Of a DNA stretch of 64,000 nucleotides, positions 1 to 64,000 are shown piece after piece. Source of the DNA: Candidatus Omnitrophota bacterium (lineage in GTDB: Bacteria > Omnitrophota > Gorgyraeia > Gygaellales > Profunditerraquicolaceae); contig JAPLMA010000060.1 of assembly GCA_026387255.1 (NCBI GenBank), positions 465-64,464 on the forward strand. The letters run 5' to 3'. The position numbers and the translations under genes are program-made. Under the pieces are notes generated by a model that was given only the letters and a program-made list of their open reading frames with translations, did no database searches and was not told the origin of the DNA. The number at the start of each line of letters is the position of its first letter. Positions within the stretch are counted from its first letter, which is position 1.

Positions 1-942
1 GTTATCGGTTTAGTTGGTTGCATGGCGCAAAATTATAAAGAACAAGCATTTCAACGTGATCCCCATATCAGCTTTGTGGTGGGGCCACAGGATATTCATA
101 AGCTTCCGGTAATTATTGAGAAAATTTTGGGAGATAATCTTTTCTCTGATAAAAATTTATTGGAACGTAAGATTTGGGAAACGGCGGGAGATTTGCGGCC
201 TGAAGAAATTTATCACATGGATTTCTATCAGGATAAAAATCATGCTCATGTCGTCATATCTGAAGGCTGCTCTAATTTTTGTTCTTATTGTGTTGTGCCA
301 TATGTGCGCGGCGCTTTACGCCATCGTAAACATAAAGACATATTAATTGAAATTCGGGAAGTGATTGCGCGGGGGGTAACTAAAGTTACTCTTTTGGGCC
401 AGAATGTCAATGCTTATCAGGATAGCCAGGTTAATTTTACTAAGCTGCTTGAGCAGGTTAACGCGTTGAGCGGGTTAAAAGAGTTTGATTTTTTTACTTC
501 TCATCCCAAAGATGCTGGCGTTGATTTCTTTAAAGCCATTCGGGATTTGGAAAAGTTAGTTAAGCGGCTGCATCTGCCTTTGCAATCAGGCTCAGACAAA
601 ATTCTAAAACTGATGAATCGGGGATACCAGGCAAAAGATTACTTGTCTTTAATCGATTCTTATCGTAAGATTGTTAAAAGCGGCCGGTTAACTACGGATA
701 TCATTGTGGGGTTTCCTACTGAAACCGATGCGGAGTTTAACCAAACTTATGCTTTGGTTAAAAAGGCTAGATTTAATGCTGCCTATATTTTTAAATATTC
801 CTCTCGGCCCGGTACTGAGGCGGCTAAAATTATTGATCCGCTTAAACAGGCGGAGTTAGAGCAGCGGCATAGAAAGATTCTGAACCTGCAAAGAAGTATT
901 TCCCAAGAGTTAAGGAGCAGCCAAGTAGATGCGAAAAAATAA
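1..942 (+). CDS. MiaB/RimO-family radical-SAM methylthiotransferase, C-terminal part (5' end lies outside the window)
   Basis: The frame is open from position 1. It contains the CSNFCSYCVVPYVRG radical-SAM cysteine motif followed by a TRAM-like tail, and it sits directly upstream of miaA. Confidence 0.7.
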   Translation, partial: VIGLVGCMAQNYKEQAFQRDPHISFVVGPQDIHKLPVIIEKILGDNLFSDKNLLERKIWETAGDLRPEEIYHMDFYQDKNHAHVVISEGCSNFCSYCVVPYVRGALRHRKHKDILIEIREVIARGVTKVTLLGQNVNAYQDSQVNFTKLLEQVNALSGLKEFDFFTSHPKDAGVDFFKAIRDLEKLVKRLHLPLQSGSDKILKLMNRGYQAKDYLSLIDSYRKIVKSGRLTTDIIVGFPTETDAEFNQTYALVKKARFNAAYIFKYSSRPGTEAAKIIDPLKQAELEQRHRKILNLQRSISQELRSSQVDAKK

Positions 943-1720
943 GTTCATTTTGGTATTCTGGTTTTTTTTAATTTTACCTAATTTTTGTTGGGCATTAGAC
1001 CTGGATATTTTAAAGACGGATTTTTTACAAGGTAATTATCGGCGCGTTATTTTTGAAGGCCAGGCTCAAGTTGACCGGATGCATTCGGGCAACGCGGATG
1101 AATTAAATTATATTTTAGGTTTAAGTTATTTTAAAGAATCTAAGCTAGATCTGGCGCAAGATTGTTTTCGGCGCGTCTTAAGTAATCCCAATAGTAAATT
1201 TAAACCAGAGGCAAGTTTAGCCCTGGCGGATACTTATTTAGTTGGCGGACAGCTTCAACAGGCAGAAGATCTCTATAACAAATTAATTACCGGTGATGCC
1301 AATAGTAGTCAAAAACCGGCGATCTGGTATCGCTTAAGCCAGCTGGAATCTAAACGGGGCGATCAGAAGAAAAGCAATGATTATTTATTTAAGCTTAAAA
1401 GAGATTTTCCGATGAGCTCGGAGTTAAGATTGACCAGAGGTATTGTTTTCGTTAATACTTCCGCGGTCGCCTGTGAGCCCTTAGTTAATGTTCAGGCAGG
1501 AGCCGGTGAATATTCTATACAGGTAGGATTTTTTACAAGTAGTCTTAATGCTAATAATTTCAAGAATACACTGCTCAGTAAAGATTATCCGGCCTACGTT
1601 GAAAGTTCCGGCACAGGTTATCGGGTTAAAGTAGGGAGATTCAAGTCACAAAAGGAAGCGCTAGCTTTAGAAAGTAAACTTTCCCAAGAGGGTTTTGCCA
1701 CCAAGGTCTGTCCGTTATAG
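929..1720 (+). CDS. Secreted TPR-like / SPOR-domain protein
   Basis: N-terminal hydrophobic signal-like segment. The C-terminal 80 aa (YSIQVGFF...YRVKVGRF...EALAL) resemble a SPOR peptidoglycan-binding repeat. Confidence 0.5.
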   Translation: MRKNKFILVFWFFLILPNFCWALDLDILKTDFLQGNYRRVIFEGQAQVDRMHSGNADELNYILGLSYFKESKLDLAQDCFRRVLSNPNSKFKPEASLALADTYLVGGQLQQAEDLYNKLITGDANSSQKPAIWYRLSQLESKRGDQKKSNDYLFKLKRDFPMSSELRLTRGIVFVNTSAVACEPLVNVQAGAGEYSIQVGFFTSSLNANNFKNTLLSKDYPAYVESSGTGYRVKVGRFKSQKEALALESKLSQEGFATKVCPL

Positions 1721-1723
1721 TTT

Positions 1724-2644
1724 ATGTTAAAAAAGAAGATAATTTTTCTCCTTGGGCCTACCGGTGTAGGTAAATCTGCAGTGGCAATCAGCCTGGCTAA
1801 GAAGATCAATGCCCAGATTATCTCTTGTGATTCCATGCAGGTATATCGCTCGATGGATATTCTTACTTCCAAGGTAACTTTTGGACAAAGAAAAAAAGTT
1901 AAGCACCATCTTATAGGCGTGATTAATCCAGAGCAGGAATATAATGTGGCTAAGTATCGCCAGGAGGCATTAGCAATTTGCGATAAACTGTTTAGAAAAG
2001 GTAAAATACCGTTATTTGTAGGAGGTAGCGGGCTTTATTATTCAATGATTGTTGATGGGTTATTTCCGGCAGTGCCGCAAGATAAATTAATTCGCCTAAA
2101 GTTAGAAAAACAGCTTAAGCTAAAGGGGAACAAATATCTTTATCGTTTGTTAACTAAGGTAGATAGCGCTGCGGCTGCCAAAATTCATCCCCATGATGCC
2201 AGAAGGATTATCCGTGCTCTGGAGGTGTACTTAAAAACAGGTACGCGTATTTCCCAATTACAGAAAAATAGGGTTGGTTTGGGGAAGGAGTATGCGGTAA
2301 AGATTTTTGGATTAAATTCAAAAAGACAGTCTCTCTATGATGCAATTGATCAAAGGGTTGATAAAATGTTTAACCGAGGCTTAATCAATGAAGTAAAGCG
2401 TTTGATTAAACATAAATTAAGCCGGACGGCTAAATGTGCTATAGGAATCGGCGAGTTAAAGGGGTATTTTGCCGGAGAATATTCTTTAGCGGAGGCTAAA
2501 CGCCTTATGCAGTGCAATAGCCGGCATTATGCTAAACGCCAACTGACTTGGTTTAGAAAAGACAAACGTATCCAATGGATCAATATTAATAAAATGGAAA
2601 CACCTTCACAATTAGCTCTCAAACTGTGGAAAAAGCTCTCTTAA
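1724..2644 (+). CDS. miaA: tRNA dimethylallyltransferase
   Basis: GPTGVGKS P-loop, IISCDSMQVYR and other MiaA-typical motifs; about 306 aa. Confidence 0.9.
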   Translation: MLKKKIIFLLGPTGVGKSAVAISLAKKINAQIISCDSMQVYRSMDILTSKVTFGQRKKVKHHLIGVINPEQEYNVAKYRQEALAICDKLFRKGKIPLFVGGSGLYYSMIVDGLFPAVPQDKLIRLKLEKQLKLKGNKYLYRLLTKVDSAAAAKIHPHDARRIIRALEVYLKTGTRISQLQKNRVGLGKEYAVKIFGLNSKRQSLYDAIDQRVDKMFNRGLINEVKRLIKHKLSRTAKCAIGIGELKGYFAGEYSLAEAKRLMQCNSRHYAKRQLTWFRKDKRIQWININKMETPSQLALKLWKKLS

Positions 2645-3885
2645 TCAGTATTGTCTTGAAAACGGATAAACATCACTGGCGCATCGAAGATATCTCTTCG
2701 GAGTTAGAGGAGTTGGCGGTATCCGCTTGCGTGGAAGTGGTGGAAAATGTGGTCTGTATTTGTGACCGGGCTACCTCTAATTATCTTATTGGCCGGGGTA
2801 AGGTTGAGGAGATTAGTTTTATCGCTAACCAAGCAGGTGTGGATACAGTAATTTTTAGTCATGATTTAAGTGGCACACAGCAACGTAACCTGGAAGGGGC
2901 TTTAGGCAAAAAAACGATTGATCGTACACAATTAATCCTGGATATATTTTCTCGGCGCGCCAGGAGCCCGGAAGGTAAGATGCAGGTGGAATTGGCTTTG
3001 TTGCAGTATTTATTGCCGCGTCTGACAGGTAAGGGAATAATGCTTTCCGGTTTAGGAGGTGGTATCGGTACGCGTGGCCCTGGGGAAACTAAGTTAGAGA
3101 TGGATCGGCGCCAAATTAGAAGAAAAATCGATAAGTTAAGGGAAGATTTAAGAATATTTCGTCTGCACCGTTTAACGATGAGCAAAAAAAGAAAGGGTAA
3201 TAATTTACCGGTAGTGGCTCTGGTCGGGTATACTAGCGCCGGAAAATCTACGCTCTTAAACCTTTTAACTGCATCAACTCAGATTGTTTCAGAAAAACTG
3301 TTTACTACCTTAGATCCGCTTTCTAAAAGCTTATGCCTTCCTAATGGACAAAATATTATTCTCTCTGATACCGTTGGATTTTTACACGACCTTCCGCATC
3401 ATCTCATCGAAGCCTTTAAGGCCACCTTGGAAGAAGTGATTGATGCGGACTTATTGATTCATGTTTTAGATGTCGCTGATCAGCGCTTAGTTGGGCATAA
3501 TCAAGCCGTACTTAGCGTCTTAGGGGAGTTAGGGGCACTGGATAAGCCGATCTTGGTAGCCTTAAATAAAATTGATTTGGTTACTGACCGTAGCTGGCTG
3601 GAAATCTCCAAAAAAGAATTTCCCAATTCTATTTATATATCCGCTAAAACCGGGGAAAATTTAGACGCTTTAATTGCCGAAATAACCGATTATTTTTCCA
3701 ATCTGATGTTAAGTTTAAAGATTGTAATACCGCATAGCCGTATGGAGTTAGTGGATTTCTTTTATCGGCAGGCTAAAGTAAAGAAGATTGATTATTTACA
3801 GAGCGGGATTAACATTAATTTGGATATTTCCCGGGATCTTTTTAGTAGAATTGAGAATGATAAGGATATAAAAATTATCCGTTAG
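2626..3885 (+). CDS. hflX: GTPase HflX
   Basis: HflX N-domain followed by a G-domain (GYTSAGKSTLLN, DTVGF, NKID). GTG start overlapping the miaA end. Confidence 0.85.
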   Translation: MEKALLISIVLKTDKHHWRIEDISSELEELAVSACVEVVENVVCICDRATSNYLIGRGKVEEISFIANQAGVDTVIFSHDLSGTQQRNLEGALGKKTIDRTQLILDIFSRRARSPEGKMQVELALLQYLLPRLTGKGIMLSGLGGGIGTRGPGETKLEMDRRQIRRKIDKLREDLRIFRLHRLTMSKKRKGNNLPVVALVGYTSAGKSTLLNLLTASTQIVSEKLFTTLDPLSKSLCLPNGQNIILSDTVGFLHDLPHHLIEAFKATLEEVIDADLLIHVLDVADQRLVGHNQAVLSVLGELGALDKPILVALNKIDLVTDRSWLEISKKEFPNSIYISAKTGENLDALIAEITDYFSNLMLSLKIVIPHSRMELVDFFYRQAKVKKIDYLQSGININLDISRDLFSRIENDKDIKIIR

Positions 3886-3912
3886 TTTACCTAACAAAAA
3901 TAATTATTTTAC

Positions 3913-3941
3913 TTGACAAGTTAAAATAGACATGCTAGAGT
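3913..3941 (+). promoter_or_regulatory. Sigma70-like promoter (TTGACA, 17 nt, TGc-TAGAGT) upstream of the HspR-like gene
   Basis: -35 TTGACA at 3913-3918 and an extended -10 tgcTAGAGT at 3933-3941, read directly. A GGAGG RBS lies 6 nt before the ATG at 3963. Confidence 0.5.
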
Positions 3942-3962
3942 TTATTTACCTGGAGGATAGGG

Positions 3963-4220
3963 ATGCCTGTATTTAGCTTTAAGATTGCACCTGAAGAACC
4001 AGTTTATGTTATTAGCGTAGTTTGTAAATTGGTAAATATTCCGATTTGGACTTTGCGGCAGTTAGATAAAGCCGGAGTGGTTCGACCTAAACGCCTAGGC
4101 AAGAAGAGCCGCTTTTATTCACTGAAAGATTTAAAAAGGCTAGAGTATGTGCATTATCTGATGGAAGAAAAGCGGGTTAATATTCACGGATTAAAAATTA
4201 TTTTAGGAAACCAAGAGTAG
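3963..4220 (+). CDS. MerR-family HTH regulator, HspR-like
   Basis: 85-aa MerR-type HTH sitting directly 5' of hrcA-grpE-dnaK-dnaJ, which is the usual position of HspR. Confidence 0.55.
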   Translation: MPVFSFKIAPEEPVYVISVVCKLVNIPIWTLRQLDKAGVVRPKRLGKKSRFYSLKDLKRLEYVHYLMEEKRVNIHGLKIILGNQE

Positions 4221-4237
4221 ATTTTTTTAACCACAAG

Positions 4238-4264
4238 TTAGCACTCTGATGATTTAAGTGCTAA
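4238..4264 (+). promoter_or_regulatory. CIRCE operator (HrcA binding site)
   Basis: TTAGCACTC-N9-AAGTGCTAA, a near-perfect match to the CIRCE consensus TTAGCACTC-N9-GAGTGCTAA, located just 5' of the hrcA promoter. Confidence 0.85.
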
Positions 4265-4269
4265 TTTTA

Positions 4270-4297
4270 TTGACAAAATAGTAGAATATGTTAAAAT
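4270..4297 (+). promoter_or_regulatory. Putative sigma70 promoter of hrcA operon (TTGACA, 16 nt, TAAAAT)
   Basis: Hexamers read from the sequence; it abuts CIRCE. Confidence 0.4.
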
Positions 4298-4343
4298 TAC
4301 AGCTTAGCTTAAGTAGTAAAAAAATCAATCAGGAGACAAAAGA

Positions 4344-5078
4344 GTGCGGACCGTGGATTATAATTCTCGCAGAAAGCAGGTTCTGAATTCGGCGATCAAC
4401 CGTTATATTAAGCATGCGCTTCCGGTGGCTTCAGATGATATTGCCGAAGAGTTTGATTTAAGTTCGGCAACGATTAGGAATATATTTTCTGAACTTGATG
4501 AATTCGGGTACTTAAAACATCCCCATACCTCAGGTGGAAGAGTGCCTACGGATAAAGGGTACCGCTATTATGTGGATTTCCTCATTCAGCAAATTGAACT
4601 TTTGGATAAAGAGAAGCAGTGCATTCTTAAGGACTGCAAAAGAAAATTAAGCCGTCTTGATGATACTCTGGAGAATACATCTGAGGTTATCTCTGAAATT
4701 ACGCATTATGCTGGCATTGTTTCATTCTTACAGTGGCAGGATAAGATATTTTATAAAGGTATTAGTCGCATACTTGATCAGCCGGAGTTTAAGGATGCGG
4801 ATAAGATACGTTTATTAGTTAGGTTGATGGAGGATAAAAGCAAACTCTTAGATATTATTAATCGGGATTTTTCTGGCAAGGTGAAGGTTTATATCGGAAG
4901 CGAATTGGGTTTTCCGGAAATGGAAAATTGCTCTTTAATCGTTTCTAGTTTTAAGTTAAAAAAACAACCTTCGGGTAGGTTGGCCGTATTAGGGCCAATG
5001 CGTATGGAGTATGATCATATTATTCCGACTATGGAATATATCTCTGAAGTTTTGAATCAAATTTTGGAAGATTTTTAG
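4344..5078 (+). CDS. hrcA: Heat-inducible transcription repressor HrcA (short form)
   Basis: GTG start with an AGGAGA RBS. N-terminal winged-helix HrcA signature, CIRCE upstream and grpE downstream. Confidence 0.8.
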   Translation: MRTVDYNSRRKQVLNSAINRYIKHALPVASDDIAEEFDLSSATIRNIFSELDEFGYLKHPHTSGGRVPTDKGYRYYVDFLIQQIELLDKEKQCILKDCKRKLSRLDDTLENTSEVISEITHYAGIVSFLQWQDKIFYKGISRILDQPEFKDADKIRLLVRLMEDKSKLLDIINRDFSGKVKVYIGSELGFPEMENCSLIVSSFKLKKQPSGRLAVLGPMRMEYDHIIPTMEYISEVLNQILEDF

Positions 5079-5096
5079 CATAATCTTTAAGATATT

Positions 5097-5678
5097 ATGG
5101 AAGAAGATAAAAATAACCAGAAAAATACAGAAGAGCTTGAAAAAAAATCCGCCGCAGGCGGATCCGCCTCCGGCGGAAAAGAGGATACGGTTGTTACTTT
5201 AAAGCAAGCAGAGTATTTGGGGCTCTTGGAGGAGATTAAAAAAGGCAAAGCTGGTTGGGATAAGATGTTGCGGAATCAGGCGGATCTTGAAAATACCCGT
5301 AAGCGCCTGGAGCGGGAAAAGCAGGAGTTTATAAAATTTGCTAATGAAGGGCTGATCTTTGATTTGCTTAATGTGCTGGATGATTTGGAGCGTACTGTGG
5401 ATTTGGCAGAATCAAGCCAAGAAAATCTGGCTGCTTTCTTAAAGGGTATCGAAATGATTCTGGCGCATTTATACGAAATGTTAAAGAATCACGGAGTTAA
5501 GCCAATTGAGGCTGAAGGAAAAATATTTGACCCGAATTTTCATGAGGCTTTGATGCAGGTAGAGAATAAGGAGTTACCGGAACATACAATCATTGAGGTA
5601 TTGCAAAAAGGATATCTAATCCACGGGCGGGTACTTAGAACTGCTAAGGTAAAGGTGTCAAAGCAAGGCGCGAAATAA
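5097..5678 (+). CDS. grpE: Nucleotide exchange factor GrpE
   Basis: GrpE coiled-coil plus C-terminal beta domain; canonical position before dnaK. Confidence 0.9.
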   Translation: MEEDKNNQKNTEELEKKSAAGGSASGGKEDTVVTLKQAEYLGLLEEIKKGKAGWDKMLRNQADLENTRKRLEREKQEFIKFANEGLIFDLLNVLDDLERTVDLAESSQENLAAFLKGIEMILAHLYEMLKNHGVKPIEAEGKIFDPNFHEALMQVENKELPEHTIIEVLQKGYLIHGRVLRTAKVKVSKQGAK

Positions 5679-5713
5679 TTAAAAACTGACAACTAATTTT
5701 ATGGAGGTGACAC

Positions 5714-7633
5714 ATGGCAAAAGTAATTGGGATTGATTTAGGTACATCTAACTCGGCGGCTGCGGTTATGGAAGGCGGCAGGCCGGTGATTATTCCTTCA
5801 GCTGAAGGGGCGGGGGTTGCCTCGGGGAAAGCATTTCCATCTTATGTAGCTTTTACTAAAGATGGACAGCGCCTAGTAGGTGAACCGGCAAGGCGGCAGG
5901 CAGCGATTAATGCCGAAGGCACGATTCAAGCCGCTAAACGTAAGATGGGCACGGATTTTAAATTTAAAGCTTACGGTAAAGATTATACTCCACAGCAGAT
6001 TTCCGCGTTTATCTTGCAGAAAATAAAACAGGATGCCGAGTCTTATTTGGGAGATAAAGTGGAGGATGTAGTAATTACCTGTCCGGCGTATTTCAATGAT
6101 AATCAACGCCAGGCAACCAAAGATGCCGGGGAAATCGCGGGCTTAAAAGTTTTGCGTATTATTAATGAGCCTACGGCTGCTTGTCTGGCTTACGGTTTAG
6201 AGAAGGCAGATAAAGAACAAAGGATTATGGTTTTTGATTTAGGCGGCGGCACTCTGGATGTTACGATTATGGAGATGGCTCAGGGGGTATTCCATGTGCA
6301 GGCAACCAGCGGTGATACACAACTGGGCGGAACAGATATGGATCGGGTTTTATTGGAATATATTGTCGGGCAATTTAAACGTGAAACCGGTATTGATTTA
6401 ATGAATGATAAAATGGCTGTGCAAAGAGTACGCGAAGGAGCGGAAAAGGCCAAGATTGAGTTATCTTCTACGGTGAGTACGGATATTAATTTGCCTTTTA
6501 TTACTGCTGATGCTACCGGCCCTAAGCATTTAACGATGACGATTACCCGGGCCAAGCTGGAGGATCTCGTCGGGCCGATTATTGACCGTTGCCGTCATCC
6601 TATGGAGCAGGCATTAAACGATGCTAAGCTGACCTCTAAAGAAGTTGATCGGATTATTATGGTCGGCGGGCCTACGCGTATGCCGATTGTGCAAAAATTT
6701 GTTGAAGATTATGTCGGTAAGAAAATTGAACGTGGAGTTGATCCGATGGAATGTGTGGCTTTAGGAGCGGCAGTTCAGGCGGCGATTATTACCGGAGATG
6801 TCAAAGATGTGCTGCTTTTGGATGTTACTCCGCTTTCTTTAGGTATTGAAACTTTAGGCGGAGTGAATACGAAATTAATTGAAAGAAACGCTTCTATTCC
6901 TACTCAAAAAAGCCAGATATTTTCAACGGCGGCAGATAACCAAACTGCGGTTACTATTCGGGTTTTGCAAGGTGAGCGACCGTTGGCGGATGATAATGTG
7001 GAATTAGGAAGATTTGATTTGGTAGGGATTCCTGCTGCTACGCGTGGTGTGCCACAGATCGAAGTAAAATTTGATATTGATCGTGATGGAATTGTGCATG
7101 TTTCAGCTAAGGATCTGGGTACTGGCAAAGAACAGTCTATCCGCATCAGCGCTCCTAAAAAGTTATCCAAAGAAGAGATCGATAAGATGGTTAAGGATGC
7201 GGAAAAATTCGCCGCCGATGACGCGAAAAAGAGAGAAGAAATCGAGATGATCAATCAGGCGGATAACCTAATTTATGCTACTGAAAAATCATTGAAGGAT
7301 TACGGAGATAAGGTTAGCCAGACTGAGCGTGCGGATATTGAGGCAAAAGCCAATGATTTAAAGAGCGCGGTTAAAGAGAAGAATATTGAGAGAATTAAAA
7401 AGGGGATGGAAGAATTGACTAAAGTTTCCCATAAGCTTGCTGAAGAGATTTATAAGCAGGCAGCTGCCAAGCAGCAAAAGTCGCAAGAGGGCCAAGCTAC
7501 TCCTGGTGGCCAGCAAAATGCTGCCGAAGAGCCGCAAGAGAAATCCGCCGCAGACGGATCTGCCTCCGGTGGTAAAGACGAGGATATTATTGACGCTGAG
7601 TATAAGGAAGAGGATCAAAACGGTAAGAAATAA
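5714..7633 (+). CDS. dnaK: Chaperone DnaK (Hsp70)
   Basis: [10 protein letters not shown] and DLGGGTLD, both signature Hsp70 motifs, are present. 639 aa. Confidence 0.97.
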
Positions 7634-7635
7634 AG

Positions 7636-8799
7636 ATGTCTATTAAAGGTGATTATTACCAAATTTTAGGAATTCCTAAGACTGCTAGTCCGGATGAAAT
7701 TAAAAGGGCCTATCGCGAGATGGCGCTTAAATTTCATCCGGACCGCGTGCCGGCGGAAGAAAAGAAAGCCGCGGAGGAGAAATTTAAGGGAATTTCTGAA
7801 GCATATGCTGTGCTTTCGGATTCTGCTAAGCGTGATCTCTATAATCAATACGGACATTCCGGTATTGACCAGAAATACGCCCAAGAAGATATTTTTAAGG
7901 GTGCTGATTTTAGTAGTATTTTCAGAGAAATGGGTGGTGGATCTGGAGGCTCCGGGAGTATTTTTGAGGAGCTATTCGGTGATATGGGGTTTGATATCTC
8001 TGGATCAAGGCAGTCCAGATCGCAATCTGCCCGGCGGCGCGGCAGGGATTTACAGATTGCGATTGAAATTTCCTTGGAAGAAGCAGCTGTAGGCGTAGAA
8101 AAGATTATTACTGTGCCACGCTATGAAACCTGTACAGTTTGTTCAGGTAGTGGCGCTAAACCCGGCTCTAAGCGGACGGTTTGTTCACAATGTAAAGGAG
8201 CAGGTAAAACAGTAGTTTCAAATGGTTTTTTCCAAATGGCTCAAACCTGTTCGCGCTGTAGCGGTGAGGGCTCAATTATTCAAACTGCCTGTGCGGATTG
8301 CCGGGGAGAAGGCAGAGTTAAAGTTACTAAAAAGATAAAAGTTAAGATACCCGCCGGAGTTGATAATGGCTCTCAACTACGCGTACGCGCAGAAGGCGAA
8401 GCGGGATTAAATAGCCGGGGAGATTTATATGTAGTGATAGAGGTTAGAGAGCATGCGATTTTCCAACGGCATCATAATGATATTGCTACAGCGGTGAATA
8501 TAAGTTTGGCCAAAGCTATTCTGGGTGGCGAGGTTGAGGTTCCGGCTTTAGACGGAAAATTAATGATGAAGATACCCGCGGGTACTCAATGTGGAAAAAC
8601 TTTCCGTCTTAATGGTAAAGGTATACCGGACTTACATTCTCGGGATATGGGTGATGAATTAGTCAAAGTTGATATCCAAATTCCTACCAGGTTGACTGCG
8701 CAACAGAGGCAATTGATAGAGGAGTTTGCCCGCTTAAACGGTGAAAATTTAGGAGCTAAGGAAAACTTTACGGATAAGTTTAAGAAAACATTTCGCTAA
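7636..8799 (+). CDS. dnaJ: Chaperone DnaJ
   Basis: J-domain with HPD, a G/F-rich region, four CxxCxGxG zinc-finger repeats and a C-terminal domain. Confidence 0.95.
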   Translation: MSIKGDYYQILGIPKTASPDEIKRAYREMALKFHPDRVPAEEKKAAEEKFKGISEAYAVLSDSAKRDLYNQYGHSGIDQKYAQEDIFKGADFSSIFREMGGGSGGSGSIFEELFGDMGFDISGSRQSRSQSARRRGRDLQIAIEISLEEAAVGVEKIITVPRYETCTVCSGSGAKPGSKRTVCSQCKGAGKTVVSNGFFQMAQTCSRCSGEGSIIQTACADCRGEGRVKVTKKIKVKIPAGVDNGSQLRVRAEGEAGLNSRGDLYVVIEVREHAIFQRHHNDIATAVNISLAKAILGGEVEVPALDGKLMMKIPAGTQCGKTFRLNGKGIPDLHSRDMGDELVKVDIQIPTRLTAQQRQLIEEFARLNGENLGAKENFTDKFKKTFR

Positions 8800-8940
8800 T
8801 GTCATTCCTATCCTCGATTAGTACATTTAAGGGCAGGTTTTATTGATACAAATTGTCATCCTCGCGGAAGCGGGGATCTAAAAGAAATAGATTAACGTTT
8901 TCACGGGAATGACGAATATGCGCGGAGAAAAAAGGAAAAT

Positions 8941-9204
8941 ATGCCTACTTATGAATATGAATGCTTAGCTTGTAAAAATAAATTTGAAATTTTACAGAGT
9001 ATAACCTCTCGGCCTAAAATTAAGTGCCCGAAATGCGGTAAGAAGTTAAAAAAGTTAATTAGTAGCACGGGGGGTTTTATTTTTAAGGGAAAAGGTTTTT
9101 ACGCTACAGATTATAAGAAAACAGATAAATCCGTAAATAGTTCTTCGCAGGCCGCTTGTTCTAAGGCTAATGCGGGATGTGCGGGTTGCCCAGCTCACAA
9201 GTAA
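8941..9204 (+). CDS. FmdB-family zinc-ribbon protein
   Basis: MPTYEYEC..C...CPKCG pattern typical of the FmdB putative regulatory zinc ribbon. Confidence 0.6.
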   Translation: MPTYEYECLACKNKFEILQSITSRPKIKCPKCGKKLKKLISSTGGFIFKGKGFYATDYKKTDKSVNSSSQAACSKANAGCAGCPAHK

Positions 9205-9272
9205 ACCCCATTAGAAGTGGCGTACCGCGCCGCGGGATTTCTAACGGGGTAAATAAAGATGTTTTTAATTTT

Positions 9273-10562
9273 ATGAGCAAAACCAAGGCTTTTAAGGCAG
9301 TAGTTTATAATGCAAAGATTATTGGGGATTTTAACCAAGTGGTTTGCCCGCCTTATGATGTGATTTCCTCTCAGGCTCAAGATATGCTGCACGAGCGCTC
9401 AATGCATAATTTCATTCATATACTTTTAGCTAAGGATTCTCCTTTAGATGATAAATATCATAGGGCAGGAGCAATATTTAGCAGTTGGCTTCAGGAGAGA
9501 GTGTTTATTCAGGATGAGCAGCCAGCTGTATATTTTTATAGTCAGCAATATATTATTCGGGGTGAGAAAAAAACACGTTTAGGATTTATCTCTTTGCTGA
9601 GGTTGGGGGATGAAAAAAGTTCAGCTGTTTTTGGACATGAAAACACGCATCAAGCCGCAAAGCTGGATAGGTTTAAGCTTCTTAAACAGGTAAAAGCTAA
9701 TCTTAGCACAATCTTTATAATTATTCTGGATAAAAATCGAATTATTCAACGCATCTTTCAGAGGCAGCTTGGCGAACAGAAGCCTTTTATTGAAGTTATC
9801 GATGATGAAAAGACCGTGCATAAATTATGGCGCCTGAATGATCCGGCCATTCTTAAGACAATTGAATCTAGTATGAATTCTGAAGATATGTTTATTGCCG
9901 ACGGACATCATCGTTATGAGGTTTCCTGCGCCTATCGGGATCTGGAGCGTGAGAAACTCAAGGGCGATTTTACCGGCGAAGAAGATTTTAATTATTGCTT
10001 AGCATATTTTACTAATACGGATTATCGGGGGCTGTCTATTTTACCTATTCACCGACTACTTAAATTAGATGCGCGTCTGGATTTAAATGATTTTATGGCC
10101 AAGTGTAAAGAGTATTTTGATATCGACCAGCTAAAAGACCGAACACGTTTTTTCTTCTTACTGGAAAAAGCCGGTTGCTCAGAGCATCTGTTGGGGTTAT
10201 ATGTAGATAAAAAATATTTCCTTTTACGCTTAAAGAATGTCAAAATGTTAGATAAGCTAATTGTGGATAAACCTAAAGAGTATCGCTCACTTGACGTGGC
10301 GATTCTTAATTACCTGGTATTTAAAAATATTCTTAAACTTGATTTAAATGACTCAACGGCTATAAAATATAGCCCGGATCCCTATGCATTAATAGATGAA
10401 GTTGATACGGATCCTTTAAATGTTGCCTTTTTCTTAAATCCGGTTAAAATCCAACAGATTATCGATATTGCTACTAGTGGCAATAAAATGCCTCCTAAAT
10501 CCACCTATTTTTATCCTAAGGTGCTTTCAGGACTCTTGGTGAATAAGTTTGAAAAGGAATAA
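9273..10562 (+). CDS. DUF1015-family protein
   Basis: ADGHHRYE motif and overall length match DUF1015. ATG at 9273 chosen in frame of ORF 9177..10562. Confidence 0.55.
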   Translation: MSKTKAFKAVVYNAKIIGDFNQVVCPPYDVISSQAQDMLHERSMHNFIHILLAKDSPLDDKYHRAGAIFSSWLQERVFIQDEQPAVYFYSQQYIIRGEKKTRLGFISLLRLGDEKSSAVFGHENTHQAAKLDRFKLLKQVKANLSTIFIIILDKNRIIQRIFQRQLGEQKPFIEVIDDEKTVHKLWRLNDPAILKTIESSMNSEDMFIADGHHRYEVSCAYRDLEREKLKGDFTGEEDFNYCLAYFTNTDYRGLSILPIHRLLKLDARLDLNDFMAKCKEYFDIDQLKDRTRFFFLLEKAGCSEHLLGLYVDKKYFLLRLKNVKMLDKLIVDKPKEYRSLDVAILNYLVFKNILKLDLNDSTAIKYSPDPYALIDEVDTDPLNVAFFLNPVKIQQIIDIATSGNKMPPKSTYFYPKVLSGLLVNKFEKE

Positions 10563-10564
10563 GC

Positions 10565-11404
10565 ATGGCCTTATTTGGTAAACCAAAATATACCATTGTT
10601 CGTTTAAAGAAAAAAGAAATTCCTGATGGTTTATGGACAAAATGCGAGGAATGCTTAGAGACTCTTTATAATAAATCACTGGAAGAAAATTCCAAGGTTT
10701 GCCCTAAATGTAATTATCATTTTGGCTTAACCGCGCATGAAAGAATAGAGCTATTGTTTGACCAGGATACTTTTAATGAATTCGATAAAGATATGGAGTC
10801 AGCTGATCCGCTCGATTTTAAGGGGCCCAAAACCTACAAAGATAAAATCAAGCAGGATCAGGAGGCAACCGGGTTAAAAGATGCCGTTATATCCGGAGAA
10901 GGTAAAATTAAATCCCGGCCGGTTGTGGTGGCGGTTACGGATTCTCGCTTTATTATGGGGTCGATGGGTTCGGTAGTTGGTGAAAAAATTACTCGAGCAA
11001 TTGAATATGCCACAAAAAATAAGCTGCCCATGATTATTGTTTCTGGTTCAGGTGGAGGGGCGCGGATGTATGAAGGTTTATATAGCCTAATGCAGATGGC
11101 TAAAACCTGCGCCGCTTTATCGTATCATCATAAAGCAAGCTTGCCTTACATTTCTGTGCTGACTAACCCCACGATGGCGGGAATCATGGCTTCATTTGCC
11201 GGGGTAGGAGATATAATTATGGCTGAACCTAATGCGCTGATTGGTTTTACCGGGCCGCGAGTTATTGAACAAACAATCCGGCAGAAATTACCAATGGGTT
11301 TTCAACGCTCAGAGTTTTTGTTAGATCATGGGCTGATCGATATGATTGTGCATCGCAAAAATATGAAAAGCACCTTAAGCCAATTGCTTGACTATCTTGC
11401 TTAA
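10565..11404 (+). CDS. accD: Acetyl-CoA carboxylase carboxyltransferase beta subunit
   Basis: N-terminal C4 zinc ribbon (CxxC...CPKC) followed by a carboxyltransferase domain. Confidence 0.85.
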   Translation: MALFGKPKYTIVRLKKKEIPDGLWTKCEECLETLYNKSLEENSKVCPKCNYHFGLTAHERIELLFDQDTFNEFDKDMESADPLDFKGPKTYKDKIKQDQEATGLKDAVISGEGKIKSRPVVVAVTDSRFIMGSMGSVVGEKITRAIEYATKNKLPMIIVSGSGGGARMYEGLYSLMQMAKTCAALSYHHKASLPYISVLTNPTMAGIMASFAGVGDIIMAEPNALIGFTGPRVIEQTIRQKLPMGFQRSEFLLDHGLIDMIVHRKNMKSTLSQLLDYLA

Positions 11405-11472
11405 GTTTGTATAATAGTTAGTTAGGTTTTCTAAATACTAGCTACTAGCTACTTTTATAAAGGAGTATATGT

Positions 11473-12576
11473 ATGGCTCAGGTAAGTTTAAGGGACGTCA
11501 GTAAAGTTTATCCGGGTAATGTTACTGCGGTGAATAAAGTAAATCTAGGCATTGAAAATAAAGAGTTTATGGTTTTAGTTGGTCCTTCGGGCTGTGGTAA
11601 ATCCACCACCTTAAGAATGATCGCGGGTTTAGAGGAAATAAGCTCTGGTGATGTCTATATTGGAAATAAGCGGGTTAATGATGTTCCAGCAAAAGATCGG
11701 GATATTGCTATGGTTTTTCAGAATTACGCTCTTTATCCGCATATGACGGTTGAAGAAAATATGTCATTTGGCTTGCGGCTTAGGCGCATCTCTAAACAAG
11801 AGATTGGGCAGCGAGTTAATGAAGCGGCCGAAATTCTAGGGATTAAAAGATTGTTGAAGCGTAAACCCCGCGAACTTTCTGGTGGAGAGCGACAAAGGGT
11901 AGCTGTCGGCAGGGCGATTGTAAGAAAACCGATGGTTTTTCTGTTCGATGAACCTTTAAGTAATCTTGACGCCAAGATGCGCGTACAGATGCGCACCGAG
12001 ATTCATAAGCTACATATTCGGTTACAGACTACTATTATTTATGTGACGCATGATCAGGTGGAAGCGATGACGATGGGAGATCGTATCGCCGTGATGAAAG
12101 ATGGCCTCATTGCTCAGTTGGGGGACCCGATTGATGTTTATGATCATCCGAAAAATAAGTTTGTTGCCGGTTTTATCGGTTCGCCACCGATGAATTTTAT
12201 GCAAGGCAAGATTATTAAAAAAGACGGCAAGCTCTATTTTGATGAAGGCAAGATTCAGGTAAAACTGGTAGAGGATATGCATAAGAAGATGATTAATTAT
12301 GTTAATCATGAAATATTATTTGGTATTCGTTCTGAAGATATTTATGATAAATTATTTGTTTCGCAGGCCCCACCGGAAAATGTAGTTCGGGTAAACTGTG
12401 AGGTATTTGAACCGATGGGTTCAGAGGTTTATCTCTACCTGAACACGGGTAAGCATACCTTTATTGCCCGGGTTAGCGCGCACGACCGTCCTAAGGTCAA
12501 TCAGGAGATGGATGTAGTTTTCGATATGAGCAAGGTGCATTTCTTTGATAAAGATACTGAAGAAACTATTTGTTAA
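11473..12576 (+). CDS. Sugar ABC transporter ATP-binding protein (MalK/UgpC family)
   Basis: Walker [18 protein letters not shown] signature, Walker [11 protein letters not shown] and a C-terminal MalK-like regulatory domain. Confidence 0.8.
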
Positions 12577-12652
12577 GCTCTACTTAAAGTCCCCAATAAA
12601 TCGGTTATTCATTAAAGGCTTTAAGTAAATACATCCGTAACTAAAAAGCTTT

Positions 12653-13989
12653 ATGCAGCAAAATACCATCTCAAAAAAGTTCTGGTTGTGCCTATTATTC
12701 CTAGCGGTTATCCTACTTATAATAAATTCTGCCTTTTTTCATCAAAAAATTAATTTAATTGTTTTTTTTGTTTTTAGTTTAAGTGGCATTTTTATTTTTA
12801 CTTTCCTTTTAAAGTTTTATTCCGCTAAATTACTGCTTATCCAATCCGGCATTGAACATAATCAGGAAGGCATAAATATAATCGCTGTAGAGAACAAAAA
12901 AAATCAAGAGCAAGCTATGGCGGTTAAATTAAAAATTACCCGTTACGATAATTTAAAAAAATTAGTCGAAGATCTTAATCAGAGCTTAAAATTAGAGATC
13001 GTGATTCGCGTATTAAGTTCTACGGTTTATACGCTAATCTCAAATAGTGCCGGGGTGGCTCTTTTTTACTTGGTGGATAGTCAGCAGCAAAAACTAAATT
13101 TGGTCTATTCGATGAAAGACGATGCAGAGCTAGTTGTACTTTCTAAAGAAGGTGATCTTTTTGATCAGTGGGTCTTAAGGCATTCCAGCCAGTTAATTAT
13201 TGAGAATCTGAAAAATGATTTTCGGTTTGATGTTGACAGCATGGGTAAAGAAGAGATGCGTTCGGTTTTATCTTTGATTAGTTCGCCCCTGATTAGTAAT
13301 CATTCTTTGTTGGGGCTGTTGCGGCTAGAAAGTAAAAAGAACAATTTTTTTGACCAGGATGATTTACGTTTTCTTGCTTTGGTTAGTGATCTGGGTGCAG
13401 TAGCTATGGAAAACAGCCTGCTTTTTCAGAAAACTCAGGAATTAGCGATTCATGATGATCTGACTGCTTTATATACCCGCGGATATTTTATCGACAGGTT
13501 AAAAGATGAGGTTAGACGCGCTCAGCGCCTGGATCAAGATTTATCGTTAATGATGATCGACATTGATTTTTTTAAGCAATACAATGATAAATTTGGTCAT
13601 ATGATGGGAGATTTAGTGATTTTTTTAAGCAATACAATGATAAATTTGGTCATATGATGGGAGATTTAGTTTTAAAGAAGATGGGGATATTATTAAAAGA
13701 TGCGCTAAGCGAATTTAACCCTTTACTATGCCGTTTTGGAGGAGAAGAATTTTTAGTTATGCTGTCGGGGATAGATAAAAAGAAGGCTTTAATTATCGCC
13801 GAAAAACTGCGCCAGAGAATTCAAAGTGAAAAGATAATCTTGCGACGCCAGAATACATATATCACTGTTTCTATCGGTTTAGCTAGTTTACCCCTGGACA
13901 CAAAAGACCAAGATGAATTGGTCCACAAGGCAGATAAAGCGATGTATGCGGCTAAGGAAAAGGGCAGAAACCAGGTATGTTTAATATAA
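12653..13989 (+). pseudogene. TM-GAF-GGDEF diguanylate cyclase split by a 53-bp tandem duplication (two ORFs, 12653-13657 and 13654-13989)
   Basis: ORF1 ends ...DIDFFKQYNDKFGHMMGDLVIF* and ORF2 begins MMGDLVLKKMG...RFGGEEF. The 53-nt unit gatttttttaagcaatacaatgataaatttggtcatatgatgggagatttagt is present twice in tandem (13565-13617 and 13618-13670). Confidence 0.7.
13565..13670 (+). repeat. Perfect 53-bp tandem duplication inside the GGDEF domain coding sequence
   Basis: Seen directly in the sequence. 53 is not a multiple of 3, so the duplication frameshifts the gene. Confidence 0.9.
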
Positions 13990-14794
13990 TATTATTTTTA
14001 ATTATTCTTATCGCCTTTAGTTTATCTTACAAAGAGATTTTTTCTGTCCGGCTTAAGCGTCAAGAAGCCAGCTATACGCGTTTGGTAAATGAACTTAAGG
14101 TCTTGCATGAATTTAAAAAAAGTTTAGATTTGGAAAATAATCTCCTCAATAAAAGATTTGATGATACTCTGGCGCTCTATGAGTTAACTAAAGATATTTG
14201 TCAGAGTCTGGATGAGGAAAAAGTATTTACAATTTTTAATAAGAATTTAAAGAAGCATATTGACATTGGTGATTGTCAATACATTAGGGATAGCGCGAAT
14301 TTAGTTAAATATAAAAATTATCTGATTCTGCCTTTAATTCTAGAGGGAAATCAAATCGCTGGCTATCTGGCGGTAGATAGAATTTTAGAAACAGACAAAG
14401 AAAAGTTTGGAATTCTTACGCAACAGTTTTTAATTGGGTTAAGAAGGGCGCTTTTTTATCGCCAGGTTCAGGAATTAACGATTACCGATGCGCTGACTAG
14501 TGTTTATTGTCGAAGGTATTTTTTAGAGCGTTTTAGCGAAGAGCTCAAGCGTTCTAAAAAAAATAAATTATCTTTAGCCTTTTTGATGTTAGATATAGAT
14601 AATTTTAAACAATACAATGATCGTTACGGACATTTAGTTGGGGATGCCATATTGCGTCAGGTTTCTAAAATTATTTCGCTGGCGGTTAGGCAAATCGATT
14701 TTACCGGCCGTTACATTTAATTGATCTGGCAGATCAGGCTTTATATTTAGCCAAGGAAACCGGAAAAAATAAAGTTTGTTTCTCACCAACCTAA
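13977..14794 (+). pseudogene. Second GAF-GGDEF paralogue with an internal deletion/frameshift in the GGDEF domain
   Basis: Frame 0 ends ...DRYGHLVGDAILRQ...DFTGRYI*. The GGDEF C-terminus IDLADQALYLAKETGKNKVCF continues in another frame (14720-14794). About 60 residues, including the GGEEF active site, are missing between RY and LADQALY. Confidence 0.55.
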
Positions 14795-14821
14795 TTATTC
14801 GATTTTCGTTTTTTGTTTTAA

Positions 14822-15240
14822 CCATGTCTACGCGGGTCCTGTCGAGCCTTGTCTCTCGCCGGGGCGCTTGTTTTGCCCCGGCGAGGCAAAACTGCGCTCG
14901 GGTCGGCTGCGTCGCTCTGCCGAGACATATATTGGGGGCAACCGTGCCCGCTCCTTGCCTCCACGCCCGGCTCGAAGCCAAGGCTCGCCACCCGCTGAGA
15001 GCTTTACTAATTTATAAGCTTTCCGGCTTTTGCTGGAGGCACAATTAGAAGATTTTCGGCACTTCGACTATGCTCAGTGCCGATGGTGAGTGTAATCGAA
15101 CCATCGGCAACAGTGTGCAAGGAATTACGTCGAGCGCAGGCGGTGTCTCTTTAGCGTAAGGAGCCGCGCCGTAGCGAGACGTAAGCCGCCGCACACGGCG
15201 AAAATCTTCGTGCCGGAAGCAAGAGCCGGAAAGCTAATGT
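14822..15240. other. GC-rich non-coding block with dense mutually exclusive hairpins; candidate structured RNA or foreign remnant, family unassigned
   Basis: The block is visibly far more GC-rich than the flanking sequence. The ORFs in it are not protein-like. Hairpins include an 11-bp stem at 14855-65/14875-85 overlapping an alternative stem at 14864-77/14885-97. A pair of overlapping 8-bp stems lies at 15056-63/15076-83 and 15079-86/15101-08. A long-range helix joins 14842-51 to 14979-87. Confidence 0.3.
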
Positions 15241-15326
15241 TGGCATGTTATTAGCGAAAGATAGAACTCGCGTTAGGATAGTATTTATTCCTTGAAAACC
15301 GAAGTGTTTTAATATAAAATACCACA

Positions 15327-16253
15327 ATGGCTAAAAAATTTATTATGGCGATAGATTTAGGCGGTACTAATTTGAAATGTGCTTTACTTGACAATAGTTT
15401 AAAGATTAAAGCCAAAAGCTCTTTTAGCACAAAGAGTTTTGATAGTAAATATAAACTTATTCAGGGAATTACCGATTTACTAGAAAGTTTAATTTTAAAC
15501 CAAAGATTAAAGCGTTCTGCCATCCTGGGAGTGGGTATTGGTGTGCCTGGCCCGGTAGATACTTTAAAAGGGATTGTGCATTTCTTACCGAATATTCCGG
15601 GATGGAAAGAGGTAGGGCTAAAAAAAATTCTGGAACGGAAAATTAAGTTGCCGGTTTTTATTGATAATGATGCTAAGTTAATGACGCTAGCAGAGCATGA
15701 GTTGGGTGCGGCTAAGCACTATAAAAATGTATTATGTTTGACCTTGGGCACGGGAGTGGGCGGAGGTTTAATCATCAATGATTCACTCTACCGGGGTTCG
15801 GATAATGCCGCTGGGGAAGCTGGACACTTCCCGCTTAATGAAAATGGTCCTTTGTGTGGTTGCGGTGCTCATGGGTGCCTGGAGACATATGTTGGTAATC
15901 GTAAAATTATTAAAGCTGCGCGTGAATTGTTTGGCCCCAAAATTACCCTGGAAAGGGTAAGCGCATTAGCCAAAGAGAATAACCCTAAGGCAATAGATTT
16001 TTGGAGCCAGGTGGGTGGAAAGCTGGGTTTGGCTTTAAGTGGGATTGTAAATCTACTTAACCTTGATCTGATTGTAATTGGTGGAGGGGTATCTTACGCT
16101 GGCCCTGTATTATTTGAGAGTATCCGGCGAACAATTATATTGCGCGCAATGCGCCTGCAGGCAAAAAGAGTAAGAGTAGTTAAGGCTAAGTTAGGAATGG
16201 ATGCCGGAATTATTGGGGCAGGATATCTGGTTAGAGAAAGGTTAAAGGGATGA
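15327..16253 (+). CDS. ROK-family sugar kinase (glucokinase-like)
   Basis: N-terminal DLGGTN and the ROK zinc motif GxxCGCGxxGCLE. Confidence 0.75.
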
Positions 16254-16900
16254 AGATTTTTATTGATACTGCTAATGTTAAAGAGATAAAAGAAGCCAGT
16301 AGCCTTGGTTTAATTGATGGAGTAACCACTAATCCGACGTTAATGGCTAAAGAAGGGCGTGACCCAGGGCTGGTATTAAGAGAGATCTGTGCTTTGGTTA
16401 GCGGCCCGGTGAGCGCAGAAGTAATTGCCTTAGAGTCTGCGGATATGGTTAATGAAGCGCGTCAATTAGTAAAACTGGCTAAGAACATTGTTGTCAAAAT
16501 TCCGCTTACGAAAGAGGGATTAAAAGCAGTAAAGATCTTGGCGGCGGAAGGAATTAAAACTAATGTTACGCTTTGTTTTTCTGCCGCACAGGCATTATTA
16601 GTGGCTAAGAGCGGAGCTACATATGTATCGCCTTTTATCGGTAGGTTGGATGATTTTGCTCAGGAGGGGATGAATCTAATCGGTGAGATAAAAAAAATTT
16701 ATACAAATTATAATTTTAAAACTCAAATTATCGTTGCTTCCGTGCGTAACCCTCTGCATGTAGTTAACGCCGCTTTAATCGGAGCGGATATTGCGACCAT
16801 TCCTTATGCTGTAATTGAGCAGTTAATTAAGCACCCTTTAACCGATATTGGGATAAACAGGTTTCTGGAAGATTATAAGAAAATTTCTTTAAGTAAATAA
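16250..16900 (+). CDS. Fructose-6-phosphate aldolase / short transaldolase (TalC/Fsa family)
   Basis: 216 aa, opening [16 protein letters not shown] with ...GVTTNPTL, as in the TalC/FsaA family. Confidence 0.8.
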
Positions 16901-19104
16901 TGATATATAAATTTAAAAATTTCCATCCGTTTAATTCGATAATCTTTGGTCTGATATTGGTTTTTGTTTTATGGGTTAACCTTGTTTCTGCCCAAGCCGC
17001 TAAAGAATCACCAATGGTGATTAATGGTGATAATGTAGAGTACTCTGCGGATAACAAAGAAGTGGTGGCGACCGGTAATATTGAAGTTATTTATAAGGGC
17101 ACCAAGCTAACTTGTAATAGGTTAAAGGTTAATATGCAGACAAAAGAAGGCTTGGCTGAGGGTAATGCTAGAATCCAGGACGACAAGGGGGTGGTTACCG
17201 GAGAAAAGATTATCTATAATTTTGCGAATAAAACCGGGATTATCTCTAATGCTGATTTTCGCGCTAATCCCTATTTTGGCAAAGCAAAAAAAGTTGAAAA
17301 GTTAAGTGAGAGTGAATTTGTGGCTAAGAGAGGCTATTTTACTACTTGTAGTTTAGACCATCCACATTATCGTTTTGCCGCAAAGAAGATTAGTGTATTC
17401 CCGCAAGATAAAATGTTAGCCCAGCAAGCTACGCTTTATCTGGGCACGGTACCGTTATTCTATCTTCCACAATTTAACTATTCAATGAAAGAGCCGATTA
17501 TGCATGTACAGGTTGAGCCGGGTACACGTAAGGATTGGGGCCCGTATCTTTTGAGTGCTTGGCGTTATAATATTACGGACAATGTGAATGGTTTGGCTTT
17601 TCTGGATTATCGCAATAAATTAGGATTAGCAGAAGGTTTCGAACTAAATTATATAAAAACCCCAGTTGGCAAAGGCGATTTTAAATTTTATTATACGAAT
17701 GAAAAACCTGCTGATCAACCAAAAGGAGCGCCAACGGAGTTTCAGCGTTATTTTATGCGTTGGCGCCATAAGTGGAATATTGATGAGCGCACGAATGTTA
17801 CTGCGGAATTCTTTAAGATTACCGATAAAAGAAGAAAGAATGACCCAAACTACCCGAGTAGTCGTAATTTCCTGCAAGATTATTTCTTTCGCGAATACGA
17901 AAAAGATGTCCAACCATTAAGTTACGCATTATTTCATCACGCTTTTAATTATTCCAGTTTGGATCTGCTTCTGCAAGTGCGCACTAATCATTGGTTTAAC
18001 CAAGTAGAAAAAAAGCCGGAGATAAATTACAATCTGCCAAGTTTACAGCTAGGAGAAAGCCCGCTTTATTTTGAAAGTATAAACCAATTAGGCACTTATA
18101 ACGTAAAGGGGAATGCGCAGGGTAATGATTTAACCGATACCCGGCTGGATACTAAAAATACGGTTTCTCTACCCACCAAAATTGCTTTTATTCAATTTAG
18201 ACCTTTTGTTTCCAGCCGTCAGACTTTTTATGATAAAGGCGCAAATGGCCAGAGCGGAATTATACGTACAATTTTTTATAGCGGCGCGGATATGAGTACT
18301 AAGTTTTACCGTATTTTTGATGCCAAAACAAACTTTCTTGGTTTAGATATTAATGGTTTACGCCACATTATTACTCCTACGGTGGGGTATTTGTATACAC
18401 ATCCGCCTACTATTCCCAATAGTAATATAAAACAGATTGATAGCGTGGATTCTATAAATCGCGGCAACACTGCTGCTTTAAGTTTATCCAATAAATTACA
18501 AACTAAGCGTAGTGGACAAAGCGTGGATTTGGTGGATTTTTTGATCACCACTAATGTTGTGCTCGATCCTAAAACAGGAGATAACGCATTTCTTACTCCC
18601 CGCGCAGGAGAGAGCTTGAAAGATAATTTTTCGGATATTCTCTTTAAATTAAAAATATTACCATATTCCTGGATGAGATTTGAATCTGACGCTACTTTTG
18701 CGCATGCAGATCATACGAGTGCGAATTATAATAAATTTTCACTAGCTAGTTATGACCTAAATTTTGATTTGGGCAAAAATGGCTCATTTTCTCTTGGCCA
18801 GCGTTATGAAAGAAAAGGTAAGAATGAAGTTACTCTTGGGTATAATTTTCGTCTGAGCCCCAAGTGGAAATTTGGTATTTATGAACGGTATAACTTTAAG
18901 AAGTCTAGTTCTCTTGAGAGAGGCTTCCAGGAGCAGGAGTATACTTTAACCCGTGATTTGCACTGTTGGGAATTGGATATTACCCTGAACAAAAAAGAAA
19001 TTTCCGGTACCACCATATTCTTTACTTTTAGGCTTAAGGCCTTCCCTGAGAATGAATTTGGATTTGATCAGGCGATGACTAAGAAGAAGTCCGGTACACA
19101 ATAA
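16900..19104 (+). CDS. lptD: LPS-assembly outer-membrane protein LptD (OstA family)
   Basis: Signal peptide, an OstA-like N-terminal domain and a large C-terminal beta-barrel-like region; 734 aa. Confidence 0.6.
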   Translation: MIYKFKNFHPFNSIIFGLILVFVLWVNLVSAQAAKESPMVINGDNVEYSADNKEVVATGNIEVIYKGTKLTCNRLKVNMQTKEGLAEGNARIQDDKGVVTGEKIIYNFANKTGIISNADFRANPYFGKAKKVEKLSESEFVAKRGYFTTCSLDHPHYRFAAKKISVFPQDKMLAQQATLYLGTVPLFYLPQFNYSMKEPIMHVQVEPGTRKDWGPYLLSAWRYNITDNVNGLAFLDYRNKLGLAEGFELNYIKTPVGKGDFKFYYTNEKPADQPKGAPTEFQRYFMRWRHKWNIDERTNVTAEFFKITDKRRKNDPNYPSSRNFLQDYFFREYEKDVQPLSYALFHHAFNYSSLDLLLQVRTNHWFNQVEKKPEINYNLPSLQLGESPLYFESINQLGTYNVKGNAQGNDLTDTRLDTKNTVSLPTKIAFIQFRPFVSSRQTFYDKGANGQSGIIRTIFYSGADMSTKFYRIFDAKTNFLGLDINGLRHIITPTVGYLYTHPPTIPNSNIKQIDSVDSINRGNTAALSLSNKLQTKRSGQSVDLVDFLITTNVVLDPKTGDNAFLTPRAGESLKDNFSDILFKLKILPYSWMRFESDATFAHADHTSANYNKFSLASYDLNFDLGKNGSFSLGQRYERKGKNEVTLGYNFRLSPKWKFGIYERYNFKKSSSLERGFQEQEYTLTRDLHCWELDITLNKKEISGTTIFFTFRLKAFPENEFGFDQAMTKKKSGTQ

Positions 19105-19132
19105 AATTACTAGAACCAAAAGAGGTGCTTAA

Positions 19133-20431
19133 ATGAATATATCAATTATTGGGTCTGGTTATGTGGGTTTAGTTTCCGGGGCTTGTTTTGCCCAGCTCGG
19201 TAACCAGGTTATTTGCGCGGATAATGATGCCAAAAAAATTAGCAATCTTAAAAAAGGTATTATTCCTATCTTTGAACCAGGATTAGAAGAGCTGATTGTG
19301 AGTAATTTAAAGAAGAAACGGCTTAAATTCACCTCTAACATAACTGAGGCAGTAAAGTCAAGTGAAGTAATTTTTATTGCCGTAGGCACTCCGGCGTTGG
19401 AAAATGGAGAAGCGGATTTAACCGGAGTAGAGCATGTGGCGCGCTCGATCGCTGTGAATATGGATGGTTATCGGCTGATTGTGGAAAAATCTACTGTTCC
19501 GGTAGAGACCTGCGCCTGGATTAAGAAGACTGTGGCTACTTACATTAAAAAGAAACATAAATTTGATGTAGTTTCTAACCCGGAGTTTTTGCGCGAGGGT
19601 TCAGCGATAAATGATTTTAATCATCCTGACCGGATTGTTTTGGGCTTAGAGACTCCTAAGGCCAAGCGGATAATGACGAGTTTATATCAGCCTTTAAATC
19701 GGCCGATTTTGGTGACGAATATAAAATCCGCGGAACTGATTAAGCATGCCTCTAATGCCTTCCTGGCGACTAAGATTTCATTTATCAATGCGATTGCCCG
19801 TATTTGCGATAAGGTGGGCGCGGATGTTAAAGAGGTGGCTTGCGGCATGGGTTTAGATAATCGTATCGGCCGCAATTTTTTGCACGCTGGAATTGGTTAT
19901 GGCGGTTCTTGTTTTCCTAAAGACCTGGAGGCCTTTATTACGATTGCTGAGAAATTAGGTTATGATTTTAGAATCCTTAAAGCCGTAAGAAATACCAATC
20001 AGGAGCAGAAGGTTTTTGTTTTACAGAAAATTAAAGATGCCTTGTGGATTATTCGAAATAAAACGATTGCTGTTTTAGGCTTGTCCTTTAAACCGGACAC
20101 CGATGATTTAAGAAATTCTCCGGGTATTGATTTGATCAACGCGTTAATTCAGGAAGGCGCAAAAATCAAGGTCTATGACCCTCAATCCATGGAAAAGGCC
20201 AGAAAAATCCTGAAAAATGTTATTTTTTGTAAAGATGCGTATCAAACTGCCGAAGGCGCCGATTGCCTTATCCTGGCCACCGAATGGAATGAATTTAAAG
20301 AGTTGGATTTTATAAGATTGAAAAAAAAGTTAAAACGCGCGCTGATTGTTGACGGCAGGAATATTTATGATCCTAAATTGCTTAGGGGTTTGGGCTTTAC
20401 CTATATCGGAGTGGGAAGAGGAAATGAATAA
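19133..20431 (+). CDS. ugd: UDP-glucose 6-dehydrogenase
   Basis: N-terminal GSGYVGLV Rossmann fold, catalytic GGSCFPKD and an Ugd C-terminal domain. Confidence 0.85.
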   Translation: MNISIIGSGYVGLVSGACFAQLGNQVICADNDAKKISNLKKGIIPIFEPGLEELIVSNLKKKRLKFTSNITEAVKSSEVIFIAVGTPALENGEADLTGVEHVARSIAVNMDGYRLIVEKSTVPVETCAWIKKTVATYIKKKHKFDVVSNPEFLREGSAINDFNHPDRIVLGLETPKAKRIMTSLYQPLNRPILVTNIKSAELIKHASNAFLATKISFINAIARICDKVGADVKEVACGMGLDNRIGRNFLHAGIGYGGSCFPKDLEAFITIAEKLGYDFRILKAVRNTNQEQKVFVLQKIKDALWIIRNKTIAVLGLSFKPDTDDLRNSPGIDLINALIQEGAKIKVYDPQSMEKARKILKNVIFCKDAYQTAEGADCLILATEWNEFKELDFIRLKKKLKRALIVDGRNIYDPKLLRGLGFTYIGVGRGNE

Positions 20432-21734
20432 AATTTTATTGAATTTAGATAAAAAAATAAAAAATAAACAGATAAAAATTGCCGTAGTTGGTTTGGGTTA
20501 TGTTGGATTTCCTCTGGCTTTAGAATTTGTCAAAAAAAAGGTTAAGGTAGTGGGAATTGAAATTGATACTCATCGTCTGAAATCTATTGCTCAGCGCAAA
20601 TCTTATATCAGTGATATAAGTAATCATGAGTTAACCGCGATGTTATCGAGCGGATATTTTAAGGCGAGCAGGAGTTTTGCGGATATTGCGCAAGCCGATT
20701 GTGTTTTAATCTGTGTTCCTACTCCTTTGAAAGGAAAATATCTTCCGGATATTTCTTTTATCAGGAATGCCGTTAGTCAGGTTGCTTTGCATCTAAAAAA
20801 TGGCGCGTTAGTAATTTTAGAGAGTACGACCTATCCCGGGACAACCGAAGAAGAAATTTTACCGATTTTTCAAAATCTCGGGTTTAGGCATGCCAAAGAT
20901 TTCTACCTTTGTTTTTCACCGGAAAGAATTGATCCGGGTAATAAGAAATTTCCCGTGCATAAGATCCCCAAGGTTATTGGCGGGCTTACTCCTTTAGCCA
21001 CGCAACTGGCAATGGCAGTTTACCGGATTATCATTAAGCAGGTTGTCCCGGTAAGCAGTTGTCGGGCCGCCGAAACTGTGAAGCTACTGGAGAATACCTT
21101 CCGCTTAATTAATATCGGTTTGATTGATGAGCTATCGATGATGGCGCATCAGATGAAAATTGATATCTGGGAGGTTGTCCAAGCCGCCAGCACTAAGCCC
21201 TTTGGTTTTATGCCTTTTTATCCCGGCCCAGGCGTGGGTGGCCACTGCATTCCAAAAGACCCTTTGTATTTGCATTGGAAGGCCAAGAGTTTTGGTTTTC
21301 ATTCGCGCTTTATTAAACTGGCTTCTCATGTCATAAATTATATGCCTGAATATATCGTCAAAAGGATTAAAGAGGCTTTTGCGCGCAGGGGAAAAAAACT
21401 AAAGGGTGCGAAAATATTAGTGATTGGGGTAACTTATAAAAAAGATATTAAAGATTTACGTAAATCACCGAGCATTGATGTAATCAATAGCCTAAAAAGA
21501 CAAGGTGTTAAAATCTCCTATGCGGATCCACTGATACCATATCTTAAGCTTGAAGGGCTGGATTTAAAATCCGTGGGTTTAAGTGCTAATAAAATTAAAG
21601 AATTCGATTGTTGTCTTATTGCTACGGACCATACCAAAGTTAATTATGCTGCTTTATTAAAAAATGCAAAATTTATTTTTGATTCCAGGAATGTTTATCA
21701 AGGAAATCATACAGAAAAGGTGGAGAGGCTATGA
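20424..21734 (+). CDS. Nucleotide-sugar dehydrogenase (UDP-ManNAc/UDP-GlcNAc 6-dehydrogenase-like)
   Basis: VGLGYVGFPLA Rossmann fold and GGHCIPKD. ATG at 20424 overlaps the ugd stop. Confidence 0.8.
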   Translation: MNKILLNLDKKIKNKQIKIAVVGLGYVGFPLALEFVKKKVKVVGIEIDTHRLKSIAQRKSYISDISNHELTAMLSSGYFKASRSFADIAQADCVLICVPTPLKGKYLPDISFIRNAVSQVALHLKNGALVILESTTYPGTTEEEILPIFQNLGFRHAKDFYLCFSPERIDPGNKKFPVHKIPKVIGGLTPLATQLAMAVYRIIIKQVVPVSSCRAAETVKLLENTFRLINIGLIDELSMMAHQMKIDIWEVVQAASTKPFGFMPFYPGPGVGGHCIPKDPLYLHWKAKSFGFHSRFIKLASHVINYMPEYIVKRIKEAFARRGKKLKGAKILVIGVTYKKDIKDLRKSPSIDVINSLKRQGVKISYADPLIPYLKLEGLDLKSVGLSANKIKEFDCCLIATDHTKVNYAALLKNAKFIFDSRNVYQGNHTEKVERL

Positions 21735-22666
21735 GCAGGTTTTTGGTTACTGGTGGGGCGGGTTTTATTGGTTCGCATATTGTGGAGGCATTGGTTAAAC
21801 AAGGCCAAGATGTGCGGATTTTGGATAATTTTTCCAGTGGAAAAATGCGCAATCTTAAGGGTTTAGAAAAAAAGATTGACTTAGTTAAGGGGGATATTTG
21901 TTCAGCGACGACTTGTATTAAAGCAACCAAACACATGGATTTTGTTTTACATCAGGCGGCCTTAAGGAGCGTGCCTAAAAGCATGGTTGAGCCACATGCC
22001 TATAATCGTGTCAATATTGATGGAACACTTAATATGCTCGAGGCTTCCCGGCAGAATAAGGTAAAACGTTTTGTTTTTGCCTCATCTAGTTCTGTTTATG
22101 GAGAAGTAAACGATTACCCGGAAAAGGAAAACTTTATTCCTAGCCCGATCTCACCTTATGCCCTAAGTAAATTAACCGGTGAATATTATTGTAAGATATT
22201 CAGTTTGCATTATGGCTTACCTACAGTTGCCTTACGCTATTTTAATGTCTTTGGGCCGCGCCAAGCCCTGGATGATGATTATGCGGTAGTCATCCCTAAG
22301 TTTATTAATTGTTTACTTAAGAATCAGCCTCCTCCGATCTTTGGTAATGGCCGGCAGTCTCGAGATTTTACATTTGTACAGAATGTGGTGAGCGCCAATT
22401 TACTTGCCGTCGCAGCCGGTAAAGTTAAATATGGAGTTTTTAATATTGCCGGAGGCAAAGATACCTCGGTTCTGAATTTAGTTAAAATTCTAAATCAGAT
22501 TCTAAGCAAAGATATTCCTCCCAGGTTACTCCCCAAGCGGCCCGGGGATGTATTTAGAACATTAGCGGATATTAGAAAAGCCGCTCAGTTATTAAATTTT
22601 AAACCGAAAGTTAATTTTATTGATGGATTAAAAATTACGGTTAATTTTTGGAAAGAAAATGCCTAA
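21731..22666 (+). CDS. NAD-dependent sugar-nucleotide epimerase/dehydratase
   Basis: [10 protein letters not shown] and YxxxK of the SDR-extended family; 311 aa. Confidence 0.75.
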
Positions 22667-23591
22667 GCAGACTGTTTTGATTACCGGAGGCGCGGGTTTT
22701 ATTGGCTCGCATTTATGCCTTAAGCTGCTGTCGAGCAATTATAAAGTCATTTGCCTGGATAATTTTATTACCGGTAGTCGGGATAATCTAAAAACCTTTA
22801 TCCGAAATAAAAATTTTCGTTTAGAGGTCTGTAATGTTTCAAATTATATTGATATTCCCGGTAAAATAGACTATGTTTTACACTGCGCTTCATTAGCGTC
22901 TCCGAAGGATTATTTAGATTTTCCGATTCAGACTTTAAAGGTGGGCTCTTTAGGTACGCATAATGCTTTAGGCTTAGCTAAAAAGAAAAAAGCTGTTTTT
23001 ATGCTTTTTTCTACATCAGAAGTTTATGGAGATCCTCTGGAGCATCCCCAAAAAGAAAGCTATTGGGGTCATGTGAACCCTGTTGGGGTGCGTGGCTGCT
23101 ATGATGAATCTAAGCGGTTTGCCGAGGCGATCACGATGGCCTATTACCGTGTGCACAAATTGGATACCAAGATTGTGCGTATTTTTAATACCTATGGGCC
23201 AAGAATGCGTCATAATGATGGCCGGGTGGTGCCTAATTTTATTGATCAGGCTCTAAAAGGTAAGGCGCTAACGGTTTATGGAGGAGGCCAACAGACGAGA
23301 AGTTTCTGTTATATTGATGATTTAGTTGATGGTATATTGCGTTTAATGCTCTCTGATCAAAATTTACCGATTAACTTGGGCAATCCTCATGAGTTTACTA
23401 TTCTACAATTGGTAAAAATAGTTTTAAAATTAACTGGTTCTAAAAGTAGAGTTGTCTTTAGAAAATTACCCCAAGATGATCCCCAACAGCGCCAGCCGGA
23501 TATCACTAAAGCTAAGAAACTTCTTGCTTGGGAACCGATGGTCTCCCTAGAGGATGGGTTAGAGCGTACCATATCCTGGTTCAGAAGATAA
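22659..23591 (+). CDS. UDP-glucuronate decarboxylase (UDP-xylose synthase)-like
   Basis: [13 protein letters not shown]...NFITG...VYGDP...Y..K pattern typical of the UXS/ArnA decarboxylase subgroup. Confidence 0.7.
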
Positions 23592-23607
23592 ATTTAGGCC
23601 CCTTTCC

Positions 23608-23637
23608 TTGACAATGCCATCGGGTATATGTTATACT
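23608..23637 (+). promoter_or_regulatory. Promoter TTGACA, 18 nt, extended -10 tgtTATACT upstream of cvpA
   Basis: Hexamers read from the sequence. Confidence 0.45.
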
Positions 23638-23708
23638 TCTTGATAAATTTAAATTTAGCCTGCTTAAGGCAGGTAAGCGCTTTAATCGTTTAGAAAGAGG
23701 TAAATATT

Positions 23709-24290
23709 ATGATTCTAGAGATAATCGCAAAGTTTAATTTTTTGGATTATATTATTCTAATTGTTTTATTTAGAATATGTTACATTGCTGCTAAAATGGG
23801 CCTACCCGTTGAGATCTTCAAATTCTCAGGAGCAATGTTTTCTATCTATATCGCGTTACATTATTACACCACTCTTTCGAATCTTATTCAGAGCCGTTTT
23901 ATGCCTAAAGAGATGTCTTTAGGGTTTATGGATTTTATAATTTTTCTTTTTTTAATTATATTAGGGTATTTATGTTTTGTAGTCTTGCGCAGCGTCCTTT
24001 CCCGTTTTATACAATTGAATGCTGTTCCTAAAATTAGTCAATGTTTAGGATTAATTTTAGGCATCGGGCGGGGTTTTCTGGTTATCGGTTTGTTATCTTT
24101 TACTTTGGTTATTTCTAACATTACTTATCTTAACAATTCGGTAAAACACTCTTATTTGGGCAGTAAGGCTTTTGTAATTCTACCTCAGACATACGGTTGG
24201 CTTTGGAATAATATTTTTTCTAAGTTTTCCACTCAAGAAAAATTTAATCCCGCCGTTACGCAAGTCACGGAGAAATTTAAACACAAATGA
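23709..24290 (+). CDS. cvpA: CvpA-family membrane protein
   Basis: Four predicted TM helices with a CvpA-like length and pattern. Confidence 0.6.
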   Translation: MILEIIAKFNFLDYIILIVLFRICYIAAKMGLPVEIFKFSGAMFSIYIALHYYTTLSNLIQSRFMPKEMSLGFMDFIIFLFLIILGYLCFVVLRSVLSRFIQLNAVPKISQCLGLILGIGRGFLVIGLLSFTLVISNITYLNNSVKHSYLGSKAFVILPQTYGWLWNNIFSKFSTQEKFNPAVTQVTEKFKHK

Positions 24291-25171
24291 AATTAATTAA
24301 TTTTTATAACCAGGTAGTGAATTTTGGCCGTTTAGCTGACCCGCGTAAGGATAAGCAGAGAATAAAATCATTCCCAGATTCGGCAATTCTTTTTGGTAAG
24401 CCTAATTTAGAGATTAAGAAGATTATGGTGGGCATTGATATTGAAGTGGCGGAGCTCCTGCTGGCGGATCGCATTCGCCAAAGGGAAGGATTGGATTTGG
24501 TAATTGCGCATCATCCTGAAGGAAAAGCCTACGCAGGTCTGCCTGAGGTAATGCGGCTACAGATTGATCTTTTAACTCAAGCTGGAGTTGCGCAGAAGAC
24601 GGCTACCAAGTTACTACAAGAGCGGATGGCACAAGTAGAACGTAGGGTATTGCCGCAGAATCATACTCGGCCGGTGGATGCGGCCAGATTATTGAATATG
24701 CCCTTTATGAATATGCACACACCAGCAGATAATCACGTATATAGGTATTTAGAGGCTATTTTTAACCAGAAAGCTAACCGGGCGGGGTTGCTCCAGGATG
24801 TAGTAAAGATACTGAATACTATACCGGAATATCAGATTGCCCAGAAGTTTAATACTGGACCGCGTATAATTTTAGGTAATCCTAGACGGCCGACAGGTAA
24901 AATTTTGTTTGAGATGACCGGAGGGACCGAAGGGTCAGTTGATGTTTTTGATAAATTATATAAGGCTGGGGTAAGAACTTTAATCTCGATGCATTTAAGT
25001 GAAGAACATTTTAAAAAGGTTAAAAATGCTAATTTAAATGTGGTTATTGCCGGGCATATATCAAGCGATACCCTGGGGTTAAACCTACTTTTGGATAAGA
25101 TCGAGAAATCAGCAAAACAGAATTTTGAAGTTATCGCTTGTTCCGGTTTTACCAGGATAAAGAGAAAGTAA
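24287..25171 (+). CDS. Nif3-like (YqfO/YbgI family) metal-binding protein
   Basis: The HHP motif (DLVIAHHPEG) and a C-terminal AGH motif fit the family. Synteny with dnaG-rpoD is known for yqfO in Bacillus. Confidence 0.45.
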   Translation: MKLINFYNQVVNFGRLADPRKDKQRIKSFPDSAILFGKPNLEIKKIMVGIDIEVAELLLADRIRQREGLDLVIAHHPEGKAYAGLPEVMRLQIDLLTQAGVAQKTATKLLQERMAQVERRVLPQNHTRPVDAARLLNMPFMNMHTPADNHVYRYLEAIFNQKANRAGLLQDVVKILNTIPEYQIAQKFNTGPRIILGNPRRPTGKILFEMTGGTEGSVDVFDKLYKAGVRTLISMHLSEEHFKKVKNANLNVVIAGHISSDTLGLNLLLDKIEKSAKQNFEVIACSGFTRIKRK

Positions 25172-25173
25172 AA

Positions 25174-26934
25174 ATGTCGGGGCGTATTCCTGAAAATTTA
25201 CTCGAAGACATACTTGGCCGGGTGGATCTCGTTGAGATGATCTCTGGCTATATTCCTTTGAAGAAGGCGGGAAGTAATTTTAAGGCCAACTGTCCGTTTC
25301 ATCATGAAAAGACTGCTTCTTTTATGGTTTCCCCTGAGCGCCAGATTTATCATTGTTTTGGCTGCGGTGAGTCGGGCAATGCCTTTAAATTTCTTATGCG
25401 CCATGAACGGATGGAATTCCCCGAGGCGGTTGAAATATTGGCTAAAAAGTGTGGAGTGAGCCTACCTGATCAGGATAAGCCAGAGTTAGCCAGGGCAGCG
25501 AGTTTAAATAGTCAATTGTATAAAGTTAATGAGCTGGCAGTAAATTTTTATGAAAATAATCTCCATAGTGGTAGCCTTGCGTTAAATTATTTGATCAACA
25601 GAGGGGTTAAGCTTGGAACGATAAAAGAGTTTCATTTGGGGTTAGCTACTTCTGGCTGGGATAATCTAATTAATTTTTTAAGGAGCAAGAATGTCAGCCT
25701 GGCGCTTCTGGAGCAAGCGGGTTTGGTGCTCCCTAAGGAATCGGGCGGTTATTATGATCGTTTCCGTAATCGTATTATTTTTCCTGTTTTTGATCTGCGC
25801 AGCCGCATGATCGGATTTGGCGCCAGAGTAATGGATAATAGCTTGCCTAAATATATCAATTCTCCGGAGACGCCGGTTTACGTAAAAGGCAAAAATCTTT
25901 TTGGTTTAAATTTATCCAAGGATTTTATACGGGATGCGGATAGCGCCGTAATCGTGGAAGGTTACCTGGATTTTATGATTCCTTATCAAGAGGGGTTAAA
26001 AAATATCGTCGCTTCGCAGGGAACTGCGCTTACTTTGGAGCAGATTAAACTGCTTAAGCGTTATACGCATAATGTAGTGATGATCTATGATGGTGACACT
26101 GCCGGAGAAATAGCTACCTTAAGGAGCTTAGATCTACTTATTGATGAAGGTATAAATGTAAAAGTTGTTCCTTTGCCTAAAGGGACGGATCCCGATGCAT
26201 TGGTACGCAGTGAGGGAATTAATACTTTAAAAGATAAGGTCAAAAAAGCGGAAAGCTTTTTTGATTATAAACTGGATGTTTTAAGGAGCCGTTATGATAT
26301 AAAAGATGCGCACGGTAAAACCAAAATTGCTTCTGAAATGCTCTTAACGATAAATAAATTTGATAATGCTATTCTCAGGGGGGAGTATACTAAAAGATTA
26401 TCTGAAGTGATGTGTATACCGGAGCAGTATATTCTTGAAGAGCTGGGAAAATTAAAGCCTGCTGATTCCAGATCTGCGGGTCAACCCGTTTCTTCGGCAA
26501 AAAAGCAGATTCAGATTAATCCGGCGGAGAAGCTTTTGATTAAATTCATGCTCGAGGAAAAAGAAATGATTGAAAAAATTATGCAGCAGTTATCGCCTGC
26601 TGATTTTGCGGATACGCGTACTGCTAAAATTGTTTCCGTAATACAGAATTTGGTTCTGGAGGGTAAAAATATCACTCCCAGCGTACTGATGAATTATTTT
26701 AGCGAAGATGATGCTAGTCAATTAGTTTGTGAAACCATGTTTATGCCGGCCCTTGACGACCAGGGCAGAGAAAAAGCGGTTAATGATTGTATAACGCGGA
26801 TTAAGATTCAAAGAAAAAAAACCCAACGTGAACATCTGCACCTACAGATTAAAAGCGCCCAATCTCTGGGTGATGAGGGGAAATTAAATAGTCTTATTCA
26901 AGAATTTCATAATCTTATAAAGAAAGGCGATTAA
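25174..26934 (+). CDS. dnaG: DNA primase
   Basis: Zinc ribbon [16 protein letters not shown], a TOPRIM domain (EGYLD, DGDTAG) and a C-terminal helicase-binding domain. Start taken at the internal ATG at 25174. Confidence 0.9.
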
Positions 26935-26936
26935 GT

Positions 26937-28496
26937 ATGAAGAAGAATCCACTGCAGCCGACTAAAGACATGGAAAAGCTGATTGCCCTGGGAAAGCAAA
27001 AGGGTTTCTTAACCTATGATGAAGTTAATGATTTATTACCGGAAGATCTTTCCAGTACGGTAGCCATTGATCATCTTTTTGAATTACTGGGTAATGAAGA
27101 TATCCAAGTGGTTGAGGGTGAAGCTGACGCGGGTTTATCGGCAAACCGGGTTTCACAACAGGATAAGCAAAATTTAGTACAGCAACGGGAAGAGTTGCTC
27201 ACCGAACAACTCAAAAGTGAAGAACGGTTTATGCCTTTGGACGACCCAGTAAAAATGTATTTAAAACAAATGGGGTCGATTTCTCTGCTTAGCCGGGAAA
27301 ATGAAATTGAGTTAGCCAAGAAGATTGAGGATGCCGAAGATAAATTTAAACGTGCTGTTTTAGTAACTAAATTCGCACGGAACGAAATTTTAGTGGTGGC
27401 GGCTAATATCTTAGAAGATAAAATTAATATCGAGGAGGTAGTTAAAGAAGATATCCGGATAAAAAAAAGCAGCGTGATCGGTAGATTTAAGCGGCTTTTA
27501 GTTAAAATTAAACAAACGCGTAGTGACAGCAATGCGATAAATTTAATCTTGCAGCTTAATTTTACTACTTCCGTAATTGAAGCGGCGGTACGCAAGTTAA
27601 ATCCTTTGCTACGGGAGTTAGAGCACCTCAAACGTTTAAGCAAGAGAGATAATTTGCGCAGTCGCCAAATACTTAAAATACTGGCGCAGCCGTATAACAA
27701 AATTAAAGAGCAGATGAAGTTAGTGAAGACCGCTCATCTTAAGTTTAGCCGTACGAAAAAGAAATTAGTTGAAGCAAATTTGCGTCTGGTAGTAAGTATT
27801 GCAAAAAAATATACTAATCGCGGGCTTTCTTTTTTGGATTTAATCCAGGAAGGCAATATCGGACTGATGCGGGCTGTAGAAAAATTCGAATATAAGCGTG
27901 GCTATAAGTTCTCCACTTACGCCACCTGGTGGATTCGTCAGGCGATTACCCGTTCGATTGCGGATCAAGCCCGCACGATTAGAATACCCGTACATATGAC
28001 CGAAACGATCAACAAAATAATTCGTTTTTCTAGGGTTTTTGTCCAGAAAAACGGCCGGGAACCGACGCCGGAAGAGATTGCAGCTAAAATGCGTTTTCCG
28101 CAGGGCAAGATTAAATCTATATTAAAGATTGCCCAGGAACCCATATCATTACAGATGCCGATCGGCGATGAAGGGGATACGCATTTTGGAGATTTTATCC
28201 AGGATAAAAAAGCTGTTTCTCCGGCGAACGAAACTGTGCGGTCAATGTTAAAAGATGAAATGAATTCTGCTTTAGGTACGTTAACGGAAAGAGAAAAAAA
28301 GATTCTGGTTTTACGTTTTGGCATCCAAGATGGTTCTGCGCGTACCTTAGAAGAGGTAGGCAATGTTTTTAAGGTTACCCGTGAAAGAGTCAGGCAAATT
28401 GAGGCCAAGGCTTTAAAGAAACTTAGGCATCCGTCGCGTTCACGACGCTTGCGCACTTTTATGGACATGACTTTGGCACACCAGAGGGAATATTAG
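26937..28496 (+). CDS. rpoD: RNA polymerase sigma-70 factor RpoD
   Basis: Regions 1.2, 2 ([11 protein letters not shown]), 3 and 4 ([14 protein letters not shown]) are all present. Confidence 0.95.
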
Positions 28497-28600
28497 ATTA
28501 TAAAAAAAGAGGTTTAGGAATGACTTGTTTAAAAATAAGTCTAGGACAGCTTCTTATATTTAAGGGGCTGTTTTTTTGTTTATTAATTAACAGCTAATAA

Positions 28601-31279
28601 TTGAATATGCAAGATCCCAAGCAAAATAATTTCGAAACTACACTTGGCCTGCTGCGTAAAGTAGAGTTCCAGCAGAGAGCAATTTTGGATAATATTCCGG
28701 ATATTGCCTGGCTTAAAGATGTCCAAGGTAAATTTATTGCGGTTAATGAACCTTTTGCCAAGGCCTGTGGTTTTAGAATTGAGGAAATTATTGGTAAGAC
28801 TGATTTGGATATTTGGCCAAAAGAGTTGGCTTTAAGTTATCGTGCTGATGACCAAGAAGTAATGGATAGTAAAAAACGTAAATGTGTTCAGGAGAGGTTA
28901 ATCTATCAAAAGGGCGGAGAACAGTGGATTGAAACGATTAAGACTCCTTTTTTTGATGATCATGGCAAGGTAATCGGCACCACTGGAATCGCCAGAAATA
29001 TTACCCTGCATAAAAACGAGGCCGAAAGGCTAAAAGAAATTCGCGCAGAACTTGAGCTTCGAGTTAAGGTTAGGACTACGGAGTTGGTTAGTGCTAACGA
29101 AGCGCTACGAAAAGAAATCAGCGAGCGCAAAAAAATCGACGAGGAAATGCAACAGTTGTTGTCATTACAGAATGCAACGCTGGAGGCATCTCGGGATGGT
29201 ATTCTGGTTGTGAATTTTAATGGAAAAATTGTTAGCAATAATCGAAAATTTCTCCAACTCTGGAATATCCCTGACGATTTAATTTTAACTAGGGACGATC
29301 AGAAACTACTAGAATACGTTTTAGATCAACTAGTAGACTCTAAATCTTTTATTAATGAGGTGCAGCGACTATATAATAATCCTAAAGAAGAATCTTGCGA
29401 TATGCTGATGTTTAAGGATGGCCGCTTGTTTGAGAGGTTCTCCATGCCGCAAAAGATTAAAAATAAGATTGTGGGTCGAGTGTGGAGTTTTCGCGATGTT
29501 ACGCAAAATAAAAAATATGAAAATGAATTAAAGATTTACCATGAAAAGTTAGAGGTGTTGGTTCAACAACGAACACAATTATTAGAGGTGGAGATTGCCA
29601 CTAGAAGAGAGGCGGAGGAAAAGGCCAATATTTTGTATCAACAGTTAGAGTTTATCCTTGGAGCAACTAAAACTGGGTTGGATATTATTGATCAGGATTT
29701 TAATCTACGCTATGTAGATCCGGAGTGGGCGCGTAATTATGGTGATTGGAAGGGCAAAAAATGTTTCCAGTACTTTATGGATCGTAATAGCTTTTGTCTT
29801 AATTGTGCTATCCAGGAGGCTTTTAGAACAAAAAAAGTTGTGGTGAGCGAAGAAATTTTAGTGAAAGAGGGTAACCGGTTAATCCAGGTTACTTCCATGC
29901 CTTACCAGGATAAAAATGGCGAATGGTTGGTGGCTGAGGTAAATGTAGATATAACCCAAAAAAAGAAGATTGACGAAGAGCTTAATCGTTATCGTAATCA
30001 CTTAGAGCAACTGGTTGATAATCGTACGCGTGATCTTTTAGAGGAGACTATCAGATACAAAAATTCTGAATTCGAAAAAAGTAAAATAAACCGCGAGTTA
30101 CTTAAAACCAATAAAAAATTTAAAAGTATTTCACTGATTGACGTACATACCGGGCTGTATAACTATCGTTATTTGCAAGAGGAAATTGAGGTTGAATTCC
30201 ATCAGGCCAGAAGGTATGCTCAAAATTTAACCGTAATTATGCTGGATATCGATTATTTCAAATCGATCAATGATGTTTATGGAATTGCTTTTGGAGATTT
30301 AGTTTTAAAACAGTTAGCCAAACAGCTTAAACGCATGGTGCGGCGTTATGATATCCTTATCCGCTATAGCGGTGAGGAGTTTATCATTATTTCTCCCCGC
30401 TTAAACCGTAGCGCTGGCTTTCTTATGGCACAGAGGTTGTTAGATGCTTTGAATTATATCAACTTTGGAAATAAGAAACATAAGGTAAAATTAAAAATTA
30501 GTTTTTCCGTGGTTTCTTTTCCCGATGATCGGGCCAAAAATGGAATGGATTTAGTTAATCTGGCTGACCGATTATTGAATAAGGCCAAAGAAGGCGGAGG
30601 TAATCGCGCTTATTCTTCTTTAGATGTTAAAAATCCGTTCAGTAAAGGGATAGAAAAGATTTCTAAAGTAGTCGGGGTAAGAACTTTAAAAAATACGATT
30701 AATAAACTAAATAAACAGTCAAAACAGGGTTTAAGTGAATCAATCTTTGCTTTTGCTAAAACTCTGGAGTTAAAAGATCATTATACCGGTGAACATGTTA
30801 AAAACACGGTGTACTTTGCCATCGGAATAGCTAAAGAATTAAACTTATCTAGAGAAGATGTGGAATTAATTAAGCAGGCGGCAATGCTGCATGATTTAGG
30901 AAAAATTGGTATCAGCGAAAACATTTTACTTAAAAAAGGCAGACTTAATAAAAAGGAGTTTGCTGAGATTAAAAAACATCCTCAAATTGGCGCGGATATT
31001 ATCCGGCCGATTCAGTTTTTACATGATCTCATTCCGTTTATTTTCTATCATCATGAACGTTGGGATGGTAAAGGTTATCCTACCGGAATAAAGGGAGAGG
31101 ATATTCCGGTAGGTGCCAGGATAATTGCGATTGCTGATGTATATCAAGCCCTGATTAGCGATCGGCCATACCATAAGGCATTTACCAAAAATGCGGCAAT
31201 AGATATAATCCGAAAATCTTCTGGAACTCAATTTGACCCTCGTATTGTGAGCGCCTTTCTCAAGGTTGTGGGTAAATAA
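28601..31279 (+). CDS. Multi-PAS sensor, GGDEF diguanylate cyclase plus HD-GYP phosphodiesterase
   Basis: Repeated PAS/PAC blocks, a GGDEF region (RYSGEEF) and a C-terminal HD domain with HDLGKIGI and HHERWDGKGYP. Confidence 0.8.
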   Translation: MNMQDPKQNNFETTLGLLRKVEFQQRAILDNIPDIAWLKDVQGKFIAVNEPFAKACGFRIEEIIGKTDLDIWPKELALSYRADDQEVMDSKKRKCVQERLIYQKGGEQWIETIKTPFFDDHGKVIGTTGIARNITLHKNEAERLKEIRAELELRVKVRTTELVSANEALRKEISERKKIDEEMQQLLSLQNATLEASRDGILVVNFNGKIVSNNRKFLQLWNIPDDLILTRDDQKLLEYVLDQLVDSKSFINEVQRLYNNPKEESCDMLMFKDGRLFERFSMPQKIKNKIVGRVWSFRDVTQNKKYENELKIYHEKLEVLVQQRTQLLEVEIATRREAEEKANILYQQLEFILGATKTGLDIIDQDFNLRYVDPEWARNYGDWKGKKCFQYFMDRNSFCLNCAIQEAFRTKKVVVSEEILVKEGNRLIQVTSMPYQDKNGEWLVAEVNVDITQKKKIDEELNRYRNHLEQLVDNRTRDLLEETIRYKNSEFEKSKINRELLKTNKKFKSISLIDVHTGLYNYRYLQEEIEVEFHQARRYAQNLTVIMLDIDYFKSINDVYGIAFGDLVLKQLAKQLKRMVRRYDILIRYSGEEFIIISPRLNRSAGFLMAQRLLDALNYINFGNKKHKVKLKISFSVVSFPDDRAKNGMDLVNLADRLLNKAKEGGGNRAYSSLDVKNPFSKGIEKISKVVGVRTLKNTINKLNKQSKQGLSESIFAFAKTLELKDHYTGEHVKNTVYFAIGIAKELNLSREDVELIKQAAMLHDLGKIGISENILLKKGRLNKKEFAEIKKHPQIGADIIRPIQFLHDLIPFIFYHHERWDGKGYPTGIKGEDIPVGARIIAIADVYQALISDRPYHKAFTKNAAIDIIRKSSGTQFDPRIVSAFLKVVGK

Positions 31280-31317
31280 AAGTAACCTATTTCATCTTAA
31301 TTTAAATAAGTTTTAAT

Positions 31318-31346
31318 TTGCTAAAAATGCCTAAAAATAGTAATAT
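31318..31346 (+). promoter_or_regulatory. Promoter TTGCTA, 17 nt, TAATAT (copy 1 of a paralogous promoter block)
   Basis: Hexamers read from the sequence. About 70 nt around them are closely similar to 33885-33955. Confidence 0.55.
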
Positions 31347-31426
31347 AAAGCATTGTTTTGGAAGCGATTTGGCGATCTAAATTTGAGCAAATTTAGTTGA
31401 TCTAAATTTATCAAACTTTTGCATAA

Positions 31427-33235
31427 ATGAAAATATTAGGTATTTCATGTTTTTATCATGATAGCGCGGCTTGTATAGTGAGCGATGGTGAAATTATGGC
31501 TGCTGTGCAAGAGGAACGTTTTACGCGCAAAAAACATGACGCGAGTTTTCCTATAAACGCTATTCGTTATTGCCTCAAAGAGGCAGGGATTAGCGTGAAA
31601 GATCTAGATCTTGTTGCATTTTACGATAAGCCTTTTATTAAGTTTGAGCGTATCTTAGAAACCGCGCTTAGTTATGCCCCAAGTGGAATAAGCCAATTCA
31701 TCCAAGCGATTCCTGTTTGGCTGAAACAGAAACTGTGGGCTCTAGAGATAATCAGAAAAGATTTAGCTTTTAATGGGAAAATTGTTTTTACTGAGCATCA
31801 TGAAGCCCATGCTGCAAGTGCTTTTTATCCTTCTCCTTTTGTAGAAGCCGCGATATTAACTATAGATGGAGTAGGCGAGTGGGAGACGGCCAGCTTTGGT
31901 GTTGGTAAAGGCAATCACTTAGATATTCAGCAGTATCTCCGATTTCCAAATTCATTAGGTTTACTATATTCGGCGTTTACCTATTACGCGGGTTTTAAAG
32001 TAAATTCTGGAGAGTATAAGCTTATGGGGTTAGCTCCTTATGGCCGGCCGCTATATAAAGATATCATTCTTAAGGAGCTGATTGATTTAAAAGATGATGG
32101 TTCTTTTAAGATGAATATGAAATATTTTGGGTTTTGTAATAGTTTGCGCATGACAAATTCGCGTTTTAACCGTTTATTTGGTTTCCCACCCAGAAAGCCA
32201 GAGACAAAAATAACGCAAAAGTTTATGGATATGGCTGCTTCTATTCAGGAAGTAACAGAGGAAATTATGCTTAAGATGGCTGGGCATATTCATAAAGTTA
32301 CTGGTCAAGATAAGTTATGCCTTGCCGGAGGAGTGGCTTTAAATTGCGTAGGTAATGGCCGCATCTTGCGGGAAGGCCCATTTAAGGATATCTGGATACA
32401 ACCAGCAAGTGGAGACGCCGGTGGTGCGTTAGGCGCAGCGCTTCTAGTTTGGCACAAGTATTTGGATAATCACCGCTTTACTGATGGAGTTAATGATTCA
32501 CAAAAAGCTTCTTTGCTTGGCCCATCTTATAGTGATAATTATATTGAAAACTTTTTAAAGAAGCAGAGTATTCCTTATCGGCGCTTAGATTATAATGATA
32601 TTGTAGAAAAAGTTTCTAATTTTATTATTGCGGGCAAGGTTATTGGATGGTTTCAAGGGCGTATAGAGTTTGGGCCGCGAGCCTTAGGTGCAAGAAGCAT
32701 TATTGGTGATGCGCGTAATCCAGATATGCAATCTAAAATGAATATTAAGATAAAGCATCGCGAGTCTTTCCGGCCGTTTGCTCCGACGATCTTAAAGGAA
32801 GAAGTTTCACATTGGTTTGAATTAGACAAAGAAAGCCCTTATATGCTTTTAGTGGCCTGCGTAAAAAATGATAAAAGGCTAGAAGTTTCAGGTGATTTTA
32901 GTGGGTTTGATAAGCTAAAAACTGTGCGTTCATTGATTCCTGCGGTAACCCACGTAGATTATTCTGCCCGGGTGCAAACAATAAAAAAAACTGATCACCC
33001 ACTTTATTATGATCTGCTTCAATCATTTTTCAAGAAGACAGGTTGCCCGGTGATCATAAATACATCTTTTAACGAGAGGGGAGAACCTTTAGTTTTAACC
33101 CCTCAAGATGCCTATAAATGTTTTATGCGTACAGAGATTGATTATTTAATTTTAGGAAATTTCTTAATCGATAAATTAGATCAGCCGGGAACAAATAAAG
33201 ATCTCTCTGAGCAAAGTGAATTTGAATTAGACTAA
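31427..33235 (+). CDS. Carbamoyltransferase (NodU/CmcH family)
   Basis: MKILGISCFYHDSAACIV start, a Kae1/YgjD-like N-terminal domain and a C-terminal carbamoyltransferase domain. Confidence 0.85.
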   Translation: MKILGISCFYHDSAACIVSDGEIMAAVQEERFTRKKHDASFPINAIRYCLKEAGISVKDLDLVAFYDKPFIKFERILETALSYAPSGISQFIQAIPVWLKQKLWALEIIRKDLAFNGKIVFTEHHEAHAASAFYPSPFVEAAILTIDGVGEWETASFGVGKGNHLDIQQYLRFPNSLGLLYSAFTYYAGFKVNSGEYKLMGLAPYGRPLYKDIILKELIDLKDDGSFKMNMKYFGFCNSLRMTNSRFNRLFGFPPRKPETKITQKFMDMAASIQEVTEEIMLKMAGHIHKVTGQDKLCLAGGVALNCVGNGRILREGPFKDIWIQPASGDAGGALGAALLVWHKYLDNHRFTDGVNDSQKASLLGPSYSDNYIENFLKKQSIPYRRLDYNDIVEKVSNFIIAGKVIGWFQGRIEFGPRALGARSIIGDARNPDMQSKMNIKIKHRESFRPFAPTILKEEVSHWFELDKESPYMLLVACVKNDKRLEVSGDFSGFDKLKTVRSLIPAVTHVDYSARVQTIKKTDHPLYYDLLQSFFKKTGCPVIINTSFNERGEPLVLTPQDAYKCFMRTEIDYLILGNFLIDKLDQPGTNKDLSEQSEFELD

Positions 33236-33236
33236 A

Positions 33237-33635
33237 ATGGATAAACTTAAACTGGATAAAATAACTTTAAAACGCTTTGGGTTAACGATGGGGTGGGTTT
33301 TTTTAGCTTTTTGGGGTTTATTTTTCCTTAAGCAGAAATATGCTGTTGCGGGAAATAATCTTTTAGTTTCCTGCGTATTTTTTATAGTGGGATTAGTGCT
33401 TCCCGTTTTATTAAAGCCGATATATGTAATTTGGATGGGGTTTGCTTTTATCTTAGGTTGGATCAATACAAGAATCATCTTAATTATTTTGTTTTATTTA
33501 GTTTTCACACCGCTAGGCTTACTGATGCGTTTATTTAAGATTGATCTATTGAAAAGAAAAAAAAGTGACTCAACGTATTGGAAGAAGAAAGAGAAACTGG
33601 ATTTTAACATTTCGAACTACGAGAGGAGATTTTAG
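33237..33635 (+). CDS. SxtJ-like small membrane protein
   Basis: Three TM segments. Its position after the carbamoyltransferase and before a DUF5989 protein reproduces the sxtI-sxtJ-sxtK-type arrangement. Confidence 0.45.
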   Translation: MDKLKLDKITLKRFGLTMGWVFLAFWGLFFLKQKYAVAGNNLLVSCVFFIVGLVLPVLLKPIYVIWMGFAFILGWINTRIILIILFYLVFTPLGLLMRLFKIDLLKRKKSDSTYWKKKEKLDFNISNYERRF

Positions 33636-33639
33636 GTTG

Positions 33640-33798
33640 ATGAGTAAATTAAGCTTGTTAAAGGAATTTTGGGATTTCTTGAGCGTAAGAAAAAAATGGT
33701 GGTTAGCACCAATAATCGGAATGCTTCTATTGCTGGGGGCGCTTATTTTTTTTACGCAAAGTAGTGCGGTTGCGCCATTTATCTATACATTATTTTAA
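33640..33798 (+). CDS. DUF5989 (SxtK-like) small membrane protein
   Basis: MSKLSLLKEFWDFL..RKKWWL...LLLLGALIFFTQSSAVAPFIYTLF, the characteristic DUF5989 pattern, with a GAGAGGAG RBS. Confidence 0.55.
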   Translation: MSKLSLLKEFWDFLSVRKKWWLAPIIGMLLLLGALIFFTQSSAVAPFIYTLF

Positions 33799-33897
33799 GG
33801 TATATAAGGTTTTATGATCTTAGGATAAGAGTCAGTTTTCTGTGCATGAACATGTTTGGAATGTTTTTTTTGAGGGTAAAGAGATATAAGTTTTAGC

Positions 33898-33926
33898 TTG
33901 CCAAAAATACCTAAAAATAGTAATAT
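33898..33926 (+). promoter_or_regulatory. Promoter TTGCCA, 17 nt, TAATAT (copy 2), positioned to drive the tRNA genes
   Basis: Paralogous to 31318-31346. Confidence 0.55.
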
Positions 33927-34024
33927 ATAGTATTATTTTAGAAACGATTTTGCATTAGCAAAACTGTGGACTCAGGGTCAAATTAGGTAACACTCGGAGT
34001 CAAAATTTACTGCGTAAATTTTTA

Positions 34025-34098
34025 GGGCCCATAGCTCAGTCGGTTAGAGCAGTTGACTCATAATCAATTGGTCCGGGGTTCGAGTCCCTGTGGGCCCA
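34025..34098 (+). tRNA. tRNA-Met (anticodon CAT); elongator or Ile2-lysidine type not resolved
   Basis: Folded manually. Acceptor GGGCCCA/TGGGCCC, D-stem GCTC/GAGC, anticodon stem GTTGA/TCAAT, loop CTCATAA, T-arm CGGGG-TTCGAGT-CCCTG, discriminator A. No CCA is encoded. Confidence 0.85.
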
Positions 34099-34227
34099 TT
34101 AATAAGCTTGTTGGAACACAATTAGAACCCCGGAACAAAAAGGGGTGTGGGGAAAAATTTTCCCCACGTATTCGGGGTAACAGTCCCGATGGAACATCGG
34201 GACGCCATAGGGGCAGAGCCCCTTTGG

Positions 34228-34261
34228 CAATTGGTCCGGGGTTCGAGTCCCTGTGGGCCCA
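34228..34261 (+). repeat. Perfect 34-nt copy of the tRNA-Met 3' portion (positions ~40-73)
   Basis: caattggtccggggttcgagtccctgtgggccca is identical to 34065-34098. Confidence 0.9.
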
Positions 34262-34272
34262 GAATATATTAA

Positions 34273-34346
34273 GGGCGATTGGCTCAGTTGGTTAGAGCGC
34301 CACATTCACATTGTGGATGTCAGAGGTTCGAGTCCTCTATCGCCCA
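34273..34346 (+). tRNA. tRNA-Val (anticodon CAC)
   Basis: Acceptor GGGCGAT/ATCGCCC, anticodon stem CCACA/TGTGG, loop TTCACAT, T-arm AGAGG-TTCGAGT-CCTCT, discriminator A. Confidence 0.85.
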
Positions 34347-34456
34347 TTATTAAAAAATAAATGGTTGATTCGAGTTTTGTCACAATTGATTTTAACGGGA
34401 ATAGAGCGTCCGCCACTAAAACGTTGGCGGACGGGCGCCAAAGTATTAGTGGCGCC

Positions 34457-34513
34457 CGCCACATTCACATTGTGGATGTCAGAGGTTCGAGTCCTCTATC
34501 GCCCATTATTAAA
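34457..34513 (+). repeat. Perfect 57-nt copy of the tRNA-Val 3' portion (anticodon arm to 3' end plus 8 nt of flank)
   Basis: Identical to 34298-34354. It creates the spurious ORF 34311-34583. Confidence 0.9.
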
Positions 34514-34521
34514 GGAGAAAA

Positions 34522-35241
34522 TTGGCAAACATAGATTTAAAAACCCAGATTATCAGTTTAGTAAAGTTACAAAAATTGGATAGCGAGATTTACGTTTTAG
34601 GAAATGAAAGAGCAGCTGCTCCACAAGAGATCAAGGCTTTAGAAGTAGCTTTTGAACTTAAAAAACAGGATCTCGTGACTTTGGAAAAGAAATCTTTAGA
34701 TTTACAAATTCAGCGTAAAGAAAAAGAACTCCAACTTGCCACAAATGCTGAAGGGGTAAAAAAACTTACCGGGCAGTTGTTCTCTTTAAAGACGAATAAA
34801 GAATTTCAACTTATGCAACAGCAGATTGCAGATGCTAAGGCCGATGGGGAGGTAATTGAAGAAAAAATTTTAATCTCTTTTGAGGAATCGGATGTAATCA
34901 AAGCGCAGATTGACTTAGAAAACTCGAAATTAAAGGATGGGGAAAAGATTTTTTTGCAGCAAAAGAAAATGATTGAATCTCGCAGCGAAGAAATAGGCGG
35001 CCGGTTAAACCAGCTAGATGCTCAAAGAAAACAGATTATTCCTGAGATCGATCCTAAAATGTTGCAGGAATATGAGAGAATTTTACATAGCCGGGATGGT
35101 TTAGCCATGGTTGCGGTCAAAGATAATTCTTGCGGGGGATGCCATATGTTAGTACCACCCCAGGTAATTAATTTGATTAAAATGTACGAACATATTATAA
35201 CTTGTGAAGTTTGTAACCGCATTTTGTATATTCAAGAATGA
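34522..35241 (+). CDS. Zinc-ribbon coiled-coil protein (COG1579 family)
   Basis: Long coiled-coil plus a C-terminal CGGCHM...CEVCNRILY zinc ribbon. Confidence 0.6.
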   Translation: MANIDLKTQIISLVKLQKLDSEIYVLGNERAAAPQEIKALEVAFELKKQDLVTLEKKSLDLQIQRKEKELQLATNAEGVKKLTGQLFSLKTNKEFQLMQQQIADAKADGEVIEEKILISFEESDVIKAQIDLENSKLKDGEKIFLQQKKMIESRSEEIGGRLNQLDAQRKQIIPEIDPKMLQEYERILHSRDGLAMVAVKDNSCGGCHMLVPPQVINLIKMYEHIITCEVCNRILYIQE

Positions 35242-35654
35242 GTCATTTAGAAATTTACATTGATGGCGCATCCAAGGGTAACCCGGGGCATAGCGGGGTG
35301 GGAATAGTAATTTATCAAGAGGGTTTACGGATTAAGAAGATCTCAAATTATATCGGCACGGCTACGAACAATGTTGCTGAATACACCGCTCTAATTTATG
35401 CACTCGAAGAAGCATTATTATTAAAAGCTAAGAGTTTAAAAATTAATACCGATAGCCAGCTTTTAGCCCGGCAGTTAAATAAGATTTATAAAGTTAAACA
35501 TGCTGGTATTATAAATCTATATAATCGAGCGGTGCATCTTTTAACGGGTTTTGAAAAAGTTTTAATTAAACATATACCTCGAGAAGAGAACAGTTTGGCG
35601 GATAAATTGGCAACTGAAGCAGTTAAAGTAGCATTAGGGAAATCTTTGATATAA
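35238..35654 (+). CDS. rnhA: Ribonuclease HI
   Basis: IYIDGASKGNPG..GVGIV with the RNase H fold and length. Confidence 0.85.
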   Translation: MSHLEIYIDGASKGNPGHSGVGIVIYQEGLRIKKISNYIGTATNNVAEYTALIYALEEALLLKAKSLKINTDSQLLARQLNKIYKVKHAGIINLYNRAVHLLTGFEKVLIKHIPREENSLADKLATEAVKVALGKSLI

Positions 35655-36041
35655 GCAGGCAGAAGGTGGCTGCCCGTTATTAATTTAATAACGGGAGGAA
35701 AGTCCGGGCTCCAGAGGATAACGTAATGGGTAACCCCCATCCCGTATATATAATGTATACGGAGGATTTCCGCCACAAATCGTGGTGGACTCGCCAATTT
35801 TTTTGGCGGGAGAGCCACAGAGACGAGTATCCGCGCAAGTGGAGAGGTGAAACGCGGCAATCTCTACGTGGAGCAAAGTAGAATAGGAGATGAGTGCTGA
35901 TCCAGCGCGTTTCCCGTTTTAGGCGGGAAGAAATCTCGGGTAAACTGCTAAAGTTACCGTGGTAACGCGGGAATTGAGAGGAATAGCCACTAATTGATGT
36001 GCAGGCAGGCATCAAGACAGAACCCGGCTTATTCTGCTTGC
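35655..36041 (+). ncRNA. rnpB: RNase P RNA (bacterial type A)
   Basis: P4 strands GGAAAGUCCGGGCUCC (35695-35710) and ACAGAACCCGGCUUA (36017-36031). P1 is formed by 35655-35664 pairing with 36032-36041. GC is elevated relative to the surroundings. Confidence 0.9.
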
Positions 36042-36081
36042 TTTAAATAAAAAGTAAAATAGGGAAAAATGAGGAGGAGTT

Positions 36082-36837
36082 ATGTCAGGTCATTCTAAAT
36101 GGAAGACAAATAAAGGTAAAAAAGGTATTGCCGATGCTAAACGCGGCGCTACTTTTACTAAGATTATTAAAGAATTAGTGGTCGTTGCCAGGGATGGCGG
36201 AGGAAATCCTGATTCTAATCCCCGGTTGCGGGCCATAATGGAAAAGGCTAAAAAAGCAAATATGCCGTCGGATAATGTAAAAATGGCCATTAAACGAGGA
36301 ACCGGAGAACTCCCTGGGATCGTTTATGAGGCAGTAATGTATGAAGCTTATGGGCCAGGCGGGGTAGCGATTTTGATTGATTCACTTACGGATAATAAAA
36401 ATCGTACTACTGCTGAGATACGAAATATTATGTCAAAAAAAGGCGGTAACATGGCCGGGGCCGGTTCGGTAAGCTGGATGTTTACGCAAAAAGGTTATGT
36501 CTCGGTGTCAAAAGACACTATCAAAGAGGATGAGTTGATGAATATTGTTCTGGATGCCGGAGCTGAAGATATGCAGCATGAAGGTGATGTTTATGAAATT
36601 TATACTTCGATTCAGGATTTGGAAAAGGTTAAACAAGCACTCCTGGATAAAAGTATTAAGTGGGTGGATGCGGAATTAACCATGATTCCATCATCAACGG
36701 TTAAGGTTACCGGACATGAAGCTAAGCAGGTTTTATCGTTAATAGAAACTCTGGAAGACCATGATGATGTGCAACAGGTATATGCTAATTTTGATATTCC
36801 GGATGAGATTTTAGATGAGGTTGCTTCTGAGGAATGA
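36082..36837 (+). CDS. YebC/PmpR-family transcriptional regulator
   Basis: MSGHSKWKTNKGKKG N-terminus; 251 aa. Confidence 0.9.
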   Translation: MSGHSKWKTNKGKKGIADAKRGATFTKIIKELVVVARDGGGNPDSNPRLRAIMEKAKKANMPSDNVKMAIKRGTGELPGIVYEAVMYEAYGPGGVAILIDSLTDNKNRTTAEIRNIMSKKGGNMAGAGSVSWMFTQKGYVSVSKDTIKEDELMNIVLDAGAEDMQHEGDVYEIYTSIQDLEKVKQALLDKSIKWVDAELTMIPSSTVKVTGHEAKQVLSLIETLEDHDDVQQVYANFDIPDEILDEVASEE

Positions 36838-37316
36838 TTATCGTCGGGATTGATCCGGCTTTAGCCGTTAGCGGTTACGGTGTTATTCAGGTTAATAAAT
36901 CAACCCTGACTTTAATTGAGGCGGGGATAATAAAAACTCACGCCAAAGAATCTACCCCTGCGCGGTTGAATAGAATATACCGAGGGGTGCTCAAATTAAT
37001 TACTGATACTGGAGCGGATTGTTTGGTGCTGGAAAAAATATTTTCTCATTATAAGCATCCGGCTACTGCTTGTATTTTAGGCCAAGCCAGAGGAGTGATT
37101 TGTTTGGCAGCCTTTAGCTCAAAGCTGCCTTTTTTTGAATACTCGGCAACGCGCGTTAAGAAAGCGATCGTGGGAAAAGGATTGGCATCTAAAGCTCAGG
37201 TGCAAAGAATGGTTACGCATACTTTAGGATTAAAAACTTCTGTTTCTTATTTGGATGTTACTGATGCCTTGGCGTTAGCCATAGCGCATAGTTATATTAT
37301 GAAAGTAAAATTATGA
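36834..37316 (+). CDS. ruvC: Holliday junction resolvase RuvC
   Basis: IIVGIDPAL...GYGV start with the RuvC length, sitting before ruvA. Confidence 0.9.
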   Translation: MIIVGIDPALAVSGYGVIQVNKSTLTLIEAGIIKTHAKESTPARLNRIYRGVLKLITDTGADCLVLEKIFSHYKHPATACILGQARGVICLAAFSSKLPFFEYSATRVKKAIVGKGLASKAQVQRMVTHTLGLKTSVSYLDVTDALALAIAHSYIMKVKL

Positions 37317-37936
37317 TTTCTCGAATTTCAGGCCGCGTTACGGAAAAAGGATCAAATTATCTAGTTTTGGATTTAAATGGACTAAGTTATGAAGTTTTTA
37401 TTCCTGCTTGTGTTATGCAGGGGCTGGATAGTGCGCTGGGTTCTAAGGGTGAGATTTCCCTGCTCACCTATCATTATTATCAGGTTGAACAAACCAAGAG
37501 CATACCTATTCTAATCGGTTTTCTAAACCAAGTAGAAAAAGATTTTTTCGAGATATTTATTACGGTTTCCGGTATTGGGCCGCGGGCGGCTTTGAAGGCT
37601 TTAAATAAGCCCATCTCTTTAATTGCCAAGGCGATTGATGAGGGTGATTTAGTTTCTTTAAAATCACTTCCCGGTATCGGTGAACAAAGAGCTAAAGAAA
37701 TCGTGGCTAAGCTTCAAAATAAAGTAGGTAAATTCGGCTTGATTCAAGACCGCACAAGTAAACAAAAGATTGCCGATAAAAATATATCTGAAGAAGCTTT
37801 AGATGTTTTATTGCAGCTGGAATACAAAAGGAACGAAGCCTTGGAAATGATTAAGAAAGTTTTGGAGATAAATTCTGGAATTAATTCCACGGAAGAATTA
37901 TTGAATTTAGTCTATAAACAAAAAAAACTTAAGTAG
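37313..37936 (+). CDS. ruvA: Holliday junction branch-migration protein RuvA
   Basis: MISRISG N-terminus and a helix-hairpin-helix domain (LKSLPGIGEQRAKEI). Confidence 0.85.
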   Translation: MISRISGRVTEKGSNYLVLDLNGLSYEVFIPACVMQGLDSALGSKGEISLLTYHYYQVEQTKSIPILIGFLNQVEKDFFEIFITVSGIGPRAALKALNKPISLIAKAIDEGDLVSLKSLPGIGEQRAKEIVAKLQNKVGKFGLIQDRTSKQKIADKNISEEALDVLLQLEYKRNEALEMIKKVLEINSGINSTEELLNLVYKQKKLK

Positions 37937-37944
37937 AAAGAAAA

Positions 37945-38553
37945 ATGGAAGAGAATAACTTAAAATCAGTGATTGAAGCTTTAATCTTTGCCTCCGAAAA
38001 GCCCATTACCACGGAGCAAATAAAAAAAGTTTTAGATAACTTAGATTCCTTGAGTGTAAACAAGATTATTACGGAATTAAAAAATGATTACCAGGCACAG
38101 TCTAGAGGCCTGCGGATAGTTGAGATTGCGGGTGGATTTCAGATGACTACCTGTAGTGATTTTGCTCCGTTCTTAAAAAAACTTTTTAAAAATCGCTATA
38201 GCGATAAGTTGTCTAAGCCTGCTTTGGAATCTCTGGCGATTATTGCCTATAAGCAGCCGCTCACTAAAAGCGAGATTGAATCTTTGAGAAATGTAAATGT
38301 TGACGGAGTGATGAAAAGCCTGATTGATAAAAATTTAATTCGTATTTGCGGTAGAAAGAAGATTCCTGGCCGCCCATTTGTATATGGCACTACCCGGGAA
38401 TTTCTGGAGCATTTTGGCTTAAAATCTCTTACCGATCTGCCAAAGATGGAAGATTTTACAGTCTTAGCTCAAGAGAAAGAAGCCCAAGTTGATATTGAGC
38501 CAATTACCCAAGGAGATCTGGAGGTTAAAAATGAGTCTGGAAAAATTGCGTAA
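37945..38553 (+). CDS. scpB: Segregation and condensation protein B
   Basis: Tandem winged-helix ScpB pattern (IEALIFAS..P, PLTKSEIESLR). Confidence 0.8.
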   Translation: MEENNLKSVIEALIFASEKPITTEQIKKVLDNLDSLSVNKIITELKNDYQAQSRGLRIVEIAGGFQMTTCSDFAPFLKKLFKNRYSDKLSKPALESLAIIAYKQPLTKSEIESLRNVNVDGVMKSLIDKNLIRICGRKKIPGRPFVYGTTREFLEHFGLKSLTDLPKMEDFTVLAQEKEAQVDIEPITQGDLEVKNESGKIA

Positions 38554-39592
38554 AAGAATTGATCTGCTTGATCAAAAATTAATTAATTTATTAAATCTAC
38601 GCGCTGCGGTAACTAAAGATATCGGCAAAATTAAAATTAATAGCGGAAAAAATATTTACGTGCCGGAAAGAGAGATACAGGTATTAAATAGGATTGCTGG
38701 TTTAAATAAAGGGCCTTTAAAAAAAAGTGCATTGGAAGCGATTTATCGTGAGGTAATGAGTGCTAGCTTAGCATTGGAAAAACCATTAAAGATTGCTTAT
38801 CTTGGCCCGCAGGCGAGTTTTACTCATCTCGCCGCGATTAAAAAATTTGGTTCACAGGTTAGTTATGTCGCCTGTAATAGTATTACGGATGTTTTTTCGG
38901 AGGTGGAAAAGGGTGGCGCGGATTATGGTGTGGTGCCTATAGAAAATTCAATTGAGGGGGCAGTGAGTTATACTCTGGATGTTTTTGTGGATTCTGAATT
39001 AAAGATTTGTTCGCAGATAATCTTAGAAGTAACCCATAATCTACTCGCTAACTGTGCAAAGAACAAGATTCGTAATGTTTATTCGATTCCTCAAGTTTTC
39101 GGGCAGTGCCGTATCTGGTTGCAGAAGAATTTACCCAATGCCCAATTGGTGGATGTTTCTAGCACTACGCGCGGCGCAGAAATGGCTAAAAAAGAAAAAT
39201 CTAGCGCCGCGATTGCTTCGCTTCTGGCTTCTAAGGTTTATGGCCTAAAAGTGTTGGCCAGCGGTATTCAAGACTCTGCGCATAATGTCACCCGCTTTCT
39301 GGTGGTGGGTAGAAATATTGCCACCCGTACAGGGAAAGATAAGACAAGTTTGTTTTTTTTGATTAAAGACCGGGTAGGCGCTTTATATGAAATGCTCCTG
39401 CCGTTTCGTAAATACGGGGTTAATCTTACTAAAATCGAATCCCGGCCTTCAAAGAAGAAGGCTTGGGAGTATTATTTTTTTGTAGATATTTTGGGTCACC
39501 AGGATGATGCTTTAATCAAAAAAGCACTAAAGGAATTAGAGCGTAAGTGTAGTTATTTAAAAATATTAGGTTCTTATCCGATTGGAGAATAA
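38531..39592 (+). CDS. pheA: Chorismate mutase / prephenate dehydratase
   Basis: CM domain (LRKRIDLLDQKLINLL), PDT domain (IAYLGPQASFTH) and a C-terminal ACT domain. ATG at 38531 preceded by GGAGG. Confidence 0.85.
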   Translation: MSLEKLRKRIDLLDQKLINLLNLRAAVTKDIGKIKINSGKNIYVPEREIQVLNRIAGLNKGPLKKSALEAIYREVMSASLALEKPLKIAYLGPQASFTHLAAIKKFGSQVSYVACNSITDVFSEVEKGGADYGVVPIENSIEGAVSYTLDVFVDSELKICSQIILEVTHNLLANCAKNKIRNVYSIPQVFGQCRIWLQKNLPNAQLVDVSSTTRGAEMAKKEKSSAAIASLLASKVYGLKVLASGIQDSAHNVTRFLVVGRNIATRTGKDKTSLFFLIKDRVGALYEMLLPFRKYGVNLTKIESRPSKKKAWEYYFFVDILGHQDDALIKKALKELERKCSYLKILGSYPIGE

Positions 39593-40697
39593 ACTAAAAG
39601 TGAAAGCATTAATTCGTAAAAGTGTTTTAGGCGTGAATCCTTATCTTCCCGGTAAACCAATCGAGGAAACCAAACGGCAGTTAGGATTAAAAGAGGTGAT
39701 TAAGTTGGCTTCCAATGAAAATCCATGGGGTCCGTCACCAAAAGCGATAAGTGCGATTAAAAGATCTTTGTCCGGAATTAACCGTTACCCGGATGCTCAA
39801 GGATTTTATTTAAAAAAACGTTTGGCTAAATTTTTTGGATTAATTCCAGGAAATTTTGTTTTAGGTAATGGTTCGGATGAGTTGATTGATATAGTGATTA
39901 AGACTTTTATGGAGGCGGATGAAAATATTGTTACTTCCGAAGGCACTTTTTTAGAATATGAGATTATTGCCCAAGTTAATGATCGTAAAGTTAAAAAAGC
40001 ACCATTATGCTATTTTAAATATGATTTGGGGGCAATGTTAAAGCTAGTGGATAAAAAGACAAAGTTGGTTTTTATTGCCAATCCCAATAATCCCACCGGA
40101 ACCTATGTTAGTAAAAATGAGGTTGCCCAATTTATAAATGCGCTACCGGAAGGAGTGGTGGTTGTTTTTGATGAAGCTTATGATACATTTATCGACGTAG
40201 ATGATTATCCGGATTCTTTGAGCTATCTAAAAAATAAAAAAAAGATTATTATCCTACGGACATTTTCTAAAGCCTACGGTTTAGCCGGGTTGCGTTTGGG
40301 TTACGCGATTGCCGCACCACAGCTAGTAACTTACCTGGAACGCATTCGACAGCCGTTTAATGTTAATCTTTTAGCTCAGGTGGCCGGATTAGCCGCTTTA
40401 GAGGATAAAGTTTTTCTAAGCAAAACCCGCCGCCTAACTTTAGAGGGTAAAGATTTTATGTACCAGGAGCTCTCTAGAATGGGTTTAAGATATGTGCCTT
40501 CAGTAACAAATTTTATTTTAATCGATGTAGGGCGCAATAGCCAAGAGATATTTAAGGCTTGCCTTAAGTTTGGAGTGATTATCCGGGAAATGCGCCAATA
40601 TGGCTTGACTAATTTTATCCGTGTAACTATCGGCACCCAAAAAGAAAATAAAAAATTCCTGAGTGTTTTAAGCAAAATTATAAAGGAGTCAAACTAA
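39582..40697 (+). CDS. hisC: Histidinol-phosphate / aromatic aminotransferase
   Basis: Class II aminotransferase pattern (ANPNNPTG, TFSKAYGLAGLRLGY). Confidence 0.8.
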   Translation: MENKLKVKALIRKSVLGVNPYLPGKPIEETKRQLGLKEVIKLASNENPWGPSPKAISAIKRSLSGINRYPDAQGFYLKKRLAKFFGLIPGNFVLGNGSDELIDIVIKTFMEADENIVTSEGTFLEYEIIAQVNDRKVKKAPLCYFKYDLGAMLKLVDKKTKLVFIANPNNPTGTYVSKNEVAQFINALPEGVVVVFDEAYDTFIDVDDYPDSLSYLKNKKKIIILRTFSKAYGLAGLRLGYAIAAPQLVTYLERIRQPFNVNLLAQVAGLAALEDKVFLSKTRRLTLEGKDFMYQELSRMGLRYVPSVTNFILIDVGRNSQEIFKACLKFGVIIREMRQYGLTNFIRVTIGTQKENKKFLSVLSKIIKESN

Positions 40698-41716
40698 TGA
40701 TTATTGTTTTAAAACCCGATGCTTCTTTAGAGCAAATTGATCATATTATTGAAAAAGTTAAAGCGCTGGGCTTGACTCCGCATGTCTCCAAGGGCTCAGA
40801 AAGAACAATCATCGGTGTTATTGGGCCGGAGGATATATTACGGATTACGCCCTTGGAAGTTTTTGGGGGAGTAGAGAATGTTATTCCGGTATTGGCACCA
40901 TTTCGGTTAGTTTCTCGGGAGTTTAAAAAAGAAGACTCAGTAATTGATTTAGGTAAGGGTGTAAAAATCGGAGGAAAAGAAGTAGTGATTATGGCTGGTC
41001 CATGCACCATTGAAAATATTGATAGTTTATTTGAGATTGCCCGAGAAGTTAAGAAAGCCGGTGCAACTGTACTGCGCGGAGGCGCTTTTAAACCCCGCAG
41101 TTCTCCTTATAGTTTTCAAGGTTTGGGTAAGGCCGGCTTGCAAATGCTTAAGCAGGTTGGCAATGAGTTAGATTTAGTTACTGTAAGTGAGGTTATGGAT
41201 AGTTGTGAGGTGGGTTTAGTTGCCGACTATGTGGATGTTTTGCAAATTGGCTGTCGTAATATGCAGAATTTTAACCTGGTAAAAGAGGTGGGCGCGACTA
41301 AAAAGCCCGTGGTTTTAAAACGAGGAATGGCTTCTACGGTTAAAGATATGCTCATGTCTGCGGAATACATATTAAGCGGTGGGAATTTTTCAGTAATTCT
41401 TTGCGAGAGAGGGATCCGCACTTTTGAAGATTCTACGCGTAATACTTTAGATATTAGTGCGGTACCGGTAACCAAACAGCTTTCGCATTTACCGATTATC
41501 ATTGATCCATCGCATGCTGCCGGAAAATGGAACTGGGTACCGGCTTTATCTAAAGCCGCGATTGCCGCCGGAGCCGATGGTTTAATCATTGAAGTGCATA
41601 ATCATCCGGAAGAAGCAGTTTCTGATGGGGCGCAGTCACTTATTCCAAGCAAATTCCTTGATCTGATGGGTGAACTTAAAGCCGTGGCTAATTCTGTAGG
41701 AAGGAAAATTTCATGA
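40697..41716 (+). CDS. DAHP synthase (type I-beta with N-terminal ferredoxin-like regulatory domain)
   Basis: N-terminal ACT-like domain followed by a KDO8P/DAHP-synthase TIM barrel (GPCTIEN, KRG, DPSHA). Confidence 0.8.
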   Translation: MIIVLKPDASLEQIDHIIEKVKALGLTPHVSKGSERTIIGVIGPEDILRITPLEVFGGVENVIPVLAPFRLVSREFKKEDSVIDLGKGVKIGGKEVVIMAGPCTIENIDSLFEIAREVKKAGATVLRGGAFKPRSSPYSFQGLGKAGLQMLKQVGNELDLVTVSEVMDSCEVGLVADYVDVLQIGCRNMQNFNLVKEVGATKKPVVLKRGMASTVKDMLMSAEYILSGGNFSVILCERGIRTFEDSTRNTLDISAVPVTKQLSHLPIIIDPSHAAGKWNWVPALSKAAIAAGADGLIIEVHNHPEEAVSDGAQSLIPSKFLDLMGELKAVANSVGRKIS

Positions 41717-42543
41717 TTTTGTTTAATAAAATCGTAATTATCGGTACCGGCCTAATCGGAGGATCACTAGGCTTAGCCTTAAAGAAGCAGCATTTAGCCG
41801 GTTGTGTTATTGGTTTAAGCCGGCAGCGGAAAAATTCCAGGCGAGCTAAAAAGGTTGGTGCTATTGATGCCATTGGCTCTTCATTGGAGGTAGTGGCAGA
41901 TGCGGATTTAGTTATTTTAGCCACGCCCATTGATACAATCATTGATCTTGCTGGGAGGATTTCGAATAAATTAAAAAAAGGTTGCATTGTGATTGATGTT
42001 GGCAGCAGTAAAGAACGCATTGTCTCTAAATTAAGCGCTCTTATTCCTAATTTTTTAGGTTGCCATCCTTTGGCTGGATCCGAGAAAAGTGGAATTACTA
42101 ATTTACAAGATGGTATTTTTAAAGGTTCAATTTGCATTATTACTCCTACAGCTAAAACTAATCCTTATGCCTTAAATAAGGTTAAGTTGCTTTGGAATAA
42201 ACTGGGCGCCAAGATTGTTATTCTTTCCGCAAAAAAGCACGATCAGGCCCTGGCGTTTACTAGCCACTTGCCGCATGCATTAGCCTTTTCGTTAATTAGC
42301 GCAATACCGGAGAGATTCTTAAAAATAAGTTCTGGTAGTTTAAGAGATACGACACGAATTTCTAGCTCTGATGCCAATCTCTGGAGTGAAATATTTTTAA
42401 GTAATCGTGCTAACTTATTAACTGCCCTATCGATTTTTCAGATAAAACTCACCGCTTTAAAACTTGCCTTAGAAAGTGGGAATAAGAAACCTCTGGTAAG
42501 CATTCTTGTATCGGCAAATAAAAAACGAGAAAAATTAAAATGA
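41713..42543 (+). CDS. tyrA: Prephenate dehydrogenase
   Basis: IIGTGLIGGS Rossmann fold and HPLAGSE. Confidence 0.75.
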   Translation: MILFNKIVIIGTGLIGGSLGLALKKQHLAGCVIGLSRQRKNSRRAKKVGAIDAIGSSLEVVADADLVILATPIDTIIDLAGRISNKLKKGCIVIDVGSSKERIVSKLSALIPNFLGCHPLAGSEKSGITNLQDGIFKGSICIITPTAKTNPYALNKVKLLWNKLGAKIVILSAKKHDQALAFTSHLPHALAFSLISAIPERFLKISSGSLRDTTRISSSDANLWSEIFLSNRANLLTALSIFQIKLTALKLALESGNKKPLVSILVSANKKREKLK

Positions 42544-43193
42544 TTATTGCTATTGACGGCCCAGCAGGAGCAGGGAAAAGCACCGTGGCTAAGATTTTGG
42601 CGCAAAAGCTGGGTTTTCTTTATATTGATACCGGGGCAATGTATCGGGCTCTGACTTGGAAAGTTTTAGAGAATAATGTGCCAATAAATGATGCGCAAAA
42701 AATTATTCAACTGGCTCAGGGGATTAAAATTGACCTGCGCAACAATTCAGATGGATCATTAACGGTTATGCTTGATGGCAAAGATGTTTCATTAGCTATC
42801 CGCCAGGCGAGGATTACGCAGTTTGTTTCGGATGTGGCTAAGCTTAAAGAGGTGCGCCAGGTATTGGTGCAGATGCAAAGAGAGTTTGGCCAAAAAGGAG
42901 ACTGCGTTTTAGACGGCAGGGATATTGGCACGGTTGTTTTTCCATCTGCTGCGAAAAAGTTTTTTATTGATGCTTCCGCAGCTGAGCGGGTCAAGCGACG
43001 TTTCGAAGAATTAAAAGTTCTGGGTCAGTCGGTTTCAGAAAATGAAGTAGCTGGCGATTTAGCTAATCGGGATAAAATTGATTCTACCCGAGAGACTTCG
43101 CCTTTACGCCAAGCGCCAGATGCAATTTATATTGATACAACGGATTTATCAATAGAACAAGTTGTAGCTAAGATGCTTGGATTTATAAGATAA
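42540..43193 (+). CDS. cmk: Cytidylate kinase
   Basis: IAIDGPAGAGKST with the Cmk length. Confidence 0.9.
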   Translation: MIIAIDGPAGAGKSTVAKILAQKLGFLYIDTGAMYRALTWKVLENNVPINDAQKIIQLAQGIKIDLRNNSDGSLTVMLDGKDVSLAIRQARITQFVSDVAKLKEVRQVLVQMQREFGQKGDCVLDGRDIGTVVFPSAAKKFFIDASAAERVKRRFEELKVLGQSVSENEVAGDLANRDKIDSTRETSPLRQAPDAIYIDTTDLSIEQVVAKMLGFIR

Positions 43194-44993
43194 ATGGATA
43201 GGACATTACTTAGGAATTTTTCGATTATTGCGCATATTGACCATGGTAAATCTACTTTAGCTGACCGAATATTAGAGATTACCGGAGCGGTTGATCTGCG
43301 GCATAAAGGCGATCAACTCCTAGATGATATGGAGCTGGAAAAGGAACGGGGCATTACGATTAAAGCTTCAATGGTTAGGTTGAATTATTTTTCTAAAAAA
43401 TTTAATCAAGAATATACCTTAAACCTTATTGATACTCCCGGCCACGTAGATTTTACTTATGAAGTATCTAAGTCTTTAGCTGCCTGTGAAGGTGCGGTGT
43501 TGGTAGTAGATGCCGGCCAAGGGATTGAAGCACAAACTGTAGCAAATTATTATCTGGCCTTAGAAAACAATCTACAGGTTATCCCGGTAATTAATAAAGT
43601 GGATTTAATTTCTGCCGATGTGAGCCGGGTTAAAATGCAGGTAGAGACTGTTTTGGGGTTTAAAGAAGAAGAGATTATCCTGGCTTCCGCCAAAGAAGGT
43701 CAGGGAGTGATTGAAATCCTAGACAGGATTATTCAAACGATTCCTAGTCCTGGTGGCCAAATAGAGGGAGCACTTAAAGCTTTAATTTTTGACTGTCGTT
43801 TTGATGCTTTTAAAGGAGTAGTAGTTTTTGTAAAAATTATTGATGGGATGATTACTCCTAAAACACAATTGAAAATGTTTCATGCCGGCAAGGTTTACAA
43901 AATCGAAGAATTGGGTGTTTTTAAAGACTTGAAATATTCTGCCGTAGATAGTTTGACCTGCGGTGAAGTGGGGTATTTTACCGCTAACATGCGTGATCCT
44001 CGGGAGGTAATTATCGGAGACACAATTACCGATCCGAAAAATCCCTGCCAGCAGGCTTTGCCCGGTTACCGCAAGGTTAAACCTTTGGTATTCTGTGGTA
44101 TTTATCCGGTCAACCCGGCGGATTTTACGGAATTGCGCGATGCCATGGATAAATTAAAGCTTTCTGATGCTTCTTTTGTGTTTGAACCGGAAAATTCCCA
44201 GTCTTTTGGAACAGGTTTTCGTTGCGGATTTCTGGGCCTTTTGCATATGGAAATTGTTCAAGAAAGGCTTGAGCGCGAGTATGACTTAAATCTTATTCTT
44301 ACCGTGCCGAATGTCGTTTATCGCATAAAAACAAAGTCCGGAGAGCTGATAGAAGTAGATACGCCAATGAAGCTTTGTGCATCCGGCGATATTGCCGAAG
44401 CGCAAGAGCCATTTGCCAGTTTGCTAATGATTGTGCCGGTTGATTCTATAGAGGCAATTTGCGATTTTACTAAATCTCGCCGAGGAGTATTTGTTTCCAA
44501 TGAATATTTAGGTGAGGACCGCGTAAAAGTAGTATTTTCGATCCCGCTTTCTGAAATTATTGTGGATTTTTATGATCGCATGAAATCGATTACCCGGGGT
44601 TATGGTTCTATGGATTACGAAGTTAAGGAATATCTACCGACAAAAATAGTTAAACTTGACATCTTGTTAAATGGCCAAATTTGCGATGCTTTTTCTTCGC
44701 TAATGTTTAAAGAAAAGGCAATGAGCAAAGCGCACTTGCTAGTTTCTAAGCTTAAAGAGTTGATTCCGCGACAACTCTTTGAAGTAACTATTCAGGCCTC
44801 AGTAGGCAGTCAGATTCTAGCTTCGGAAAAAGTGCGCTCTGTCGGTAAAAATGCCACCAGTAAGTGTTCCGGTGGCGATATTACCCGTAAGCGCAAACTT
44901 TGGGAGACTCAGAAAAAAGGTAAGCAGAGGCTGAAGCAATTTGGCAAAGTACAGATACCACAAGAAGCATTTCTGGAGATATTAAAAATATGA
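43194..44993 (+). CDS. lepA: Elongation factor 4
   Basis: IRNFSIIAHIDHGKSTL, DTPGHVDF and LepA C-terminal domains. Confidence 0.95.
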   Translation: MDRTLLRNFSIIAHIDHGKSTLADRILEITGAVDLRHKGDQLLDDMELEKERGITIKASMVRLNYFSKKFNQEYTLNLIDTPGHVDFTYEVSKSLAACEGAVLVVDAGQGIEAQTVANYYLALENNLQVIPVINKVDLISADVSRVKMQVETVLGFKEEEIILASAKEGQGVIEILDRIIQTIPSPGGQIEGALKALIFDCRFDAFKGVVVFVKIIDGMITPKTQLKMFHAGKVYKIEELGVFKDLKYSAVDSLTCGEVGYFTANMRDPREVIIGDTITDPKNPCQQALPGYRKVKPLVFCGIYPVNPADFTELRDAMDKLKLSDASFVFEPENSQSFGTGFRCGFLGLLHMEIVQERLEREYDLNLILTVPNVVYRIKTKSGELIEVDTPMKLCASGDIAEAQEPFASLLMIVPVDSIEAICDFTKSRRGVFVSNEYLGEDRVKVVFSIPLSEIIVDFYDRMKSITRGYGSMDYEVKEYLPTKIVKLDILLNGQICDAFSSLMFKEKAMSKAHLLVSKLKELIPRQLFEVTIQASVGSQILASEKVRSVGKNATSKCSGGDITRKRKLWETQKKGKQRLKQFGKVQIPQEAFLEILKI

Positions 44994-45565
44994 GTTTAAA
45001 GAAAAAATCCGTAATCCGTGACTGGATCGAATCAATTATCATTGCTTTTCTGTTGGCTTTAGTCATCCGTGCTTTCTTAGTTCAAGCCTTTAAAATTCCT
45101 ACCGGGAGCATGCGCATGACTTTAATTGAAGGTGACCTGATTCTGGTAAATAAATTTATTTATGGGGCAAAGATTCCTTTTACCAACTTGCGCCTGCCTG
45201 CACTGCGCCAGCCAAAAAGAGGGGATGTGATTGTTTTTATTTACCCGGAAGATAAGAGCAAAGATTTTATTAAAAGGTTGGTCGGGCTTCCCGGTGATTT
45301 GGTTGAAATTAAAGGTGGTTCAATTTATATTAATGATAAACCCGCTGCGGAAGCAATTTTTAATCAGATTTATTATTATAACCGAGGCCAATTGGCTTTG
45401 CCGGGACAAATGATGGTTGTGCCTGCGGATAGCTATTTTGTTTTAGGTGATAATTCTGCTACTTCTAAAGATAGCCGCTATTGGGGATTTGTACCCAAAA
45501 ATAATTTACTGGGGAAAGCAATAATTATCTATTGGCCGCTGCAACGTATAAAGTTAATTAAATGA
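44990..45565 (+). CDS. lepB: Signal peptidase I
   Basis: S26 boxes (PTGSMRMTL, GDNS..S.DSRYWG). Confidence 0.85.
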   Translation: MSLKKKSVIRDWIESIIIAFLLALVIRAFLVQAFKIPTGSMRMTLIEGDLILVNKFIYGAKIPFTNLRLPALRQPKRGDVIVFIYPEDKSKDFIKRLVGLPGDLVEIKGGSIYINDKPAAEAIFNQIYYYNRGQLALPGQMMVVPADSYFVLGDNSATSKDSRYWGFVPKNNLLGKAIIIYWPLQRIKLIK

Positions 45566-45632
45566 ACCCATTCCTGCAGATGGTTCATTTTGACAAAGTT
45601 ATGAATTCAATAAGCAAGAGAGGAAGAGCTAG

Positions 45633-46196
45633 ATGAACATTGCTAATAAGATTTCTACATTCCGTATCTTAAGTGTTCCATTTTTTATTGCTTGCCTGGT
45701 TTATTACGCACCAGAAAAAGTATATTTAAAAAATTTGGCTTTAGCTATATTTGTTTTGGGCGTTATTTCTGATGGTTTAGATGGCTATATCGCCAGAAAG
45801 ACCAAGATGCAATCAAAAGCAGGATTAATTTTAGATCCGTTGGGTGATAAGCTTTTGTTAATGAGTGCTTTTATATTTTTATCACCAATCTGCCGGTTGG
45901 GATTAAAATTTCCGCTTTGGGTGAGTTTTATTGTGATCTCGCGGGACTTAATTATTATTATGGGGGCAGTGGTTATCTATATCGTTAAGCAGAATTTAGA
46001 TGTCCATCCCACCAAATTGGGTAAGCTGACCACTATTTTTCAGATGCTTTCGGTGGTTTGTGTTTTATTGCAATGGAAGCTGGCGATCTTGATTTGGTGG
46101 CCGGCAGTAATTTTTAGCGTTATTTCAGGGATCGATTACGTAAAAAGAGGGTTTAAAATTTTATATGCTTCCGACAATCATCGCGCTACTAGCTAG
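45633..46196 (+). CDS. CDP-alcohol phosphatidyltransferase (PgsA-like)
   Basis: DG..DG..AR...........G...DP..DK motif, with membrane-spanning segments. Confidence 0.7.
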   Translation: MNIANKISTFRILSVPFFIACLVYYAPEKVYLKNLALAIFVLGVISDGLDGYIARKTKMQSKAGLILDPLGDKLLLMSAFIFLSPICRLGLKFPLWVSFIVISRDLIIIMGAVVIYIVKQNLDVHPTKLGKLTTIFQMLSVVCVLLQWKLAILIWWPAVIFSVISGIDYVKRGFKILYASDNHRATS

Positions 46197-46803
46197 TTAT
46201 TTATTAGGCTCTATACCTACGGCTTATCTTTTTGGCAAGGCTCTAAAAGGGATAGATATCCGCAAGGTTGGATCAGGTAATGTGGGGGCAACCAATGCCC
46301 TGCGTGTCCTGGGAAAAGGTGCCGGCATAACGGTGCTACTTTTGGATATATTAAAAGGCTTGATCGCAGTTACTTTTTTGGCGAACTTTTTTGTCTTTAA
46401 GACTATATTAGGGCAGGAACAAAACTTACGTATTTTCATGGGGTTATGTTGTATTTGCGGCCACAATTGGACTATCTTCTTACAGTTTAAAGGAGGAAAG
46501 GGAATCGCTACTTCATTCGGTGTATTGTTAGGCCTGGCGATGAAAATACCCGGATTAAATATAATAGTTGGATTAATAATCTTATCCTGGTTTCTTGTTT
46601 TTTTTAGCTTTAGAATGGTCTCACTAGCTTCAATTGCAGCAGCTTTGACTTTACCAATTTATTGTTTTCTATTTAAACAGCCCTTGTTGCTTATCGGGCT
46701 GGGTTTATTCCTCTGTATTTTTGTAATCATCCGGCATAAAGCCAATCTGGTGAGGATCTTTCAAGGCAAAGAACCTCATTTGTACTTTAACCATCCCAAG
46801 TAA
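46165..46803 (+). CDS. plsY: Glycerol-3-phosphate acyltransferase PlsY
   Basis: GSGNVGATNALR and HNW motifs. Confidence 0.85.
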   Translation: MLPTIIALLASYLLGSIPTAYLFGKALKGIDIRKVGSGNVGATNALRVLGKGAGITVLLLDILKGLIAVTFLANFFVFKTILGQEQNLRIFMGLCCICGHNWTIFLQFKGGKGIATSFGVLLGLAMKIPGLNIIVGLIILSWFLVFFSFRMVSLASIAAALTLPIYCFLFKQPLLLIGLGLFLCIFVIIRHKANLVRIFQGKEPHLYFNHPK

Positions 46804-46840
46804 TAAACCTCGTCGGTAATTTTAGCAACCGCTTTCTTTC

Positions 46841-46875
46841 TTAGGCTAAATTGTATTGATTTAGCCTAATTTTTC
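46841..46875 (+). terminator. Rho-independent terminator after plsY
   Basis: 10-bp perfect stem ttaggctaaa/tttagcctaa, 9-nt loop and a tttttc tail. Confidence 0.7.
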
Positions 46876-46971
46876 TTGCATACTTTACTTGAAATTAAAA
46901 GTATCTCACCAGCCACAGGAGAAACCGGGTTACCAGCAAAATGGTAACCCGGTTAACTAAAGGAATAGTAA

Positions 46972-47310
46972 ATGCGAGATCTACTTTATAAAAATTTGAC
47001 TTCTCCTAATCGGGGCCGTAAAATAATCGCTAGCTCTGAGATAACCGAAAAAGACGGCGTGCATAGTGTAGTGCGCCGGCATTTTGCTTATATCGTCAAA
47101 TCAATTAAAAGCAGCGCTGAAATTAAAACACAGCCTTATCTCTATGTCTTAAAGGAACGAAATACTAAACAGAAACGGGAGCATTTTTTTTGCAAGATAA
47201 AAGGAAGTATTCTGGCGTTAAATCAAGGAAAATTAATGCATATTTCATTTCTCCATACCTTAAATGTTGAGCTTACTGCCTCTGTAAAATTAAGCCCAAC
47301 AAATTGGTAA
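46972..47310 (+). CDS. Hypothetical protein (112 aa)
   Basis: ORF with an aaaggaa RBS; no family recognised. Confidence 0.3.
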   Translation: MRDLLYKNLTSPNRGRKIIASSEITEKDGVHSVVRRHFAYIVKSIKSSAEIKTQPYLYVLKERNTKQKREHFFCKIKGSILALNQGKLMHISFLHTLNVELTASVKLSPTNW

Positions 47311-47325
47311 ATCGGCTGATTTTTG

Positions 47326-47353
47326 TTGACATATATTTCTAGTTGCATATAAT
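47326..47353 (+). promoter_or_regulatory. Promoter TTGACA, 16 nt, TATAAT ending 10 nt before the ATG at 47363 (near-leaderless transcript)
   Basis: Consensus hexamers read directly. Confidence 0.5.
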
Positions 47354-47362
47354 AATAGCAGT

Positions 47363-50113
47363 ATGTTAAAGCTATTATTTAAATATAACTGCATAGCGCT
47401 AGTTTCTTTAGCGCTATTATTTTTATCCACGACTTCAGTTTTTGCAGAAAGCCAAGCCGTAGATTATCTTTGTGAATTGGGTAAAAGCTTTTATTCTCTG
47501 GGTAAAGCTGAAGATGCCCTTGCGGAATTTAATAAGGTTCTACTGGTTGATCCTGACAATCAGCTGGCCAAAGAGTATATCAGCAAGATATTTAATGAGA
47601 ATTCATCTGCTCAAGAGCTCACATCCCCATTATCAAAGGAAGAGGCCATGAATCAAGAGTTGGCTAAGTTTAAGCAGCAGCAAGTTGCTACTGCTTATCT
47701 TTATGGTTACCCGGATTTAATACCCAAGGAAAAAGAGGTAGATCGGGGATTAAAGGTTGGCCCGTTAAAAATAACCGGAGAGACACAACTTAGTTTTGGA
47801 ATCACTCCAGGTGATTTTATCTGGAAAAGAGCTAACTTTGATTTAAATGAAAAATATAATAGTTGGCGCCCAACGTCATATGCTGGATTTAACCGTGGCT
47901 TTAATACGTATGACCCCAGAATCTATGATTCGCTAAGCGTAAATGTGGATACGGAGAATAAAGATGGTTTAAATTTTCATACTAATGTTACTGTTGATCC
48001 CTGGAGTTTCACCGGAAAAAGTAATAAAATTACAGTTACTAATCTGGCGGGTACTGATTCTGCTGATTTACAGTTGTATTATTGGTCAAATACCGGGTAT
48101 ACAGTAAATAATAATATATTCTCAGTATTAGGCACTACTTTAAATGTGCCTGAAATAAAGGTAGCTGATGGCCAAACCAATGCTATGGATATATCAAATA
48201 CACCGGCAACAAATGCCAATACATTTAGTATTCCAGCATTGAAGATTTATCGTGAATTTCAACCGGTGCGCGAGTTATGGTTAGATTATACTAATGACCA
48301 GATTAAGTTTCGGGCTTTCCCGATTGGGTATCAGGATCAGGCTTATTCATCAGATGACCCTATGGGCATAACCAATCGTCATATCTGGTGGCAGGATAGT
48401 CCATGGCTGCGAAGGTATCTTCCCGGAACCTATCGTTCTGCTGGTACAGCCGCCCCAAGTTTTACTAAAGGCTACTGGGATGATTCGCTTTCATTTTTAT
48501 CTAAAGATAGTACCGGTAAGTATCTTACCGCGTTAAGAGGTTTTTCGTTTTCTTTTGCTCCGCAAGAGCAAACATCTTTTGATACCACGATTGCCACACC
48601 AAAACATCTTTGGCAGGATTACGGAGTGGTCGATAATCTCATCTCGGCCAGCCGCTTAAAACATTACTTTACGGATAGTTTTATGCTCGGTGGCACGTTT
48701 ACTACGCGCACAGGATTTAAAACTGACCCGCAAAAGCTGGATAGTGAAAACTTTGTCGGTGGCCTAGATTTAGGTTATGAGATCATTGATGGCATGAAGG
48801 CGCAGGCAGAAATTTTGACCTCGCAATCTTTTTACGATATGACTAACTCTGATTATAAAACTAAAGCCCGCGGGAATGCCTATTATTTTGCTTTTATCGG
48901 CCGCTATCCACAGAAAAGTATTATGGATTTAAAATACGGTTACGATGAAATTACTATCGATAAGGATGAAAACTATCTTTTGAAAAGCAAGTTTTATCTA
49001 AGTCGTATGGATAAAGGGTTTGATGCATCATTATCTAACTTTAGCAATACGCGTCAGGATACTGGCTGGAGCAGGCATATTCATTTTCGCCGGCCCATGG
49101 AGTATTATTATCTTGGCTTAACTAAACCTGCGGATGCGGATAAATGGGGACAGCTTAATGCCACGCGTATTGGCGATGGTATTGACGCAGGGAGAAATAC
49201 TTTAGGTTTTCGTTTTGAGACATTTTTAGATGATCGATTATATAATCTCTTCGATCTGCGTAATGTACATGATATAAATGGAAAATTTATTGAAAATGTC
49301 GTACGTGATGAGCTTTCGGTAAGAGTCACTGACAAATTAACGGCTAAAGTTTTAGGTATTTATCAAAAACTTCCCAAGACATTGGGTGGTACTGACCCTT
49401 TTATTTATTCCGGCAATACGGGTGATTATTATTTAAATTCAGCCGTTACTGATGGTCAGGACCCCACCATAAAAACAGGATCTTTTGGCTTAAATTACGA
49501 CTTTTTCGATTGGTTAAGTTTAGATGGTATTTATGAACGTACTAATGATTATTCTTTAGGCTATGATAATTTTCCGCGCAATGTCTTAAGAAATGATTCT
49601 ACTTTAAATAGTGTTTATTATCAAAATGATCTGGCTTATCGTTATGTAAACCCGTTTCTCTACCAACAAGAGAATTTCCCTCAAGCGCCATATGAGTTTT
49701 ATAATATTTTTAAAATGGGGTTAAGGGTTTCTCCTCTAGAGAATATGGATATCTACTTAGATTATACACGTAACGAATTCCAGGCTGCAAGTTTAAACTC
49801 GGATAATATGAACCATGTGGGCCTGGAGATGACTTATATGCCGACTCCAAAATTCGGTATGTTGCTTAAGTATATATATTCACGTTGCCAGGATGTTGAC
49901 CGGTTAGTAAGTGGAATCACAGAGCCTGTAGGCCACCACAACTTTTACGGTGAATTCAGGTATCTTCCTTCCAAGGATGACGAAATTATTCTGCAATACG
50001 GAGAAGGCAACTCTAGTGCCATCGGCAATATGAATTTAGATCCCTATGGTGGCAGCATGCTTACTTTAGATACACAGCATATTATCCGCGCTTATTACCG
50101 CCGCAGATTTTAA
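47363..50113 (+). CDS. Large outer-membrane protein (signal peptide, TPR-like N-terminus, beta-barrel-like body, C-terminal Phe)
   Basis: Cleavable signal peptide. The beta-strand-rich Y/G/T/N composition and the terminal ...YYRRRF are typical of OM beta-barrels. 916 aa; no family assigned. Confidence 0.45.
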   Translation: MLKLLFKYNCIALVSLALLFLSTTSVFAESQAVDYLCELGKSFYSLGKAEDALAEFNKVLLVDPDNQLAKEYISKIFNENSSAQELTSPLSKEEAMNQELAKFKQQQVATAYLYGYPDLIPKEKEVDRGLKVGPLKITGETQLSFGITPGDFIWKRANFDLNEKYNSWRPTSYAGFNRGFNTYDPRIYDSLSVNVDTENKDGLNFHTNVTVDPWSFTGKSNKITVTNLAGTDSADLQLYYWSNTGYTVNNNIFSVLGTTLNVPEIKVADGQTNAMDISNTPATNANTFSIPALKIYREFQPVRELWLDYTNDQIKFRAFPIGYQDQAYSSDDPMGITNRHIWWQDSPWLRRYLPGTYRSAGTAAPSFTKGYWDDSLSFLSKDSTGKYLTALRGFSFSFAPQEQTSFDTTIATPKHLWQDYGVVDNLISASRLKHYFTDSFMLGGTFTTRTGFKTDPQKLDSENFVGGLDLGYEIIDGMKAQAEILTSQSFYDMTNSDYKTKARGNAYYFAFIGRYPQKSIMDLKYGYDEITIDKDENYLLKSKFYLSRMDKGFDASLSNFSNTRQDTGWSRHIHFRRPMEYYYLGLTKPADADKWGQLNATRIGDGIDAGRNTLGFRFETFLDDRLYNLFDLRNVHDINGKFIENVVRDELSVRVTDKLTAKVLGIYQKLPKTLGGTDPFIYSGNTGDYYLNSAVTDGQDPTIKTGSFGLNYDFFDWLSLDGIYERTNDYSLGYDNFPRNVLRNDSTLNSVYYQNDLAYRYVNPFLYQQENFPQAPYEFYNIFKMGLRVSPLENMDIYLDYTRNEFQAASLNSDNMNHVGLEMTYMPTPKFGMLLKYIYSRCQDVDRLVSGITEPVGHHNFYGEFRYLPSKDDEIILQYGEGNSSAIGNMNLDPYGGSMLTLDTQHIIRAYYRRRF

Positions 50114-50127
50114 TACTAAAAAATAAT

Positions 50128-50204
50128 CCGGGTAGTTAGTAGCCAGTAGTTAGTATATAGGGTTATCCTAAATGCTATCTACTAACTACTGGCTACCCGT
50201 TTTT
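50128..50204. terminator. Bidirectional rho-independent terminator between convergent genes
   Basis: Long stem ccgggtag..tagttagta / tactaactactggctacccg, flanked by an A-run on the left and a T-run on the right. Confidence 0.7.
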
Positions 50205-53200
50205 TTATTTGAGGAATATGTCAATCTTTTCAACTTGGCGCGATCTTACTTTTTCGGCTAGAAAAGGTGGAATAGTTGCAGAATTAATTTCTGTTGGGCA
50301 GTGATCTTCGAAAATTACAATTTTAGCTATTTTTACTGCGTTCCTGCCAAAAGTATTTTTTCTCTCAGGATTATAATATGTCACAAGAATACGGCTCAAG
50401 AAATTAAATGAATATTTACCATTTTTAGTAAACATCCATCCGGCTAAATTCGGTTTAAACTCTAAATTTAGCTTGCCATGATTATCTAAAACAAACGGAT
50501 TAATGCCAATATTCATGACTAACCAGATATGCAAGAATTCTGCGGTTGATCCAGAGAGCCGAGCGACAAAACCATTTCCATGTAGATTTTTGTCTATAAA
50601 AGCACTACTAACTAGGAATGAAGAGTTCTCCAGTATACTGCGGCCGTATCTTTGTGGGTTTTGAAAAGGGATAAGCACGTTTTTAAATTCTGCATAGAAC
50701 TCTTCGATTAAGCCGGTTTTTAATAACTCTAAAATATATTTATACTCCATATGCAGCCAGATAGATTCATTTTCTAACCATCCAGGGGTAAATACCCGGC
50801 ATCTGCCTATTTCTTCCGGCATACTGTTAAGTGAAGCAGTTACCTTATACATCTTTAGTTTTTTATCAAAAAGCTCACTTTTCTTGGTTGCCTGGTAAAG
50901 TTGAGCAGCTTGTTTTAATTCTTGTGATAACCTTAAGGCGTGCATCTGTCCCGCTAAGAATAGAGGAGCAGGCCTTTGAGTAAACTTCTTAGGCTTTATA
51001 TAATGATCTTTTACTAAATCATATTGGGTAACTTCATTAATAAAATATGAGTAGTATACGCCTTGGGCTTGATTAAAAGCCTTAGCTAAACCGGCTTCAA
51101 CCTTTTTTAAAGCTGCATCTAAAAAAGAAGTTAGATCAGTAATCGGAATATTTATTGAATTCCCAGAGAAGCCTAAGCGCGTATTATGCCGATATTCTTC
51201 TTTGGCGTTGTTACTTCTATCCCAATAACTAAAAGTTTCTTCCGCGAATAGATTAGCCAATTCTTTGATAAATTTAGCTACTTCTTCAGCAATCTCGATC
51301 TGATTAGCTTGAGAGTTCTCTAAAGCTCTTCTTATCATTTTTAACAAACGTTTTAATTCAAACGTTTCGCAACTTGATGAACCAAAAAGAGCAGGTAAAC
51401 CATTAAGCGAATCAAACCAGTTAGGTTTATTCGCCTCCATTTCAATACCCACGCCAAAAGGATCCAGTGAACCCAGTTTATTTGCTGCTAAACACAAAAG
51501 TTTAGCCATTAAAGTAGTATAATAAATTTCACCAGATCCATATAGTGTGCGTAGAAGGTGGGGATTATTTAAACGTTTAGCTAAGAGCTCCTTTTTTTCA
51601 GCATCCGCGATGAGAGAGTGTAACTGCCGAGGCTTGCCATTGTAAAGAAGGTATTTTTCACTACGCGGCCTGACTAATTCAATATTATCGTAAAAAGAGA
51701 AAACCTTTTTGTCAAAGAAAAGCTCGTGGAGTTTTTCTGGGTAAAGATCAAGATAACGCTCAATTAAATCTAAGTTATAAGTCCAGTGGTCCGTCCAAAA
51801 TCCTTCGGCATGTTCAGCTTCTTGAGATTTCGCCGAAGAGGTAAGGATAATATCCAGAAGCTCATCATAAGGGGCTTGGACTGTAATTTTATTTTCTTCA
51901 ATAAAAAAGATAAGCTCACCAGGGGTAAAAGGTTTTTTAAAAAAATGCCCAAGCTTCTCGATGGCTTCTTTTTTAAGCATCCCACCTAAGAGCTTAATTA
52001 AGTCAGCGTTATTATTTAAAAGAAAGTTTTCGCCTTTAATTACCAGTGGATTAAAACCATCGGACTGGATTAAGTTCATAAAGAAAACTATATTTTCATC
52101 TTTAATCTCCGGATTAAACCAAACATCATTACGTCGATTTTGGTTGGTATCCCTGTAGTTACCGTTACCTTGAGAGAAATACGTAGGAGCTAATACAAAT
52201 TTATTGTAATCTCTTTCCAAATCACCGTGTTTACGGGAATAGAGATAAAAAACAGTTTTAGCGGATTCATCTTTCCCCGCCTCTGGCGGGATCCCGCCAG
52301 AGGGTTTAAGAGATGGGCGGGAAAAAACTTCTGGATAGCCACCGCGCATAATGTTATCTAAATAAGTTTGGCTAGTATAACAGTCCAATGCTTTGGAACT
52401 GCTGGTAGTAGCGATATCATTTTTAAGTTTAGCGATAAGCTCATTGTTTTGGGCAAACTTTTTCTGGATATAACCGAATTTCGTAATCTTCTTGACCGAT
52501 TGATTTAAAGTCTTACTATCACGAGCTTGGCCGATTACCGAATAAAAAGTTTGTGCAGTTCGTGGGAGTAGTTTTAAATTTAATAGCAGTAATGCACTGG
52601 GAGTTTTGCTTCTGGTTATCTGTAAAGAAGGATAAGTAAAATTACTCTTTGCTAGGAATAAAGAGGGGTAAGAAAAATCAGTGACTGCGCCAAAAACAGT
52701 CTCTGGATCTACAATCGGCCGGATGAGTTTTGTGGTTGTGCCGTTAAAATTGAAACTTAGATAAAAATTGCCTCCATCAATATGCACAACTTCCGGCCGA
52801 TCAATTGGATCAACTTCCAATTTATAGAAGGGGATATCGTTATCTAGGTTATCAATACTCATCCAGGCCTCAATAGTGCGGCCAAGTTTTTTTAAGAAAA
52901 AATTATGGGTACCAAAAGGGACAATCTGAGGTAGGCCATCAATAAGCTGTATGTCTTTTAGCTTATTACCGGTATTCTCAATACTTACTGTGCGGCTCAA
53001 ACCAGCATAGGTATCATTAGGAATATTAAAATATTCAATCCTTATTTTTATCCCTAATGTAAAATTTTGTTCCTCTAGGATCAGCGCGCTTGAGCTCATG
53101 CGCATAGAATTAAGTGTATGGTATTTTAAGTTAGTGTAACCATTATGAAATGGCTCATAGTAGATGGAGGTATCTGGAGATTTTATTTTTATAAAAGTAC

Positions 53201-53462
53201 GAAAACCATGACTACCGACAAACTGCCAGGCTTTATTCGCGGGAAAAAATTCTAAAATAGCATGGTCTTTATCCTTGATACCAAAACTAGAAATACACTG
53301 GCCACGATTAACGTAGAAAACCCACATGGGAATCCCGTATTTACCAGCAATGCCGGGGAAAAAATTAGCAAAAGGCTTAGCGTAATTATAATTCTCAATT
53401 ACAAATTCACCTTGTTGATTTAAATAATATTTGGCTTTCAATTGATTAGTTTTTGTTTTCAT
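50205..53462 (-). CDS. Large (1085 aa) putative glycan phosphorylase / (alpha/alpha)6-barrel glycoside hydrolase-like protein (GH94/GH36-superfamily-like)
   Basis: Size and a GNYRDTNQN motif reminiscent of the RDxxQD region of cellobiose-phosphorylase-type enzymes. The assignment is tentative. Confidence 0.35.
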   Translation of the reverse strand: MKTKTNQLKAKYYLNQQGEFVIENYNYAKPFANFFPGIAGKYGIPMWVFYVNRGQCISSFGIKDKDHAILEFFPANKAWQFVGSHGFRTFIKIKSPDTSIYYEPFHNGYTNLKYHTLNSMRMSSSALILEEQNFTLGIKIRIEYFNIPNDTYAGLSRTVSIENTGNKLKDIQLIDGLPQIVPFGTHNFFLKKLGRTIEAWMSIDNLDNDIPFYKLEVDPIDRPEVVHIDGGNFYLSFNFNGTTTKLIRPIVDPETVFGAVTDFSYPSLFLAKSNFTYPSLQITRSKTPSALLLLNLKLLPRTAQTFYSVIGQARDSKTLNQSVKKITKFGYIQKKFAQNNELIAKLKNDIATTSSSKALDCYTSQTYLDNIMRGGYPEVFSRPSLKPSGGIPPEAGKDESAKTVFYLYSRKHGDLERDYNKFVLAPTYFSQGNGNYRDTNQNRRNDVWFNPEIKDENIVFFMNLIQSDGFNPLVIKGENFLLNNNADLIKLLGGMLKKEAIEKLGHFFKKPFTPGELIFFIEENKITVQAPYDELLDIILTSSAKSQEAEHAEGFWTDHWTYNLDLIERYLDLYPEKLHELFFDKKVFSFYDNIELVRPRSEKYLLYNGKPRQLHSLIADAEKKELLAKRLNNPHLLRTLYGSGEIYYTTLMAKLLCLAANKLGSLDPFGVGIEMEANKPNWFDSLNGLPALFGSSSCETFELKRLLKMIRRALENSQANQIEIAEEVAKFIKELANLFAEETFSYWDRSNNAKEEYRHNTRLGFSGNSINIPITDLTSFLDAALKKVEAGLAKAFNQAQGVYYSYFINEVTQYDLVKDHYIKPKKFTQRPAPLFLAGQMHALRLSQELKQAAQLYQATKKSELFDKKLKMYKVTASLNSMPEEIGRCRVFTPGWLENESIWLHMEYKYILELLKTGLIEEFYAEFKNVLIPFQNPQRYGRSILENSSFLVSSAFIDKNLHGNGFVARLSGSTAEFLHIWLVMNIGINPFVLDNHGKLNLEFKPNLAGWMFTKNGKYSFNFLSRILVTYYNPERKNTFGRNAVKIAKIVIFEDHCPTEINSATIPPFLAEKVRSRQVEKIDIFLK

Positions 53463-53484
53463 TTAAATTAAGTTAATTATCAGT

Positions 53485-53512
53485 ATTTTACACATTTTCC
53501 TGGGCTTGTCAA
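53485..53512 (-). promoter_or_regulatory. Minus-strand promoter TTGACA, 16 nt, TAAAAT for the 1085-aa gene
   Basis: Hexamers read on the reverse complement. Confidence 0.5.
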
Positions 53513-53572
53513 CTTAATATGTTACGGCTTAAATTACAGCTAAACACATCGCAAATAGCAGCTAAACACATC

Positions 53573-53600
53573 GTAGGGGTCAGGCATGCCTGACCCCTAC
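53573..53600. repeat. 28-nt perfect palindrome gtaggggtcaggcatgcctgacccctac (REP-like element, intergenic copy)
   Basis: Seen directly. It is preceded by a direct repeat cagctaaacacatcg present twice (53537-53551 and 53559-53573). Confidence 0.85.
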
Positions 53601-53634
53601 AGGGATAATTCCATCCCCTTAGCCTAAGCGCTTA

Positions 53635-53663
53635 TTGACTTTTAAGAGAAAGTTTGTTAAAAT
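53635..53663 (+). promoter_or_regulatory. Promoter TTGACT, 17 nt, TAAAAT for gatCAB
   Basis: Read directly. Confidence 0.5.
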
Positions 53664-53684
53664 ATTTATTAATTTGGAGGAACA

Positions 53685-53972
53685 ATGTCAATCGATAAAG
53701 AAACAATCAGGCATGTTGCGCATTTAGCGCGTATCGAGTTGCAGCCTAATGAGTTAGAAAAATTGTTCGGAGAATTGCATGAGATATTAGGTTTTATTGA
53801 TAAACTTAGCATTTTAAATGTAGAACAGATTAAGCCTACCAGTCATATTTTACCCATCAGTAACGTGTTGCGGGAAGATGAGCTTCATGTTTCTTTGAAT
53901 TCGGATAAAGCTTTGGAAAATGCCCCGAGTAAAAAGGGAAACTTTTTCAGTGTCCCAAAAATAATAGAATAA
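53685..53972 (+). CDS. gatC: Glu-tRNA(Gln) amidotransferase subunit C
   Basis: 95 aa with an N-terminal VAHLARIEL motif, sitting before gatA. Confidence 0.9.
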   Translation: MSIDKETIRHVAHLARIELQPNELEKLFGELHEILGFIDKLSILNVEQIKPTSHILPISNVLREDELHVSLNSDKALENAPSKKGNFFSVPKIIE

Positions 53973-53974
53973 TT

Positions 53975-55432
53975 ATGGAATTAAATCAACTCACTGCTCA
54001 CGAACTATTGGAAAAACTTAAGGCCCAGCAGACGACTCCTGAGGCCATTCTGGACTCGCTTTATGCGCGTATACAGAAAATCGAACCTCAGGTTAAGGCG
54101 TATGTTAGAGGGCAGGCATGCCTGCCCTCTACATCATCACAGGCAGACCTGCCTTCTGTAGGGGACAGGCATGCCTGTCCCCTACGGGGGTTACCGATTA
54201 CGATCAAAGATAATATCTGTACTGAAGGATTACCTACTGAATGTTGTTCAAAAATCCTCCAGGGTTTTCGTCCACCGTATGATGCTACGGTAATTGATAA
54301 ATTAAAAAAAAGTGGTGCCGTAATTTTTCCCTTAAAAGCTAACATGGATGAATTTGCTTTTGGTTCATCTACAGAAAATTCCTATTTTGGGCCAACGCGT
54401 AATCCCTGGAATCTAGATTATGTTCCCGGGGGTTCTTCTGGAGGATCTGCTGCTGCCGTAGCTAGCGATGAAGCGATTTGGGCTTTAGGAAGCGATACCG
54501 GCGGTTCAATACGCCAGCCAGCATCTTTTTGCGGAGTGGTCGGATTAAAACCGACTTATGGACGTGTTTCGCGTTTTGGACTCATTGCTTTTGCTTCCAG
54601 CCTTGACCAGATTGGGCCGATCACTAAGGATGTCCAAGATGCGGCAATTTTAACTGGGCTGATCAGCGGATATGATCCTGGGGATTCAACTTCAGTAAAT
54701 CAGGATGTTCCAGATTACACTAAAAGCTTAACCGGCGATATCAAGAATTTAAAGATTGGGATACCTAAAGAGTACTTTATTGCGGGGATGGACGAGGAAG
54801 TTAAAACGATTATCCAAGAGGCGGTAAATAAACTTAAAGATTTAGGCGCACTTGCTAATTCGGTATCCTTGCCGCATACAGAATACGCTGTACCGGTTTA
54901 CTACATTATCGCTACGGCTGAAGCCAGCTCAAATTTAGCCCGGTTTGACGGAGTACAATATGGATATCGGGCGAGTTCGGATAATTTAATCCAAATGTAT
55001 AAATTAACTCGCGCGCAAGGTTTCGGCCAAGAAGCTAAACGTAGGATCATCTTAGGAACTTTTGTTCTATCGCATGGATATTATGACGCGTATTATTTAC
55101 GCGCTTTAAAGGTGCGCACACTGATTAAGCAGGATTTTGATAAAGTTTTTGGCGAATTTGATTGTATCGTTGCTCCAACCTCTCCCACCAGTGCCTTTAA
55201 AATTGGCGAAAGGGCCCAGGATCCGCTCTCGATGTATCTTTCTGATATCTATACGATATCCGCAAATTTGGCGGGGATACCGGCGATATCTATTCCTTGC
55301 GGTTTTACAAAAAAAGGTTTGCCCGTCGGTTTACAGATTATGGCTAAACCGTTTAATGAAGCGATGCTTTTTAGAGTAGCGCATACCTTTGAACAAAATA
55401 CAGATTGGCATAAATTTAAAACCAAACTATGA
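53975..55432 (+). CDS. gatA: Glu-tRNA(Gln) amidotransferase subunit A
   Basis: Amidase signature GGSSGGSAAAVA and GSDTGGSIRQPA; 485 aa. Confidence 0.95.
   Translation: MELNQLTAHELLEKLKAQQTTPEAILDSLYARIQKIEPQVKAYVRGQACLPSTSSQADLPSVGDRHACPLRGLPITIKDNICTEGLPTECCSKILQGFRPPYDATVIDKLKKSGAVIFPLKANMDEFAFGSSTENSYFGPTRNPWNLDYVPGGSSGGSAAAVASDEAIWALGSDTGGSIRQPASFCGVVGLKPTYGRVSRFGLIAFASSLDQIGPITKDVQDAAILTGLISGYDPGDSTSVNQDVPDYTKSLTGDIKNLKIGIPKEYFIAGMDEEVKTIIQEAVNKLKDLGALANSVSLPHTEYAVPVYYIIATAEASSNLARFDGVQYGYRASSDNLIQMYKLTRAQGFGQEAKRRIILGTFVLSHGYYDAYYLRALKVRTLIKQDFDKVFGEFDCIVAPTSPTSAFKIGERAQDPLSMYLSDIYTISANLAGIPAISIPCGFTKKGLPVGLQIMAKPFNEAMLFRVAHTFEQNTDWHKFKTKL
54107..54185 (+). repeat. Two perfect palindromes (24 nt at 54107-54130 and 28 nt at 54158-54185) inside gatA, translated in-frame
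   Basis: agagggcaggcatgcctgccctct and gtaggggacaggcatgcctgtcccctac, the same family as 53573-53600. They encode ...RGQACLPSTSSQADLPSVGDRHACPLRG... Confidence 0.85.
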
Positions 55433-56856
55433 AATATCAAACCGTTATCGGCCTAGAAGTTCATCTGCAGCTCAATACTAAAACTAAAGCATTTTGTGGT
55501 TGCTCGACGGATTTCGGAAAAGCCCCTAATTCTAATGTTTGTCCGGTCTGCCTGGGGTTTCCCGGTTCACTGCCAGTTTATAATCGGCAGGCTCTAAATT
55601 CTGCGATTAAGTTAGCTTTGGCTTTTAACTGTCAAATTCAAGAACATACTAAATTTGATCGTAAAAATTATTTTTATCCGGATTTGCCAAAAAATTACCA
55701 GATTTCACAATTTGATTTACCATTATCGCGAAACGGATATCTGGATATTTATACTCAAAACTTACCTAAGCGTATCGGGATTACCCGGGTGCATTTAGAG
55801 GAAGATGCTGGTAAGCTCATTCACGAAACAGGGTGTAGCCTAGTAGATTTTAATCGTACCGGAATTCCCCTCCTGGAAATTGTCAGCGAGCCGGATTTAA
55901 ACAGCCCGAGCGAGGCCTTTGATTACCTAAATAGTTTAAAAAGTATTATTGAATATCTAGATGTATCAGATTGCGATATGGAGAAAGGTTCTTTGCGTTG
56001 TGATGCCAATATTTCTTTACGGCTTTTAGGGGCTAAAGAACTAGGCGTTAAAACCGAACTAAAAAATATGAATTCTTTTAAAGGGGTAAAAGATGCTTTA
56101 ACTTTTGAGGTAGAGCGCCAAACCCAACTCTTGGAAACAAACCAAGAGCTGGTTCAAGAGACCCGGCTTTGGGATGTAGAAAAGGCAGTGACGGTAGTAA
56201 TGCGCACCAAAGAAGGGGCAAAAGATTATCGATATTTTCCGGATCCGGATTTAACCGTTTTTATTATTGAGGAATCCATGATTGCTCAGATAAAAGCGCA
56301 GTTACCAGAGCTACCTCAGGAAAAAATGCGACGTTTCGTTAAAGAGTACGGATTAACGGAATATGATGCAAAGATTTTAGTGAGCTCTAAAAATGATGCG
56401 CAGTTTGCCGAAAATTGTATTCAGAATTACCCGGGTGAAGATAAGAAAGAAATAGTTAATTGGTTAATTGGCCCGTTATTATCCGAAGCTAATTTACGAA
56501 AAGTAAAATTACATGCGTTAAATCTTAATACAAATGAATTGATTAGCTTGATTGGTTTTGTGCAACGACAGGAAATTTCCTATCTTTGCGCTAAGAACGT
56601 ATTAAGCCAGTTGATTGATACTGGCAAAACTACGCAAGATTTAATTCAGGAAGGTAATTTGCAACAGATATCTAATGCTGATGCACTGTCTGAAGTAATT
56701 GAAACAGTTATCCATGAAAATGCAAAATCGGTGAGTGATTTTAAAGCGGGCAAGACTAACGCACTAATGTATCTGGTTGGACAGGTAATGAAGAAAAGTT
56801 CTGGCAAAGCTAATCCTAAAGTGGTCGGAGATTTAGTAAGGCGGAGGCTGAGTTAA
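55429..56856 (+). CDS. gatB: Glu-tRNA(Gln) amidotransferase subunit B
   Basis: GLEVHLQL N-terminus and a GatB/YqeY C-terminal domain. Confidence 0.95.
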   Translation: MKYQTVIGLEVHLQLNTKTKAFCGCSTDFGKAPNSNVCPVCLGFPGSLPVYNRQALNSAIKLALAFNCQIQEHTKFDRKNYFYPDLPKNYQISQFDLPLSRNGYLDIYTQNLPKRIGITRVHLEEDAGKLIHETGCSLVDFNRTGIPLLEIVSEPDLNSPSEAFDYLNSLKSIIEYLDVSDCDMEKGSLRCDANISLRLLGAKELGVKTELKNMNSFKGVKDALTFEVERQTQLLETNQELVQETRLWDVEKAVTVVMRTKEGAKDYRYFPDPDLTVFIIEESMIAQIKAQLPELPQEKMRRFVKEYGLTEYDAKILVSSKNDAQFAENCIQNYPGEDKKEIVNWLIGPLLSEANLRKVKLHALNLNTNELISLIGFVQRQEISYLCAKNVLSQLIDTGKTTQDLIQEGNLQQISNADALSEVIETVIHENAKSVSDFKAGKTNALMYLVGQVMKKSSGKANPKVVGDLVRRRLS

Positions 56857-58130
56857 TGCGTAAAAAAATATTTTTTATTTCGTTATTCATTGTGTTTGCA
56901 TGTATCGGTGTCCGGTTGGGTTTTTCCGAAAATAAAAAGAAGACCAACGATGAATTGTATAAGCAGATTGAGATATTCTCCGCTACCCTGGCAATTATCC
57001 AAAAAGAATATGTGCTTGATACAAAAACTAAAGATTTAATCTATGGGGCATTAAAAGGCATGCTGGCTTCACTTGATGCGCATAGTCAGTTTATGGATCC
57101 GGAAACCTATGAGGAATTAAAAGTAAATACTCAGGGTAAGTTCGGCGGCCTGGGCATTGAAATTACGATTAAAGATGGTTTGTTAACCGTGATTACGCCA
57201 ATCCAAGATACACCGGCCTGGAAAGCAGGGATCAAAGCCAATGATCATATTGTGAAAATTAATGATTCGCTTACCCGCGAGATGCCTCTTACTGATGCGG
57301 TTAAAAAAATGCGGGGTAAGCCTGGTGAAGCCGTTAATCTTACCATCTTAAGGGATACGGAAAAAAAACTCTTAGATTTTAGAATCACTAGAGAGATGAT
57401 CAAGATTACCGATATAAAATATGTGCGTATTCTGGAAAATGGAATTGGCTATATTCGGTTAAGTGAATTTCGTGAAAATACCTTCCTGGAATTAAATAAC
57501 GCACTAGGTATTCTTTCTAAACAAGGAATGAAAGCATTGATTATCGATTTGCGTAATAATCCTGGCGGACTCCTGGATGTTGCGGTCAAGGTAACCGGAA
57601 AGTTCTTGGGGCCGAATAAACTGATTGCCTATACGGCGGGCAGGCACAAAGATCAAAATTTGAAATTTTTCTCCGAAGCTAAAAATACAAACTTAGAGTT
57701 GCCACTAGCGATTTTGATTAATGAAGGCTCGGCTTCCGGAAGCGAGATTGTTGCCGGAGCTTTGCAGGATTATAAACGTGCCATAATTATCGGGAAGAAG
57801 TCTTTTGGTAAAGGTTCTGTGCAAACAGTTATTCCCCTGGAGGATGGGGCAGCTTTGCGTTTAACAACCAGCCATTATTTTACTCCATCCGGTAAGATAA
57901 TCCAAGGTAACGGGGTTACTCCGGATATCCTAGTAGAAGAGAATAAACTCCCAAATATCCAGGCTGACCAAGTAACAAACAAAAAATCTGATGAGATATT
58001 TGACCAAATCCAGAATGATCAGCCAGTTAATAAATCAGCAAAAGATACCTTTGACTATAAAGCCGATACGCAACTTATGCGCGCCGTAGATTCTTTAATC
58101 GCAATTCAAATATATAAACAAGTCAAGTAA
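56856..58130 (+). CDS. ctpA: Carboxyl-terminal processing protease (S41)
   Basis: PDZ domain and an S41 catalytic region (GSASGSEI, KSFGKGSVQ). Confidence 0.85.
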   Translation: MRKKIFFISLFIVFACIGVRLGFSENKKKTNDELYKQIEIFSATLAIIQKEYVLDTKTKDLIYGALKGMLASLDAHSQFMDPETYEELKVNTQGKFGGLGIEITIKDGLLTVITPIQDTPAWKAGIKANDHIVKINDSLTREMPLTDAVKKMRGKPGEAVNLTILRDTEKKLLDFRITREMIKITDIKYVRILENGIGYIRLSEFRENTFLELNNALGILSKQGMKALIIDLRNNPGGLLDVAVKVTGKFLGPNKLIAYTAGRHKDQNLKFFSEAKNTNLELPLAILINEGSASGSEIVAGALQDYKRAIIIGKKSFGKGSVQTVIPLEDGAALRLTTSHYFTPSGKIIQGNGVTPDILVEENKLPNIQADQVTNKKSDEIFDQIQNDQPVNKSAKDTFDYKADTQLMRAVDSLIAIQIYKQVK

Positions 58131-58170
58131 TTCAAATATTAATAAATATTCTTAAACTTTTAATAGATAA

Positions 58171-58941
58171 ATGAAAAACAAAACAAGTACGATCCTGATG
58201 ATTATTTTATTTTTGCTTGTATTTATTGCGCTCATTCTGATTCCGCTGCATAAAAAAGTACCCGTCAAAAAACCACCACTAGTGCGTGGACGAATTGCTA
58301 TTGTAATTGATGATTGGGGGTATAGCTTAAATAATCTTTTGATTATTGAGCAAATAAAACAACCCTTAACTTGCGCGATTTTACCCAACTTGAAAAACTC
58401 AAATCCGGTTATGCAAAAATTAAATAATTTAGGTTTTGAAATAATTTTACATTTACCGATGGAGCCAAAAGAAAAATATAATTTAGAGAACAATACGATT
58501 ACTTCCGGGATGGATGCTGAGGCAATCGATAAAATTTTTGCCAAAGACCTATTAAACATTACACTTGCTAAAGGCATATCAAATCATATGGGTTCGCGGA
58601 TTACTGAAAACATAAAATCCAGTACTCTGGTGATGATAGAAGCAAAAAAACGCAAACTATACTTTTTCGATAGTTTTGTAACTAAACAATCTGTCTGCCC
58701 TGCTTTAGCTAGTAAAATAAATATTAGATTTGCCAAAAGGGATGTGTTTTTGGATAATCAGAATGATTTTGAATACATAAAAAAACAACTGACAATATTA
58801 AAGAATTTGGCCAGAAAAAAAGGTACCGCCATCGGCATCGGACATGACCGTAAAAATACCTTACTTGTATTGAAGGAAATGCTCGGGCAGTTAGAGAAAG
58901 AGGGTTATAAATTTGTTTTTCTTTCACAGGTGGTACGATGA
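58171..58941 (+). CDS. Divergent polysaccharide deacetylase family protein (YibQ-like)
   Basis: Single N-terminal TM plus IAIVIDDWGYS..HLPMEP..NHMGS motifs. Confidence 0.6.
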   Translation: MKNKTSTILMIILFLLVFIALILIPLHKKVPVKKPPLVRGRIAIVIDDWGYSLNNLLIIEQIKQPLTCAILPNLKNSNPVMQKLNNLGFEIILHLPMEPKEKYNLENNTITSGMDAEAIDKIFAKDLLNITLAKGISNHMGSRITENIKSSTLVMIEAKKRKLYFFDSFVTKQSVCPALASKINIRFAKRDVFLDNQNDFEYIKKQLTILKNLARKKGTAIGIGHDRKNTLLVLKEMLGQLEKEGYKFVFLSQVVR

Positions 58942-59912
58942 TTGTTTTAGGAATTGAGAGCTCTTGCGATGAAACCGGGGTGGCCATTGTTAAGGATGGA
59001 AAAAAGGTTTTAGCTAATCTTGTGGCTTCCAGCCTAAAACTGCATCGACGCCATGGCGGAGTGATTCCGGAGATTGCCTCGCGTATGCAATTGGAAAGTA
59101 TTGCTGGTATATTTACTAAGGCAATGCGCTGCGCTAAAATAAAACCTGAACAGATCGATTTGGTTGCGGTGACCACCCATCCCGGCTTGCCTGGGTCACT
59201 GATGGTAGGCATCGCTTTTGCCAAAGCACTGGCTTTAAGTTTAGGCAAGCCAATACTGGGAGTTAATCATATTTATAGCCATGTTTATGCCAATCTTCTT
59301 TGTCATGGTAAGATTAAGTTGCCAGTGATAGCCTTAGTTGTTTCCGGAGGACACACCTCTCTTTTGCATATAAAAGATTTTTCTAAAATTCAAATATTGG
59401 GGCAAACTCGAGATGACGCCTGCGGAGAGGCTTTTGATAAGGTGGCCAAGCTTATGGGCCTGGGTTATCCGGGAGGGCCTTTAATTGAAAAAATGGCTAA
59501 AGGAGGAAATAAGCATAAAATTAAATTTGCTTGTTGGGAAATGAATTCACAACTGGATTTTAGTTTTAGCGGTATAAAAACTGCGGTTTTATATTATTTA
59601 AAGGATAAAAAATCTGGCATTAAATTAAAAAAAGACCTGGCGGCTTCTTTTCAGGAAAGCGCCATAAATGTTTTAGTAAAAAAATCTTTACTCGCCTGTA
59701 AACGGAAAAACGTTAGGAATCTTTTAATCGGGGGAGGAGTAGCGGCTAACAGCTGTTTGCGTCAAAAATTCATGGCCAGCGCTAAAGCTGCAGGAATTAA
59801 CTGTTTTTTCCCGAATATCGATCTCTGTATGGATAATGCTGCGATGATTGCTGGTTTTGGAGGCTGTCTTTATAAGCGCGGAGCAAGAAGTGACCTTTAT
59901 TTAAATATGTAA
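58938..59912 (+). CDS. tsaD: tRNA N6-threonylcarbamoyladenosine synthase TsaD
   Basis: ILGIESSCDETGVAI and HxxxH..GG motifs of Kae1/TsaD. Confidence 0.9.
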   Translation: MIVLGIESSCDETGVAIVKDGKKVLANLVASSLKLHRRHGGVIPEIASRMQLESIAGIFTKAMRCAKIKPEQIDLVAVTTHPGLPGSLMVGIAFAKALALSLGKPILGVNHIYSHVYANLLCHGKIKLPVIALVVSGGHTSLLHIKDFSKIQILGQTRDDACGEAFDKVAKLMGLGYPGGPLIEKMAKGGNKHKIKFACWEMNSQLDFSFSGIKTAVLYYLKDKKSGIKLKKDLAASFQESAINVLVKKSLLACKRKNVRNLLIGGGVAANSCLRQKFMASAKAAGINCFFPNIDLCMDNAAMIAGFGGCLYKRGARSDLYLNM

Positions 59913-59951
59913 TTAGTTAATGCTGATAAACCCTTTTAAAAAGGAGGACTT

Positions 59952-60398
59952 ATGCCTACGGATTTACAGATGATCATACGTTTATTGTTAACTTTAGTTT
60001 TAAGCGGCTTAATTGGCCTGGAAAGGCAGGTACACCGCAGAGATGCCGGCCTACGTACACATATATTAGTCGCTTTGGGTAGTTGCCTTATCATGTTGAC
60101 ATCTTTATATGTTTTTGATATATATAAAGATCAGGTGGCCTTAGATCCCGTGCGTATTGCGGCCGGAGTAGTTACGGGTATTGGTTTTCTTGGCGCCGGT
60201 ACAATCATTCGGGAATCTGATGGAGTGCGGGGCTTAACTACAGCCGCTAGCCTCTGGGTGGTTGCGGGGATTGGTTTAGCGGTGGGAGTGGGTTTCAATA
60301 AAATTGCAATTTATACCACGATTCTGGTTTTAATTGTTTTACATTTTTTACGTTATGTAGAAGCGCCACTTTCAAAGGAGGGTAAACATGGCCTTTAA
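59952..60398 (+). CDS. MgtC/SapB-family membrane protein
   Basis: 148 aa with four TM helices and the MgtC N-domain pattern. Confidence 0.65.
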   Translation: MPTDLQMIIRLLLTLVLSGLIGLERQVHRRDAGLRTHILVALGSCLIMLTSLYVFDIYKDQVALDPVRIAAGVVTGIGFLGAGTIIRESDGVRGLTTAASLWVVAGIGLAVGVGFNKIAIYTTILVLIVLHFLRYVEAPLSKEGKHGL

Positions 60399-60891
60399 AA
60401 AGAATCTGGAGGAAAAAACCTTGGATGTCGATGCTGCAATGCAGGGGAGTTTAACCTTTAAGGATCCGGTTAATTTGCGGATTAATGGAAAATTTGAAGG
60501 CAATCTGGATACCCGGGGTAATTTAACTATCGGCACAACGGCCGTAATCAACGCAGATATTATCGGAGATAATATTATTATTGGCGGCCGGGTCAAGGGC
60601 AAGATTACTGCTAAAGAGAGACTGACGCTTCTTCCGCAAGCGATAGTCCAGGGAAATATTTATCCGGCAAAACTTAATATTGCTGAAGGCGCAGTTTTTG
60701 AAGGACAGTGCACAATGTTACATGACTTTCTTAATTCTGAACAGCTGGCCAAATACCTGGAGGTGGAATTAAGCTCGATCATGGAATGGGCTAATTCGGG
60801 AAAAGTACCGGCAAGCAAAGAAAATGACGCTTGGAAATTTGAACGTAAAGCAATAGATTCCTGGGTAGCTGCAGGTAAAATCGCAAAATAA
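60388..60891 (+). CDS. Bactofilin-domain protein with C-terminal excisionase-type HTH
   Basis: Beta-helical bactofilin repeats (NGKFEGNL..GNLTIG..INADIIGDNIIIGGRVKGKI) followed by ...EQLAKYLEVELSSIMEWANSGKVPASK..WKFERKAIDSW, an HTH_17-like domain. Confidence 0.55.
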   Translation: MAFKKNLEEKTLDVDAAMQGSLTFKDPVNLRINGKFEGNLDTRGNLTIGTTAVINADIIGDNIIIGGRVKGKITAKERLTLLPQAIVQGNIYPAKLNIAEGAVFEGQCTMLHDFLNSEQLAKYLEVELSSIMEWANSGKVPASKENDAWKFERKAIDSWVAAGKIAK

Positions 60892-60894
60892 AAA

Positions 60895-61206
60895 ATGACT
60901 GAAGAAAAAATGCTCACGGTTAGAGATGTGTCAATTATATTGGGGGTTTCGGAAAAAGATGTTTTAGATCTAACTGAAAACGGAACGATTCCGGGTTATA
61001 AGGTTGGTGGCGTATATTTAAGATTTAAGAAAGAACAGGTTGAGCAATACAAAAATAAACAAGGGCTCCTGGAGCCTAAAGCACCTAAGAAAGAAGCTGA
61101 GAGTTTAGCAAGCAGGATTGGCGATTTCTTTTATTTCAATGATTTTTATATTTTTGCCCTAATCTTTGTAGTCCTTTTGGGATACCTGGTTTACCGAGGC
61201 CTATAA
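60895..61206 (+). CDS. Excisionase-family HTH protein with C-terminal TM helix
   Basis: LTVRDVSIILGVSEKDVLDLTENGTIPGYKVGGVYLRFKKEQV followed by a hydrophobic tail FYFNDFYIFALIFVVLLGYLVY. Confidence 0.45.
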   Translation: MTEEKMLTVRDVSIILGVSEKDVLDLTENGTIPGYKVGGVYLRFKKEQVEQYKNKQGLLEPKAPKKEAESLASRIGDFFYFNDFYIFALIFVVLLGYLVYRGL

Positions 61207-61210
61207 AGCA

Positions 61211-61888
61211 ATGACTACAGGCAAGGGGTTTTGTGATTTAGGGTTTGCCAAAATTGATACGCAGAGAAAAAAACGTAAAGGATTTGCGGAAGTTATTTAT
61301 TGCCCGGGGAAAAACCGCCTGCACTTAGAGAAAATTGCTAAGAAAATAATTGATTCACACGAAGACCTGCTTTTAACCAAACTTGATAAAACTACATTTT
61401 CTTTTTTAAAAAAAACAATCCCGGTTTTAAAATATAATCCCCTGGCAAAAATCGGTTATTATTTAAGTAAACCTAAAACCTTATCACCGGGTGTAGTTTT
61501 AGTGGTTTCTGCCGGAACAGCGGATATCCCGGTGGCTGAGGAAGCAATACAAACCCTGTTGGTTATGGGTAATCGGGTCGAAAAACTCTATGATGTCGGT
61601 GTAGCCGGAGTGCACCGTTTAATGAGTAATATTAATAAATTAAGGAAGGCTCAGGTAATTGTGGTGGTGGCGGGCATGGAAGGGGCTTTAGCCAGTTTAA
61701 TTAGCGGTTTGGTCAAGGTGCCAATTGTAGCTGTACCGACCAGCTGTGGATATGGATCTAGCTTTTCTGGACTGGCTGCACTACTGACTATGTTAAATGG
61801 TTGTTCGCCGGGAGTAAGCGTAGTGAATATTGATAATGGATTCGGAGCGGGCTATTTTGCCAGTTTAATTAACAACACCCGCCGCTAA
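61211..61888 (+). CDS. larB: LarB-like PurE-family protein (nickel-pincer cofactor P2CMN synthase family)
   Basis: LarB N-terminal segment plus a PurE-like Rossmann domain (VVSAGTADIPVAEEA...VVVAGMEGALA). Confidence 0.6.
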   Translation: MTTGKGFCDLGFAKIDTQRKKRKGFAEVIYCPGKNRLHLEKIAKKIIDSHEDLLLTKLDKTTFSFLKKTIPVLKYNPLAKIGYYLSKPKTLSPGVVLVVSAGTADIPVAEEAIQTLLVMGNRVEKLYDVGVAGVHRLMSNINKLRKAQVIVVVAGMEGALASLISGLVKVPIVAVPTSCGYGSSFSGLAALLTMLNGCSPGVSVVNIDNGFGAGYFASLINNTRR

Positions 61889-61929
61889 TTTGTATCGCGG
61901 TGTCGTCCAGGTTGGATGAGGAGATAATC

Positions 61930-63261
61930 ATGGCGTTATCAGGTTTGGATATTTATAAGTTATTGCCTAAAACAAATTGTCGCCAATGTGGTTTAGCCAC
62001 TTGTCTGGCTTTTGCCATGCAGCTGGCTAAGAAAGCATTGCCGATTGAAAAATGCCCTTTTGTTTCGCTTGAGGCAAGAAATACCTTAGTAGCGCAGGCT
62101 TTACCACCCATTAAATTAATTACTCTCGGAAATAACGAATCGAAATTTGATATTGGTAATGAAACGGTAATGTTTAGGCATGAAGAAAAATTTCGTAATC
62201 CGGCCGGGATTGGTTTTATTATTGATGATACTTTAACTGATCGCGAAATTAAAGAGCGGCTTAAAAAGATTAACCAATTAAAATTCGAGCGTGTCGGCCA
62301 GGAGCTTGGCGTTAACCTGGTTGCCATAAAGCAAAATAAAGATGGGGCGCGCTATCTAGAGGCAACTAAGTTGCTTCTAGATAATACTATTTTGCCGATG
62401 ATGTTAATCAGTAGTGACTTGGTTGCTTTAAAACAAGCGGCAGTGATCAGCCAGGAGCGTAAACCACTGCTTTATTCTGCGGGAGCGGAAAATTTCGCGC
62501 AAATTGGTGCAATCGCTAAAGAATTACAGTTACCACTAGTGGTAACTGCGCAGGATATTGGCCAACTTAGCCAGTTAACTTGTGAACTTAACGGCTTAGG
62601 AGTAAATGAGCTAATTTTAGATACCGGGATAAAACCGATCGCGGATAAAATCTGGGATTTAACGCAGCTCCGTCGGCAGGCACTTAAAAAATCAAATCGC
62701 GCGTTGGGTTATCCCAGCCTGGCAATTGTCCAGAAAACTGACCCCTATGAAGAAGCAATGGAGGCCTGCGCTTACATTGCTAAATATGCCGGGATTGTCC
62801 TGATTAAAGGTTTAGCGACCTGGGAGGTTCTTTCAATTTTGACCTTGCGACAGAATATTTATACTGATCCGCAAAAACCTTTACAAATCGATCCTAAGCT
62901 TTATCCTATTGGGCAAGTGAACCAGAACTCTCCGGTTTTGATTACGACTAACTTTTCCTTAAGTTATTATACTGTTTTAGGAGAAGTAGAGAGCAGTAAA
63001 ATACCGGCATATATTTTAAGCGTAGATACTCAAGGCATGTCTGTATTGACTGCCTGGGCGGCTGAAAAATTTAATGCTTCGGCAATTACAAAATCATTAG
63101 AGAGCTCTGGGGTAAAAGAGGTAATTGAGCACAAAAATTTGATTATTCCCGGTTATGTTGCCATGATCAGCGGCGACCTGGAAGATCAATCAGGTTTTAA
63201 AATAATTGTGGGCCCTAAAGAAGCAGCCGGGATTCCCAGTTTTTTGAAAAATTTACAGTAA
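61930..63261 (+). CDS. Corrinoid iron-sulfur protein large subunit (AcsC/CdhE-like)
   Basis: N-terminal 4Fe-4S motif C-x2-C-x4-C-x16-C (CRQCGLATC...CP) followed by TIM-barrel and B12-binding-like regions. ATG at 61930 with GGAG upstream. Confidence 0.65.
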   Translation: MALSGLDIYKLLPKTNCRQCGLATCLAFAMQLAKKALPIEKCPFVSLEARNTLVAQALPPIKLITLGNNESKFDIGNETVMFRHEEKFRNPAGIGFIIDDTLTDREIKERLKKINQLKFERVGQELGVNLVAIKQNKDGARYLEATKLLLDNTILPMMLISSDLVALKQAAVISQERKPLLYSAGAENFAQIGAIAKELQLPLVVTAQDIGQLSQLTCELNGLGVNELILDTGIKPIADKIWDLTQLRRQALKKSNRALGYPSLAIVQKTDPYEEAMEACAYIAKYAGIVLIKGLATWEVLSILTLRQNIYTDPQKPLQIDPKLYPIGQVNQNSPVLITTNFSLSYYTVLGEVESSKIPAYILSVDTQGMSVLTAWAAEKFNASAITKSLESSGVKEVIEHKNLIIPGYVAMISGDLEDQSGFKIIVGPKEAAGIPSFLKNLQ

Positions 63262-63383
63262 CTCTAATTTTGCGGGTCCTGTCTTGGGTATTTTCTAGCG
63301 CTGACGCGCTTTAAAAAACACCCAAGCCACCCGCAAAATCACTTGTTGTCTTTATAAAAAACTGGTAAAAGTTAAGAATAAAA

Positions 63384-64000
63384 ATGCAAAAATTCAAAGT
63401 TAAATTTCTTCCTGATAATTTATCTATTACTGTTGAAAAAGATAAGACCATCCTTGCTGCAGCGATATCGGCGGGTGTCTATATTAATTCTAACTGCGCT
63501 GGAGATGGAATTTGCGGGAGATGTAAGGTAGTTGTTAAGCAGGGACAAGTCAAAAGCCAACCCAACGGACTAATCACCGCGCAAGAGAAAAAAAATAATG
63601 TCTACTTGGCTTGCCTGACAACCATCCACAGTGATTTAGAGGTTTCGATTCCGGATAGTTCGCGGATTAATTTTGATAAGCTTACTCCGGAGGAGCTAGA
63701 TGAGCGGCTCAGCGGCCTATATTCAAAAGCTGAAGATGTACTATCTGTACAGGCCAAATTCCAGGATAAAATATTTAAGCACTCACCATTTGCCACAAAA
63801 TTATATCTAGAGCTTCCCCAGCCTTCGCTTAATGACTGTATCAGCGATTTGGAAAGATTATATCGGGCCTTGCGCAGCTTAGGAGAATTCCCCGCGGTGA
63901 CTACCGGTTTATTCAATATTCGCCAGCTGGGTGAATTATTACGCGATTTTGCCTGGAAAGTTACCGTTACCTTGGGCAGGCGTAATGATACAGTGGAGAT
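63384..64000 (+). CDS. RACo-like protein, N-terminal plant-type 2Fe-2S ferredoxin domain (3' end outside the window)
   Basis: C-x4-C-x2-C...C ferredoxin pattern (CAGDGICGRCKV...ACL). The frame stays open to the end of the window and the gene sits next to the corrinoid Fe-S protein. Confidence 0.5.
   Translation, partial: MQKFKVKFLPDNLSITVEKDKTILAAAISAGVYINSNCAGDGICGRCKVVVKQGQVKSQPNGLITAQEKKNNVYLACLTTIHSDLEVSIPDSSRINFDKLTPEELDERLSGLYSKAEDVLSVQAKFQDKIFKHSPFATKLYLELPQPSLNDCISDLERLYRALRSLGEFPAVTTGLFNIRQLGELLRDFAWKVTVTLGRRNDTVE

Follow-up and report, generated by a model that had tools for sequence, protein, structure and literature searches.

Bactofilins are widespread cytoskeletal scaffolds whose known links to DNA are indirect, running through PadC and ParABS in Myxococcus and through BacR in Bacillus. 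Two adjacent genes in a 64,000-nucleotide stretch of a Candidatus Omnitrophota genome (contig JAPLMA010000060.1 of assembly GCA_026387255.1; hereafter the window) raise the question of whether a bactofilin can carry a DNA-binding module of its own. To our knowledge, the phylum Omnitrophota has no cultured representatives. An earlier note, made from the sequence alone, described the first gene (ORF A) as a bactofilin fused to an excisionase-type helix-turn-helix (HTH) and the second (ORF B) as another HTH of the same type ending in a single transmembrane (TM) helix, and read the pair as a DNA-positioning or segregation-like device.

Domain architecture and predicted structure of ORF A and ORF B

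Both open reading frames lie at exactly the coordinates first proposed (Table 1), and the domain assignments of the earlier note hold. Pfam searches place a bactofilin core and a C-terminal HTH_17 domain in A above their cutoffs, in agreement with the AlphaFold model, and Pfam, hydropathy and AlphaFold concur on an HTH_17 domain followed by a single C-terminal TM helix in B.

Table 1. Features of the bactofilin–winged-helix locus, in coordinates of the window
Feature	Coordinates	Strand	Extent	Basis
MgtC/SapB-family membrane protein gene	59952..60398	+		Pfam MgtC (E=2.7e-41)
ORF A, bactofilin–winged HTH (wHTH) fusion	60388..60891	+	167 aa; coordinates include the stop codon	Pfam Bactofilin and HTH_17
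N-terminal tail of A, putative membrane-targeting sequence (MTS)	60388..60420	+	aa 1–11, MAFKKNLEEKT	
Bactofilin beta-helical core of A	60421..60717	+	aa 12–110	Pfam, profile, Foldseek
Linker and C-terminal MerR/excisionase-type winged HTH of A	60718..60888	+	aa 111–167	Pfam HTH_17, model, Foldseek
ORF B, tail-anchored wHTH protein	60895..61206	+	103 aa; coordinates include the stop codon	Pfam HTH_17, TIGR01764
wHTH domain of B	60895..61062	+	aa 1–56	Model, Foldseek, hhalign
Variable disordered linker of B	61063..61122	+	aa 57–76	Identity, pLDDT
Juxtamembrane aromatic motif of B, DFFYFNDFYI	61123..61152	+	aa 77–86	
C-terminal TM helix of B	61153..61203	+	aa 87–103, ~3 residues beyond helix	

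The ATG of ORF A is immediately preceded by a Shine-Dalgarno-like AAGGAGG. Residues 12–108 match Bactofilin (PF04519) with 88.5 bits (E=3.6e-25; cutoff 27.9) over 95 of the 98 profile positions, and residues 114–162 match HTH_17 (PF12728) with 35.5 bits (E=1.2e-8; cutoff 27); the NCBIfam 'excise' model TIGR01764 reaches 18.1 bits, below its cutoff of 28.8. In the AlphaFold model (mean pLDDT 85.8), residues 21–110 are entirely beta-strand at pLDDT 89–98, and the model together with Foldseek supports a right-handed beta-helical fold, the top structural matches being 2n3d, 6rib and 6ria (target-normalised TM 0.73–0.78). The A-family profile likewise matches BacA (2n3d, E=3.6e-11) and the Thermus thermophilus bactofilin (6ria, E=6e-9). 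Counted from the profile alignment, F104 of A aligns with F105 of the T. thermophilus protein (TtBac), the residue mutated in the F105R crystal structure; the A family carries leucine, phenylalanine or other hydrophobic residues at this position. Bactofilins polymerise without nucleotide through hydrophobic end-to-end contacts that involve the TtBac F105 position.

Residues 1–10 of A are disordered in the model (pLDDT<50). The clade conserves an N-terminal MAFKK[KN][LMI]EEK, and in distant fusions the N-terminus consists of methionine, a hydrophobic residue and then a K/R cluster. This tail, a feature overlooked by the earlier note, resembles the global bactofilin MTS consensus MFSKKKK (PMC12448750) and is a putative membrane-binding element. 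At the other end of A, a conserved six-residue linker leads into a wHTH modelled as helices 117–124 and 128–137, a beta-hairpin at 143–152 and a helix at 153–161, which superposes on RdfS, BldC and RacA with rmsd values of 1.1–2.4 Å. Compared with canonical bactofilins such as Caulobacter crescentus BacA and the T. thermophilus protein, A has the same beta-helical core, an MFSKKKK-like tail and a hydrophobic residue at the TtBac F105 position, whereas it carries a folded winged HTH where the canonical proteins have a short, disordered C-terminal tail, and its gene is tied to that of a tail-anchored protein with an HTH.

In ORF B, residues 6–56 match HTH_17 with 38 bits (E=1.9e-9; cutoff 27), and TIGR01764 reaches 36.9 bits, above the 28.8 cutoff. 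The model comprises a strand at 6–8, helices at 9–16 and 20–28, beta structure at 35–45 and a helix at 46–56; Foldseek matches it best to the RacA–DNA complex 5i44, at 25% identity, and to BldC, at an rmsd of 1.0 Å. Conservation then falls to a mean pairwise identity of 19% in the linker, with pLDDT lowest over about residues 57–70 and below 50 at 66–68. It rises to 93%, the highest of any part of B, in the juxtamembrane motif, which is almost invariant as DF[FL]YFNDFY, is kept in the distant lineages L081 and L089–L094, and is helical in the model (helix 71–81 and the beginning of helix 83–100). The motif had also escaped the earlier note; it may serve to dock B on the bactofilin or play an interfacial role. 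The hydrophobic C-terminal helix is real and conserved: Kyte-Doolittle maxima over 19 residues are about 2.0–3.0 in almost every orthologue that is complete and correctly identified, and residues 83–100 are helical with pLDDT of about 89–94. Since B has essentially no periplasmic part, its sole possible cargo is a ligand of the cytoplasmic HTH or of the juxtamembrane motif.

Gene pairing, neighbourhood and conservation

The pairing of the two genes is obligate among the close loci: of 80 species-level loci from Omnitrophota, 79 have B directly 3' of A, and the remaining one runs off its contig. B also follows A in eight of ten more distant lineages with different flanking genes, the pair being retained while the flanks change in L081/82, L084/85, L089 and L090–L094. 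In the window the two genes share a reading frame, with TAA AAA between them, but neither read-through of the stop codon nor a natural A–B fusion was accepted, because the spacing across other loci ranges from -4 to 158 nt; a single 271-aa 'fusion' in L059 proved to be a run of N.

The MgtC/SapB gene runs 11 nt into the start of A. It lies 5' of A in 77 of the 80 close loci and also in L089–L092 and L094, and is missing from that position in L081, L084, L087 and L093, making it a frequent, not obligatory, neighbour. Within its block no gene is more conserved than A, whose mean identity is 82% vs 68% for TsaD, and the MgtC/SapB gene ranks second. A is under strong purifying selection, and its position as the most conserved gene in 34 of 50 complete loci fits a structural housekeeping role. 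GatA/B, CtpA, TsaD, LarB and PolA form the housekeeping context across the Omnitrophota loci sampled, and genes related to the envelope (CtpA, polysaccharide deacetylase, SPOR and PDZ proteins) recur nearby.

Distribution and searches for mobile-element or defence affiliations

Homology searches returned 1791 homologues of A (E<=0.001), the best 120 of which are all at least 84% identical, 167–169 aa long and equipped with both Pfam domains, and 787 homologues of B. Among named homologues the pair is restricted to Omnitrophota, bar one record labelled 'Candidatus Pacebacteria'. A literature search found no published description of a bactofilin fused to an excisionase or HTH domain, which, with this distribution, bears out the suspicion of the earlier note that the architecture is not a standard one.

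No relative of either protein was found on 2.9 million viral contigs, no integrase occurs in the neighbourhoods listed for 94 loci and the window, where the neighbours are housekeeping genes, and the defence-system search gave only weak PADLOC mad1 matches with no companion MADS genes. The MAD1 matches are sub-threshold (NCBIfam 38.1 and 35.4 bits vs a cutoff of 80; PADLOC E=4e-5 and 7.5e-3), as are weak matches to PHROG excisionase families; these, and a match of B to MamR (NCBIfam E=0.057), were dismissed as fold-level noise. The term 'excisionase-type' is a description of fold only, and the genomic context gives no hint of recombination.

Kinship and DNA-contact residues of the two winged helices

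The alpha-alpha-beta-beta-alpha topology of a wHTH is present in the AlphaFold secondary structure of both A and B, and Foldseek superposes the two domains on BldC, RdfS, RacA and Xis with rmsd values of 1.0–2.5 Å. Whether they are of the same type depends on the level of comparison: the family profiles of the two HTHs align with 98.2% probability (hhalign, E=4e-14, 14% identity), upholding the kinship claimed by the earlier note, whereas BLASTP of one domain against the other gives no match. Single-sequence searches of the PDB with either HTH, and a search with the full-length B family profile, also gave no match; HTH-only profiles did match, that of A finding RacA (E=1.8e-4), BldC (1.9e-4) and Xis (1.8e-3). 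Designed repeat proteins (dTor, CAP repeat) at the top of the B profile matches were dismissed as low-complexity helix matches. The closest relatives of both HTHs in sequence and structure are DNA-bound proteins, namely RacA, BldC, Xis, RdfS and MerR regulators. The structural matches of both domains further include CbpM, which has a MerR fold and whose structure was determined with the CbpA J-domain, and not DNA, as its partner.

HTH_17/MerR-type domains bind DNA with helix 2 in the major groove and with the wing at the minor groove or backbone. Residue by residue, the correspondence with DNA-binding relatives is mixed. In BldC, R30 makes an essential base contact, binding being abolished in R30A, and RacA uses the equivalent arginine too. 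In its place A has E133 (an acidic residue in 96% of the 98 sequences) and the main clade of B has D25; at the position of BldC K33, A has N136 and B has E28. Basic wing residues R41 and R48 of BldC have counterparts in A as K144 (98% basic) and K150 (80%) and in B as K36 and R43 (100%), and B also retains the equivalent of BldC K26 as K21. From the K-T-V-x-R-W signature of RacA and BldC, A keeps the tryptophan alone and B the lysine alone. The exposed helix-2 positions 128, 130 and 132 are among the most variable of A, which is evidence against a conserved specific DNA site. The A HTH carries a net charge of -1 to -4 in nine of the nine lineages checked, and the main clade of B has an acidic helix 2, a property partly kept in distant lineages. 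By hand count, the aligned RacA wHTH segment is also near neutral, so that net charge is suggestive, not decisive, for DNA binding.

The base-reading arginine is thus lost but the basic residues of the wing are kept, which leaves DNA binding by A and B plausible, though unproven. A repeat scan of the 64-kb window showed no centromere-like repeat cluster. Mirror-tree comparison of the A and B HTHs gave r=0.68, within the range of domain pairs overall (0.39–0.75), and so carries no excess co-variation and no discriminating signal. The DNA-positioning or segregation-like device envisaged by the earlier note keeps its plausibility by analogy, through the RacA, BldC and Xis relatives and a domain logic shared with RocS, RacA and Par, and is weakened by the replacement of the base-reading arginine with Glu or Asp, the variable recognition helix of A and the net negative charge of its HTH.

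Comparison with known bactofilin–DNA and MerR-type systems

Several characterized systems resemble parts of this arrangement. In Myxococcus xanthus, PadC is encoded beside bacNOP, bound the nucleoid in Escherichia coli and docks on the extension at the C terminus of BacP; the BacNOP–PadC–ParABS system thereby ties a bactofilin scaffold to chromosome organisation via a DNA-associated protein encoded immediately downstream. PadC, however, has a ParB-like nuclease domain and acts via ParA and ParB, whereas here the putative DNA-binding domain is of MerR/Xis type and forms part of the bactofilin polypeptide, the protein encoded downstream is anchored in the membrane, and A and B have no known ParA/ParB link. 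Pfam searches of A, B and the genes next to them give no ParBc domain. In Bacillus subtilis, the HTH protein BacR (YhbD) is encoded beside bactofilin genes and held at the membrane by BacE and BacF; its DNA binding is reduced when BacE/F are bound, and it is released on cell-wall stress. This is likewise an HTH protein coupled genetically and physically to membrane bactofilins, but BacR, a DUF4004 protein, is soluble, exists apart from the bactofilins and moves back and forth between membrane and nucleoid, and neither A nor B matches DUF4004 at E<=0.1 (Pfam).

With the single-domain HTH_17 proteins BldC, Xis and RdfS, A and B share the fold (rmsd 1.0–1.7 Å) and family-level sequence similarity. 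BldC and excisionases oligomerise head-to-tail on DNA. These relatives are small, free-standing proteins with basic DNA-binding surfaces, whereas the domains of A and B lack a counterpart of Arg30, range from neutral to acidic, and are tied to a polymer or a membrane in a context without a recombinase. A parallel in domain logic is offered by Streptococcus pneumoniae RocS, B. subtilis RacA/DivIVA and pSK1 Par, which combine a MerR-type wHTH with an oligomerisation module, RocS and RacA also having a membrane or pole anchor. This architecture is analogous to that of A (wHTH, bactofilin and MTS-like tail) and of B (wHTH and TM helix), and RacA is both the best PDB sequence match of the A HTH and the best structural match of that of B. 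The likeness lies in the logic and not in whole-protein homology: the bactofilin beta-helix would replace the coiled coil through which RocS, RacA and Par oligomerise, and the anchor of B is a true TM helix, as opposed to an amphipathic one. Given the altered contact residues and the absence of centromere-like sites from the window, A and B are not members of this group of tethers, although they may still work similarly.

Proposed function and alternative explanations

Taken together, these observations indicate that the pair probably links a membrane skeleton to DNA or links A and B to each other. By analogy with RocS and RacA/DivIVA, our preferred reading, to which we assign a probability of roughly 40%, is that A and B constitute a membrane-bound scaffold tethering the nucleoid, an Omnitrophota-specific two-protein module. 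We infer that A would polymerise through its beta-helical core, like other bactofilins, and would be held at the inner face of the cytoplasmic membrane by its MFSKKKK-like tail. The C-terminal wHTH of each subunit would project into the cytoplasm, and these domains would be paired at the C–C junctions of the filament because bactofilin filaments are non-polar. B would be tail-anchored in the same membrane with its wHTH facing the cytoplasm, its DFFYFNDFY motif probably docking on or beside the A polymer. The target of the MerR/Xis-type winged helices would most likely be the chromosome, and A and B together could provide multivalent, low-specificity attachment of nucleoid to membrane for chromosome organisation, positioning or segregation. 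In such a scaffold the bactofilin would stand in for the coiled coil of RocS, RacA/DivIVA and pSK1 Par, and the DNA-binding adaptor would be fused to the polymer, unlike PadC, which is recruited by BacP. The bolder version, a hitherto unrecognised, self-contained chromosome-anchoring or partitioning system in which a nucleotide-independent filament with its own DNA-binding heads, paired at the C–C junctions, acts with a tail-anchored wHTH partner to keep the nucleoid at the membrane or segregate it there, we consider doubtful.

The same residues that weaken DNA binding lend some weight to the main alternative, itself rather unlikely, in which the wHTHs are degenerate and serve as protein–protein adaptors, B is the dedicated integral-membrane anchor or nucleator of the A polymer, and the output is the customary bactofilin task of arranging envelope or peptidoglycan enzymes. 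Contact could be made head-to-tail between the two wHTHs, as between BldC protomers, or by the A wHTH on the DFFYFNDFY motif of B. Beyond the loss of the base-reading arginine in both proteins and the acidity of the A HTH and of B helix 2, this explanation can draw on the complementarity of conserved charges between the basic wing of A (K139, K144, K150, R153, K155) and helix 2 of B (E20, D22, D25, E28), on the use in BldC-type head-to-tail contacts of residues equivalent to the invariant L124, V126 and W134 of A, and on CbpM as a precedent for protein binding by a MerR fold. The typical client of a bactofilin, moreover, is a bitopic membrane protein that carries a short conserved cytoplasmic peptide and in many cases has its gene next door (PbpC), and envelope genes recur near the pair. 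However, characterized HTH_17/MerR-type wHTH domains are virtually all DNA-binding, and the basic residues of the DNA-contacting BldC wing are conserved in both A and B; the MTS-like N-terminus of A makes a separate anchor seem redundant, B has no periplasmic domain with which to act on the envelope, and the mirror-tree correlation between the two HTHs does not exceed that of other domain pairs.

Considerably less probable is a BacR-type transcriptional switch, in which polymer sequestration or membrane tethering would set the access of one or both HTHs to specific DNA sites and so convert envelope state into gene expression. B. subtilis supplies the precedent of a bactofilin-adjacent HTH protein that is membrane-held and stress-released, and BldC and MerR proteins, the closest structural relatives, are transcription factors; yet it is not obvious how an HTH covalently fused to a polymer, or one held by a permanent TM anchor, would be released, the surface of the recognition helix in A varies among orthologues despite high overall conservation, the flanking genes differ by lineage and hence include no conserved adjacent regulatory target, and DUF4004 is unmatched in both proteins. 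A leftover of a mobile element or defence system, in which a bactofilin would by chance have been joined to a recombination directionality factor (excisionase) or to an HTH component of the MADS (methylation-associated defence) type, is effectively refuted: the sub-threshold MAD1 and PHROG matches and the passing TIGR01764 score of B speak for it, but these matches are generic to the fold, and the stable housekeeping context in the loci sampled, the absence of integrase and other defence genes from the neighbourhoods examined, the strong purifying selection on A and the empty search of viral contigs all run counter to it.

Implications for Omnitrophota and the bactofilin family

ORF A unites a bactofilin and a RacA/BldC-like winged helix in one protein, which is conserved in the Omnitrophota lineages sampled to a greater degree than the essential gene TsaD. 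If it binds DNA, a single polymer would form a direct link between the membrane, the cytoskeleton and the chromosome in uncultivated cells of very small size, and, should the chromosome-anchoring reading be true, it would be the first bactofilin-class cytoskeletal polymer to bind DNA directly. If the domains are not DNA-binding, MerR-fold domains would have been re-used as cytoskeletal adaptors. In either case, two small proteins of 167 and 103 aa, placed in a heterologous host, offer a rare experimental handle on Omnitrophota cell biology.

Architecture and predicted structures of the A–B pair

Both ORFs described by the earlier note are present in the window, with 3 nt between the stop of A and the start of B; a Shine–Dalgarno-like AAGGAGG lies immediately 5' of the A start, and the first 11 nt of A are shared with the end of an upstream MgtC-family gene. 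Pfam places Bactofilin at residues 12–108 of A (88.5 bits, E=3.6e-25) and HTH_17 at residues 114–162 of A (35.5 bits; cutoff 27) and 6–56 of B (38 bits), whereas the NCBIfam 'excise' domain model scores B above its threshold and A below. The domain calls made earlier, a bactofilin core with HTH_17 followed by an HTH of the same type, therefore hold; A genuinely belongs to the bactofilin family, and both proteins to HTH_17.

AlphaFold2 gave confident models, built with family alignments for each protein; these predict for A (mean pLDDT 85.8) a disordered tail (residues 1–10), a beta-helix (11–110) and a C-terminal domain with helices 117–124, 128–137 and 153–161 and a beta-hairpin (143–152). 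For B (mean pLDDT 75.9), they predict a winged HTH (wHTH; 6–56) and helices 71–81 and 83–100, with the lowest confidence in the linker, around residues 57–70. Using Foldseek, the core of A matched the bactofilin structures 2n3d and 6rib (target-normalised TM 0.73–0.78) and its C-terminal domain matched BldC, RdfS, RacA, Xis and MerR regulators at 1.1–2.4 Å, while the structures closest to the B HTH were a RacA–DNA complex (25% identity) and BldC (1.0 Å). The two HTHs had been called paralogues; BLASTP found no similarity between them, whereas hhalign of the family profiles gave 98.2% probability (E=4e-14, 14% identity), so that the two family profiles are clearly homologous and the term is valid at the profile level only.

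Within the clade, A begins MAFKK[KN][LMI]EEK, and distant relatives always begin with M, a hydrophobic residue and a K/R cluster; this tail resembles the bactofilin membrane-targeting sequence (MTS) consensus MFSKKKK (PMC12448750). In B, the most conserved segment is the juxtamembrane DF[FL]YFNDFY (93% mean pairwise identity, against 67% for the HTH, 44% for the transmembrane (TM) helix and 19% for the linker), which is kept even in lineages whose A is only about 45–55% identical to that of the window. The earlier note mentioned neither of these elements. Its single C-terminal TM helix in B is supported by the model, and only about 3 residues follow that helix, which makes B tail-anchored and leaves all its functional parts on the cytoplasmic side.

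Linkage, distribution and conservation

B lies directly 3' of A in 79 of 80 close loci, the exception (L066) being a sequence that stops 88 bp past the A match. An apparent A–B fusion in another locus (L059) was discounted as a scaffold gap. The clade-wide order is CtpA–polysaccharide deacetylase–TsaD–MgtC–A–B–LarB–CdhD. Such block synteny could by itself stem from shared ancestry; decisive for linkage is that distant lineages keep the pair while its flanks vary, with GreA/ACPS downstream (L081/82), SPOR and TPR-PDZ genes upstream (L084/85), or the orders MgtC–A–B–LarB (L089, L090, L092), A–B–PDZ–HAMP–PolA (L091, L094) and TsaD–A–B–PolA without MgtC (L093). Co-occurrence of the two genes across genomes is thus confirmed. 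Two lineages have no immediate downstream HTH partner, namely L087 and the cluster L083/L088.

The MgtC/SapB-family gene often overlaps the A start codon across the close and distant loci, which suggests translational coupling; several distant loci retain A–B without it. Envelope-related PDZ, SPOR, S41-peptidase and polysaccharide-deacetylase genes recur beside A–B in otherwise different neighbourhoods, which may reflect historical synteny or point to an envelope-related role.

We identified 1791 homologues of A at E<=0.001 (90%-identity clusters), the best 120 of which are all 167–169 aa long, at least 84% identical and equipped with both Pfam domains. In a 50%-identity-clustered library, about 20–25 representatives span the whole fusion at 25–55% identity, and a profile of distant fusions retrieves 1088 more at E<=1e-10. 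Among the matches listed, all named homologues of A and B are labelled Omnitrophota/Omnitrophica except one record, P0096 ('Candidatus Pacebacteria'). Close relatives of A are encoded in 119 genomes (GTDB species representatives), the source of the 80 loci. Their titles mostly name Omnitrophota/Omnitrophica; 13 'uncultured Planctomycetales', two 'bacterium' and one 'Pacebacteria' are read as mis-assignments because all 80 loci share the window gene order and high identity. No second bactofilin or further HTH of this type was found in the 64-kb window.

Relative to the window proteins, mean identity across 50 complete loci was 82% for A, closely followed by MgtC (79.5%), then LarB (75%), CdhD (71%), TsaD (68%), CtpA (67.5%), B (63%) and the deacetylase (60%); A ranked first in 34 of the 50.

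The most divergent bactofilin–HTH_17 fusions (about 25% identity; protein records P0344, P0401 and P0409) lie on metagenome contigs in a gene cluster different from that of A–B (L083 1–6850, L088 1–5807). This cluster encodes a Volactin-type actin homologue (PF25216), several unknown proteins and a ParA/CbiA-like ATPase (465 aa) that carries an AMPK1_CBM domain, L083 adding a MamF_MmsF-family membrane protein, and its role may be cytoskeletal or in organelle positioning. In L083, the fusion is followed by a gene for a hydrophobic protein without HTH; the L088 contig ends 240 bp past the fusion.

Other features of the window

The rest of the window consists of housekeeping genes, nearly all on one strand, the 1085-aa ORF being the sole sizeable minus-strand gene. 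The 53-nt duplication is not a multiple of 3 and so causes a frameshift, splitting the diguanylate cyclase gene, a pseudogene or else an artefact of MAG assembly. One palindrome copy is intergenic before the GatA-like amidase gene and two lie within the 5' part of its ORF; these look like REP-like or hairpin elements, although the start codon assigned to the amidase may instead be wrong. The hairpin between the convergent ORF ends is probably a bidirectional terminator, and the 68-nt repeat is possibly a shared promoter region.

Features of the window and of related loci (window coordinates unless a locus is named)
Feature	Position	Strand	Description
Split GAF-GGDEF diguanylate cyclase gene	12653–14720	+	overlapping ORFs 12653–13657, 13654–13989
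Perfect tandem duplication	13564–13616 / 13617–13669	+	53 nt
Third ORF of split region	13977–14720	+	another partial GGDEF domain
Repeat	31306 and 33886		68 nt, 85% identity
RNA gene island	33886–36047
tRNA-Met	34025–34098
Duplicated 3' half of tRNA-Met	34228–34261		34 nt
tRNA-Val(CAC), two copies	34273–34346, 34433–34505		within repeat of about 160 nt
RNase P RNA class A	35653–36047
ORF	47363–50113	+	916 aa; no Pfam match at E<=1e-5
Hairpin	50139–50196		22 nt, 95% complementary
ORF	50205–53462	-	1085 aa; no Pfam match at E<=1e-5
GC-rich perfect palindrome, three copies	53573–53604, 54105–54136, 54158–54189		GTAGGGG(T/A)CAGGCATGCCTG(A/T)CCCCTAC
GatA-like amidase ORF	53975–55432
CtpA and deacetylase genes	56856–58941		upstream of A–B in most lineages
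MgtC/SapB-family gene	59952–60398		148 aa, membrane domain only
ORF A	60388–60891	+	167 aa; bactofilin–HTH_17 fusion
ORF B	60895–61206	+	103 aa; HTH_17 and C-terminal TM helix
SPOR and TPR-PDZ genes	L084 3289–4946		beside A–B
PDZ and HAMP protein genes	L091 5000–5956; L094 4936–5892		downstream of A–B

DNA-binding potential of the wHTH domains

In favour of DNA binding, all of the nearest relatives, whether by sequence profile (for the A HTH, RacA 1.8e-4, BldC 1.9e-4 and Xis 1.8e-3) or by structure, are DNA-bound proteins. BldC contacts phosphates through T27, T29 and K33 and bases through W31, K26 and R30, its wing supplying H46, R47 and R48. Binding is lost in the R30A mutant, and the equivalent Arg is also employed by RacA (PMC5859096). 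HMMER alignments place K-T-V-x-R-W in helix 2 of both RacA and BldC. Mapping these contacts onto A and B provides the counterpoint.

BldC contact residues and their counterparts
BldC	A	B
K26 (bases)	S129, variable	K21, kept
R30 (essential base contact)	E133, acidic in 96% of 98 sequences	D25
W31	W134, invariant	L26
K33 (phosphate)	N136	E28
R41 (wing)	K144, 98% basic	K36, 100% basic
R48 (wing)	K150, 80% basic	R43, 100% basic

Exposed helix-2 positions 128, 130 and 132 rank among the most variable of the otherwise very conserved A, the A HTH carries a net charge of -1 to -4 in 9/9 lineages examined, and helix 2 of B has a strongly acidic character in the main clade that is weaker in distant lineages; all three are points against a specific DNA site. 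Charge by itself cannot settle the matter, since a hand count of charges puts the aligned RacA segment near neutral as well. Judged by these residues, sequence-specific recognition in the BldC/RacA manner seems unlikely, whereas backbone- or wing-mediated binding strengthened by multivalency is plausible.

A putative nucleoid–membrane tether and its alternatives

The best-supported reading, to which we tentatively assign a probability of about 0.4, is that A–B tethers the nucleoid to the membrane. A would polymerise, its core fold being kept with F104 at the TtBac (T. thermophilus bactofilin) F105 position, and would be held on the membrane by the MTS-like tail with its wHTH domains displayed. 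Bactofilin filaments lack polarity (PMC12448750), so that adjacent subunits would bring their C-terminal domains together in pairs. B would contribute a second wHTH, integral to the membrane, and its invariant juxtamembrane motif probably mediates contact with the polymer, by analogy with PbpC, a bitopic bactofilin client that uses a short cytoplasmic peptide (PMC12448750). RocS, RacA/DivIVA and Par follow this design, combining a MerR-type wHTH with oligomerisation, and RocS and RacA also have an anchor; RocS membrane binding requires prior oligomerisation (PMC11500499). In BacP–PadC, a DNA-associated adaptor encoded just 3' of the bactofilins docks on the BacP C-terminal extension (PMC5703909), and A–B resembles a fused form of that arrangement. 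Neither A nor B belongs to the RacA/RocS, PadC, BacR or excisionase systems, but both may act in RacA/RocS fashion.

Alternatively, the wHTH domains may be protein–protein adaptors or a membrane anchor of the polymer. The altered BldC contacts fit a protein-binding role, as does the structural match (Foldseek) to CbpM, whose MerR fold was solved bound to the CbpA J-domain; the DNA-bound nearest relatives speak against it, and we regard it as the main rival, somewhat less likely than the tether. A BacR-like sequestration switch (PMC13649987) is improbable. The 'excise' match notwithstanding, excisionase and defence readings were rejected given the housekeeping window, the lack of relatives on viral contigs, and PADLOC and PHROGs matches that are generic and fold-level only; a mobile-element or defence leftover is accordingly very remote. 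The remaining probability falls to functions not anticipated.

The domain combination already occurs in precomputed database annotations ('polymer-forming cytoskeletal protein', 'excisionase family DNA binding protein'). Our literature search found no paper on a fusion of bactofilin with an HTH or excisionase domain, in keeping with the earlier view of a non-standard architecture, and none mentioning bactofilins in Omnitrophota. At present we infer the function of A and B, and one sequence feature speaks against canonical DNA recognition. The A–B module is nonetheless conserved, under strong constraint and amenable to experiment; DNA binding by it, if true, would be notable.
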